Shown: piece after piece, positions 1 to 26,133 of the stretch
How the letters are laid out: the number at the start of each line of letters is the position of its first letter
Position numbering within the stretch: position 1 is the stretch's first letter
NCBI GenBank assembly: GCA_964579355.1
Contig: CAZOGR010000001.1
Location: forward strand, 1 to 26,133
Direction of reading: 5' to 3'
DNA length: 26,133 bases
DNA from: an uncultured Dehalococcoidales bacterium
GTDB taxonomy: Bacteria; Chloroflexota; Dehalococcoidia; Dehalococcoidales; UBA2162
Notes under the pieces: model-generated
Told to the model about the DNA's origin: nothing
Seen by the model: the letters and a program-made list of their open reading frames with translations, nothing else
The model's database searches: none
Translations under genes and position numbers: made by a program

Positions 1-137
1 CCCGCCCCGAAAACGTCCCACCAGGCCTTCATGAAAACAGGAGTCACGAACAGCGGCTCCCATTTCAATCGCAGCCCGGGGTCGTTGAAAAAGCCGGTCA
101 GGCTTTTGAAATTTTCGTCGGTAACGGAGTAACTCAT
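1..137 (-). CDS. 5' part of a gene running off the window; probable GNAT-family (CelD/BcsL-like) acetyltransferase
   Basis: Manual translation from ATG at 137: MSYSVTDENFKSLTGFFNDPGLRLKWEPLFVTPVFMKAWWDVFGA, open to the window edge. The 'F.TP.F..AWW..FG' pattern resembles CelD-like GNAT N-termini. Not in the ORF track. Confidence 0.5.
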   Translation of the reverse strand, partial: MSYSVTDENFKSLTGFFNDPGLRLKWEPLFVTPVFMKAWWDVFGA

Positions 138-240
138 CCTTATGTTTAGTTTAACATCCGCACCAGCAACCGGCAAATTACCCGCGCAGCCCGGTGCCCG
201 CTATTGAACCGATTACACGGCTGGGGTAAAATTAGCAGAC

Positions 241-1713
241 ATGCGACTCGTTGATATTTTAAAGCTCTGTTGTAAATCATTAGGAAAAAGGGTTCTGCTC
301 ATACTGGCGGCGGGGCTTATCCTGCAGTCCTGCCTCGCTGAGCCGGTACAGGCGGCTCCCGCCCGGGAAATCGTTAAGGAACTGAATTTCGTCTTTCTTC
401 ACGGCATGGGCGGTAATCCCTGCTCGTTCCAGAACCTGATTGACCGGATGAACGCGATGCTTCCCTACTACACGGACCGGTATAACGAAACACATCCCGA
501 TATCACTATTAGAGTCAATACCCTCGCCCGCTGTTATCCCGGCTACGAGGATATCGGTGTCTGGGCGGAGAATATCGCTGGCAGTATCAACACCCACTTC
601 GCAGGCAAGGAAAACCTGATTCTCGTCGGGCACAGCATGGGAGGAAAAACCGCTCTCTACGCCACTGCTCATAATACCGGCAATATTTCCGACCGGGTGG
701 CGGCGGTTATTACGATTAACAGCCCGATAAAGAGCATGAGCCACTATTATGTGCCAGGCGGCGGCCCGATGGCCGATTACTGCCGGACAGCCCTCCTCGG
801 CTCAGACCACGGAGTCTGCAACTCACTGGCATTCTACGACAGCAGCGCCGACGGCCTGAAAGTCAGCCAGGAAAGACACTGGCTCGCTTTTATCTCCGCC
901 GAAAGTTATCCGGTCAGCCCTGAATTCAATCGCTCGGGAGTCGATATTTTCCCAAGACACATGGATGACGGCATCGTCCCTCTGACTGCCCAGTTTGCCG
1001 ATGGTGCCGATGTTATCTACTACGGCCACCAGCAGCACAGCGACGCCGGTGCCCTCGATGAGATTTCCGAAAAACTAGTTAACCATATCCTGCTCTACGT
1101 TTTCGGCTATCCGCAGGAATTCTCCGCCCTGGCCAGGAGCGGTACCATCCGTCACGACGCTGACTGGCTTCTTGGCACCGACACATGGACAGATATCGTC
1201 GGCGGTGTCATTTCTGCCAACGGCACGATTTCCCATAAAAACGAATCATTCTTCATGTTTCAGGAGTACGAGGATATCATCGGCACCTGCGATAAAGGCG
1301 ATGAACGTTCCTATACCCACGTCCACCTTGACTCGACACCCCTTATGACCGCTATCACCGGCGCCGCCTGGCTGAATTCTGAAAATGTCAGTGATTGCCG
1401 ACTCAGCGTCACCACCGTGGCGGCTCCCTTCACCACCGTCGAGGTTGACTGGACCATCTTTAGTGCCGGTATTCTGCCCAAGGAAACTCCTCGTTCGTTC
1501 TATAATGTTGAAATAGTCCGCGGAACGCCGATGGCCAGCATCACCGGAGCCGGCTGGTGGAAAGACGACCTTCTTAACCCGGTTATATGGATTATGTCGG
1601 AAGCCCAAAGCCCGTTCCGTTGGTTCGAAGCCGAATGGAGTATCTATACCAGTGAGTACCGCACCATCAATATTATCGATACGGTACCGATTCGGGTGTT
1701 AACTTACGAATAA
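241..1713 (+). CDS. Secreted alpha/beta-hydrolase (lipase/esterase-like) with duplicated C-terminal beta modules
   Basis: Signal-peptide-like N-terminus; oxyanion motif FLHG; nucleophile elbow GHSMGG; candidate Asp (DDGIVP) and His (QHSD) complete a triad. Confidence 0.8.
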   Translation: MRLVDILKLCCKSLGKRVLLILAAGLILQSCLAEPVQAAPAREIVKELNFVFLHGMGGNPCSFQNLIDRMNAMLPYYTDRYNETHPDITIRVNTLARCYPGYEDIGVWAENIAGSINTHFAGKENLILVGHSMGGKTALYATAHNTGNISDRVAAVITINSPIKSMSHYYVPGGGPMADYCRTALLGSDHGVCNSLAFYDSSADGLKVSQERHWLAFISAESYPVSPEFNRSGVDIFPRHMDDGIVPLTAQFADGADVIYYGHQQHSDAGALDEISEKLVNHILLYVFGYPQEFSALARSGTIRHDADWLLGTDTWTDIVGGVISANGTISHKNESFFMFQEYEDIIGTCDKGDERSYTHVHLDSTPLMTAITGAAWLNSENVSDCRLSVTTVAAPFTTVEVDWTIFSAGILPKETPRSFYNVEIVRGTPMASITGAGWWKDDLLNPVIWIMSEAQSPFRWFEAEWSIYTSEYRTINIIDTVPIRVLTYE

Positions 1714-2609
1714 CCGGAGGGTTCGCTTTCGTCAGGCTCCTCCGGCCTGTTTTGCCGGATATTATTCACATCGACCGTCAGCCAGTCCTCTTCCCAGGGA
1801 AGAGCAGAATTGTCCGGTATCAATCCAAGGGAAACATTATCAACAGTCTCTTTAAGAGGTTTCGGTTCAGCGGTTGACGGATGGCGACGCGAGGGCATCA
1901 AACGGGCAAACCGCATTCCGTGCGTTGCTGCGTTCTGGATTATCAGCCCGAGCCCGATAAAGAACATCCCGGTGAACCGCTCGGCGGTGAAGAGTACCAG
2001 GGCGATTGCCCCGACCATCACCGCGAACCCGAGAATCCAGCCGGACACAGAGGCGGTAAAGGTCGCTTTCCTGTTGTTTTTCATCAATCTCCAGAGAAGT
2101 ATGTGGAGCAGCCTGCCTCCTTCGAGCGGGTATATCGGCAAAAGATGAAACAGACTCAGTGTCAGGTAGAAAAAAGCCAGCCATTTAAAGGGCATGCCGA
2201 GAATCATGCTGTCTTCCGTACCGAAAAACAAGTGAATAAATAAGAATATGCCGGTGATGGCAAGGTTACAGAGCATTCCCGAGACAGTCAGCAGCATGCC
2301 AGTTTGCGGCGTGTACCGTTCGCTCTCAGTCTGTATCACTCCCCCGAAGGCGAAAATGGTCACCGAACTCAGGTGGATATCTTTCGTGCCGGCGATGATG
2401 AGGAGGACGATTTCCCGCACCAGCACCGCCACAAAGAACAGGCCGGCTGTTACCACCCCCAGCAATACCCGGGTGAGTAACGATGTCTCATCCGAAAACT
2501 GGGTACTGATTGTCCAGGGAATCAATAAAAACACCAGCAGCCACGTATAATGAATGCGTAACCGGGTTTTAAAAAGAGTTCCTATTTTCAGCGATGTGGT
2601 TAATTTCAT
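1704..2609 (-). CDS. Site-2 protease (M50/SpoIVFB-like) membrane protein with degenerate zinc-binding motifs
   Basis: Typical 'IGTLF...RIHYTWLL' start, 'IFAFGG', several hydrophobic segments and 'LLP.YPLEGGR'. HExxH reads REIVL. Start set at ATG 2609 (MKLTTSLKIG) rather than the track's 2711. Confidence 0.8.
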   Translation of the reverse strand: MKLTTSLKIGTLFKTRLRIHYTWLLVFLLIPWTISTQFSDETSLLTRVLLGVVTAGLFFVAVLVREIVLLIIAGTKDIHLSSVTIFAFGGVIQTESERYTPQTGMLLTVSGMLCNLAITGIFLFIHLFFGTEDSMILGMPFKWLAFFYLTLSLFHLLPIYPLEGGRLLHILLWRLMKNNRKATFTASVSGWILGFAVMVGAIALVLFTAERFTGMFFIGLGLIIQNAATHGMRFARLMPSRRHPSTAEPKPLKETVDNVSLGLIPDNSALPWEEDWLTVDVNNIRQNRPEEPDESEPSGYS

Positions 2610-2622
2610 CTCATCGAATAGT

Positions 2623-2631
2623 ATTATATCA
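2623..2631 (-). promoter_or_regulatory. Extended -10 promoter (TGATATAAT) for the S2P-like gene
   Basis: Minus strand reads TG-A-TATAAT about 14 nt upstream of ATG 2609, implying a very short leader. Confidence 0.45.
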
Positions 2632-2673
2632 GATAGTAGCAAACAGTACACCGGTTTCCTGTTTCCATACCTT

Positions 2674-2693
2674 AGATTAACGGGCATTAATTT
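2674..2693. promoter_or_regulatory. Candidate transcription-factor operator, copy 1 (AGATTAACGGGCATTAATTT)
   Basis: ATTAA-N6-TTAAT inverted repeat; 14/20 identical to the palindrome at 10548-10567, including the exact 9-mer GATTAACGG. Confidence 0.5.
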
Positions 2694-2736
2694 GACGAAT
2701 ACCGGCCTCATTCTGCCGGAATAAGCAGCATAGCAC

Positions 2737-2765
2737 TGGAAATTACATTAATATTGATATACAAT
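2737..2765 (+). promoter_or_regulatory. Possible weak sigma70 promoter of the mutase operon (TGGAAA-17-TACAAT)
   Basis: -10 matches consensus 5/6, -35 matches 4/6, 17-nt spacer, in an AT-rich intergenic region. Confidence 0.35.
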
Positions 2766-2815
2766 AAACACAGAAAATCACTCTTTTTATTACCCCGAAG
2801 AACAGGAGTTTGTAA

Positions 2816-4579
2816 ATGTCCGGAACTTTTAATGAAAAATTCATGGAGAAGATAAGGAATAAACGCGAAGAGTGGGAAAAGGGAACGCTGAAATCTTCTC
2901 TGCAACGATTCGGCGTCAATGAACCGCCGGACCGATTTTACACTCCCTTGGATATACAAGACTGGGAATTCTCGGAAAAAGTCGGTTTCCCGGGAGAATT
3001 CCCCTTCACCGCCGGGATTTATCCCTGCCATGTTCCCGGAGCCGGGCCGGTAACCGGCGGCGGCAATATCGGGGCAACCGGCAAGGGTATGGTCAGAGCC
3101 GGACGTTATTCCGGCTACGGCATGGCTGAAGACACGCGCGACTTTTACGCGAAAGAAATCAAGCGTGGCCGGACCGTCGGCCCGAATCTGGCCTTCGACC
3201 TCCCTACCCAGATTGGTATCGATTCGGATGACCCTCGGGCTGAAGGCGAAGTCGGTAAGACCGGCGTCGCATTCGATTCGCTTCAGGACTTCGAAATTAT
3301 CTACGAGCCGTACGAAGGCGAGAACGGACTCGATAAAATAGCATCCAACTGGACGACCAATGCTCAGGCATTCGTCATCATCGCCGCCTACATCGCCCTT
3401 GCCGAGAAAAAAGGTATTAACCCGAAAATGCTCCGCGGCACCCCCCAGAATGACATTCTGAAAGAATACGTCGCCCGAGGCACCTACATATTCCCACCCA
3501 AGCACTCCCTCCGCCTCTTCCGCGATATCCTGGTATACTGTACCGAGCACACCCCGAGGCTGAACATCTGCAGCATTGCAGCCTACCATATGCGTGAAGG
3601 CGGGGCCACCCGCGAACAGGCCCTGGCATTCCACTTCGCCAACGCCATCACCTATATGCAGATAGGCGTCGACGCCGGTTTGAAAGTGGACGATTTCGTC
3701 GGACGCTTCAGCTTCAACACCCTCAGCGGCGACATGGAGATCATGAAAGAGATTGCCGCCCGCCGGGCTGCCCGCAGGATGTGGGCAAAGATTGTCCGTG
3801 ACCGCTTCGGCAGCCAGAACCCCCGCAGTCAGATATACCGGGAAGCCGGCGGATTTGTTGTCGGTTGCGTATCCTCGACCAAGCAGCGGCCGCTCAATAA
3901 CCTGACGAGAACCGTCATCGGCGGTGTCGCCGGCGCCTTCTGCGGCTATATCCCCTCGGTCGAACCTCCCTACGACGAAGCTCTCGGCCTCGGCTGGAGT
4001 ACGGAAGCCCAACAGCTTTCTGAAGATGCCGCTCGCATCATCCAGTACGAAGCCAGGCTTACCGAAGTGATGGACCCGCTGGCCGGTTCTTACTACATCG
4101 AATCACTCACCGACCAGATAGAACAGAAAGCCTGGGACATCATGAAGGAAATCGAAGACATGGGCGGTTCGCTCAAAGCTATCGAAAACGGCTACATGCA
4201 GCGCGCTGTCGCCCAGAGCGCTTACGAAAAACAGCGCCGGCTCGAAATCGGTGAGGATATTATTGTCGGCGTCAATGCTTTCACTGACAAGAGCGAACTG
4301 GATGTCCGGGTCAAGCAACTGGTACCTTATCCCTACGACCCAACCAAACAGGCCAGCGCGGAAGTGAACCAGATAAAGAAACTGCAGCAACTCCGCAAAG
4401 ACAGAGACAATAACCAGGTGGCAAAAACGCTCAGCCAGTTGAAAGAAACCGCTAAAGACGAAAATGCCAACCTGCTGCCGGCAACCGTAGAAGCTGTTAA
4501 AGCCTACGCTACCATCGGCGAGATTTGCGGCGCCCTGCGCGAAATCTTCGGAGAGTATTCGACCTACGGTACTCTGTAA
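2816..4579 (+). CDS. Adenosylcobalamin-dependent acyl-CoA mutase, substrate-binding (large) subunit; methylmalonyl-CoA mutase family but divergent
   Basis: AFDLPTQIG.DSD, GEVGK.GV, QNDILKEY.ARGTYIFP, YHMRE, YDEAL and DPLAGSYYIE motifs; RBS AGGAG at 2804-2808. Confidence 0.95.
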   Translation: MSGTFNEKFMEKIRNKREEWEKGTLKSSLQRFGVNEPPDRFYTPLDIQDWEFSEKVGFPGEFPFTAGIYPCHVPGAGPVTGGGNIGATGKGMVRAGRYSGYGMAEDTRDFYAKEIKRGRTVGPNLAFDLPTQIGIDSDDPRAEGEVGKTGVAFDSLQDFEIIYEPYEGENGLDKIASNWTTNAQAFVIIAAYIALAEKKGINPKMLRGTPQNDILKEYVARGTYIFPPKHSLRLFRDILVYCTEHTPRLNICSIAAYHMREGGATREQALAFHFANAITYMQIGVDAGLKVDDFVGRFSFNTLSGDMEIMKEIAARRAARRMWAKIVRDRFGSQNPRSQIYREAGGFVVGCVSSTKQRPLNNLTRTVIGGVAGAFCGYIPSVEPPYDEALGLGWSTEAQQLSEDAARIIQYEARLTEVMDPLAGSYYIESLTDQIEQKAWDIMKEIEDMGGSLKAIENGYMQRAVAQSAYEKQRRLEIGEDIIVGVNAFTDKSELDVRVKQLVPYPYDPTKQASAEVNQIKKLQQLRKDRDNNQVAKTLSQLKETAKDENANLLPATVEAVKAYATIGEICGALREIFGEYSTYGTL

Positions 4580-4617
4580 CCATAACAATGAACGTGATAA
4601 AGGGGTAAATTACTGAT

Positions 4618-5013
4618 ATGAGCAGTAAACAGCCAATAAAAGTCCTGTTAGCAAAACCCGGCCTCGACGGTCACGACCGAGGCGCGAAGGTAATAACCAT
4701 GGGCTTGAGAGAAGCTGGCATGGAAGTCATTTACACCGGGCTGAGACAGACGCCCGAAATGATAGCTCAGGCAACACTGGAAGAGCAACCGGATGTGGTT
4801 GCCTTAAGCTGCCTGTCCGGCGCCCACCAGTCTCTCTTTCCCAGAGTTGTTGAAGAGCTGAAAAAGAGAAACATGAAGGACGTTCTGGTCATCGGCGGCG
4901 GGATTATTCCTGATGAGGACGTTCCCGAACTTCAGAGTAAAGGCATTAAAGCCGTTTTCGGCCCCGGCACCTCCATTAAAGAAATTGCCGAATTCATCAG
5001 GGAAAACGTATAA
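4618..5013 (+). CDS. Acyl-CoA mutase cobalamin-binding (small) subunit
   Basis: K.GLDGHDRG (DxHxxG base-off motif), SxLxG (LSCLSG) and GGII motifs. Confidence 0.95.
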
Positions 5014-5073
5014 CTGCTCGCCATTGGCAAAAAAAGCAGTTTTACTTTCACGTTATTATAAGGAGGATTTGTT

Positions 5074-5490
5074 ATGTCCAAGAAAAAGGTCCCTCTGGCA
5101 CAAGGTCTCTTCACATGGCCTTCTGACCAGCCGAAGCTGATTGGCAGCAGATGCAAGAAATGCGGAACTCCGGCGTTCCCGAGTGTTGCTTACTGCACCA
5201 ATCCCGATTGTGAAAAAAATCCGGATAACGTAGAGAAAATCGAGCTCAGCAATCGGGCGAAACTCTACACCTACGCCGTTCAGGCTTATCCGATGCCGGC
5301 CCCCTTCAAAATGGAACCCTTCGAGCCTTTCCCGCTTGGCATGCTCGATTTCCCGGAAGGTCTGAGGATTCTCGGTATGCTGACCACTCCCGATGTAGAG
5401 ATTGGTATGGAAATGGAAATGACCGTGAAAAAACTCTACGAAGATGACGAGAACGAGTACATCACTTGGGCATGGAAGCCGGTAAAGTAA
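5074..5490 (+). CDS. DUF35 / Zn-ribbon OB-fold acyl-CoA-binding protein (thiolase partner)
   Basis: CKKC...CTNPDC four-Cys ribbon followed by an OB-fold ('IGMEMEM'); directly upstream of a thiolase; RBS AGGAGG. Confidence 0.9.
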   Translation: MSKKKVPLAQGLFTWPSDQPKLIGSRCKKCGTPAFPSVAYCTNPDCEKNPDNVEKIELSNRAKLYTYAVQAYPMPAPFKMEPFEPFPLGMLDFPEGLRILGMLTTPDVEIGMEMEMTVKKLYEDDENEYITWAWKPVK

Positions 5491-5512
5491 GGATAGGAGA
5501 AATTAACGAAAG

Positions 5513-6730
5513 ATGAAAAACAGAGATATTGCAATTGTTGGAATGGGCGTTCATCCTTACGGAAAATGGCCTGACAAGTCCATGGCTGAAATGGGATGCT
5601 ATGCTATCAACCAGGCGCTTGAAGACGCCCACATGAAGTGGCGTGATATCGACGCCATGGCCTGCGGTGCCTACATGTGGATTGCCGACCAAGGCGGAGT
5701 ACCTTCACTGTTACTCGGAACCTCCATCTCAACCATGATGGGCGGCACGGGTATCCCCTGTGTCAACATCGTCAACGCCTGCGCCACCGGCCAGACTATT
5801 CTCAGGGAAGCCTGCCTGGCTGTCGCTTCTGGCGAACATGAAATTGCCGTTGCTGTCGGCACCGATAAATCGGCCGGCGGCTTCTTCAGACCCCAGGGCA
5901 ACGATAAACGGTATGACAACGACTGGATTCGCTACGCGATGGTCGGTGAAACCAATCCCGGCTACTGGGCGATGGAAATGCGCCGTAGAATTCACGATTG
6001 TGGCACCACCGAAGAAGACATGGCCATGGTCAAGGTCATCACCAGTAAAGGCGGCGTCCATAATCCGAACGCCCGCTATCGCAAAGAATACACCCTCCAG
6101 GAAGTCCTCGAATCGCCGATGGTTTGCGACCCGCTTCGCCTATACGAAATCTGCGCCACGAGCGACGCCGCTTCCGCAATAATCGTCGTTCCCTTCGACC
6201 AGGCGGAAAAATATACCGATAAACCGATTCGTATCGAGGGCCTGGCAGTCGGTTCGCCGTCATTCGGCGACCCCTGCATCCCACTGACCTACCTCAGTGC
6301 TTTACCGAAATCCGACGTCGGCACCCTCGGCTGGAGTGAAAGCCGTAACGCACTCGCTGCCGCGTATAAGCAGTCAGGACGCACTCCGAAGGACATCGAT
6401 GTCATCGAACTGCCCGATAACAGCTCATGGCACTACCTTACCTATATGGATATGATTCTCCAGCTCCCCTACGGCGGCTCGGATAAACTCCTCCGCGAAG
6501 GGTATTTCAATATCCCGGACGGTAAAGTTCCGGTCTGCCCCAGCGGCGGATTCGGCGCCTTCGGCGAAGCGACTGTTGCCCAGGGACTCTGGCAATGCAT
6601 CGAAGTTGCTTACCAGCTTCGCGGTGACCTCGGCCCGAGACAGATTACCAACAACCCCAAGGTCGGACTTGCTCAGAGTTACGGCTATGCCGGTAACAAC
6701 GGCGTCTGCATCATGAGCAAAGCCTTTTAA
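5513..6730 (+). CDS. SCP2/lipid-transfer-protein-type thiolase-fold enzyme with non-canonical C-terminal catalytic motifs
   Basis: N-terminal Cys90 in NACATG, HNPNA, 'C..SD.A.A', PSGG..GEA, and QLRG..G.RQ motifs. Confidence 0.9.
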   Translation: MKNRDIAIVGMGVHPYGKWPDKSMAEMGCYAINQALEDAHMKWRDIDAMACGAYMWIADQGGVPSLLLGTSISTMMGGTGIPCVNIVNACATGQTILREACLAVASGEHEIAVAVGTDKSAGGFFRPQGNDKRYDNDWIRYAMVGETNPGYWAMEMRRRIHDCGTTEEDMAMVKVITSKGGVHNPNARYRKEYTLQEVLESPMVCDPLRLYEICATSDAASAIIVVPFDQAEKYTDKPIRIEGLAVGSPSFGDPCIPLTYLSALPKSDVGTLGWSESRNALAAAYKQSGRTPKDIDVIELPDNSSWHYLTYMDMILQLPYGGSDKLLREGYFNIPDGKVPVCPSGGFGAFGEATVAQGLWQCIEVAYQLRGDLGPRQITNNPKVGLAQSYGYAGNNGVCIMSKAF

Positions 6731-6755
6731 CTTTTTTAACTGTAGTCAGAACTGT

Positions 6756-6790
6756 GAGCAGGCTGAAGGAACACCTCCGTCAGCCTGCTC
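6756..6790. repeat. Intergenic inverted repeat (11-bp perfect stem, no U tract)
   Basis: GAGCAGGCTGA (6756-6766) pairs with TCAGCCTGCTC (6780-6790), between the thiolase and the epimerase. Confidence 0.7.
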
Positions 6791-6816
6791 TGTTCATTAA
6801 CAGGAGGTATATCAGC

Positions 6817-7212
6817 ATGCTTAAAGGAATCAGTCACACCGGTATAGCCGTCAAGAATCTCGATGAAACGATTAAAGTCTATGAAGCCCTCGGGGCTGTC
6901 ACCGGCGAGATTCACGACGCTCCGGAATCAGGCATGAGAGCCGCCATGGTACACGCCGGCAGCAGTACCCTCGAGCTTATCGAACCGATTGGTGAAGGCG
7001 GCGTTATCGCTAAATTTATCGAAAGTCGCGGCGAAGGCATTCATCACCTCTGCATGGAGGTCGATGATATCGGAAAAACCCTCGCTGAACTCGAGTCGAA
7101 AGGTATCAGGCTGATAGACAAAGTACCGAGACAGGGTATCGAAGGCCAGGTCGCCTTCATTCATCCCAAATCGATGAACGGGGTACTTATCGAACTGCTG
7201 GAAAAACCATAG
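6817..7212 (+). CDS. mce: Methylmalonyl-CoA epimerase family (VOC) protein
   Basis: HTGIAV, ELIEP, GEGIHH and 'HPKS.NGVLIEL' motifs. Start set at ATG 6817 behind AGGAGG (6802-6807), not at the track's 6754. Confidence 0.9.
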   Translation: MLKGISHTGIAVKNLDETIKVYEALGAVTGEIHDAPESGMRAAMVHAGSSTLELIEPIGEGGVIAKFIESRGEGIHHLCMEVDDIGKTLAELESKGIRLIDKVPRQGIEGQVAFIHPKSMNGVLIELLEKP

Positions 7213-7235
7213 GCACCATCCTGCGGAAACAAAAC

Positions 7236-7261
7236 AAGAGAGGGGATTCCTCCCCTCTCTT
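7236..7261. terminator. Probable bidirectional intrinsic terminator between convergent mce and etfA
   Basis: AAGAGAGGGGA-TTCC-TCCCCTCTCTT perfect hairpin, with an A-rich run on the left and a T-rich run on the right. Confidence 0.75.
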
Positions 7262-7284
7262 ATTATTTCCGGGAAACGCGTCTT

Positions 7285-8280
7285 CTATTTTTTCGCTTTT
7301 TTAAGTTCGGTGACGAGAGCCGGAATAATTTCTTTGAGATCTCCGACCACCGCGTAATCGGCTGCTTTCATGATATCAGCTGCCGGATTGTTGTTGATAG
7401 CGACGATAACCTTCGAATCCTGAATGCCAATGAGATGGTGAATGACACCCGAAATACCGGCGCCGATGTACAGGTTCGAGTGAATCGTTCGGCCGCTCTG
7501 GCCAATCATCTGCCGTTCCTGGACTGCCCAGCCTTCATCGCAGGCTGGACGGGTTGCGCCGATGCTCGCGCCGAGTACCTCTGCCAGGTCTTCAATCAGC
7601 TTCCAGTTTTCCTTATTTCCAACACCGAAACCGCCGGCGACGATTATCTCGGCTTCTTCGATAGGTTTCGCTTCCAGTTCTTCGGTGACGATGTTGAGGA
7701 CTTTAGTCCTGACTTTGTCTTCAGTGATGGTTACCGGAACTTTTTCTACAACCGCTTGTTTATTCGTCTTCTCGTTTTTCTTAATGAACCCGGGCGGAAC
7801 CGTGGTCATCTGCGGCCGATGGTTCGGACAGGCGATTGATGCCAGGATACTACCGCCAAAGGCAGGTATCTGAGATCTCAGACATCCGTTCTCATCAACA
7901 TCGACGCCGACAGCATGAGCAGAAAGCCCGGTGTCAACCTTAGCGGCGACGGTCGGTGCGAGGTCCATGCCGAGCGTGGTGCCGCCGATGAGGAGGATTT
8001 CCGGCTTTTTGGTGTTTATCAAATCGGCCATTACCGTTGCATAGGCGTCGGTTCGGAAAACTTCGAGAACCGGTGATTCGGCCAGGAGAACCTTGTCGGC
8101 TCCGTAGGCTGCCAGTTCGTCAGCCAGCCCGAAAACATTGTTGCCGATTAACACTGCCGAGAGTTCACAGCCAAGCTTGTCCGCAACCTTACGTCCTGCT
8201 CCGAGCATCTCCAGGCTGACATCGAGCAACTTGCCGTTCCTCTGCTCGGCAAAAGTCCAAACTCCTTTATATGCTTCCAT
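7285..8280 (-). CDS. etfA: Electron transfer flavoprotein alpha subunit (FixB-like)
   Basis: VW.FAEQR N-terminus, PAFGG, 'IIVAGG.G', 'ATRP..D.GW', 'IGQSG' and 'GISG..HH..G' motifs. Confidence 0.95.
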   Translation of the reverse strand: MEAYKGVWTFAEQRNGKLLDVSLEMLGAGRKVADKLGCELSAVLIGNNVFGLADELAAYGADKVLLAESPVLEVFRTDAYATVMADLINTKKPEILLIGGTTLGMDLAPTVAAKVDTGLSAHAVGVDVDENGCLRSQIPAFGGSILASIACPNHRPQMTTVPPGFIKKNEKTNKQAVVEKVPVTITEDKVRTKVLNIVTEELEAKPIEEAEIIVAGGFGVGNKENWKLIEDLAEVLGASIGATRPACDEGWAVQERQMIGQSGRTIHSNLYIGAGISGVIHHLIGIQDSKVIVAINNNPAADIMKAADYAVVGDLKEIIPALVTELKKAKK

Positions 8281-8308
8281 TATGTAATCTCCTTATTTAG
8301 GTTAATAT

Positions 8309-9118
8309 CTATTCAGGGAGTACGCCTTCGGCGCGCAGTTTTTCGATAAGCTGCCGTGCAACCTCTACTGAATCACCTTTCAGTACTTCGCCCTTGCGCT
8401 TCACTTCCACGCCAATAGTATCCGGTATATAGGTAGGAGACCCGTCCTTACCGATAAGTTTTTTGTCGACATCGACTTCGTCCGCCCTCCAGATAGTCGT
8501 CTGTTTCTCAGTAGCCCAGAGGGCACCGAAAACAGGCGGAACCCGGACGTCATTGATATTTTTCAAAACCGCCAGGGTAACCGGTGTTTTCACCTCGATT
8601 TCCATGTAACCGGTTTCAATCTTTCTCTGAACTATCAGGGTATTGTCACCTGTCAAATCAATCTTCTGAACATAGGTGACATGAGCGATATCGAGAGCTT
8701 CGGCAACCTGCGGGCCGACCTGCCCGGTACTGCCGTCGACACTCTCATTACCAAGGAGGATGATGTCGTAGGCACCTATTTTCCGAATACCGGCAGCCAG
8801 CGCCCGGGCAGTAGCCCAGGTGTCGGCTCCGCCGAAAGCCCGGTCGCTTAACAGGACGGTTTTATCAACGCCGTAAGCGTAGGCCCAGGCAAGCACTTCG
8901 GTCGTATTGTCCGGCCCCATGCTGATGACCGTAACCGTTCCGCCGGTAGCTTCCTTTATCCTGAGAGCTTCCTCGATAGCATTCAAGTCGAGAGGGTTGA
9001 TGACGACCGGTATGCCCTGCCGTCTGAGTGTTTTCGTTTTGGGATCAAGAGAAAGCCTGTCCCAGTACCGTTCGTCAGGAACAGGTTTGATACAGACTAT
9101 CATATCTAATGGCTTCAT
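8309..9118 (-). CDS. etfB: Electron transfer flavoprotein beta subunit (FixA-like)
   Basis: 'IVCIKPVPD', 'INP.D..AIEEAL', 'DRAFGGADTWAT' and 'G..S.DG.TGQVGP' motifs. Confidence 0.95.
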   Translation of the reverse strand: MKPLDMIVCIKPVPDERYWDRLSLDPKTKTLRRQGIPVVINPLDLNAIEEALRIKEATGGTVTVISMGPDNTTEVLAWAYAYGVDKTVLLSDRAFGGADTWATARALAAGIRKIGAYDIILLGNESVDGSTGQVGPQVAEALDIAHVTYVQKIDLTGDNTLIVQRKIETGYMEIEVKTPVTLAVLKNINDVRVPPVFGALWATEKQTTIWRADEVDVDKKLIGKDGSPTYIPDTIGVEVKRKGEVLKGDSVEVARQLIEKLRAEGVLPE

Positions 9119-9154
9119 TTTTTCTCCTCGCCTGTTTTTTTCAGTTAAAATCCG

Positions 9155-10381
9155 CTACCAGTCCAGCTTTCCCCACCATCCTGCCGTTTCCATATTGGTA
9201 CTGCTCAGGTCCGGGTTAGCTTCGTTGCGGATGACGGCATTGGCTATCATGATATTCAGAGATTCTTCAGTACCACCTGCGCCGAATCTCAACGGAGTGT
9301 GCTTGTAGTAGTGATGAGCCATGTAGTCCTCGACGACTCCGTAACCGCCGTGAATCTTGACACAGTGCTCGGCACACCTGATAGCTGCCTTTTCTGCAAA
9401 GTTTTTGGCAGTCGCCTGCTCGGCATCAGCGCGGATATTCTTCGTCCGCAGCCAGGCAGCGCGGTAGGTAAGCGCCCGAGAAGCTTCAAGGTCTATTGCC
9501 ATATTGGCAAGGCGCGCTTGAATCATCTGGAGTTCAGAAATCGGCCTGCCGTAAAGTTTTCTTTCTTTGGCATATTTCATCGCTGTCCTGTAACAGCCTA
9601 GCGAAATGCCGGTCAACATGCTGCAGATAGTCTGGCGGCCGATATCACCGACAGCCGCGAAAACAGGGCCAAGGCCGCGTCCGATGCCTGCTTCCTCACC
9701 GACGACAAAGTTATCAGGAACGAATACATTATCGAACACGAATTCGGTAAGGTCTCCCTTTCTGCCCAGGGTGTTTTCAAGTCTACCGATTTTAAACCCG
9801 TCGAATTCTCTGTCAATGATAAAAGCGGTGAGAGACCGCGCGCCGGGAGTCTTCGGGTCGTTGGGGTCGCCGGTTTTCACCAGCGCCATGATGAAATCGG
9901 CATAATGGCCTTCGCTCTGGAAACATTTTCTTCCGTTGATAACCCATCCGCCGTCAACCTTTTTAGCATTGGTCTGAATAGCCAGAACGTCGGAACCACC
10001 GGTAGGCTCGGTAACAGCCGGGGTTGCCAGTATGTCGCCCTTGATGATTCCAGGCATATATTTTTTATAGACCGCTCCGCCACAAGCCTTGGCGAAATAG
10101 TAAGCAAATTCGCCATAAATAGCGAAGGCCAGGTCAGGCCAGGCCGCACACAGTTCTTCGATGGTAATACAACTGGCTACGTACCCGATTCCGGTGCCGC
10201 CCTCTTCTTTGGGAACGATGTGAAGATGAAGGCCAGCTCTCGTCTGGCGCCTGGCTTCCTCATCCCACATCTCCTGATCGTCGATAATCAGTTCTTTCCG
10301 ACGCGGAATAATGTATTTTTCGCAGTATTCACGAGCTATTTTTCGTGACATTTCTTCTGCCGGCGATAACTCAAAAGGCAT
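9155..10381 (-). CDS. Acyl-CoA dehydrogenase-family flavoprotein lacking the canonical catalytic glutamate
   Basis: TEP.GGSD, NGRKCF, FD.VFVP, 'KER..YGRPI' and 'HGGYG' motifs; RBS AAGGAGG; immediately upstream of etfB-etfA. Confidence 0.93.
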   Translation of the reverse strand: MPFELSPAEEMSRKIAREYCEKYIIPRRKELIIDDQEMWDEEARRQTRAGLHLHIVPKEEGGTGIGYVASCITIEELCAAWPDLAFAIYGEFAYYFAKACGGAVYKKYMPGIIKGDILATPAVTEPTGGSDVLAIQTNAKKVDGGWVINGRKCFQSEGHYADFIMALVKTGDPNDPKTPGARSLTAFIIDREFDGFKIGRLENTLGRKGDLTEFVFDNVFVPDNFVVGEEAGIGRGLGPVFAAVGDIGRQTICSMLTGISLGCYRTAMKYAKERKLYGRPISELQMIQARLANMAIDLEASRALTYRAAWLRTKNIRADAEQATAKNFAEKAAIRCAEHCVKIHGGYGVVEDYMAHHYYKHTPLRFGAGGTEESLNIMIANAVIRNEANPDLSSTNMETAGWWGKLDW

Positions 10382-10496
10382 AATGTAACCTCCTTAACGA
10401 TGTACCTTTTTACTAAAAACCATCCCCCAGCAAGAAATACTTCGTGGGGTTTTTGACATAAAAAAACCAAGAAACTGAAGTAGCTTCCAGAAGCTT

Positions 10497-10525
10497 ATTC
10501 TGACACAACGCCTGCTGTCTGTCAA
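10497..10525 (-). promoter_or_regulatory. Candidate sigma70 promoter for the ACAD-etfB-etfA operon (TTGACA-17-CAGAAT)
   Basis: Perfect -35 at 10525-10520; imperfect -10 at 10502-10497. Confidence 0.45.
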
Positions 10526-10547
10526 CTGCAAATATAGGTAGTTTCAT

Positions 10548-10567
10548 TGATTAACGGCCGATAATCA
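10548..10567. promoter_or_regulatory. Candidate transcription-factor operator, copy 2 (TGATTAACGGCCGATAATCA)
   Basis: 20-bp palindrome with 9 of 10 pairs complementary, in the divergent promoter region. Confidence 0.6.
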
Positions 10568-10662
10568 GAGTATATAATATCATTAGCGTTTTCGTATTTT
10601 TTAAGGGTAAATTGTCATTAACAAAATATTGGATTTTTTTCTTTTTATCCGATTCCCGGTGT

Positions 10663-10691
10663 TTGACATCGCTTGACAGTCGCAATATACT
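10663..10691 (+). promoter_or_regulatory. sigma70 promoter for the amidohydrolase operon (TTGACA-17-TATACT)
   Basis: Near-consensus hexamers with exact 17-nt spacing. Confidence 0.7.
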
Positions 10692-10783
10692 GAGTAGTGA
10701 CACTCCCGGATTTCAATCATCATGATAACAAGAAATCCGTTTTTGCTGTGTAATTTTTATTTTTGAGAAAGAAGGAGGATACT

Positions 10784-11710
10784 ATGATTATTGATGCCCA
10801 CATGCACCTTAGCGGAAGCGGCTGGGTAAGAGGTAAGTACCTGCGTTTCGTGTGGCAGATGTACGTTACCGAGTATAACCGGGTGCACAAAACAAACAAA
10901 ACCATCGATGACTTCAGAAATATGTTGACAGCTATGAAGCCGTCAGTGGTTGATCCTGAAGGCGATGGTGTCATCGAGTTGATGGACAAAGCCGGGGTTG
11001 ACAAGGCTGTTATCTTCCCTGTCGACTGGGAATCCGTAACCGGGGCTCCGAACGTTCCTGTCATGGAACAAAACAAAGCCCATGCCGACGCGGCAAAGAA
11101 GCACACGGGCCGCTTCGTACCGATATGTGCTCTTAACCCCACCCGTGGCGACGCCATGGACCGCGCTAAACAGGCTGTTGAAGAATGGGGGATGAAGGGG
11201 TTCTACTTCATGCCGGCTTCGGGATTCCGCCCGGATGACCCGGTTTGTTTCCCCATCTACGAAAAAGCTGTCGAATGGAAAGTGCCGGTTATTATCCACT
11301 CCGGCAAGGAGATAGCTCATTGGGACTATTGCCACCCGTTCAGAATCGCCAATGTCGGCCTAATGTATCCTGAACTGAAGGTGGTTATCGGGCACGCAGG
11401 GACAAGAATATACCGGAGAGAAGCCATAGAAGCCTGTATCGTACCGAATGTTTATATGGACTTCTCAGAGTACCAGGGTTTCTGGCACCTTCAGCCCGAA
11501 AAATTCTACAACTGGTTGCGGGATGCTATCGATGCTTGCGGTCCTCAGAAGGTAATGTTCGGCAGCGGTTTCCCCAATCCGAACGTGTTGACCCCCGAAG
11601 CCGAATGGGTCAAGGCAATTACGGAACCGAAGACGAATGTCAAGTTCACTGCCGAGGAGATAGATTTCGTCATGGGCAAGACTGCCGAGTCAGTCTTCGA
11701 TTTTTCTTAA
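10784..11710 (+). CDS. Amidohydrolase_2 family metalloprotein (decarboxylase/hydratase-like subgroup)
   Basis: DAHMH (HxH), IIHSG, IGHAG and 'KVMFGS.FP' motifs. Start set at ATG 10784 behind AAGGAGG. Confidence 0.88.
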   Translation: MIIDAHMHLSGSGWVRGKYLRFVWQMYVTEYNRVHKTNKTIDDFRNMLTAMKPSVVDPEGDGVIELMDKAGVDKAVIFPVDWESVTGAPNVPVMEQNKAHADAAKKHTGRFVPICALNPTRGDAMDRAKQAVEEWGMKGFYFMPASGFRPDDPVCFPIYEKAVEWKVPVIIHSGKEIAHWDYCHPFRIANVGLMYPELKVVIGHAGTRIYRREAIEACIVPNVYMDFSEYQGFWHLQPEKFYNWLRDAIDACGPQKVMFGSGFPNPNVLTPEAEWVKAITEPKTNVKFTAEEIDFVMGKTAESVFDFS

Positions 11711-11745
11711 ACCTTAATTAGTAAAACAAATAATCGGAGGAAAAT

Positions 11746-12402
11746 ATGGCTGATATTCTGGATATCATCTCCAGCCGGCAGAGTATCCGTAAATATACGG
11801 ATGAACCCGTCCCGGACGAGATGGTTGATAAAATCCTTGAAGCCGCGCGGTGGGCACCGAGCGGAGAAAACGAACAACCCTGGCACTTCGTTGTTGTCAA
11901 AGACCCCGAAACCCGCAAGAAAATCGGTGAATACTGCAAGGTAGGCACCGGCCAGAGAGGTACCGCCGAACACTGTCTTCATGAAGACCACCGTTTCGAT
12001 GTTTATACCGACCCGGTCGAAAAAGCCCGTCTGCAGGAATTCTACTACAGTGGTTCCGTATCGTTCTTCCCGGCCAATGCCCCCGTCGTCATCATCGCCG
12101 CGGGCAAAGTCACTGGAATGATGGATACCCCGTACGACCTTTCGGCAGCAATTCAGAATGCCATTCTCGAAGCTCACTCTCTCGGGCTGGGAGCCTGCTG
12201 GGTCCACGGACCCGCGGTCTACCCCCGAATCGTCAAGAAACTGAAAGAGCTTCTCGGTATTCCCACCGGTATGGCTGACTATAAAGTCCTCGCCATCATC
12301 TCGGTCGGCTGGCCGGCAGGAAAACGAAGTCACCCCCAGGGAAGGAAAGAAAGGTCGACCTTCGTGCACTTCGAAAAATTCGGGAACATGAAGAGGGGCT
12401 AA
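11746..12402 (+). CDS. Nitroreductase-family FMN flavoprotein
   Basis: R.SIRKY, 'APSGEN.QPW.F', 'D...AIQN..L.A.SLGLG.CW' motifs. Confidence 0.92.
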   Translation: MADILDIISSRQSIRKYTDEPVPDEMVDKILEAARWAPSGENEQPWHFVVVKDPETRKKIGEYCKVGTGQRGTAEHCLHEDHRFDVYTDPVEKARLQEFYYSGSVSFFPANAPVVIIAAGKVTGMMDTPYDLSAAIQNAILEAHSLGLGACWVHGPAVYPRIVKKLKELLGIPTGMADYKVLAIISVGWPAGKRSHPQGRKERSTFVHFEKFGNMKRG

Positions 12403-12888
12403 ATGGATCAGATAGCATATACAAACGACCTGCTCACCAGGTTCGAAGAAATTTTTTACCATGAACTGTCGCAGATTAACGCTCGCTGCAAGGTCGAGTT
12501 AATCGGCTCCGATTTCCTCAATGATAAAAACATCAAAGGGAATACGGTCGAGGAACTGGTCCAGAACTGTATCGATGAAATCAAGGCTGACGGCTTCGTC
12601 AAGGACATGACCGGTAAAGTTACCGGACGCGGCATTCTCCTGAAACTCAACATGAAAGGCTGCATCCACCTGCCGAAAGAAGCGAAACTCCAGGCACAGG
12701 GAATCGAGCCCTACCTCTGCCCTCTGGCAAACATGATTTCCGAGCAGATAATCAGCAAACTGAACTACATGACCACCTATTCAGCCGGCATGACTGTCGA
12801 TACACAGAAAGGCGAATGCGTCATATACTGCGCCATTTACAAGGATATGGACTCTATCGGCAAGGTATCGGACTGGACAAAGGAATAG
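12403..12888 (+). CDS. Hypothetical protein, possibly a V4R-like Cys-coordinated ligand-binding fold
   Basis: ATG abuts the nitroreductase TAA, with RBS AGAGGGG. 'GCIH...CPLAN...EC' Cys spacing resembles V4R-type domains; the fold call is inference. Confidence 0.6.
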   Translation: MDQIAYTNDLLTRFEEIFYHELSQINARCKVELIGSDFLNDKNIKGNTVEELVQNCIDEIKADGFVKDMTGKVTGRGILLKLNMKGCIHLPKEAKLQAQGIEPYLCPLANMISEQIISKLNYMTTYSAGMTVDTQKGECVIYCAIYKDMDSIGKVSDWTKE

Positions 12889-12912
12889 AATCTCTCGATT
12901 CCGCCTCCGGTA

Positions 12913-12941
12913 TTGACAGATACGGAATGAGGGTATATAGT
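12913..12941 (+). promoter_or_regulatory. sigma70 promoter of the Trp T-box/trpB2 unit (TTGACA-17-TATAGT)
   Basis: Near-consensus hexamers about 30 nt upstream of the T-box stem I. Confidence 0.8.
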
Positions 12942-12973
12942 AAGTCATTACCTTGTTTAACAAAAAGAAATAG

Positions 12974-13280
12974 AAGGCTGTGAACAGGACTAGTAGCCTG
13001 CGAAGCGGGACTCAGAGAGTCGGGAAAGCGATATGGTAATTCCGTATCCGGGTGGAAACCGATGTCAGCGCCGAAGGTGAATGGACCCGGGAGCCGCAAA
13101 TCGAAAATTCCGGATTAACCGGATAGAGTAGGCTTTGCCGCAGGGGGAGCGTTATCAAACCCCGGGGTATCGAGCTTTCAGGCTCCGTACCTGACCGAGA
13201 TGGTTGCTGCCTGATGTATGCAACCAAGAAGGGTGGCACCGCGGATAAACCCCCGCCCCTTTAAGGGACGGGGGTTTTTG
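12974..13280 (+). ncRNA. T-box riboswitch, tryptophan-specific, transcription-attenuating
   Basis: 5' AAGGCTGTGAACAGGACTAGTA; AG-box CAGAGAG; GGTGGAA loop; specifier GAA-TGG at 13082-13084; T-box AAGAAGGGTGGCACCGCGG at 13226-13244; terminator hairpin plus T run at 13247-13279. Confidence 0.93.
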
Positions 13281-13326
13281 TATTTATCAAACAACACGGA
13301 GAAAAGAAAACGATAAGGAGAACTAT

Positions 13327-14691
13327 ATGAACACCAGAATGTTTTTTCTTCAACAGAAAGACATGCCGAAGCAGTGGTATAACATACAGGCGGACTTACC
13401 CGTCCCACTGCCTCCCTACTATCACCCGGCAACGAAAAAACCGATTGGGCCGGCTGACCTCGCGCCCCTCTTTGCCATGGAGTTGATAAAACAGGAAGTC
13501 AGCCAGGAGCGCTACATCGATATCCCCGAAGAAGTTCAGGATATCTACAGAACCTGGAGACCAACCGCTCTTCACCGCGCTTACAGCCTGGAGAAAGCCC
13601 TCGATACTCCCGCCAAGATTTTCTACAAGTACGAAGGCACCAGCCAGGGCGGCAGCCATAAACCGAACACGGCCATTGCTCAAGCCTACTACAATAAAAA
13701 AGAAGGCATCAATCGACTCACCACCGAAACCGGGGCCGGACAGTGGGGCAGTTCACTTTCTTTTGCCTGTAAACTCTTCAATATCGAACTGAAAGTGTAC
13801 ATGGTAAAAGTCAGCTACAACCAGAAACCCTACCGCCGCCTGATGATGGAAACCTGGGGTGCCACCTGTGTTCCCAGCCCCAGTCCCGATACAAAAATCG
13901 GCCGCGATATGCTGGCTAAAGACCCGGACTGTCCCGGCAGCCTCGGCCTGGCTATCAGTGAAGCCGTCGAAGACGCTGTTTCGAGAGACGATACCCATTA
14001 CTCGCTCGGCAGCGTCCTCAACCATGTCCTGATGCACCAGACCATCATCGGACAGGAAGCGATGCTCCAGATGGAGATGGCCGGGTATTACCCCGATATT
14101 GTCATCGGCTGCGTCGGCGGCGGCTCCAACTTCGCGGGCATGTTCCTGCCCTTCGTTAAAGACAAAATCAGCGGCAAAAAACCCGGACTGCGTATCATCA
14201 ACGTCGAACCGGAGAGCTGCCCTACCCTCACCAAAGGTCTTTATGCCTATGATTACGGCGATGAAGCCGGCATGGCTCCCATTGCCAAGATGTTCACCCT
14301 CGGCCATTCCTTCATGCCGCCTCCGGTTCACGCCGGCGGCCTCCGTTACCATGGCATGGCACCGATTATCTGCCATCTCCACAAGCTTGGATTCGTCGAA
14401 GCGGTTGCCGTACCCCAGATAGCCACTTTCGAAGCAGGGGTTCAGTTCGCCCGTACCGAAGGTATTATCAGCGCTCCGGAAACCAACCACGCTATCAGAG
14501 CTACCATTAACGAAGCCCTGAAATGCAAAGAGACCGGTGAGTCTAAGGTTATCCTGATGTGTCACAGTGGACACGGACATTTCGACCTGACTTCCTACGA
14601 ACAGTATCTCGGCGGAAAACTGGTCGATTATGCGTACCCCGAAGAGAAAGTCAGGGAAGCTCTGGCAACCCTGCCCCAGATAGAAGAATAA
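13327..14691 (+). CDS. trpB2: Tryptophan synthase beta chain, stand-alone TrpB2 type
   Basis: GSHKPNTA (PLP Lys), [17 protein letters not shown] and HAGGLRYHG motifs; long N-terminus '[12 protein letters not shown]' typical of TrpB2; no trpA adjacent. Confidence 0.95.
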
Positions 14692-14709
14692 AGTATACTG
14701 ACAGGCTCG

Positions 14710-14750
14710 AAAAAGGGACGGTGATGTAATGTGCCGTCCCCTTTTTTTTT
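14710..14750 (+). terminator. Intrinsic terminator after trpB2
   Basis: AAAAAGGGACGG ... CCGTCCC followed by T10. Confidence 0.88.
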
Positions 14751-14898
14751 TGGCATTCCGACGGGTTTTCTACGAAAATCCAATTCTTATATAATAGTGG
14801 TAGAAAGACCGGTATGCTCCAGCCCCGGCAAACGCCCGTGAGTTAAACTTAATATTTTCTTAACAGTTAATTGATACATTGGTACTGGAGGCAGGGAT

Positions 14899-16032
14899 AT
14901 GAGGAAAATAGCAGTATTACTGGTATCGTTGATAGTCATTCTAACGGTCATTTTAAGTACAGGCTGCTCGCTCATCGTCAGTAGCACAACAGAAAATTCG
15001 GATAATACCTCCCAGACCATTGAGCCGGAAATTGAAACTATTGAGGGAAACGGGAATAACAGTGCGGTAACCATCCCGATTTGCGAGCATCAGCCGGCTC
15101 TCCCAAGCATCGCCGATGTCGTTGCCGAGGTCAAACCTTCGGTCGTTATCATCAATACCGAAGTCGAAGCCTACGATTACTTCTACCGCCCGACGACCCA
15201 GGAAGCCACCGGTTCTGGCTTTATCATCACCGAGGACGGCTATATTGTTACTAACAATCATGTCATTGAAGGTGCGCAGTCTATTACCGTCATCCTCGAC
15301 GACAAGCGCAGTTTCAGCGCCGAAGTCATCGGTACCGACCCCTACACTGATATGGCAGTTATAAAAATCGACGCCGATAACTTGCCGACGGTAAAAATGG
15401 GCGATTCATCGATAATGCGAATCGGCGACTGGGTCGTCGCTATCGGCAACTCACTGGGCGAAGGCACGAGTGCCACGAACGGCATTATCAGTGCCAAGAA
15501 TGCGTCGCTGTCCTTCTCCGCCGAACAGACGCTCTATAATCTGCTGAGAACCAACGCCGAAATCAACCAGGGTAACTCCGGCGGACCGCTCGTTAATATG
15601 TCCGGGGAAGTTGTCGGTATCACCAGCGCCAAGGTCGCCAGCGTCGGCGTCGAGGGCATGAACTATGCCATCAGCACGGAAACCGCCACCCCTATTATCG
15701 AACAACTTATTAATCAGGGATACGCTTCCCACCCCTGGCTCGGTGTCTCTCTGTACACGGTTGATGAATATGTCATCGAACGGTTTATCCTGGCTGTCGA
15801 CAAGGGAGCTTTCCTGGTGGAAGTCGTTCCGGACAGTCCGGCCAGCAAAGCCGGACTTGAAACCTACGATGTTATCACCAGATTCAACGGACAGGACATT
15901 GCCGACGTCGATGAACTGATTGAAGCGATTCAGAAAACCCGGGTCGGCCAGGAAGTCGAAGTCACCTACTGGCACGGCAACCAGGAAATGACCACCACTC
16001 TCACCCTCGGCGAAAGGCCGACCGAATCGTAA
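14899..16032 (+). CDS. htrA: HtrA/DegP-family serine protease (trypsin domain plus one PDZ), probable lipoprotein
   Basis: GSGFII, TNNHV (His), D.AVIKI (Asp), GNSGGPL (Ser); lipobox-like LSTGC (Cys23). Confidence 0.92.
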   Translation: MRKIAVLLVSLIVILTVILSTGCSLIVSSTTENSDNTSQTIEPEIETIEGNGNNSAVTIPICEHQPALPSIADVVAEVKPSVVIINTEVEAYDYFYRPTTQEATGSGFIITEDGYIVTNNHVIEGAQSITVILDDKRSFSAEVIGTDPYTDMAVIKIDADNLPTVKMGDSSIMRIGDWVVAIGNSLGEGTSATNGIISAKNASLSFSAEQTLYNLLRTNAEINQGNSGGPLVNMSGEVVGITSAKVASVGVEGMNYAISTETATPIIEQLINQGYASHPWLGVSLYTVDEYVIERFILAVDKGAFLVEVVPDSPASKAGLETYDVITRFNGQDIADVDELIEAIQKTRVGQEVEVTYWHGNQEMTTTLTLGERPTES

Positions 16033-16057
16033 TCCTCCCCGCGCCTGACAGGAAATC

Positions 16058-16092
16058 GAAAAGCCCTGTTCTTTGCGAACAGGGCTTTTTTC
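16058..16092. terminator. Bidirectional intrinsic terminator between convergent htrA and ileS
   Basis: AAAAGCCCTGTTC-TTTGC-GAACAGGGCTTTT hairpin with A and T runs on the flanks. Confidence 0.85.
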
Positions 16093-16111
16093 TTCATTGT
16101 GCTGACCGGTA

Positions 16112-19100
16112 TCACGCCAGCTTTTTGACCCCCATCGAAACCGCATGCCCGCTGATTTTGAATTCTTCCCGGTAGTCAGCATTCTCAGGAACGCCCACCA
16201 TCAGTTTGTCGGTCAGCGTCTCCTGCCTGATGTAATCTCCGGTGACACCACCGGCCATAATACCATTGACATACTCGTCGCCCTCATAGTGGACGATTAT
16301 GTGGTCAGCAATATCGAAATCCGCCGAACGCCGCATGTTCTGAATCCGGTGGACTATTTCCCGGGCCATTCCTTCGGCTTCGAGTTCCGGCGTCAGGACA
16401 GTATAGATAGCAGAATTCGTATTGCCTTCGGCTGCAACCATGTACCCTTCCTTGCCATTCAGTATTTCAACCTCAGCGAACAATTGCACCTCCACGGTTT
16501 TCACGTTCAGCTCATCCAGCACCATCTGCATAATTTCTTCATTCGCCAGTGCCCGTTTCTCACGGTCGGTGGCAACACCGATATAGTTGACTGCCAGCGG
16601 CTGTCTCACCTTGATACCCGCTTTGCTTCTTACCGCTCTGCCAAGGCTCGATACCTTCATCGCCAGCTTGTTGGCTTCGGAAAGCTGCTCATCAATCATG
16701 CTTTCATCAGCAGCAGGGAAGTCAGCCAAGTGAACGCTTTCGGGAGCCGCCGGGTTCACTGAAACCACCAGGTTCCGGTACAGCTCTTCGGAAAGAAACG
16801 GAGTGAATGGTGCCATCAGCTTCGCCAGCGTCACCAGGCATTCGTACAGTGTGTTGTATGCCGAAAGTTTATCGGTATCGTTCTCACTCTTCCAGAACCG
16901 TCTCCGGCTCCGCCGTACGTACCAGTTAGACAGCAGGTCAATGAATGTCTCAATTTTTCGTCCGGAATCGGTCGGATTGTAGTTTGCCAGACCGCCGTCA
17001 ACATCGATAATCAACTGACTCAGCTCTGAAAGTATCCACTTGTCCAGTTCCGCTTCAGGTTTAAAGGACATCCCATCGGCAGGTTTGAATTCATCGATGT
17101 TCGCGTACATAACAAAGAATGAATAGACATTCCAGAGAGTCGAAAGTACCCGCCGTGAAACTTCGGTGACCTGTTTCGTATCGAACTGACGGGGGATGCC
17201 GGACGGCGACCCGGTGTAAAGGTACCAGCGCAAGGCGTCGGCTCCGTCCTTATTGATGACATCTTTCGGCCAGACGATATTGCCCCGGCTCTTGCTCATT
17301 TTTTTACCCTTGGCATCGAGTACCAGCTCCAGGCAGATACAGTTCTCGAAAGCGACACGGTCGAATAGCATCGTCGATATGGCATGAAGGCTGTAAAACC
17401 AGCCTCGGGTCTGGTCGACGCCTTCGCTGATGAACTCCGCAGGCGAAACGCTTTTCTCGAACAGTTCTTTATTTTTCATTGGATAATGGAACTGAGCGAA
17501 CGGCATCGAACCGGATTCGAACCAGCAGTCCATTACTTCCGGGGTACGTTTCATTCCTCCGCCGCATTTGCCACATGAGAAGGTAATATCATCCGCGTAA
17601 GGCCGGTGCAGATCGATCGTTTCGGCAAAGCCGCTGAAACCGGGTTTCGCCCTTAACTCATCGATACTGCCGACACACTCCATCTCACCGCATTTCTCGC
17701 AGCGCCAGATTGGCAGTGGCGCCCCCCAGTACCGTTCCCGAGCAAACGCCCAGTCGACATTATTCTCTAGCCAGTTGCCGAACCGACCGGATTTAATATG
17801 CTCCGGATACCAGTTAATCCCCCGGTTCAGATCCATCATCCGCTCTTTGACGGCGGTTGTCTTGATGTACCAGGTCTGCTTGGCATAGTAGAGCAGCGGG
17901 GCGTCGCAGCGCCAGCAGAAAGGATAGGTGTGCTTCACCATCTCCCGGCGATAGAGTAGTCCGCGTTCCTTTAATTCTTCCATTATCAGCGGGTCGGCTG
18001 CCTTGACGAACTTGCCGGCAAAGGAATAGGACCCAATCAGATTTCCCTGTAGGTCTACCTGCTGGACGAAATCCAGTTTTTTCGTTTTCCCGGCTTCGTA
18101 GTCGACTTCGCCGAAAGCGGGTGCAACATGGACGATACCGGTACCGTCATCCATCGTCACAAAATCACCGCCGATAACGGTATACATCAGATTAGTCTCC
18201 GGTTCCTGTTTGACCAGCGAACCGTCGTCCTGGAATCTCAGACGATCGACCGAGTATTCATGCGGATTGTAGAGCGGCTGATAACGAATACCCACCAACT
18301 CTTTACCGGGGATGTTTTTCACCGATGTGTATCCTTCCGGATTCAGAATGACCGCCAGCCGGGCTGCCATGACCAGGTAATCGTTCTCACCCTGTAAGAC
18401 CACATACTCGGAATCCGCCGATACTGCCAGGGCAGTGTTGCCGGGCAACGTCCAGGGAGTCGTCGTCCATGCCAGCAGGTATACCGGTTTATCAGACGGC
18501 AGTTTTTCCGAGATATCATCGGCTACCTTAAACTTTATGTAAACAGAAGGGTCGACCGTATCGTCTTTATACCCCTGGGCGACCTCGTGTGAGCTTAAGG
18601 ACGTTCCGCAGCGCGGGCAGTGAGGTGTCACCCGGTATCCCTGGTAGACAAGTCCTCTGTCCCACATCTGCTTCAGCGCCCACCAGACAGATTCTATGTA
18701 GCTGTTGTTCATCGTCACGTAGGCATTGTCGAGGTCGACCCAGTAAGCAATGCGCTCGGTCATGCTATTCCACTCTTTAAGATAGGTAAAGACGCTGTCC
18801 CGGCACCGCTTGTTGAATACTTCAATGCCGATTTTTTCAATCTGGTCCTTGCTGGTTATTCCGAGCTGTTTTTCCACTTCCAGTTCGACAGGCAGGCCAT
18901 GTGTATCCCAGCCCGCAATACGTGGCACGTAGTACCCCTTCATCACCTTGTAACGAATGATGATATCTTTGTAGGCCCGCGCGAGCACGTGGTGAATACC
19001 GGGATTGCCATTCGCGAAGGGAGGCCCCTCGTAAAAAACGAACCGGTCGTTCTTTTCCCGCGAGGTAACGCTTTTCCCGAAAACATCAATCTGTTTCCAG

Positions 19101-19162
19101 AGCTCCAGGATATCTTCTTCCATCTTTGGAAAATTAACATGGCTCCCGACAGGTTTAAACAT
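16112..19162 (-). CDS. ileS: Isoleucine--tRNA ligase, type 2 (archaeal/eukaryote-like)
   Basis: FYEGPPFANG.P.IHH (HIGH variant), GWDTHGLPVE, WTTTPWTLP and KMSKS motifs; C-terminal 'EG.AREIV.RIQ..R' lacks the type-1 Zn finger. Start is ATG 19162 (GGAG 6 nt upstream) or GTG 19165. Confidence 0.97.
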   Translation of the reverse strand: MFKPVGSHVNFPKMEEDILELWKQIDVFGKSVTSREKNDRFVFYEGPPFANGNPGIHHVLARAYKDIIIRYKVMKGYYVPRIAGWDTHGLPVELEVEKQLGITSKDQIEKIGIEVFNKRCRDSVFTYLKEWNSMTERIAYWVDLDNAYVTMNNSYIESVWWALKQMWDRGLVYQGYRVTPHCPRCGTSLSSHEVAQGYKDDTVDPSVYIKFKVADDISEKLPSDKPVYLLAWTTTPWTLPGNTALAVSADSEYVVLQGENDYLVMAARLAVILNPEGYTSVKNIPGKELVGIRYQPLYNPHEYSVDRLRFQDDGSLVKQEPETNLMYTVIGGDFVTMDDGTGIVHVAPAFGEVDYEAGKTKKLDFVQQVDLQGNLIGSYSFAGKFVKAADPLIMEELKERGLLYRREMVKHTYPFCWRCDAPLLYYAKQTWYIKTTAVKERMMDLNRGINWYPEHIKSGRFGNWLENNVDWAFARERYWGAPLPIWRCEKCGEMECVGSIDELRAKPGFSGFAETIDLHRPYADDITFSCGKCGGGMKRTPEVMDCWFESGSMPFAQFHYPMKNKELFEKSVSPAEFISEGVDQTRGWFYSLHAISTMLFDRVAFENCICLELVLDAKGKKMSKSRGNIVWPKDVINKDGADALRWYLYTGSPSGIPRQFDTKQVTEVSRRVLSTLWNVYSFFVMYANIDEFKPADGMSFKPEAELDKWILSELSQLIIDVDGGLANYNPTDSGRKIETFIDLLSNWYVRRSRRRFWKSENDTDKLSAYNTLYECLVTLAKLMAPFTPFLSEELYRNLVVSVNPAAPESVHLADFPAADESMIDEQLSEANKLAMKVSSLGRAVRSKAGIKVRQPLAVNYIGVATDREKRALANEEIMQMVLDELNVKTVEVQLFAEVEILNGKEGYMVAAEGNTNSAIYTVLTPELEAEGMAREIVHRIQNMRRSADFDIADHIIVHYEGDEYVNGIMAGGVTGDYIRQETLTDKLMVGVPENADYREEFKISGHAVSMGVKKLA

Positions 19163-19196
19163 CACTCACTCCACTTTTTTTCAGTTTCTTACCAAT

Positions 19197-19468
19197 AAAA
19201 AAACCTCGTCACAGGGACGAGGCTGCTATAGCTCCGCGGTACCACCCTTGTTTCCCGATTGCATCGGGACACTCATCAAAGCACATTACAATGCTTCCGC
19301 TGTCGGTAACGGTCAGCGACTCCGTTCAAGCCTACTAACCCCGGGACTGCCGGGATATTCGGTTGACGACTCGGGAGGGATTTTCGGGAAGACGGCCACG
19401 TCTGCTTTCACCGAACCAGACTCGCTGCGTACCCGGATACTTCCTTACTCTTCTCCGTCACTGTCTTT
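19197..19468 (-). ncRNA. T-box riboswitch, isoleucine-specific
   Basis: Minus strand: AAAGACAGTGACGGAGAAGAGTA; CAGCGAG; GGTGAAAG; specifier GAAA-ATC at 19381-19379; T-box AACAAGGGTGGTACCGCGG at 19252-19234; terminator CCTCGTC/GACGAGG plus U7. Confidence 0.93.
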
Positions 19469-19477
19469 AACAATAAA

Positions 19478-19506
19478 AGACTAACGTACAATTGGTTATT
19501 TGTCAA
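19478..19506 (-). promoter_or_regulatory. sigma70 promoter of the Ile T-box (TTGACA-17-TAGTCT)
   Basis: Perfect -35 and a TAnnnT -10; the predicted start coincides with the 5' end of the T-box. Confidence 0.6.
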
Positions 19507-19540
19507 TCGCAGAAGCGGTTTTAGCTGCAATAACGGCCTA

Positions 19541-20212
19541 TCAGGCCTTCTTCGGAAGGATAACAACCCGACGGGATTCCCCCTGCCCGATACTTTCGGT
19601 CAGCACATCCGGGTGGTCTACCAGTGCAAGGTGAATGATTCGCCGTTCGTAGGCCGGCATCGGTTCCAGAGTAAACGACATCTTTTTCGTTTTTACCTGC
19701 TCTGCCATTTGCCGTGCAAATATCTGCAAGGCTTCGTAACGGCGCTGCTTGTAGCCTTCGACATCGAGGATAATCGGTTTCCAAGTTTTTTTCTGCTGGC
19801 CGACAATCAGCCTGACAATATACTGAAGGCAAGAAAGAGTCTGGCCCCGGCGTCCGATAAGTATACCTAGATCGTCACCTTCGATGTTAAGACAAATCGT
19901 TTCAGTGGATTCTTCTCCGTCATCTGTCAGTGGAGCCTGGAATTCAGCGGTGCCATCAATTTCCAGCAATGATAAAAGATTGTTCAGCGTTTCCCGGACG
20001 TATTCTGATATATCGTCATCAACCGGCTTAGGTGCAGTCTCCAAAATGGTTACCCGTATGACAGCCTCTTCAGCTCCGATACCGAGGATGCCTGACTTAC
20101 CTTCGTTTAGGACGTCGACTCTTACTTCCTCCCGGCTGACGCCTAATTGATTGAGAGCTACCTGAATAGCTTCCTCGACTGTCCTGGCTTTCACTTCCAG
20201 ACTCTCGTTCAT
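19541..20212 (-). CDS. jag: Jag/EloR/KhpB RNA-binding protein (Jag_N, KH, R3H)
   Basis: 'E..A.TVEEAI..AL..LG', 'GILIGRRGQTL..LQY' (KH), 'M...ERRIIH' (R3H). Start set at ATG 20212 behind AGAGG. Confidence 0.95.
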   Translation of the reverse strand: MNESLEVKARTVEEAIQVALNQLGVSREEVRVDVLNEGKSGILGIGAEEAVIRVTILETAPKPVDDDISEYVRETLNNLLSLLEIDGTAEFQAPLTDDGEESTETICLNIEGDDLGILIGRRGQTLSCLQYIVRLIVGQQKKTWKPIILDVEGYKQRRYEALQIFARQMAEQVKTKKMSFTLEPMPAYERRIIHLALVDHPDVLTESIGQGESRRVVILPKKA

Positions 20213-21071
20213 TTTTATCCTCTTCCCGGGCGGGACTCGGTTCAATAACGATATCAGCCCGTGTGTCTTCTGCCGTCAATGCTTTTTTCTGTTTGGGAAC
20301 CCGCCCTTCTTTTATCTTCGGCTCAGGGCCTTTTTTCCCTTTAAGGAAAGAAAAAGAAAGCCCTCCCCATCCGGTCGTGAAATACTGCAGGATGACCCGG
20401 ATAAGGGTCGAGGTAAACCAGTACAAGGCAAGTCCGCTCGGAACCGAAATGCAGATAAAACCGAACATCAGCGGCATCATCCAGTTCATCATCTGAGCCT
20501 GAGCGGCCTGCTGCGGGTTGGCATTCGGGTTGCTCGTCATCTTCTGCTGAACATACATGACCGCCGCGACCAGGAAGCCCATGATGAAGTTGGGCACCGC
20601 CAGGTCCAGGAAAAGGAAACTGCTGTTCAGCGGCAGCAGGGAAAATACCGAATCCCATGACGAGTATAAACGCTGCGATAAATCGAGAAATCCCTCCGGC
20701 GAAGTCGCCAGCAACCGGATGATTGACTGGTAGAGCGCCACCCACACCGGCATTTGCACCAGCATCGGCAGCAGACACCCTGCCGGGCTGACTCCCGATT
20801 CTTTCATCAGCCGCATCTGTTCTTCGGCGGCTTTCTGCTTGTCCTTAGCGTATTTCTTCTGAATCTCAGCAACCTCAGCCTGCATAGACTGCATTGCCTT
20901 GCTGGACTTCAATTGCTTCATTGTCAGAGGGTACATTATCAGGTTAACGACAATCGTCAGAACGATGATGGACAGTCCGAAATTCCCGAAAAGGAAATCG
21001 GACATCACTATCATAACGTTAACCAGCGGATTCAGTATTATAAGGTCCCAGATGAACCCAACCCATTCCAA
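20097..21071 (-). CDS. yidC: Membrane protein insertase YidC/Oxa1 (short form with long charged C-tail)
   Basis: 'FG.SII.LT', 'GCLLPMLVQMPV..ALY', 'SGLALYW' motifs; TTG start. Confidence 0.95.
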   Translation of the reverse strand: MEWVGFIWDLIILNPLVNVMIVMSDFLFGNFGLSIIVLTIVVNLIMYPLTMKQLKSSKAMQSMQAEVAEIQKKYAKDKQKAAEEQMRLMKESGVSPAGCLLPMLVQMPVWVALYQSIIRLLATSPEGFLDLSQRLYSSWDSVFSLLPLNSSFLFLDLAVPNFIMGFLVAAVMYVQQKMTSNPNANPQQAAQAQMMNWMMPLMFGFICISVPSGLALYWFTSTLIRVILQYFTTGWGGLSFSFLKGKKGPEPKIKEGRVPKQKKALTAEDTRADIVIEPSPAREEDKNERESGSESQDSRGSYSGSSQSIRRQPGGSKSRRPKRR

Positions 21072-21100
21072 GAGCGTTACCTCACTTTATCTTCGCTCGG

Positions 21101-22255
21101 TTAAGATTCCGGATTGATGACGAGTTCCCTCTTTGCTCCGGTCTTCGCGTCAATCTCGTATACTTTATCTAAACTGGAGTGAACGTAAATTTTCCCGTCT
21201 CCGGCAATCAAATCGGCATAAATTTTTTCGCCCTTTTCCAGCACCGCCACCACTCCCCGCCCGTTGTCATCCTCACTGATGGCATGGAGTTTACCTTCCT
21301 GCGTACCGACTATCAGCATATCATCGATTATAACCGGTGACGACGAAATCGGGCTTCCGAGGTCGTACTCGGCTTTCTTTCTACCGGTCGCCCTTTCGAG
21401 AACGTACATCTTGCCGTCCAGACATGAGGCAAAGATGACATCTCCGTAAACGGCAGGCTTCGCCCAGAACCAGTTACCGGCCTTAAACTGCCATTTTACC
21501 GTCCCGGTCGCGGCATTCAGCGCGTAGATATTTCTATCAAATGAGCCGATATACACGGTGTTTCCATCGACCACTGGCGTCGAAACGATTGCCCCTTCTG
21601 TCTCGAATTCCCATTTCAGGCTGCCGTCAATCGTATTCAAGGCAATCAGCTTCTTGTTGAACGAACCGATATATAACGTATCGTCGCTCACCGCCGGAGT
21701 CGACCAGATCATGTCGTCGATTTCGATTTCCCATTCTTTGAAACCATCCCTGGCATCGAGAGCGAAAATCTTGTTTCCCGAAGTACCGAAGTAGAGTTTC
21801 CCGTTATCGTAAAGGACACTACCGATAAGTGCCCCGCTGATACTTTCGTCGCGCGGGTAAACCCACCTCGGTTCGTAACGTATTTCTTCGGTTGTAAAGG
21901 CATAAATTTTACTGGTCGCGCCGTTGCCGCCGATAACCACAAGACCGTCGGCAATGACCGGAGATCCGTAAATGACCATGCGTGTCGCCGCTTGCCCGCA
22001 GCTTAAGAACCCCGTTGAAGCCTGCGTGCTTTCCAGAGGTAACGACTGGACGATACTCCCATCATCCAGGTTGACGGTGACCAGATTACCTGTCATGGAG
22101 CCGACATAGAGAGTATTATCCTGAACGACTCCTCCCGCCCATCCGGCAGCGGTTGCTCCCCGGCTCATGCAGCCGGTGAAAAATATCACGCTTGTCAGGA
22201 GAAAAAGGCTGATAAGCAGCAGAGATGTTTTGAATTTTCTATTATTTTGTTTCAT
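21101..22255 (-). CDS. PQQ-repeat (BamB-like) 8-bladed beta-propeller lipoprotein
   Basis: Lipobox-like FFTGC; eight 'S.P....D..Y.GS....AL....G..KW' repeats counted by eye. Confidence 0.88.
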   Translation of the reverse strand: MKQNNRKFKTSLLLISLFLLTSVIFFTGCMSRGATAAGWAGGVVQDNTLYVGSMTGNLVTVNLDDGSIVQSLPLESTQASTGFLSCGQAATRMVIYGSPVIADGLVVIGGNGATSKIYAFTTEEIRYEPRWVYPRDESISGALIGSVLYDNGKLYFGTSGNKIFALDARDGFKEWEIEIDDMIWSTPAVSDDTLYIGSFNKKLIALNTIDGSLKWEFETEGAIVSTPVVDGNTVYIGSFDRNIYALNAATGTVKWQFKAGNWFWAKPAVYGDVIFASCLDGKMYVLERATGRKKAEYDLGSPISSSPVIIDDMLIVGTQEGKLHAISEDDNGRGVVAVLEKGEKIYADLIAGDGKIYVHSSLDKVYEIDAKTGAKRELVINPES

Positions 22256-22286
22256 TTACTCTTTTAAGAAAATCTCGTTCCTGGTA

Positions 22287-22496
22287 TTACGGTACCGGGT
22301 CGTAGCCCCCATGATGAAACGGATGGCAGGTTGATATTCTCCGGATTCCGAGCCATATTCCCTTGAGAATACCGTATTTTTCTATCGCTTCGTACGTATA
22401 TTGGGAACAGGTCGGCAGGTAGCGGCATGTCGATGGTAATGCCTGAGATATCGTCACCTGATATAACCGTATCATTCCCATCGCAATCTTTTTCAT
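22287..22496 (-). CDS. yidD: Membrane protein insertion efficiency factor YidD
   Basis: 'CRY.PTCSQY..EAI.KYG..KG..LG..RI..CHPF..GG.DPVP'. Confidence 0.96.
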
Positions 22497-22518
22497 GCTG
22501 TCGCCTGTCCGTGTCTGT

Positions 22519-22857
22519 TTATCCTACATCTTTCAGCAATCCAGCTCTGGAAAGAATCCTTTCCACGGATACTTTCAGAGAGGAGAAACCCGCACTAGCT
22601 GCTGCCGAGCGAACAATGTAGACAACATCCCAACCCGGTTTAACCGGTTCACTTCGTACAATTTCTTTCAACCGGCGCTTCATTTTGTTCCTGGTTACCG
22701 CATTGCCGACTCGTTTACTGACTGAAAACCCGAACCTCGATAGTGCCAGATTATTCGGCAAGGCTTTCATAACCAGAAACCGGGACGACCATGATGAGCC
22801 TTTATCGTATACTTCCGTGTACTGGCGTGGTTTCGTAAGGCGTTCCTCTCTTTTCAT
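22519..22857 (-). CDS. rnpA: Ribonuclease P protein component
   Basis: '[25 protein letters not shown]' RNR motif. Confidence 0.96.
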
Positions 22858-22885
22858 TACTCCCTCTTGCGGGTGTTAATGCGAG

Positions 22886-22894
22886 AGTATACCA
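22886..22894 (-). promoter_or_regulatory. Possible internal extended -10 promoter (TGGTATACT) for rnpA-yidD-propeller-yidC-jag
   Basis: TGn-TATACT in the rpmH-rnpA gap; no convincing -35. Confidence 0.3.
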
Positions 22895-22899
22895 CCCGA

Positions 22900-23040
22900 C
22901 TAGACCACGGTAAGACGCAGGCGTCCCTTTAATCTCCGAGCCCGTAATACGGCTCTGCCGCCCCTTGAACTCATTCTTTTAAGGAATCCGTGTTCGCGCT
23001 TGCGAGGGATTCTCTTTGGTTGATAGGTCCTCTTTGGCAT
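22900..23040 (-). CDS. rpmH: 50S ribosomal protein L34
   Basis: Manual translation (absent from the track, 46 aa): [46 protein letters not shown]; located upstream of rnpA. Confidence 0.96.
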
Positions 23041-23101
23041 TCTAACCCCTTATTTGCTTCTACCTGGAATACACGTCAATAGTACAGGTATCGTTTTTCT
23101 G

Positions 23102-23494
23102 TTATTCCGCTTCCACGGTCGCTGCCGATTCTTCGGCGGTGGTCGGTTCTTCTGCAGCTGCCGCTTCAGGCGGCGGAGGAGGCGCGACAACCCGTACCGG
23201 CGCGGCCATCGAGGTCCCGACTTTCCTCATGTGAGCCGGAACGTACGGCAACAAGGCAAGATGTCTTGCCCGCTTGATAGCTACGGCCAGAACGCGCTGA
23301 TGCTTGGCGCATGTTCCTGTTCGCCGTCGCGGAACTATCTTCGCCCTGTCGGAGACAAAACTCCTCAGCTTGTCAGGGTCTTTATAGTCTATCCTGGCTG
23401 ACTTATCAGCACAGAAAGTACAAACTTTACGTTTGGGTGCGTACTTGGGCCTGCTCCACTTTTTTACAACCCCTGTTGGTTTCTTTCTCGCCAC
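23102..23494 (-). CDS. rpsR: 30S ribosomal protein S18 (Zn-binding form) with acidic Pro/Ala-rich C-terminal extension
   Basis: CTFC...IDYKD...KI.PRR.TG.CAKHQR..A.AIKRAR.LALLPY. Confidence 0.96.
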
Positions 23495-23534
23495 TTGCTA
23501 CTTCTCCAATTTTCCAGGTTATTATTTTACATCC

Positions 23535-23942
23535 CTAGAAGGGAATATCATCAGGTTCTATATCATATGCCCCGTTATCCGCAGGTCTCTCCTCATGGAA
23601 CTGGGATGATGCCTGTCTGTCAAGGAAACTTACCCTGTCAGCGACAATCTCATTGCGGGAACGCTTCTGGCCGTCCTGCCCTTCCCAGGTATGAGTCCGA
23701 AGTCTGCCTTCGACGTAGACCAGCCTTCCCTTGCTTAAATACTGATTACACTGTTCTGCCAGCTTACCCCAGGTCACCACCGTGAACCACTCCGTCTCTT
23801 CCCGGCGCTCGCCATCAGAGGTTGTGTATTTCCGGTTCGTCGCAGTGCTGAAAGACGTTACCGCCCTTCCGTTCGGAGTAAATCTCATCTCAGGTTCACT
23901 GCCGAGATTACCGATAATGATTATTCTGTTAACGCTTACCAT
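23535..23942 (-). CDS. ssb: Single-stranded DNA-binding protein
   Basis: 'N....IGNLG..PE.R.T..G', 'KG..VYVEGRL', C-terminal DDIPF. Confidence 0.97.
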   Translation of the reverse strand: MVSVNRIIIIGNLGSEPEMRFTPNGRAVTSFSTATNRKYTTSDGERREETEWFTVVTWGKLAEQCNQYLSKGRLVYVEGRLRTHTWEGQDGQKRSRNEIVADRVSFLDRQASSQFHEERPADNGAYDIEPDDIPF

Positions 23943-24004
23943 TCTCTTAAAGCTCCTTATCCTCCCCCGGAATATCCGGAAGACTCGGGCTTTTTCTCTG
24001 TTTC

Positions 24005-24325
24005 TTAATCACAAACAATCAGCAGATGCCGCAGAACTTCATCAGAAATCCGTAAGCTGTTCTCGAGGTCTTTCCCATCGGCGGGTTTCATCTTGAGCAG
24101 GAACAGAACGTAGTATCCGTCAATCATGTGTTTGATGGGATAGGCAAGGCGTCTTTTTCCCCACCGTTTGACATCGGTTACCTCGCTGCCCCTGCTGGTT
24201 ACATAATTTTTTACATTTCCTATGGAAGCTTCAAGCTTTTCTTCAGGTACCTCCGCGGAAAATACGACGGTTAACTCATAGTCTCTAAGTTGTGTTTCCT
24301 CTTGCGTTGCCAAATTGCCAGACAC
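24005..24325 (-). CDS. rpsF: 30S ribosomal protein S6
   Basis: 'RDYEL', 'WG.RRLAYPI....G.Y', 'I...VLRHL'; rpsF-ssb-rpsR order. Confidence 0.96.
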   Translation of the reverse strand: MSGNLATQEETQLRDYELTVVFSAEVPEEKLEASIGNVKNYVTSRGSEVTDVKRWGKRRLAYPIKHMIDGYYVLFLLKMKPADGKDLENSLRISDEVLRHLLIVCD

Positions 24326-24354
24326 CTTTCCCTTTACTAAAAAAGCTTTGACAC

Positions 24355-24384
24355 ATTATACCACATATTCAAGCCGGTTCACAA
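24355..24384 (-). promoter_or_regulatory. Promoter of the rpsF operon (TTGTGA-18-TATAAT with extended TG)
   Basis: Minus strand TGTGG-TATAAT about 30 nt upstream of the GTG start. Confidence 0.6.
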
Positions 24385-24495
24385 TATGACAGCTTTCGCC
24401 AGACACGGCAACCAGCGCCATTGCCCGATATTATTTCAACAGCAGCGATTTATTATATACGTGCCCGCCGTACCGATGCAATATTCATTCAGCAG

Positions 24496-24527
24496 AAAGC
24501 GGGAGCTATGGTTTTCACAGCTCCCGC
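24496..24527 (-). terminator. Intrinsic terminator after gdhA
   Basis: GCGGGAGCT/AGCTCCCGC 9-bp stem followed on the minus strand by TTTCTG. Confidence 0.6.
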
Positions 24528-24566
24528 GATGCTTGCCTTTTTTCAACAATATAAGAATTACCGATT

Positions 24567-25823
24567 TTATACCCAGCCGCGAAGTTTCATCGCTTCGACG
24601 ACTCTCTGTATCGCCAGGACGTAAGCCGCCTGCCGCATGTTTATCTGGTATTCTTTGTGGGTGTTGTACACCGAATGATAAGCTGCAGTCATCCTCCGAT
24701 CAAGGCGTTCCCGGACATCTTCTTCTTCCCAGGTATACCGGTAGAAATTCTGTACCATTTCGAAGTAGGAAACGGTCACGCCGCCGGCATTACACAGGAA
24801 GTCGGGAATGATATGCACGCCTTTGTTGTAGAGAATCTCGTCCGCTTCAGGAGTCGTCGGGCCATTGGCCAGCTCGGCAATGATTTTCGCTTTGATGCGT
24901 GAGGCGTTTTTCTCGGTTATCACATTCTCGACCGCCGCTGGAATCAGGATATCGACATCCAGTTCTAGTACTTCTTCATTCGAAAGTGTCTGCAATTCAG
25001 GCAGGTTACATACCGAACCGGTCTGTGTCTTGCAGGCAGCAGCCTCGGACAGGTTGACACCCGTAGGGCAGGTAACGCCGCCTTTACTATCGCAGACAGC
25101 TACGATGGTCGATCCGAAAAGTTCGTGGCAGAGCTGGGCTGCGTAGGAACCGGCATTGCCGAAGCCCTGAACAGCTACCTTCGCCTTGCTGAGGTCGACG
25201 CCAATCGTCTTTGCCGCTTCTCGAATGGTGAACATCCCACCGCGGGCGGTTGCATCGCCTCTGCCCGGAGAGCCGCCGATTGCCAGAGGTTTACCGGTAA
25301 TGACCCCGAACTCCGGTTTTTGGGAAATGACCGAATACTCGTCCATCATCCAGGCCATAATCTGGGGAGTCGTGTAAACATCAGGCGCCGGGACATCTTT
25401 TTCCGGGCCGATAAACGGATAAACGGCTCTGATATAGGCACGGCTCAATCGTTCGAGCTCGCCGGTAGACATACTCTTCGGATTGCAGATAACGCCGCCT
25501 TTACCACCGCCCAGCGGTAAATCAAGCAGAGCACATTTCCAGGTCATCCAGGAAGCCAGCGCCCTGACTGTATCGATGGTCTCGTCAGGGTGGAACCTGA
25601 TACCGCCCTTGGTCGGGCCTTTTGCATCGTTGTAATGAACGCGGAACCCCTCGAATACCTTGACGGTACCGTCATCCATGCGCACCGGTAAGGCTACATG
25701 AAGCTCCCGCAGCGGGGTTTTCAATATCGCTGTTACTTCAGGAGGAAGGTTTAGAATGTTTGCGCACGCGTCAATCTGACGCTTTGCGACTTCAAACGGG
25801 TTAATGTCTGACATCGTCTTCAT
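24567..25823 (-). CDS. gdhA: Glutamate dehydrogenase (Glu/Leu/Phe/Val family; probably NADP-preferring)
   Basis: [40 protein letters not shown] and VTVSYFE motifs. Confidence 0.95.
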
Positions 25824-25902
25824 TTTTCCTTTTCTTTAGTTTTCTATTTATCTTTACCGTAATTCGTCTGGCTTTACTCCGAATCGCGGAGATATTCCAT
25901 CG

Positions 25903-26133
25903 TTATTCTCTGACTTTTATCCCTCTGCTCTTCAGGTACGCTTTCGCCTCCGGTATTTTTATCTCCCCAAAATGGAATATCGAAGCCGCCAGCACCGCCG
26001 ATGCTTTCGCTTCCACCACTGCTTCACAGAGGTGTTCAAGTGTCCCGGCGCCGCCGGACGCGATAACCGGAATGCTGACCGCTTCCGCCACCGCTCTCGT
26101 CATTTCGATATCGTATCCCGCCCGGGTTCCGTC
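25903..26133 (-). CDS. hisF: Imidazole glycerol phosphate synthase cyclase subunit, 3' part (truncated by the window end)
   Basis: Reading from the window edge: [10 protein letters not shown]...[10 protein letters not shown]...[15 protein letters not shown]...GI.VR. Confidence 0.95.

Follow-up and report, generated by a model that had tools for sequence, protein, structure and literature searches.

The 26,133-nucleotide stretch of DNA analyzed here (the window), from an uncultured Dehalococcoidales bacterium, encodes at positions 2816–5013 a predicted two-subunit adenosylcobalamin (AdoCbl)-dependent acyl-CoA mutase. Judged from sequence comparisons, the enzyme belongs to an uncharacterized clade of probably distinct specificity, in which an altered substrate pocket is strictly conserved. 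It probably rearranges some substituted succinyl-CoA and not methylmalonyl-CoA, the substrate implied by its database name. Taking the pocket, the operon and the neighboring dehydrogenase together, we lean toward a mutase of new specificity that interconverts 2-substituted succinyl-CoA and substituted malonyl-CoA.

Mutase subunits and phylogenetic position

Over positions 3026–3970, with which the original prediction was concerned, the sole credible gene is the plus-strand open reading frame of the large subunit (Table 1), and the region corresponds to its amino acids 71–385. A minus-strand open reading frame at 2708–4012 (434 aa) was rejected as an antisense shadow of the mutase gene. The combination of a MM_CoA_mutase TIM-barrel domain (492 bits with TIGR00641) and an adjoining B12-binding partner places the pair in the AdoCbl acyl-CoA mutase superfamily. 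In B12-binding domains the DxHxxG...SxL...GG signature, present in the small subunit, indicates the base-off/His-on mode. The best PDB sequence match of the large subunit is HCM (4r3u; HMMER E 2e-101, 39% identity), IcmF being matched at 137 bits, and its AF2 model (pLDDT 84) aligns in Foldseek with HCM, MCM (methylmalonyl-CoA mutase) and IcmF at TM 0.76–0.80, with 4r3u on top (0.80). No cobalamin riboswitch was found in the window with Rfam, the only match being a T-box.

Table 1. Features of the mutase locus, in coordinates of the window.
Feature	Position	Strand	Evidence
Acyl-CoA mutase large (substrate-binding) subunit, 587 aa	2816–4579	+	PF01642, E 6e-141
Gly-rich segment, aa 71–97, CHVPGAGPVTGGGNIGATGKGMVRAGR, in place of MCM CoA-channel segment TMYAFRPWTIRQ	3026–3106	+	net +14–15 residues
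REAGGF, aa 342–347, versus MutB R326–T331 (RTHSQT); His328 to Ala, Gln330 to Gly	3839–3856	+	alignments
PSVEPP, aa 380–385, versus MutB S362–S367 (SLHTNS); Asn366 to Pro	3953–3970	+	alignments
B12-binding small subunit, 131 aa; DGHDRG (DxHxxG), SCL and GG motifs	4618–5013	+	PF02310, E 4e-26; TIGR00640, 161 bits
DUF35-type protein (zinc ribbon and OB fold; BbsA/ChsH2-like)	5074–5490	+	PF01796, PF12172; weak BbsA match
SCP-x-type thiolase	5513–6730	+	PF22691
Methylmalonyl-CoA epimerase family protein	6754–7212	+	TIGR03081, 134 bits (cutoff 115)
EtfA (7285–8280) and EtfB (8309–9118), electron-transfer flavoprotein alpha and beta	7285–9118	-	PF01012, PF00766
Acyl-CoA dehydrogenase without catalytic Glu, AGG for YEG	9155–10381	-	alignment to structures
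Amidohydrolase_2 family protein	10763–11710	+	PF04909, E 3e-28
Nitroreductase-family flavoprotein	11746–12402	+	PF00881, E 4e-37
Conserved 161-aa Cys/His-rich protein, V4R/Bet3-like predicted fold	12403–12888	+	AF2 pLDDT 86

In a multiple alignment and tree the query fell within none of the characterized clades compared: MCM, archaeal-type MCM, ICM-like, HCM, ECM (ethylmalonyl-CoA mutase)/MeaA and LydI were all placed outside its own clade, in line with the separate position expected in the original prediction. The clade has a neighbor-joining bootstrap of 87, or 99 without P0123, and an exhaustive search of representatives revealed a gap between scores inside it (498–690 bits) and outside it (at most 396 bits). 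The LydI, MeaA and HcmA sequences used for comparison were taken from a plasmid collection, and NCBIfam offered no ECM-, HCM- or ICM-specific model for classifying the outgroups. The plasmid collection itself held no clade member, all of its 425 matches being below 60% identity (40% at best).

Remodeled substrate pocket

Residue equivalents are given in the numbering of Propionibacterium shermanii MutB, and the mapping agrees in two independent alignments, one made with HMMER against PDB chains and the other with MAFFT on 251 sequences. Both alignments uphold the residues originally listed as retained, namely Tyr98 (Tyr89), Gln211 (Gln197), Arg221 (Arg207), Tyr257/His258 (Tyr243/His244) and Glu388 (Glu370), as well as those listed as changed, Ala344 (His328), Gly346 (Gln330) and Pro384 (Asn366). 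Of the motif strings that had been quoted for Propionibacterium MutB, the residue equivalences stand, but RFHTQT and STSMT are not the P. shermanii sequences, which read RTHSQT and SVSMT. Further substitutions were found at Asn124 (Ser114), Gln132 (His122), Asn178 (Ser164), Trp179 (Met165), Asn301 (Phe287), Thr302 (Trp288), Pro380 (Ser362) and Val382 (His364). Inside the remodeled segments the residue-by-residue equivalence is to be taken as putative, AF2 confidence being just 60–75 at aa 61–100, 341–360 and 381–400 and lowest precisely there.

The Gly-rich insertion, put at 15 aa in the original prediction, is borne out by the spacing from Phe64 to Tyr98, which is 35–36 residues against 21 in MCM and HCM (net 14–15). 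Across the clade the segment measures 30–36 residues, compared to 21 in MCM, HCM, ECM and LydI. Among orthologues its consensus is VPG[SA]GPVTGG[YG][HN]I[GA][GT]G[GK]G[LM]VRAGRY, and in the AF2 model it is mostly coil (pLDDT 63–72).

The altered residues are conserved with unusual strictness. In 62 orthologues of 63.8–97% identity the 20 pocket columns have a mean conservation of 0.981, compared to 0.839 over all columns, and none of 10,000 random sets of 20 columns was as conserved. REAGGF is unchanged in 61–62 of the 62 orthologues and GYIPSVEPPYDE is likewise essentially invariant. By these sequence measures the remodeled pocket is under strong purifying selection.

Gene neighborhood

Downstream of the mutase genes lie genes for further acyl-CoA enzymes (Table 1). 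The epimerase gene, for which translation probably begins at the ATG at 6817, EtfAB and the acyl-CoA dehydrogenase (ACAD) are all conserved in the orthologous loci L083, L084 and L093. The DUF35-type gene adjoins the mutase also at L083 and L084, and the DUF35/thiolase pair is absent from more distant orthologue contexts. Among PDB sequences the thiolase best matches 6esq, an acetoacetyl-CoA thiolase of archaeal origin, and BbsB (7pxp).

In the ACAD, FGAGGTEE aligns to the IYEGT of 5lnx, 4l1f and 1ws9, and the alternative, IVD-type position likewise lacks Glu in the alignment; the orthologues in the three loci have the same AGG motif. Methylsuccinyl-CoA and benzylsuccinyl-CoA dehydrogenases were considered as identities for this protein and rejected, as they keep the Glu (GEG and VEG, respectively) where AGG is found here. 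The AGG motif occurs also in the non-redox desulfinase subclass of ACADs (PMC8360864), and the loss of Glu alone is therefore no proof of a decarboxylating dehydrogenase.

The amidohydrolase and nitroreductase genes are linked to clade mutases in L083, L084, L098 and the contig of P0049. The 161-aa protein had no Pfam, NCBIfam or PDB sequence match; its homologues number only 77 and are located on contigs of mutase orthologues, and Foldseek gave weak matches to the PoxR/MopR phenol-sensor domain and to Bet3. The model proposed below assigns no role to this conserved triad.

Proposed reaction and its precedents

The substrate would be a dicarboxylic CoA thioester, with Tyr98 and Arg221 binding its free carboxylate as in MCM and ECM and His258 contacting its thioester carbonyl. 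The enzyme would move the -CO-SCoA group by a reversible 1,2-shift and so interconvert a 2-substituted succinyl-CoA and the matching substituted malonyl-CoA. The wall which in MCM stands at the methyl/migration-terminus carbon (His328, Gln330, Ser362, His364, Asn366, Phe287 and Trp288) gives way in the aligned query to Ala, Gly, Pro, Val, Pro, Asn and Thr, and this would make room for a substituent larger than the hydrogen accommodated by MCM and probably larger than the methyl accommodated by ECM. We infer the size and nature of this substituent, the "larger than ethyl" of the original prediction included, and the altered CoA binding raised there is likewise putative. The malonyl-type product would probably be epimerized by the adjacent epimerase, if flux runs in this direction, and then yield an enoyl-CoA through oxidative decarboxylation by the neighboring Glu-less ACAD, with EtfAB as the putative electron acceptor; the DUF35/thiolase pair may serve a later thiolytic step.

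This proposed sequence of mutase, epimerase and decarboxylating ACAD probably follows, by analogy, the IaaGH/IaaF scheme of anaerobic indoleacetate degradation. IaaGH of Aromatoleum aromaticum has been proposed to be a two-subunit phenylsuccinyl-/benzylmalonyl-CoA mutase acting on a bulky substituted succinyl-CoA; the ACAD encoded alongside it, IaaF, which has a GGG motif, stereospecifically decarboxylates benzylmalonyl-CoA using ETF, and a methylmalonyl-CoA epimerase acts on benzylmalonyl-CoA (PMC8360864). The two systems have in common a mutase, an ACAD lacking the Glu of YEG and an ETF, IaaGH being compared from its published description. They differ in that the window has no IaaL-type CoA-transferase, CoA ligase or molybdenum hydroxylase and the ACAD has AGG, not GGG. 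No Aromatoleum or Ferroglobus locus was among the best 80 genome loci and no Aromatoleum among the plasmid matches listed.

A second precedent is provided by ActD, MatBQ and LydIN, putative hexylmalonyl-CoA mutases of HPS-chemophore biosynthesis that are encoded together with an epimerase (PMC5719088, PMC12130866). LydIN resembles the query in being a split mutase proposed for a long alkyl side chain, with the epimerase co-encoded. In contrast, LydI is biosynthetic and accompanied by Ccr and MeaB, is 33% identical to the query, lacks the insertion and falls outside the clade; its signature at the 20 positions, LSAQSFQNRGHRIFQNSHCE, includes Leu89, Gly243, Gln328, Asn330 and Cys366, and these differences set the query apart from the actinobacterial ActD/MatB/LydI clade, which is linked to Ccr, epimerase and NRPS genes. 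Tyr89 and Arg207, originally taken as marks of dicarboxylic substrates, are both kept in the query and in ECM, but Tyr89 is not universal: LydI, a putative alkylmalonyl-CoA mutase, does without it, and such residue rules are thus soft.

Mutases of monocarboxylic substrates (ICM, IcmF and PCM) have Phe for Tyr89 and Gln for Arg207, whereas the query keeps Tyr98 and Arg221. HCM (HcmAB) shares with the query the split into a large and a small subunit; however, it has Ile for Tyr89, Asp for Ala116 and Gln for Arg207 and keeps His328, Gln330 and Asn366, while the query is the opposite throughout, with Tyr, Ala and Arg at the first three positions, which sets it apart from HCM/RCM.

The new specificity class suggested in the original prediction is partly supported, in that the query lies outside the characterized clades compared and has an altered pocket under purifying selection. 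It needs qualifying in that the query is one group of a large clade and that mutases for bulky side chains had already been proposed (IaaGH and ActD/MatBQ/LydIN).

Alternative explanations

Another class of substrate, carrying a polar or charged substituent (tricarboxylate-type, amino- or hydroxy-succinyl-CoA) or a thioester carrier other than free CoA, seems rather unlikely. The pocket segments do contain the polar residues Asn124, Asn178, Asn301, Thr302, Glu343 and Glu383, of which Glu343 is confined to the orthologue group; near the paralogues PrpD-family proteins and TRAP transporters are found repeatedly, and the Gly-rich insertion stands in place of CoA-contacting residues of MCM. Still, the remaining CoA-contacting barrel residues, equivalents of T166, T195, R283 and S285, are kept, the neighbors are standard acyl-CoA enzymes and there is no acyl carrier protein gene near the query mutase.

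We consider it unlikely that the enzyme is an isofunctional, independently evolved ethylmalonyl-CoA/methylsuccinyl-CoA mutase working in either direction with the epimerase and ACAD/ETF, as at the central steps of the ethylmalonyl-CoA pathway. ECM, too, is an AdoCbl mutase of a dicarboxylic thioester that keeps Tyr89, Arg207, Tyr243 and His244, and it has Pro366 and a small residue at 328 in common with the query; the changes of His328 to Gly and Asn366 to Pro attributed to ECM in the original prediction can indeed be read in an annotated MeaA sequence. Epimerase, ACAD and ETF are the enzymes found around ECM in that pathway, and a thiolase adjoins. Nevertheless, MeaA is a single fused polypeptide of approximately 660 aa with just 34–35% identity to the query, which falls outside the ECM clade. 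ECM has no Gly-rich insertion and keeps Gln330, Phe287, Ser114, Ser164 and Met165, all of which are changed in the query; among the ECM residues Gly328, Gln330, Ala362, Gln364 and Pro366 the query has only the last, and substitutions at 330 (Gln to Gly) and 287/288 would open its pocket further. Where methylsuccinyl-CoA dehydrogenase has GEG (PMC8360864), the ACAD is without the catalytic Glu, and its matches to Mcd structures are weak (6es9, 120 bits; 8ciw, 100 bits). No ccr, mesaconyl-CoA hydratase or lyase was found within 10 kb in three genomes.

An ordinary MCM with a drifted active site is very unlikely. Relatives of the query bear the name "methylmalonyl-CoA mutase", its fold and its catalytic, carboxylate- and ribose-binding residues, Tyr89, Arg207 and His244 among them, are those of MutB, human MUT and the archaeal split MCM, and the paralogue P0101 adjoins a carboxyltransferase, a biotin carrier and MeaB, resembling a methylmalonyl-CoA decarboxylase module. 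Identity to MCM is, however, 37–38%, and with the MCM equivalog NF006944 the query reaches 433 bits, well short of the cutoff of 876. Moreover, His328, Gln330 and Asn366 are invariant in all bacterial, archaeal-type and human MCM and in ICM-/HCM-like sequences of the 251-sequence alignment, while the query has Ala, Gly and Pro; since these altered residues are themselves invariant in the orthologues, they do not represent drift.

It is highly improbable that the protein, despite its heavily altered active site, is a paralogue without catalytic activity or with a structural role only, in the manner of the MutA beta chain, as the residues for radical catalysis and for ribose and carboxylate binding are all retained, it has its own B12-binding subunit with DxHxxG, the pocket is more conserved than the remainder of the protein and MutA chains are matched far more weakly than catalytic ones (66 vs. 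296 bits; HMMER, PDB chains).

A clade with many pockets

The preferred reading, a mutase of substituted succinyl-CoA, gains context from the relatives. Clade members come mostly from Chloroflexota metagenome-assembled genomes; the nearest 50% clusters have generic names and all derive from metagenome-assembled genomes except that of Conexibacter sp. DBS9H8, and a metagenome scan yielded at least six loci of the clade. The best 123 matches comprise approximately 35 pocket variants. Columns specific to paralogue groups cluster at MutB 324–335, 358–363, 287–301 and 241–243 and in the insertion, the REAGGF segment being the top group-specific one. By sequence, the query is no isolated oddity but represents one of the orthologue groups in a large clade, and it is at precisely these pocket positions that the paralogues of the clade differ.

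No CoA-transferase, CoA ligase or carboxyltransferase gene lies in the query's own neighborhood; beside other clade mutases there are family III CoA-transferases (L004, L006, L008, L085, L088 and L094), carboxyltransferases (L004, L085, L086 and L088) and PrpD-like proteins (L002, L005, L008, L087, L088 and L094), and TRAP transporters and beta-oxidation genes (enoyl-CoA hydratase and ACADs) also recur. Taken together, these neighborhoods fit a scheme in which branched dicarboxylates are activated, rearranged and decarboxylated. The context of L007 (Thermodesulfobacteriota, tar biofilm) consists of housekeeping genes, with no glycyl-radical enzyme.

Tentatively, the clade may be an unrecognized radiation of B12 mutases with a Gly-rich insertion in the CoA channel, residing mainly in anaerobic Chloroflexota and also in some Thermodesulfobacteriota, Syntrophales and Actinomycetota. 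Positions 243, 287/288, 327–335 and 358–364 would adapt each paralogue group to another substituted succinyl-CoA. In the query group, mutase, epimerase and a decarboxylating Glu-less ACAD/ETF would form a module complete in itself and feeding into beta-oxidation. Substrates could then be aryl-, alkyl- or carboxyalkyl-succinates, including products of fumarate addition or ring opening, and the Iaa logic would, if this is true, be generalized well beyond indoleacetate.

Implications

In every public record the proteins of the clade are named methylmalonyl-CoA mutase. Where the metabolism of Dehalococcoidia and other Chloroflexota of digesters, groundwater and sediments has been reconstructed, the methylmalonyl-CoA (propionate) pathway is therefore probably over-called, and a route for dicarboxylates that are branched or bear aryl substituents would be overlooked. 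The substrate specificities known for B12 acyl-CoA mutases are few, and dozens of conserved pocket variants within one clade would be a ready source of new carbon-skeleton rearrangements for biocatalysis. In the literature examined we found no biochemical characterization of a mutase for the alkyl- and aryl-succinyl-CoAs of anaerobic hydrocarbon and auxin degradation, and the query operon offers a compact candidate system for their rearrangement.

Identity and active site of the mutase

The gene of interest (see table) encodes an acyl-CoA mutase large subunit matching PF01642 (E 6e-141) and TIGR00641 (492 bits); a 434-aa ORF running antisense to it was rejected as a shadow of the gene. The B12-binding subunit encoded downstream carries the DGHDRG (DxHxxG), SCL and GG motifs. 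By sequence (HMMER against PDB chains) the closest solved structures are 2-hydroxyisobutyryl-CoA mutase (HCM; 4r3u, E 2e-101), human methylmalonyl-CoA mutase (MCM) and Propionibacterium shermanii MutB (E 5e-87). AlphaFold2 modelling with 67 family sequences (pLDDT 84, pTM 0.89) gave a structure whose top Foldseek match was 4r3u (TM 0.80), followed by MCM and IcmF.

Features in the window and in related loci
Feature	Sequence	Positions	Strand	Remarks
Mutase large subunit	window	2816-4579	+	587 aa; contains 3026-3970
Mutase small subunit	window			131 aa; 40 bases downstream of large-subunit ORF
Epimerase	window	6754-7212	+	listed GTG start, 152 aa
Acyl-CoA dehydrogenase (ACAD)	window	9155-10381	-	adjoins EtfAB; AGG replaces YEG catalytic motif
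Amidohydro_2/nitroreductase/161-aa triad	window	10763-12888		
Nitroreductase-family protein	window	11746-12402	+	
161-aa protein	window	12403-12888	+	invariant C56, C87, H89, C106, C139
TrpB-like PLP enzyme	window	13327-14691	+	NF009057, 733 bits
Isoleucyl-tRNA synthetase	window	16112-19165	-	
T-box leader	window	19210-19470	-	99 bits, over gathering score
Metatranscriptome-covered stretches (digester and sludge)	window	5279-5773, 6463-6722, 7730-7959, 10845-11538, 11909-12067		
Triad	L098	4607-6803		
Two family mutase large subunits	L087	8001-9737, 14874-16613		each with PrpD-like gene and DctP-type binding proteins
Two glutamate-mutase-like E+S pairs	L088	146-3582		upstream of family mutase/CoA-transferase/carboxyltransferase block

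The original prediction of a remodelled active site was confirmed by two concurring alignments, HMMER against PDB chains and MAFFT of 251 sequences. As proposed, Y98 (MutB Tyr89), Q211 (Gln197), R221 (Arg207), Y257/H258 (Tyr243/His244) and E388 (Glu370) are retained, and A344 (His328), G346 (Gln330) and P384 (Asn366) are changed. Further changes, not listed originally, are N124 (Ser114), Q132 (His122), N178 (Ser164), W179 (Met165), N301 (Phe287), T302 (Trp288), P380 (Ser362) and V382 (His364). The proposed Gly-rich insertion is real: the N-terminal segment from F64 to Y98 has 35-36 residues vs. 21 in MCM and HCM, and the surplus is Gly-rich. The MutB strings quoted as RFHTQT and STSMT are in fact RTHSQT and SVSMT, with no effect on the mapping.

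Place in the mutase family

When 1.84 billion representatives were scanned exhaustively with HMMER, three neighbouring 50% clusters scored 690, 530 and 498 bits, and the next match at most 396 bits. In a neighbour-joining tree (152 sequences, 460 columns) these clusters form a clade with the query and its paralogues (bootstrap 87, or 99 without the deepest member), outside MCM, archaeal-type MCM, isobutyryl-CoA mutase (ICM)-like enzymes, HCM, ethylmalonyl-CoA mutase (ECM) and LydI; IaaG, the indoleacetate-pathway mutase, was compared by description only. LydI, a putative hexylmalonyl-CoA mutase alpha subunit of Rhodococcus fascians pFiD188 (PMC12130866) taken from a plasmid collection, is 33% identical to the query, carries no such insertion and differs in its signature, which includes Leu89, Gly243, Gln328, Asn330 and Cys366. 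Relative to the families in the tree, a new specificity clade is well supported; that the side chain exceeds ethyl in size and that CoA binding is altered are plausible. Among cultured organisms, a clade member was found only in Conexibacter sp. DBS9H8 (49% identity).

A word-indexed search yielded 120 relatives (57-96% identity), nearly all from Chloroflexota/Dehalococcoidales MAGs and one from Syntrophales. Among 62 orthologues (63.8-97% identity), the mean conservation of 20 pocket columns is 0.981 vs. 0.839 for all columns, a value reached by none of 10,000 random 20-column sets, and hardly any variation is seen in REAGGF, GYIPSVEPPYDE or the Gly-rich insertion; judged from this conservation, selection maintains the remodelled site.

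Clade-wide, Tyr89, Asn114, Gln122, Asn164, Trp/Phe165, Gln197, Arg207, His244, Pro366 and Glu370 (MutB numbering) are near-fixed, and positions 243, 287/288, 328/330 and 362/364 occur in about 35 combinations in the best 123 matches. When paralogue groups were defined by overall identity and not by pocket residues, the columns that are group-specific and conserved within groups clustered at MutB 324-335, 358-363, 287-301 and 241-243 and in the insertion, as would be expected for paralogues with different substrates. The query thus appears to be one of a radiation and no singleton.

At 33-43% identity, the representative search (P0124-P0270) also held well over fifty 50%-identity large-subunit clusters with pockets unlike the MCM, ICM, HCM and ECM signatures, many retaining Tyr89 and Arg207. 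The uncharacterised specificity space of the superfamily is very large and mostly unexplored.

Operon and the dehydrogenase without catalytic glutamate

The query operon is conserved in loci L083 and L084 (mutases 89% and 69% identical). It comprises a forward part (mutase large and small subunits, DUF35, SCP-x thiolase, epimerase), a divergent part (EtfA, EtfB, ACAD) and a second forward part (Amidohydro_2, nitroreductase, 161-aa protein). At 65% mutase identity it is reduced: L093 retains mutase, epimerase, ETF and ACAD, and the P0049 contig nitroreductase, 161-aa protein, mutase and amidohydrolase. The epimerase more likely starts at the ATG at 6817, since its orthologues have 129-134 aa.

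FGAGGTEE of the ACAD pairs with the IYEGT motif of solved ACADs, so that AGG occupies the usual catalytic-Glu site; in the same alignment the alternative isovaleryl-CoA dehydrogenase position has no Glu either. Both traits are shared by the orthologues in L083, L084 and L093. IaaF, the benzylmalonyl-CoA dehydrogenase acting after the IaaGH mutase, carries GGG at the corresponding place, removes the alpha-carboxyl in a step coupled to oxidation, uses ETF as partner and is strictly stereospecific; benzylmalonyl-CoA is accepted by a methylmalonyl-CoA epimerase, and AGG is also known in a non-redox desulfinase subclass (PMC8360864). Likened by description, the mutase, epimerase, Glu-less ACAD and EtfAB of the window may mirror the IaaGH/IaaF logic.

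The triad also accompanies family mutases in L098 and on the P0049 contig, with two different pocket types, and is a candidate for substrate pre-processing or cobalamin handling. Sequence searches of Pfam, NCBIfam and the PDB gave no match to the 161-aa protein, and its only 77 homologues all come from contigs bearing mutase orthologues. A V4R-like fold is suggested by the weak resemblance of its AF2 model (pLDDT 86) to the PoxR/MopR/DmpR phenol-sensor domain and to Bet3 (TM ~0.52). The nitroreductase-family protein best matches BluB (5,6-dimethylbenzimidazole synthase) in NCBIfam at 72 bits vs. a cutoff of 150 and is probably not BluB, though curious beside a B12 enzyme. No cobalamin riboswitch was found across the whole window; the T-box leader precedes the isoleucyl-tRNA synthetase gene. 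The TrpB-like gene follows the cluster here and not in L083/L084, and is probably unrelated to the operon.

Paralogues recur beside family III CoA-transferases (at least six loci), carboxyltransferases (at least four), PrpD-like proteins (at least six), TRAP transporters, OYE-type reductases, hydratases and ACADs; one, among the loci listed, has a carboxyltransferase, biotin carrier and MeaB. Such neighbours would be expected of a pathway that takes up branched di-/polycarboxylic acids, activates them with CoA, rearranges their skeleton and decarboxylates them. Genes for B12 rearrangement enzymes are densely clustered on the L087 and L088 contigs.

Proposed reaction and alternatives

We favour, at somewhat better than even odds, an AdoCbl-dependent mutase interconverting a 2-substituted succinyl-CoA with its substituted malonyl-CoA counterpart. 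Tyr98 and Arg221 would hold the free carboxylate, and the substituent would sit where the His328/Gln330/Asn366 wall of MCM is gone. With less confidence, and by analogy to IaaGH/IaaF, the epimerase and then the Glu-less ACAD with ETF would turn what the mutase makes into an enoyl-CoA that enters beta-oxidation, and a later thiolytic step would fall to the DUF35/thiolase pair.

The leading alternative, itself unlikely, is that the substituent is polar or of tricarboxylate type, or that carrier binding is altered; the Gly-rich insertion and the PrpD-like and TRAP-transporter genes beside paralogues are compatible with it. Slightly less probable is an isofunctional ECM: as the original prediction stated for ECM, Gly328 and Pro366 are seen in annotated MeaA of Ruegeria sp. 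TM1040 and in its metagenomic representative P0265, but both keep Gln330, which is Gly in the query. A plain MCM is improbable; Tyr89 and Arg207 are retained, but the query scores only 433 bits against the NCBI methylmalonyl-CoA mutase equivalog vs. a cutoff of 876. An inactive paralogue, for all the lost MCM residues, is very improbable beside so conserved a pocket.

Occurrence and significance

DNA near-identical to the window is present in wastewater, bioreactor and anaerobic-digester metagenomes. Contigs of at least 99% identity in a digester metatranscriptome fall on DUF35/thiolase, EtfA, amidohydrolase and nitroreductase, and one from a sludge metatranscriptome on thiolase; neither dataset had a near-identical RNA contig on the mutase gene. 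Transcription of the cluster is thus weakly indicated, because DNA carry-over is possible. The finding matters mainly because the query belongs to a large, diversified and mis-annotated mutase clade with a testable operon.

Follow-up and report, generated by a model that had tools for sequence, protein, structure and literature searches.

A DUF35-associated thiolase-fold protein of uncultured Dehalococcoidales from a Cys/PDNS/GEA family with a possible role in non-canonical C–C bond cleavage

Introduction

Complexes of a DUF35 protein with a thiolase-fold enzyme have been a repeated source of new chemistry, including thiolase/HMGCS channelling, Friedel-Crafts acylation, steroid retro-aldolases and an archaeal fatty-acid synthase. 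The benzoylsuccinyl-CoA thiolase BbsAB (PDB 7pxp) and the archaeal acetoacetyl-CoA thiolase/HMGCS/DUF35 complex (PDB 6esq) are true thiolases, in which a nucleophile Cys is accompanied by the motifs HD(C/A)F and GH(P/A). The steroid side-chain retro-aldolases Ltp2 (TcLtp2/ChsH2-DUF35) and Sal (CtSal/Shy-DUF35) also combine an SCP2-thiolase fold with a DUF35 partner. They lack the nucleophile Cys and rely instead on the catalytic Tyr of YDHF/YDCY plus Tyr344 or Cys304, and they perform a retro-aldol cleavage after acyl-CoA dehydrogenase (ACAD) and hydratase, without a dehydrogenase step (PMC12329534). PhlC of the Friedel-Crafts acyltransferase PhlACB, a DUF35-associated SCP2-like protein, acts through its nucleophile Cys88, which is essential and becomes acetylated (PMC6392133).

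Here we analyzed a 26,133-nucleotide stretch of DNA (the window) from a metagenome-assembled genome (MAG) of an uncultured Dehalococcoidales bacterium, in which a first-pass annotation had noticed a DUF35/thiolase pair with an unusual catalytic fingerprint.

Results

The two genes encode a predicted DUF35/thiolase-fold complex

Both reading frames of the pair (Table 1) are open on the plus strand, each with a Shine-Dalgarno-like motif ahead of its ATG (AAGGAGG for the DUF35 gene, AGGAG for the thiolase-like gene), and they are separated by a gap of 22 nt. The 138-residue protein scores above the cut-offs of both Pfam DUF35 models, and its PDB matches are the DUF35 chains of 6esq, 7pxp and 6ok1. 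All of 20 aligned orthologues share its four zinc-ribbon cysteines, C27, C30, C41 and C46 (CxxC-x10-Cx4C). A DUF35 gene is found at all 42 loci compared, and it lies 5' of the thiolase-like gene at 41 of the 41 family loci with upstream sequence. The two proteins are predicted to bind each other as a DUF35/SCP2-thiolase-fold heterocomplex, given that both have homologues in the complexes 6esq and 7pxp, that the DUF35 protein also resembles the corresponding chain of 6ok1, and that the two genes are invariably adjacent.

Table 1. Features of the pair and of the surrounding island in the window
Feature	Position	Strand	Evidence
B12 acyl-CoA mutase (split), large subunit	2816..4579	+	Pfam, NCBIfam, PDB alignments to HcmA and human MCM
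B12-binding small mutase subunit	4618..5013	+	PF02310, TIGR00640
DUF35 subunit, zinc ribbon and OB fold, 138 aa	5074..5490	+	Pfam PF12172 (zf-ChsH2) and PF01796 (OB_ChsH2_C), PDB matches
Thiolase-fold protein, SCP2-type, 405 aa, Cys/PDNS/GEA family	5513..6730	+	ORF, Pfam, NCBIfam, HMMER alignment
Cys90 codon, thiolase nucleophile position (NACATG, residues 88–93)	5780..5782	+	Invariant in 117/117 homologues
E299-L-P-D-N-S304 loop in place of the HDCF (or NEAF) loop	6407..6424	+	Alignment
G351-E352-A353 in place of GHP (GEAT, residues 351–354)	6563..6571	+	Alignment
Q388-x-Y-G-Y-A-G-N-N396, family-specific last active-site loop (GNNG, residues 394–397)	6674..6700	+	Conservation
Methylmalonyl-CoA-epimerase-like VOC protein, final gene of the operon	6817..7212	+	TIGR03081, 134 bits
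EtfA, EtfB and acyl-CoA dehydrogenase	7285..10381	-	Pfam, NCBIfam
Operon: Amidohydro_2 (10784–11710), nitroreductase-family flavoprotein (11746–12402), 161-aa protein without family match (12403–12888)	10784..12888	+	

The 405-residue protein matches Pfam Thiolase_C_1, with Thiolase_N below threshold, and its AlphaFold model has a pTM of 0.84. Structural similarity search revealed DUF35-dependent and SCP2 thiolases as its neighbors, at a TM-score of ~0.8 and an identity of at most 30%. BbsAB and the archaeal 6esq complex, which share the two-gene DUF35/thiolase arrangement, are the nearest solved structures (25–30% identity, TM-score ~0.8), and Foldseek gave a TM-score of ~0.8 against 6hsj/6hsp as well. 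The protein thus has an SCP2-type thiolase fold with the nucleophile Cys in the N-terminal CxS/CxT loop.

The nucleophile is kept and the other catalytic residues are replaced

In residue-level HMMER alignments, Cys90 is superimposed on the nucleophile Cys of 6esq, 7yvy and 7pxp, whereas the segment ELPDNS lies opposite VHDCF of 6esq and LHDAF of BbsB. Pro301 occupies the position of the HDCF His and Asn303 that of the acid/base Cys. GEA aligns with GHA/GHP of the solved DUF35-dependent thiolases, which places Glu352 at the oxyanion-hole and Cys-activating His. By alignment, therefore, the nucleophile Cys is kept, both histidines of oxyanion hole 1 and the HDCF acid/base Cys are replaced, and a carboxylate stands at the GHP His. 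The four motifs read by the first-pass annotation (NACATG, ELPDNS, GEAT and GNNG) were all located in the translation. Its reading of GNNG at the terminal CxG is correct as sequence but has little diagnostic weight, because the acid/base Cys of SCP2-type thiolases sits in the HDCF loop (PMC12329534). The aligned positions that are informative are the lost His and Cys of HDCF and the lost His of GHP. The segment Q388–N396 corresponds in position to the Cβ4/Cβ5 loop of thiolases.

These replacements set the protein apart from its best-described relatives. Compared to BbsAB, it lacks HDAF and GHP, and the pair falls far below the cut-offs of the BbsB model NF053628 (128.3 versus 750 bits) and the BbsA model NF053627 (40.9 versus 250 bits). 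Compared to Ltp2 and Sal, it has Pro301 in place of the catalytic Tyr, an invariant Cys90 and Glu at the GHP position, and its similarity to 6ok1 (74 bits) and 9myr (57 bits) is low. The earlier statement that the protein fits neither BbsB nor Ltp2 is thus borne out, for Sal as well.

Of the classical catalytic residues, Cys90 alone remains, and acylation of the nucleophile has precedent in PhlC; the protein might therefore be a PhlC-like acyltransferase that moves an acyl group via acyl-Cys90 between CoA and another acceptor, without C–C cleavage of the CoA ester. This appears improbable to us. PhlC (75 bits against the window protein) keeps His347 of GHP and requires the HMG-CoA-synthase-like PhlA, whereas here Glu replaces the His and no HMGCS-like gene is present in the window; moreover, the neighbors encode acyl-CoA catabolism (ACAD, ETF and mutase) rather than polyketide genes.

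The substitutions are a family signature

Among 117 full-length homologues of 52–93% identity, C90, P301, D302, N303, W306, G351, E352, Q388, Y390, G391 and Y392 are invariant, and N395/N396 are nearly so. Being invariant in all 117, the ELPDNS/GEA substitutions are a family signature, not decay or chance. The family is defined by Cys90, ELPDNS-x-W-H-Y, G-E-A and Q-x-Y-G-Y-A-G-N-N, and its members come from Dehalococcoidia/Chloroflexota, Nezhaarchaeota and Thermoprotei. E352 is invariant also across a wider Cys/Glu clade of 23 sequences. The conservation bears on whether the protein is a pseudo-enzyme that serves only as a non-catalytic scaffold between DUF35 and another enzyme. Just one of the four classical catalytic positions is retained, and DUF35 complexes are known as scaffolds; nevertheless, family-specific residues, Cys90 among them, are invariant in each of the four active-site loops in both bacteria and archaea, and dead subunits normally drift at such positions, so we regard a scaffold as very improbable. 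Co-folding of the thiolase-fold protein with DUF35 and the Amidohydro_2 protein of the window, as a possible third enzyme on such a scaffold, gave a score of 0.00, which speaks neither for nor against binding.

Clustering at 50% identity collapsed the family to one representative (480 bits), and the next relatives score at most 303 bits and carry xD/GE motifs. In a FastTree phylogeny that covers the nearest relatives only, without characterized anchor sequences, the family forms a clade with a support of 99, enclosed by a 21-row clade with the PRK06059 core (support 99) and by a wider Cys/xD/GE clade (support 94), all apart from the HDCF/GHP thiolases. By these sequence comparisons, the family is nested in a larger uncharacterized Cys + Glu lineage that includes the NCBIfam PRK06059 "lipid-transfer protein". 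The likeness to actinobacterial lipid-transfer proteins, suggested in the first-pass annotation, holds in part. PRK06059 (NF004715) is the best-scoring model for the window protein, and the one named member of its core cluster is from the actinobacterial Acidimicrobiales, with crotonase and bioA/F/D alongside at that one locus. The score of 352.7 bits, however, is below the cut-off of 424, which places the window protein outside PRK06059 (the family representative P0120 scores 314.7 and core members 431–717 bits), and the relatives are nearly all from Chloroflexota and archaea rather than from actinobacteria. The PRK06059 core also has a nucleophile Cys, Glu for the GHP His, no HDCF His and DUF35 directly upstream; it differs in having (V/L)YD(L/V)(S/T), such as YDLS, where the window family has LPDNS, and G(L/I/M)(F/Y)GH where the latter has GYAGNN.

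Altogether, profile search and tree agree with the fingerprint as unusual: a supported clade whose aligned motif set fits none of the characterized types, namely SCP2 thiolase, BbsB, PhlC, Ltp2, Sal and SLP. The literature searched, on DUF35 and HDCF thiolases, on DUF35 together with mutases and on Ltp3/Ltp4/Rv1627c, does not describe any thiolase-like enzyme with a Cys/PDNS/GEA or Cys/Glu signature. The family and the Cys/Glu lineage are common in uncultured subsurface Chloroflexota and archaea, with 1,196 matches at E ≤0.001 in a word-based search and at least 552 relatives of the related QD/GEP subgroup in a metagenome scan.

Gene neighborhoods lack a linked 3-hydroxyacyl-CoA dehydrogenase

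We compared the contexts of the 42 loci from locus DNA, using tblastn and ORF clustering. ACADs occur at 25 of them and a hotdog protein (FAS1_DH_region) at 15. The group-3 loci have the igr-like layout ACAD-ACAD-DUF35-THL-hotdog (THL, thiolase-like gene), an order that we take to mirror the igr operon; locus L027, for example, encodes a PimC-like ACAD, a PimD/IpdE2-like ACAD, DUF35, THL and hotdog, without a dehydrogenase. No operon-linked 3-hydroxyacyl-CoA dehydrogenase (3HCDH) was found at the loci with annotated neighbors. The single exception to its absence from the neighborhood is the archaeal locus L002, where a 3HCDH gene on the opposite strand neighbors the pair. Of the context known from the Ltp2/Sal systems, whose aldolases act after an ACAD and a hotdog hydratase, the DUF35 partner is always present, and the group-3 loci combine ACAD and hotdog without dehydrogenase; the window itself has an ACAD without a recognizable hydratase. 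ACAD-linked modules of this kind agree with the earlier proposal of a non-standard C–C cleavage or acyl transfer in place of the dehydrogenase step.

In the KAS III-type branch of the superfamily, an Asn takes part in catalysis. The enzyme could accordingly be a retro-Claisen 3-oxoacyl-CoA thiolase with substitute residues, in which Glu352 activates Cys90, Asn303, His307, Tyr390 and Tyr392 rebuild the oxyanion hole and proton donor, and the dehydrogenase is encoded elsewhere. The invariant Cys90 is in line with this, and the backbone oxyanion hole for the acyl-enzyme (the Cys90 amide and a glycine of the last loop) should, by homology, be intact. A 3HCDH gene is present elsewhere in the MAG, on contig C28, in addition to that at L002, and at locus L051 a Cys/Glu relative adjoins a classical thiolase in a mutase operon. 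We nevertheless consider such a thiolase rather unlikely, as both histidines and the SCP2 acid/base Cys are replaced in every member, a carboxylate is unfavorable where an enolate oxyanion must be stabilized, and the group-3 operons supply ACAD and hotdog but no dehydrogenase. Furthermore, the same genome also encodes a canonical VHDCF/GHP DUF35-thiolase (L005) and so already has an enzyme for ordinary thiolysis.

The pair belongs to a conserved island in the Dehalococcoidales lineage

In the window, the large mutase subunit belongs to the same operon as the pair and is the sole mutase detected in the MAG. It keeps the equivalents of MCM Tyr89 and Arg207, with ~14 extra residues just before the Tyr. 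The epimerase-like gene likely starts at the ATG at 6817, with AGGAGG ahead, and a GC-rich hairpin lies at 6756–6790. The C-terminal YEG motif of the ACAD reads GAGGT, without Glu. The IaaF subclass of decarboxylating ACADs has GGG at this motif (PMC8360864), and by analogy the window ACAD is probably IaaF-like and decarboxylating. Like the anaerobic indoleacetate (iaa) module with its mutase IaaGH and IaaF, the island combines a carboxylate-type B12 mutase with a Glu-less ACAD, here plus an epimerase and a dedicated ETF. The words thiolase and aldolase have zero occurrences each in the IaaF paper (PMC8360864); the likeness to iaa is one of gene types and of the YEG motif.

Genomes at 65–72% identity keep the gene set of the window, and there the DUF35-THL pair stands beside the amidohydrolase operon, ~9 kb away, instead of in the mutase operon; the Amidohydro_2 operon travels with the pair and is its immediate neighbor in the subgroup of 66–72% identity. 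By gene content, then, the pair in the Dehalococcoidales lineage is part of a conserved island with B12 mutase, epimerase, Glu-less ACAD/ETF and the Amidohydro_2/nitroreductase operon. No enoyl-CoA hydratase is recognizable in the island by Pfam/NCBIfam annotation, though an ACAD is present. That the Amidohydro_2 protein could serve as the hydratase is only a guess; an assignment as a LigJ-type hydratase was unsupported, the nearest solved relative being the C–C hydrolase LigY at an E-value of only 1e-4.

A second, independent mutase-mutase-DUF35-THL synteny exists in another Cys/Glu subfamily (THL 33% and mutase 35% identical). A mutase adjacency general to the Cys/Glu lineage was rejected, as a mutase occurs at 0 of 80 QD/GEP metagenome loci and the window mutase orthologue is absent from the group-3 and archaeal genomes; the link to the mutase is lineage-specific. 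Likewise, a neighboring aldehyde:ferredoxin oxidoreductase (AOR) was rejected as a marker of an aldehyde product, since it is adjacent in only one genome and these genomes have 6–22 AOR paralogues. A DUF35/thiolase pair and a B12 mutase also occur together in a gene cluster of Desulfotomaculum that is induced by acetone, a likeness in gene content.

The gene of the window lies between a carboxylate-recognizing mutase and an epimerase, both handlers of 2-carboxyacyl-CoA, a position that would suit an (alkyl)malonyl-CoA decarboxylase, similar to those of the ketosynthase/SLP type, with the mutase product as its substrate. The SCP2-like TbSLP has weak malonyl-CoA decarboxylase activity, according to its citation in PMC12329534. 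Such a role is quite improbable, given that in most of the family no mutase gene is close by and the genomes have no copy of this mutase, that the adjacent Glu-less ACAD is a better candidate for decarboxylation, and that decarboxylating ketosynthases depend on His/His or His/Asn, missing here.

Discussion

We propose, with a probability of roughly 0.4, that the pair is a non-canonical C–C cleaving enzyme of an anaerobic acyl-CoA pathway that acts in a manner not yet described. The enzyme would be active but not a Claisen-type thiolase. Its likeliest role would be the chain-shortening C–C cleavage after ACAD (and hydratase) in β-oxidation-like modules without 3HCDH, as a retro-aldol-type lyase on 3-hydroxyacyl-CoA. 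Since the Cys is invariant and Pro stands at the Tyr position of Ltp2/Sal, a retro-aldol reaction would need a new mechanism. Glu is the general base in HMG-CoA synthase and OleA; here Cys90 and Glu352 might form an acid/base pair, or a covalent acyl-Cys90 intermediate might be formed with Glu as general base. In the Dehalococcoidales island, the pair would have been recruited to cleave a product downstream of a rearranged and oxidized acyl-CoA. Against C–C cleavage of this kind count the absence of a recognizable hydratase in the island, the 3HCDH elsewhere in the MAG and at the archaeal locus, and the lineage-specific link to the mutase.

A bolder version, which we hold to be doubtful, is that the Cys/Glu clade constitutes a new catalytic class of the thiolase superfamily: a cysteine-dependent, possibly covalent retro-aldolase/lyase, in which a Glu general base would stand in for the two oxyanion-hole histidines and one enzyme for dehydrogenase plus thiolase.

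Annotations name members of the family and of the Cys/Glu lineage "acetyl-CoA acetyltransferase" or "lipid-transfer protein", although these proteins miss the residues that define thiolases. As they are common in uncultured subsurface Chloroflexota and archaea, a sizeable part of the acyl-CoA metabolism of anaerobes may be mis-annotated. Knowledge of the reaction would give PRK06059-type proteins a function and help to identify the substrate of the Dehalococcoidales mutase/Glu-less ACAD island. If the clade were indeed a new catalytic class, anaerobes could shorten branched, tertiary or carboxylated acyl-CoAs that are not oxidizable at C3, and the enzyme would complete a previously undescribed degradation route of B12 mutase and decarboxylating ACAD in Dehalococcoidales.

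Active-site motifs of the thiolase-fold protein

The motifs of the 405-residue thiolase-fold protein (THL) are NACATG (Cys90), ELPDNS (residues 299-304), GEAT (351-354) and GNNG (394-397), as read in the first-pass annotation. In HMMER alignments against solved DUF35-dependent thiolases, Cys90 aligns with the thiolase nucleophile, LPDNS lies opposite VHDCF of the archaeal thiolase 6esq and LHDAF of BbsB (7pxp), and GEA lies opposite GHA or GHP. As the acid/base cysteine of SCP2-type thiolases sits in the HDCF loop, not in the C-terminal CxG (PMC12329534), the meaningful changes in THL are the loss of this cysteine and of both histidines, which in thiolases polarise the thioester and activate the nucleophile; a carboxylate occupies the GHP position. 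The first three motif points of the earlier reading are thus sound, and the fourth, on the terminal CxG, carries little weight.

SCP2 thiolases combine the HDCF loop, GHP and the nucleophile, whereas Ltp2 (YDHF and Tyr344), Sal (YDCY) and TbSLP (YDCF) lack the nucleophile (PMC12329534). BbsB differs from the THL family in having HDAF and GHP with its nucleophile cysteine. The Cys90/PDNS/GEA set of THL and its close homologues agrees with none of these, and its description was not found in the literature searched; THL indeed fits neither BbsAB nor Ltp2, as had been claimed. PhlC also has a nucleophile, Cys88, but retains His347 at the GHP position (PMC6392133), and a PhlC-like acyltransferase activity of THL is unlikely.

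Conservation and relatives of the family

A search among 5.8 billion proteins gave 1,196 matches, the best 120 of which share 52-93% identity with THL. In 117 full-length sequences C90, P301, D302, N303, W306, G351, E352, Q388, Y390, G391 and Y392 are invariant and N395/N396 almost so, with an overall column identity of just 73%. All four active-site loops are strongly constrained, and by this pattern the PDNS/GEA family is under constraint rather than a decaying gene; a scaffold role, which would accommodate the lost histidines, is very improbable. Among species-representative genomes, the hosts, every one uncultured, are Dehalococcoidales/Dehalococcoidia, other Chloroflexota and one Firmicutes MAG, together with archaea (Nezhaarchaeota, Thermoprotei and one Nitrososphaeria MAG).

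When 1.84 billion cluster representatives were searched exhaustively with HMMER, one representative (480 bits) stood for the whole family, and the next matches scored at most 303 bits. Motifs of 112 full-length relatives showed that the nearest ones keep the cysteine, lack the HD histidine and have GE at the GHP position: P0123 reads PDNS/GEV, P0124 and P0125 read QDNC/GEA and ADNS/GEA, P0127, P0129, P0136 and P0185 are YDLS-type with GEA or GES, and a further group is QDxx/GEP. In a FastTree phylogeny the family forms a single clade (support 99), which joins the YDLS/GE proteins in a 21-row clade (99) nested in a 31-row Cys/xD/GE clade (94), all apart from the HDCF/GHP thiolases. The profile search and tree suggested earlier thus yield a well-supported clade whose motif set matches no characterised type compared.

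On NCBIfam NF004715 (PRK06059, 'lipid-transfer protein'), P0127 reaches 717 bits; its cluster has an Acidimicrobiales protein among its members. THL, at 352.7 bits, falls short of the 424 cut-off. The resemblance to actinobacterial lipid-transfer protein/OB-fold pairs noted earlier is therefore correct as to the vicinity, although the family is a different one. Sequence and structure comparison found no solved structure above 30% identity to THL. At one locus (L050:6547-12361), the gene order around a core PRK06059 protein, which clusters with a protein from Acidimicrobiales, is DUF35-THL-crotonase-bioA-like-bioF-like-bioD-like; this may point to involvement in the synthesis of a biotin precursor, for instance pimeloyl-CoA.

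Gene context

Features of the window and related genes of the same MAG
Feature	Position	Strand
Mutase large subunit (mutL)	2816-4579	+
B12-binding small subunit of mutase (mutS)	4618-5013	+
DUF35 protein	5074-5490	+
THL	5513-6730	+
GC-rich hairpin	6756-6790	
Methylmalonyl-CoA-epimerase-like protein	annotated ORF from 6754; probable ATG 6817	+
EtfA, EtfB, acyl-CoA dehydrogenase (ACAD)	7285-10381	-
Amidohydro_2/nitroreductase/161-aa protein operon	10784-12888	+
Amidohydro_2 protein	10784-11710 (probable true start 10784, MIIDAHMH)	+
251-aa ORF	11707-12462	-
218-aa nitroreductase-family ORF	11746-12402	+
Canonical DUF35-dependent thiolase	G000:C12:21292-22434 (L005:1462-2649)	+
Third DUF35-associated thiolase-fold gene	G000:C4:25036-26151 (L006:1477-2625)	+

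The mutL, mutS, DUF35, THL and epimerase-like genes form a compact plus-strand operon with spacings of 22-60 nt and good ribosome-binding sites ahead of the DUF35 and THL genes. The epimerase gene probably starts 3' of the hairpin, which has an 11-bp stem (GAGCAGGCTGA ... TCAGCCTGCTC) and no U-tract. The 251-aa ORF, without any match in the family search, is probably a shadow ORF, and the overlapping 218-aa ORF, conserved in 10 loci, clearly encodes a member of the nitroreductase family (PF00881, 128 bits). The Amidohydro_2 protein has an unusually high mean column identity (88% over 10 loci, above THL); among solved structures the C-C hydrolase LigY comes closest, with an E-value of only 1e-4.

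Across 42 family loci, window included, the DUF35 gene is always present (42/42), and upstream of THL in all 41 that include upstream sequence. Group 1 (Dehalococcoidales, 82-94% identity) has the arrangement of the window: mutL-mutS-DUF35-THL-epimerase, EtfAB-ACAD and amidohydrolase-nitroreductase-161-aa protein. In group 2 (66-72%), the pair adjoins the amidohydrolase operon in divergent orientation, and the amidohydrolase (81-86% identical) is better conserved than THL; in the genome checked, G001, mutL-mutS-epimerase and ACAD-EtfB-EtfA lie ~9 kb from the pair on the same contig, and three other group 2 genomes carry mutase and ACAD orthologues (61-67% identical) together on one contig. As the gene set was kept while the pair moved between sub-operons, we argue that it is one functional unit. 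On G001 contig C15 (L132:4110-6911), aldehyde:ferredoxin oxidoreductase (AOR) and Zn-alcohol dehydrogenase genes flank the ACAD-ETF operon; this arrangement is not conserved, and each of the genomes has 6-22 AOR paralogues.

Group 3 (Dehalococcoidia/Chloroflexota, 55-60%) shows the order ACAD (PimC-like)-ACAD (PimD/IpdE2-like)-DUF35-THL-hotdog (FAS1_DH_region), in which no 3-hydroxyacyl-CoA dehydrogenase was found. This order agrees with the igr operon layout, ChsE1E2-ChsH1H2-Ltp2. In the archaeal loci (group 4), the pair lies with ACAD and ETF or with FAD-oxidase/CCG proteins, and one locus has a 3-hydroxyacyl-CoA dehydrogenase on the opposite strand.

ACADs occur in 25 of the 42 loci. In groups 1 and 3 their C-terminal YEG motif is without its glutamate and reads GAGGT, LAGGT and FAFGD. 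At this position, decarboxylating alkylmalonyl-CoA dehydrogenases of the IaaF subclass have GGG (PMC8360864). The tandem group 3 ACADs (L024-L047, e.g. L027:7133-9460), with LAGGT and FAFGD, resemble PimC/PimD/IpdE2. Heteromeric ACADs are thought to place the catalytic base elsewhere, so that the Glu-less motif of group 3 is only suggestive. That THL acts as an alkylmalonyl-CoA decarboxylase is rather improbable.

The B12 mutase and other thiolase-fold genes

The window mutase is about equally close to MCM and HcmA, its closest solved relative (343 bits), and has ~14 extra residues immediately before the MCM Tyr89 equivalent (..GRYSGYG). As this Tyr and the Arg207 equivalent (QNDILKEYVARGT), the substrate-carboxylate binders, are retained, it would act on a 2-carboxyacyl- or succinyl-type CoA ester, which could be plain methylmalonyl-CoA or a bulkier analogue. 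No other acyl-CoA mutase was found in the MAG (65% complete), which encodes a carboxyltransferase elsewhere. Group 3 and archaeal genomes lack an orthologue of the window mutase, so the family does not need it for its core function.

P0299, of a different Cys/Glu subfamily (33% identical to THL), also sits 3' of mutL, mutS and DUF35 genes, in a second and independent block at L051:1459-6665. A classical thiolase comes after this block, which lies on a contig with a 90%-identity protein cluster that includes a Dehalococcoidia protein. Its mutase is just 35% identical to that of the window and lacks the Tyr/Arg pair, suggesting a substrate that is not carboxylated. P0299 itself belongs to the QD/GEP type, in whose wider group crotonases (27/80 loci) and ACADs (11/80) are the common neighbours and a mutase is found in 0/80.

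The MAG also encodes a canonical DUF35-dependent thiolase (VCS/VHDCF/GHP), with its DUF35 gene downstream rather than upstream, so standard thiolysis is presumably already covered. A third gene, with a crotonase gene immediately upstream and a DUF35 gene downstream, lacks the nucleophile; its HDCF position is occupied by IYDCF, resembling YDCY of Sal and YDCF of TbSLP; it is a candidate Sal-type retro-aldolase.

Proposed function of the pair

By homology, the backbone-amide oxyanion hole for the acyl-enzyme is expected to persist in THL. A negative charge where the enolate oxyanion needs stabilising argues against ordinary Claisen/retro-Claisen chemistry. A true thiolase with a rewired active site, for which the retained Cys90 would speak, is a less likely alternative, if the foremost one. 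HMG-CoA synthase and OleA are precedents for a glutamate general base beside an acyl-cysteine. Given the active-site changes, the canonical thiolase in the genome and the ACAD/hotdog contexts without a dehydrogenase, we tentatively propose, at a probability of about 40%, that THL would be a lyase splitting 3-hydroxyacyl-CoA in a retro-aldol-type reaction using Cys90 and Glu352, the most economical proposal. The broader suggestion of non-standard C-C cleavage or acyl transfer is reasonable, with supporting evidence from gene context. Altogether, the pair is a genuine, conserved, uncharacterised variant of the DUF35/SCP2-thiolase-like theme, and the labels acetyl-CoA acetyltransferase and lipid-transfer protein on this family are wrong annotation.

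What the first reader, a model, noticed from the sequence alone, without database searches (positions are those of the whole stretch)
9155..10381. Acyl-CoA dehydrogenase with no catalytic glutamate at either canonical site
Seen: the SCAD/MCAD-type site (IYEGT) reads FGAGGT (Gly369, codon GGT at 9277-9275, two changes from Glu). The IVD/LCAD-type helix-G site (LD.ER) reads GDIGR (Gly248). FAD-binding motifs are intact and the gene is linked to etfBA. Established: ACAD-fold enzymes without this base perform other chemistry, such as decarboxylating benzylmalonyl-CoA dehydrogenase or sulfinopropionyl-CoA desulfinase. Inference: given the nearby mutase and epimerase, an ETF-linked decarboxylating 2-carboxyacyl-CoA dehydrogenase; the Arg in PLRFG might bind the carboxylate (speculative).
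Basis: partly seen in the sequence, partly recalled or inferred. Interest (0 to 1): 0.8.

Follow-up and report, generated by a model that had tools for sequence, protein, structure and literature searches.

The report
Acyl-CoA dehydrogenase lacking its catalytic base
This Dehalococcoidales gene belongs to a small conserved family of acyl-CoA dehydrogenase-like flavoproteins that lack the catalytic glutamate at both known positions, and their gene neighbours suggest, without proving, that they oxidise and decarboxylate alkylmalonyl-CoA.

Summary
ORF 9155-10381 (-) has a confident acyl-CoA dehydrogenase (ACAD) fold. Gly369 (GGT, 9277-9275) aligns with the catalytic Glu of the YEG site. Gly248 sits at the helix-G (IVD/LCAD-type) site.

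This is a family trait, not an accident. All 60 relatives (44-96% identical) that cover these sites have Gly at both. The family is small and mostly Dehalococcoidales.

The ACAD is followed by etfB-etfA wherever the contig extends far enough. This ETF most resembles the electron-bifurcating type.

In 21 of 30 loci with enough flank there is a methylmalonyl-CoA epimerase, and in 15 a B12 acyl-CoA mutase. The gene orders differ: convergent, or same strand directly upstream. The mutase is a divergent subfamily that keeps the carboxylate-binding Tyr and Arg. Dicarboxylate-type family III CoA-transferases, enoyl-CoA hydratases and thiolases recur.

This parallels the IaaL-IaaGH-IaaF system, the one characterised decarboxylating 2-carboxyacyl-CoA dehydrogenase.

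Two details fail. The Arg in PLRFG is not conserved. IaaF does not use ETF, whereas this family is always ETF-linked. The nearest outgroup also lacks the Glu, but it pairs with 4-hydroxybutyryl-CoA dehydratase rather than a mutase.

The parts
9155..10381 (-). ACAD-fold flavoprotein, 408 aa, with no acidic residue at either canonical catalytic-base site. It has the family-specific EFAYYF motif and a C-terminal extension (ANPDLSS..ME.AGW).
9275..9277 (-). Codon GGT for Gly369, in place of the YEG-site catalytic Glu (motif reads A368-G369-G370).
   Evidence: invariant Gly in the family
9638..9640 (-). Codon GGC for Gly248, the helix-G (IVD/LCAD/CaiA-type) base position, next to the invariant Arg249.
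8309..9118 (-). EtfB, ETF small subunit, bifurcating-type signature (SDRAFGGADTWAT, DGSTGQVGPQ).
   Evidence: follows the ACAD in every locus with room
7285..8280 (-). EtfA, ETF large subunit. Best solved matches are the bifurcating CarE and C. difficile EtfA.
6754..7212 (+). Methylmalonyl-CoA epimerase (glyoxalase fold). The real start is probably the ATG at about 6817 (MLKGISH...).
   Evidence: TIGR03081 134 bits, cut-off 115; present in 21 of 30 informative loci
5513..6730 (+). SCP-x/BbsB-type thiolase.
   Evidence: syntenic in the Dehalococcoidales loci
5074..5490 (+). DUF35 (zinc ribbon plus OB fold, BbsA/ChsH2-like) partner of the thiolase.
4618..5013 (+). B12-binding small subunit of the acyl-CoA mutase (DxHxxG reads LDGHDRG).
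2816..4579 (+). Large subunit of a divergent acyl-CoA mutase. It keeps the equivalents of MCM Tyr89, Gln197, Arg207, Tyr243 and His244. It lacks the H-x-Q-T-S-G and S-L-H-T-N motifs shared by MCM and HCM.
10763..11710 (+). Amidohydrolase_2 family gene, divergent from the ACAD. It is a conserved neighbour in Dehalococcoidales, and its role is unknown.
   Evidence: an Amidohydro_2 gene also lies next to a group-2 Glu-less ACAD locus

Best explanation
The gene encodes an FAD-containing ACAD-fold enzyme that works with its own bifurcating-type EtfBA. I propose it oxidises a short 2-alkylmalonyl-CoA (2-carboxyacyl-CoA) to a 2-enoyl-CoA plus CO2.

Proposed mechanism, all inferred. The 2-carboxylate sits in the cavity left by Tyr-to-Ala368 and Glu-to-Gly369, close to the invariant Arg249. 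Loss of CO2 replaces abstraction of the C2 proton. The C3 hydride goes to FAD N5, and the electrons pass to ETF.

Proposed pathway, inferred from neighbours. A family III CoA-transferase activates a dicarboxylate. The B12 mutase converts a (substituted) succinyl-CoA to the (2R)-alkylmalonyl-CoA. The epimerase supplies the enantiomer the dehydrogenase uses. The enoyl-CoA then enters beta-oxidation through hydratase, 3-hydroxyacyl-CoA dehydrogenase and the thiolase/DUF35 pair.

Shown: the absence of the base, the fold, the family conservation and the gene linkage. Inferred: the substrate, the decarboxylation and the direction of the reaction.
For: Gly occupies both base positions in 60 of 60 family members.

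The residue before the base site is Ala or Gly instead of Tyr. Published work links such substitutions to alpha-substituted substrates.

The ACAD-etfB-etfA order is universal where the contig allows.

A methylmalonyl-CoA epimerase is present in 21 of 30 informative loci. In 8 loci of the 44-51% identity subgroup it lies directly upstream on the same strand, and it passes TIGR03081.

A B12 mutase is present in 15 of 30 loci, in three different arrangements. One is MutL-ACAD-EtfBA-CoA-transferase on one strand in L052.

The mutase family conserves the carboxylate-binding Tyr and Arg.

The neighbouring CoA-transferases best match the succinate-glutarate and succinyl-CoA:mesaconate types.

There is a precedent. 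IaaF has GGG in place of YEG, is enantiospecific, can be restarted by methylmalonyl-CoA epimerase, and works with IaaL (CoA-transferase) and IaaGH (mutase).
Against: There are no biochemical data. IaaF does not use ETF and is inactive on methyl- and ethylmalonyl-CoA.

The closest outgroup also lacks the Glu, yet it is linked to AbfD-type 4-hydroxybutyryl-CoA dehydratase and not to a mutase or epimerase. The Glu was therefore lost before any tie to alkylmalonyl-CoA.

Some family loci (L001, L012, L046) have neither mutase nor epimerase within view. L001 looks like an ordinary butyryl-CoA beta-oxidation set.

L012 carries a biotin-type carboxyltransferase that could already handle methylmalonyl-CoA.

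Much of the mutase synteny lies within one order, Dehalococcoidales, so the loci are not independent.

I could not inspect 3D coordinates for an unconventional base.
Confidence: 0.45

Rival explanations
1. It is the dehydrogenase of a Bbs-like or Mcd-like beta-oxidation of a 2-substituted succinyl-CoA or another dicarboxylyl-CoA (methylsuccinyl-, alkylsuccinyl-, glutaryl-CoA). The C2 proton would be removed by something other than the usual Glu, such as the substrate's own distal carboxylate or a water molecule. The mutase and epimerase would only recycle the succinyl-CoA released by the thiolase/DUF35 pair.
For: The recurring neighbours reproduce the bbs gene set: family III CoA-transferases (two in tandem in L046), ACAD with ETF, enoyl-CoA hydratase, HBD/SDR, and thiolase with DUF35. 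The DUF35 protein's only NCBIfam hit is BbsA. L001 and L014 look like glutarate- or crotonyl-CoA-type sets.
Against: BbsG, Mcd, ThnO and glutaryl-CoA dehydrogenase all keep the Glu or Asp (VEG, GEG, YEG). Substrate-assisted proton abstraction has no precedent in this fold. In loci without a mutase, the epimerase directly upstream of the ACAD is hard to explain.
Confidence: 0.17
2. It is an ordinary short-chain enoyl-CoA reductase / acyl-CoA dehydrogenase (Bcd- or AcrC-like) of an electron-bifurcating EtfAB complex, and its catalytic base lies at an unrecognised third position. The mutase and epimerase would simply be the neighbouring propionyl-CoA pathway.
For: The ETF is of the bifurcating type. 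Its best solved matches are CarDE, C. difficile Bcd-Etf and A. fermentans Etf. The best NCBIfam hits of all three proteins are the AcrABC models. L001 has thiolase, HBD and ECH. The Glu-less outgroup sits where a Bcd would be expected, next to AbfD.
Against: All NCBIfam scores are far below cut-off (214 against 640). Glu-bearing Bcds score much higher on the AcrC model (455-522 bits), so that hit is generic. No acidic residue is conserved across family 1 and group 2 other than canonical ones (E75, E76, E125, E202). Glu91 is Gln or Gly in some members. Asp246 is the canonical helix-G Asp, which does not rescue MCAD Glu376 mutants (established knowledge). By helix geometry it faces away from the IVD-type position.
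Confidence: 0.15
3. It performs non-dehydrogenase chemistry on the ACAD scaffold. Examples are an elimination or hydrolysis like 3-sulfinopropionyl-CoA desulfinase, an isomerase, or a non-redox alkylmalonyl-CoA decarboxylase.
For: It has the same AGG motif as AcdDPN7, which also lacks a base at both positions and shows no dehydrogenase activity (AcdDPN7 details from my own knowledge of Schurmann et al. 2015). Among the 127 nearest 50%-identity cluster representatives, 14 lack an acid at both sites, so base-less ACAD-fold proteins are a recurring theme.
Against: The invariable operon link to EtfBA argues for electron transfer. The score on the desulfinase model is 146 bits against a cut-off of 600. 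No Arg is evident at the Arg84-equivalent region (residues 84-97 hold no Arg or Lys).
Confidence: 0.1

Closest known systems
IaaF, benzylmalonyl-CoA dehydrogenase (decarboxylating) of Aromatoleum aromaticum (PMC8360864)
   Same: Both are ACAD-fold FAD enzymes in which small residues replace Tyr-Glu of the YEG motif (GGG in IaaF, AGG here). Both are encoded alongside a family III CoA-transferase and a two-subunit B12 acyl-CoA mutase. IaaF's stereospecificity makes a methylmalonyl-CoA epimerase useful.
   Different: IaaF uses O2 in vitro and not ETF, while this family is always fused in operon with EtfBA. IaaF prefers benzyl and C4 or longer alkyl groups and rejects methyl- and ethylmalonyl-CoA. 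Here the helix-E aromatics (F92, Y94, Y95, F96) hint at a short substrate. Common ancestry was not tested because no IaaF sequence was at hand.
AcdDPN7, 3-sulfinopropionyl-CoA desulfinase (PDB 5AF7/5AHS)
   Same: It has the same ACAD fold, no acidic residue at either base position, and the same AGG motif.
   Different: It is non-redox, is not ETF-linked, and depends on Arg84. Similarity is weak (146 bits against a 600 cut-off on NF042439) and no equivalent Arg is evident.
Bcd-EtfAB, CarC-CarDE and AcrABC (enoyl-CoA reductase complexes with bifurcating-type ETF)
   Same: The gene order is ACAD-etfB-etfA. The ETF subunits most resemble CarD/CarE and C. difficile EtfBA. The ACAD folds best onto SCAD and Bcd.
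   Different: Those dehydrogenases keep the YEGT Glu. This family scores lower on the AcrC model than canonical Bcds do.
E. coli CaiA (crotonobetainyl-CoA reductase) with FixAB
   Same: It has SGG at the YEG site, is ETF-linked, and has a family III CoA-transferase and an ECH-family partner.
   Different: CaiA carries Glu at the helix-G site (FDHER), so it is IVD-type and not base-less. It is only 24% identical.
Crotonyl-CoA carboxylase/reductase (Ccr) and the ethylmalonyl-CoA pathway
   Same: The chemistry would be the same in reverse (enoyl-CoA + CO2 + 2e- to alkylmalonyl-CoA). The same downstream partners appear: epimerase, B12 mutase and an ETF-linked ACAD.
   Different: Ccr is an NADPH-dependent MDR-fold enzyme with no sequence relation. 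This comparison is an analogy only.

Membership tests
Acyl-CoA dehydrogenase superfamily (fold) | N-terminal, middle and C-terminal ACAD domains with the overall fold | tested here: met
   PF02771, PF02770 and PF00441 all exceed their cut-offs. AF2 pLDDT is 90, and Foldseek TM is 0.84-0.92 to SCAD, MCAD and Bcd.
Acyl-CoA dehydrogenase superfamily (fold) | FAD-binding motifs (S/T-E-P-x-x-G-S; K-x-W/F-I-T/S; Arg and Gln of the neighbouring subunit) | tested here: met
   TEPTGGSD, KCFQS, R274, Q285 and HGGYG are present. The N5-contacting Thr is Ser here and variable in the family.
Canonical alpha,beta-dehydrogenating ACADs (MCAD/SCAD/Bcd type or IVD/LCAD type) | Catalytic Glu/Asp at the YEG loop or at the helix-G position | tested here: not met
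   Gly369 and Gly248 here, and Gly at both sites in 60 of 60 family members.
IaaF-type decarboxylating 2-carboxyacyl-CoA dehydrogenase | YEG replaced by small residues, with no base | tested here: met
   AGG here against GGG in IaaF.
IaaF-type decarboxylating 2-carboxyacyl-CoA dehydrogenase | Genomic association with a B12 acyl-CoA mutase and a family III CoA-transferase | tested here: met
   A mutase is present in 15 of 30 loci and a family III CoA-transferase in 7 of 30, in several gene orders.
IaaF-type decarboxylating 2-carboxyacyl-CoA dehydrogenase | Membership of the BMal clade in a phylogeny | not testable with these tools
IaaF-type decarboxylating 2-carboxyacyl-CoA dehydrogenase | Oxidative decarboxylation of a 2-carboxyacyl-CoA, with no activity on the plain acyl-CoA | not testable with these tools
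   This needs enzymology.
3-Sulfinopropionyl-CoA desulfinase (NF042439) | Equivalog score and the essential Arg84 | tested here: not met
   146 bits against a cut-off of 600. There is no Arg or Lys in residues 84-97. The exact Arg84 column was not aligned.
Acryloyl-CoA reductase AcrC (NF042972) | Equivalog score | tested here: not met
   214 bits against a cut-off of 640. Canonical Bcds score 455-522.
Bifurcating-type (two-FAD) ETF, for the partner EtfBA | Closest to structurally characterised bifurcating ETFs, with the beta-FAD motifs in EtfB | tested here: met
   CarD/CarE score 206/320 bits and 5OL2 scores 185/264 bits. Human and Paracoccus ETFs score about 56 bits for EtfB and 107-123 bits for EtfA. 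The motifs SDRAFGGADTWAT and DGSTGQVGPQ are present. Bifurcation itself was not tested.
Methylmalonyl-CoA mutase proper (NF006944), for the neighbouring mutase | Equivalog score and the conserved H-x-Q-T-S-G and S-L-H-T-N motifs | tested here: not met
   433 bits against a cut-off of 876. The motifs read REAGGF..G and IPSVEPP across 117 relatives, while Tyr89, Arg207, Tyr243 and His244 are kept.

The most novel reading that the evidence does not exclude
The enzyme runs physiologically in reverse, as an ETF-driven (NADH/ferredoxin-coupled) reductive carboxylase built on the ACAD scaffold. FADH- would deliver a hydride to C3 of an enoyl-CoA. Because the proton-donating Glu is replaced by a cavity, the enolate would capture CO2 to give an alkylmalonyl-CoA. 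The epimerase and the divergent mutase would then carry this on to a succinyl-CoA derivative. This would be an anaerobic, flavin-based counterpart of crotonyl-CoA carboxylase/reductase and the ethylmalonyl-CoA route.
Probability: 0.07. Interest if true: 0.9.

Novelty: new variant of a known kind. Interest (0 to 1): 0.6.

Why it matters
Only one decarboxylating 2-carboxyacyl-CoA dehydrogenase (IaaF) has been characterised, and its physiological electron acceptor is unknown. A second lineage hard-wired to a bifurcating-type ETF would show how such enzymes are coupled to anaerobic energy metabolism.

It would also give a function to a gene block conserved in uncultured Dehalococcoidales: the Glu-less ACAD, EtfBA, an epimerase and an unusual B12 mutase.

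Finally, it would offer a candidate for the poorly defined step that removes the carboxyl group of alkylmalonyl-CoA after the mutase reaction in anaerobic degradation of succinate adducts. Even if the substrate guess is wrong, the family is a clean test of what an ETF-linked ACAD does without its catalytic base.

Tried and rejected
Pseudogene or sequencing error: rejected. The ORF is intact and Gly is conserved at both sites in 60 of 60 relatives.

AcrC (acryloyl-CoA reductase) identity: rejected. All scores are sub-threshold, and Glu-bearing Bcds match the AcrC model better.

CaiA analogy as a 'base-less ETF-linked reductase': rejected. CaiA has Glu at the helix-G site.

Heteromeric ACAD with a catalytically dead subunit (FadE26/27-like): rejected. 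Loci carry a single ACAD gene, and in L019 both paralogues lack the Glu.

Desulfinase identity: not supported.

Arg365 as the carboxylate ligand: weakened. It is Met or Leu in P0048-P0058 and P0061.

Glu91 (EFAYYF) as an alternative base: weakened. It is Gln in P0015 and P0033 and Gly in P0043.

Attempts that led nowhere:
- I looked for an AcrC sequence in a paper supplement.
- I searched the literature for Glu-less ACADs next to AbfD and for mutase specificity signatures.
- The Rfam scan found no riboswitch near the cluster.
Full report
**1. The observation**

The reverse strand of 9155-10381 encodes a 408-aa protein. Its N terminus, MPFELSPAEE, matches that of all relatives, so the start is right. 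FGAGGT occupies residues 366-371 and GDIGR residues 245-249. Gly369 is GGT at 9277-9275 and Gly248 is GGC at 9640-9638, exactly as reported.

All three ACAD Pfam domains are present. HMMER alignments to solved ACADs put Gly369 opposite the Glu of I-G/Y-E-G-T in 1WS9, 5LNX, 4L1F and 3PFD. A MAFFT alignment maps Gly369 to Glu363 of A. fermentans Bcd. It maps Gly248 to the position where E. coli CaiA has Glu240, in FDHER, the IVD-type arrangement.

An AlphaFold2 model is confident (pLDDT 90, pTM 0.90). It superposes on SCAD, MCAD, Bcd and glutaryl-CoA dehydrogenase with TM 0.84-0.92. Helix G runs unbroken through residues 237-273. The only acidic residue near the helix-G site is therefore Asp246, three residues before Arg249. 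This is the canonical Asp present in all ACADs (MCAD Asp253). By helix geometry it faces away from the IVD-type position. From established mutagenesis of MCAD Glu376, this Asp does not substitute for the base.

I could not read model coordinates. 'No other base near C2' is therefore an inference from alignment, not a measurement.

**2. A family trait**

The protein search found a sharply bounded family, P0001-P0062, with at least 46% identity and at least 327 bits. The next hits drop to 39% identity and 249 bits.

Every member that covers the two sites has Gly at both, 60 of 60. The local motif is (A/G)-G-G-T-(D/E/S)-E. Other family marks are the EFAYYF motif in helix E, the TGDPNDPxTxG insertion and a C-terminal tail, ANPDLSS..ME.AGW.

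Arg365 of PLRFG is Arg in the closer members but Met or Leu in P0048-P0058 and P0061. Glu91 is Gln or Gly in three members.

In a library clustered at 50% identity the whole family collapses to one representative (663 bits), and the next hit scores 454 bits. Genome hits are mostly Dehalococcoidales MAGs. A few come from Thermodesulfobacteriota, Syntrophobacterales/Syntrophaceae and Bacteroidales. L009 is 96% identical to the window.

Among the 127 nearest single-domain representatives:
- 100 have an acid at the YEG site only.
- 12 have an acid at the helix-G site only.
- 1 has an acid at both.
- 14 have an acid at neither.

Base-less ACAD-fold proteins are therefore a minority but are not unique.

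**3. Surroundings**

I compared 53 family loci: the window, 2 found by exact-protein look-up, 20 from genomes and 30 from metagenomes.

etfB-etfA follows the ACAD on the same strand wherever the contig continues. Both ETF subunits match the structurally characterised bifurcating ETFs best. CarD/CarE score 206 and 320 bits, and C. difficile EtfBA 185 and 264 bits. Human and Paracoccus ETFs score about 56 bits for EtfB and 107-123 bits for EtfA. EtfB keeps SDRAFGGADTWAT and DGSTGQVGPQ.

Of 30 loci with at least 5 kb downstream or 3 kb upstream, the neighbours are:
- a methylmalonyl-CoA epimerase in 21
- a B12 mutase large subunit in 15
- a thiolase in 13
- a family III CoA-transferase in 7
- an enoyl-CoA hydratase in 7

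The arrangements differ between lineages:
- Dehalococcoidales: a convergent Epim-Thl-DUF35-MutS-MutL block.
- L011, L017, L020 and L045 (ACAD 60-66% identical): the same block without the thiolase pair.
- L052 (54%): MutL-ACAD-EtfB-EtfA-CoA-transferase on one strand.
- L014 (54%): ACAD-EtfBA-CoA-transferase-HBD-ECH-HBD-HMGCS-thiolase-MCM on one strand.
- The 44-51% subgroup: the epimerase directly upstream on the same strand in eight loci. L057 also has mutases on both sides.

That upstream gene passes the TIGR03081 epimerase cut-off, 129 bits against 115. The CoA-transferases best match succinate-glutarate, succinyl-CoA:mesaconate and formyl-CoA transferases. L012 has a FixC-like ETF oxidoreductase and a carboxyltransferase.

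**4. The mutase is unusual**

Its best solved relatives are HcmA (343 bits) and human MCM (314 bits). It reaches only 433 bits on the MCM equivalog model, whose cut-off is 876.

Across 117 relatives of at least 57% identity, mostly Chloroflexota, the equivalents of MCM Tyr89, Gln197, Arg207, Tyr243 and His244 are conserved. The H-x-Q-T-S-G and S-L-H-T-N motifs shared by MCM and HCM are replaced by REAGGF..G and IPSVEPPYDE.

Retention of Tyr89 and Arg207 points to a carboxylate-bearing substrate, meaning a succinyl-CoA/alkylmalonyl-CoA pair. This follows from established knowledge of MCM against ICM and HCM. Which substrate it is remains open.

**5. What is known**

The IaaF paper (PMC8360864) shows that IaaF has GGG in place of YEG. 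It couples oxidation of benzylmalonyl-CoA strictly to decarboxylation. It is enantiospecific, and methylmalonyl-CoA epimerase restarts the reaction. It needs the 2-carboxy group and works downstream of IaaL (a family III CoA-transferase) and IaaGH (a B12 mutase).

IaaF does not use ETF, and it does not accept methyl- or ethylmalonyl-CoA.

The same paper lists other branches without the YEG Glu: IVD (GAG), the desulfinase (AGG), CaiA (SGG) and Pim (YGG). I found that CaiA has the helix-G Glu, so it is not base-less.

The window protein's best NCBIfam hit, AcrC at 214 bits, is generic. Canonical Bcds score 455-522 bits on that model.

**6. Interpretation**

The module of dicarboxylate CoA-transferase, B12 mutase with a carboxylate pocket, epimerase and base-less ACAD with Ala/Gly replacing Tyr parallels IaaL-IaaGH-IaaF. 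The epimerase directly upstream of the ACAD, in loci that lack a nearby mutase, ties the ACAD itself to alkylmalonyl-CoA.

I therefore rank ETF-coupled oxidative decarboxylation of a short alkylmalonyl-CoA first, at about 0.45. The aromatic-rich helix E (F92, Y94, Y95, F96) suggests a short side chain, but this is inference. The invariant Arg249 is the likelier neighbour of the 2-carboxylate, not Arg365.

The rivals are:
- A Bbs/Mcd-like dehydrogenase of substituted succinyl-CoA with an unconventional base (0.17). The neighbour set also reproduces bbsA-H.
- A Bcd/AcrC-like reductase with a hidden base (0.15).
- Non-dehydrogenase chemistry (0.10).

A caution applies to all readings. The nearest outgroup (33-39% identical; SAG, AGG or SGG at the site) also lacks both acids and is also ACAD-EtfB-EtfA. 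However, in three of three contexts it sits next to an AbfD-type 4-hydroxybutyryl-CoA dehydratase (323 bits to 1U8V), once fused to EtfA. The loss of the Glu therefore predates the mutase/epimerase association, and its meaning for the whole clade is unexplained.

**7. Verdict**

If the function holds, this is a new variant of a known kind, a second and ETF-linked lineage of IaaF-like chemistry. Interest is 0.6.

Noticed in passing
window 2816-5013 (+): The two-subunit B12 acyl-CoA mutase belongs to a large, conserved and mostly Chloroflexota subfamily (117 relatives at 57% identity or more). It keeps Tyr89, Arg207, Tyr243 and His244 but replaces the H-x-Q-T-S-G and S-L-H-T-N motifs common to MCM and HCM. 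Its substrate is unknown, and all database names are generic.
   Followed up: partly
L027 10099-12576; L028 6102-7556; L029 6413-7876: The nearest outgroup of Glu-less ACADs (ACAD-EtfB-EtfA) sits next to AbfD-type 4-hydroxybutyryl-CoA dehydratase genes in three of three contexts. In a Vicinamibacterales MAG the EtfA is fused to the AbfD-like domain (825 aa). I know of no described system of this kind.
   Followed up: partly
L026 5245-6387 (E. coli K-12 caiA): CaiA is listed in the literature among ACADs lacking the YEG Glu (SGG). It has a Glu at the helix-G IVD-type position (FDHER), so it probably uses that base.
   Followed up: partly
P0241, P0242, P0244 (and about ten other 740-800-aa hits): These are tandem double-ACAD proteins. 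In P0241 and P0242 one ACAD domain reads IGAGT (no Glu) and the other IGEGT, resembling a fused version of heteromeric ACADs. In P0244 both domains lack the Glu.
   Followed up: no
window 9155-9230 (residues 385-408 of the ACAD): A C-terminal extension, ANPDLSS..ME.AGW(WGKLDW), is conserved in the family and absent from other ACADs. The model has low confidence there (pLDDT 40-70). It could be a contact with ETF or with another subunit.
   Followed up: no
window 10763-14691 (+): A block of Amidohydrolase_2, nitroreductase, a 161-aa protein with no Pfam match, and a TrpB-like PLP enzyme is conserved divergently upstream of the ACAD in Dehalococcoidales. An Amidohydro_2 gene also flanks the group-2 locus L027.
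   Followed up: partly
window 19210-19470 (-): A T-box leader (RF00230, 99 bits) lies upstream of the isoleucyl-tRNA synthetase gene (16112-19165, -). This is ordinary.
   Followed up: yes
L012 3394-4683 and 9298-10842; L049 801-2087: In a Thermodesulfobacteriota relative, the ACAD-EtfBA trio is flanked by a FixC-like ETF:quinone oxidoreductase and a carboxyltransferase (PF01039). This hints at a different electron outlet and at a biotin-type route for methylmalonyl-CoA in that lineage.
   Followed up: no
L002 5260-7158; L019 18317-20245 and 20327-21197: In the distant subgroup a 632-642-aa radical SAM protein and an MmgE/PrpD-family protein recur downstream of ACAD-EtfBA-ECH.
   Followed up: no
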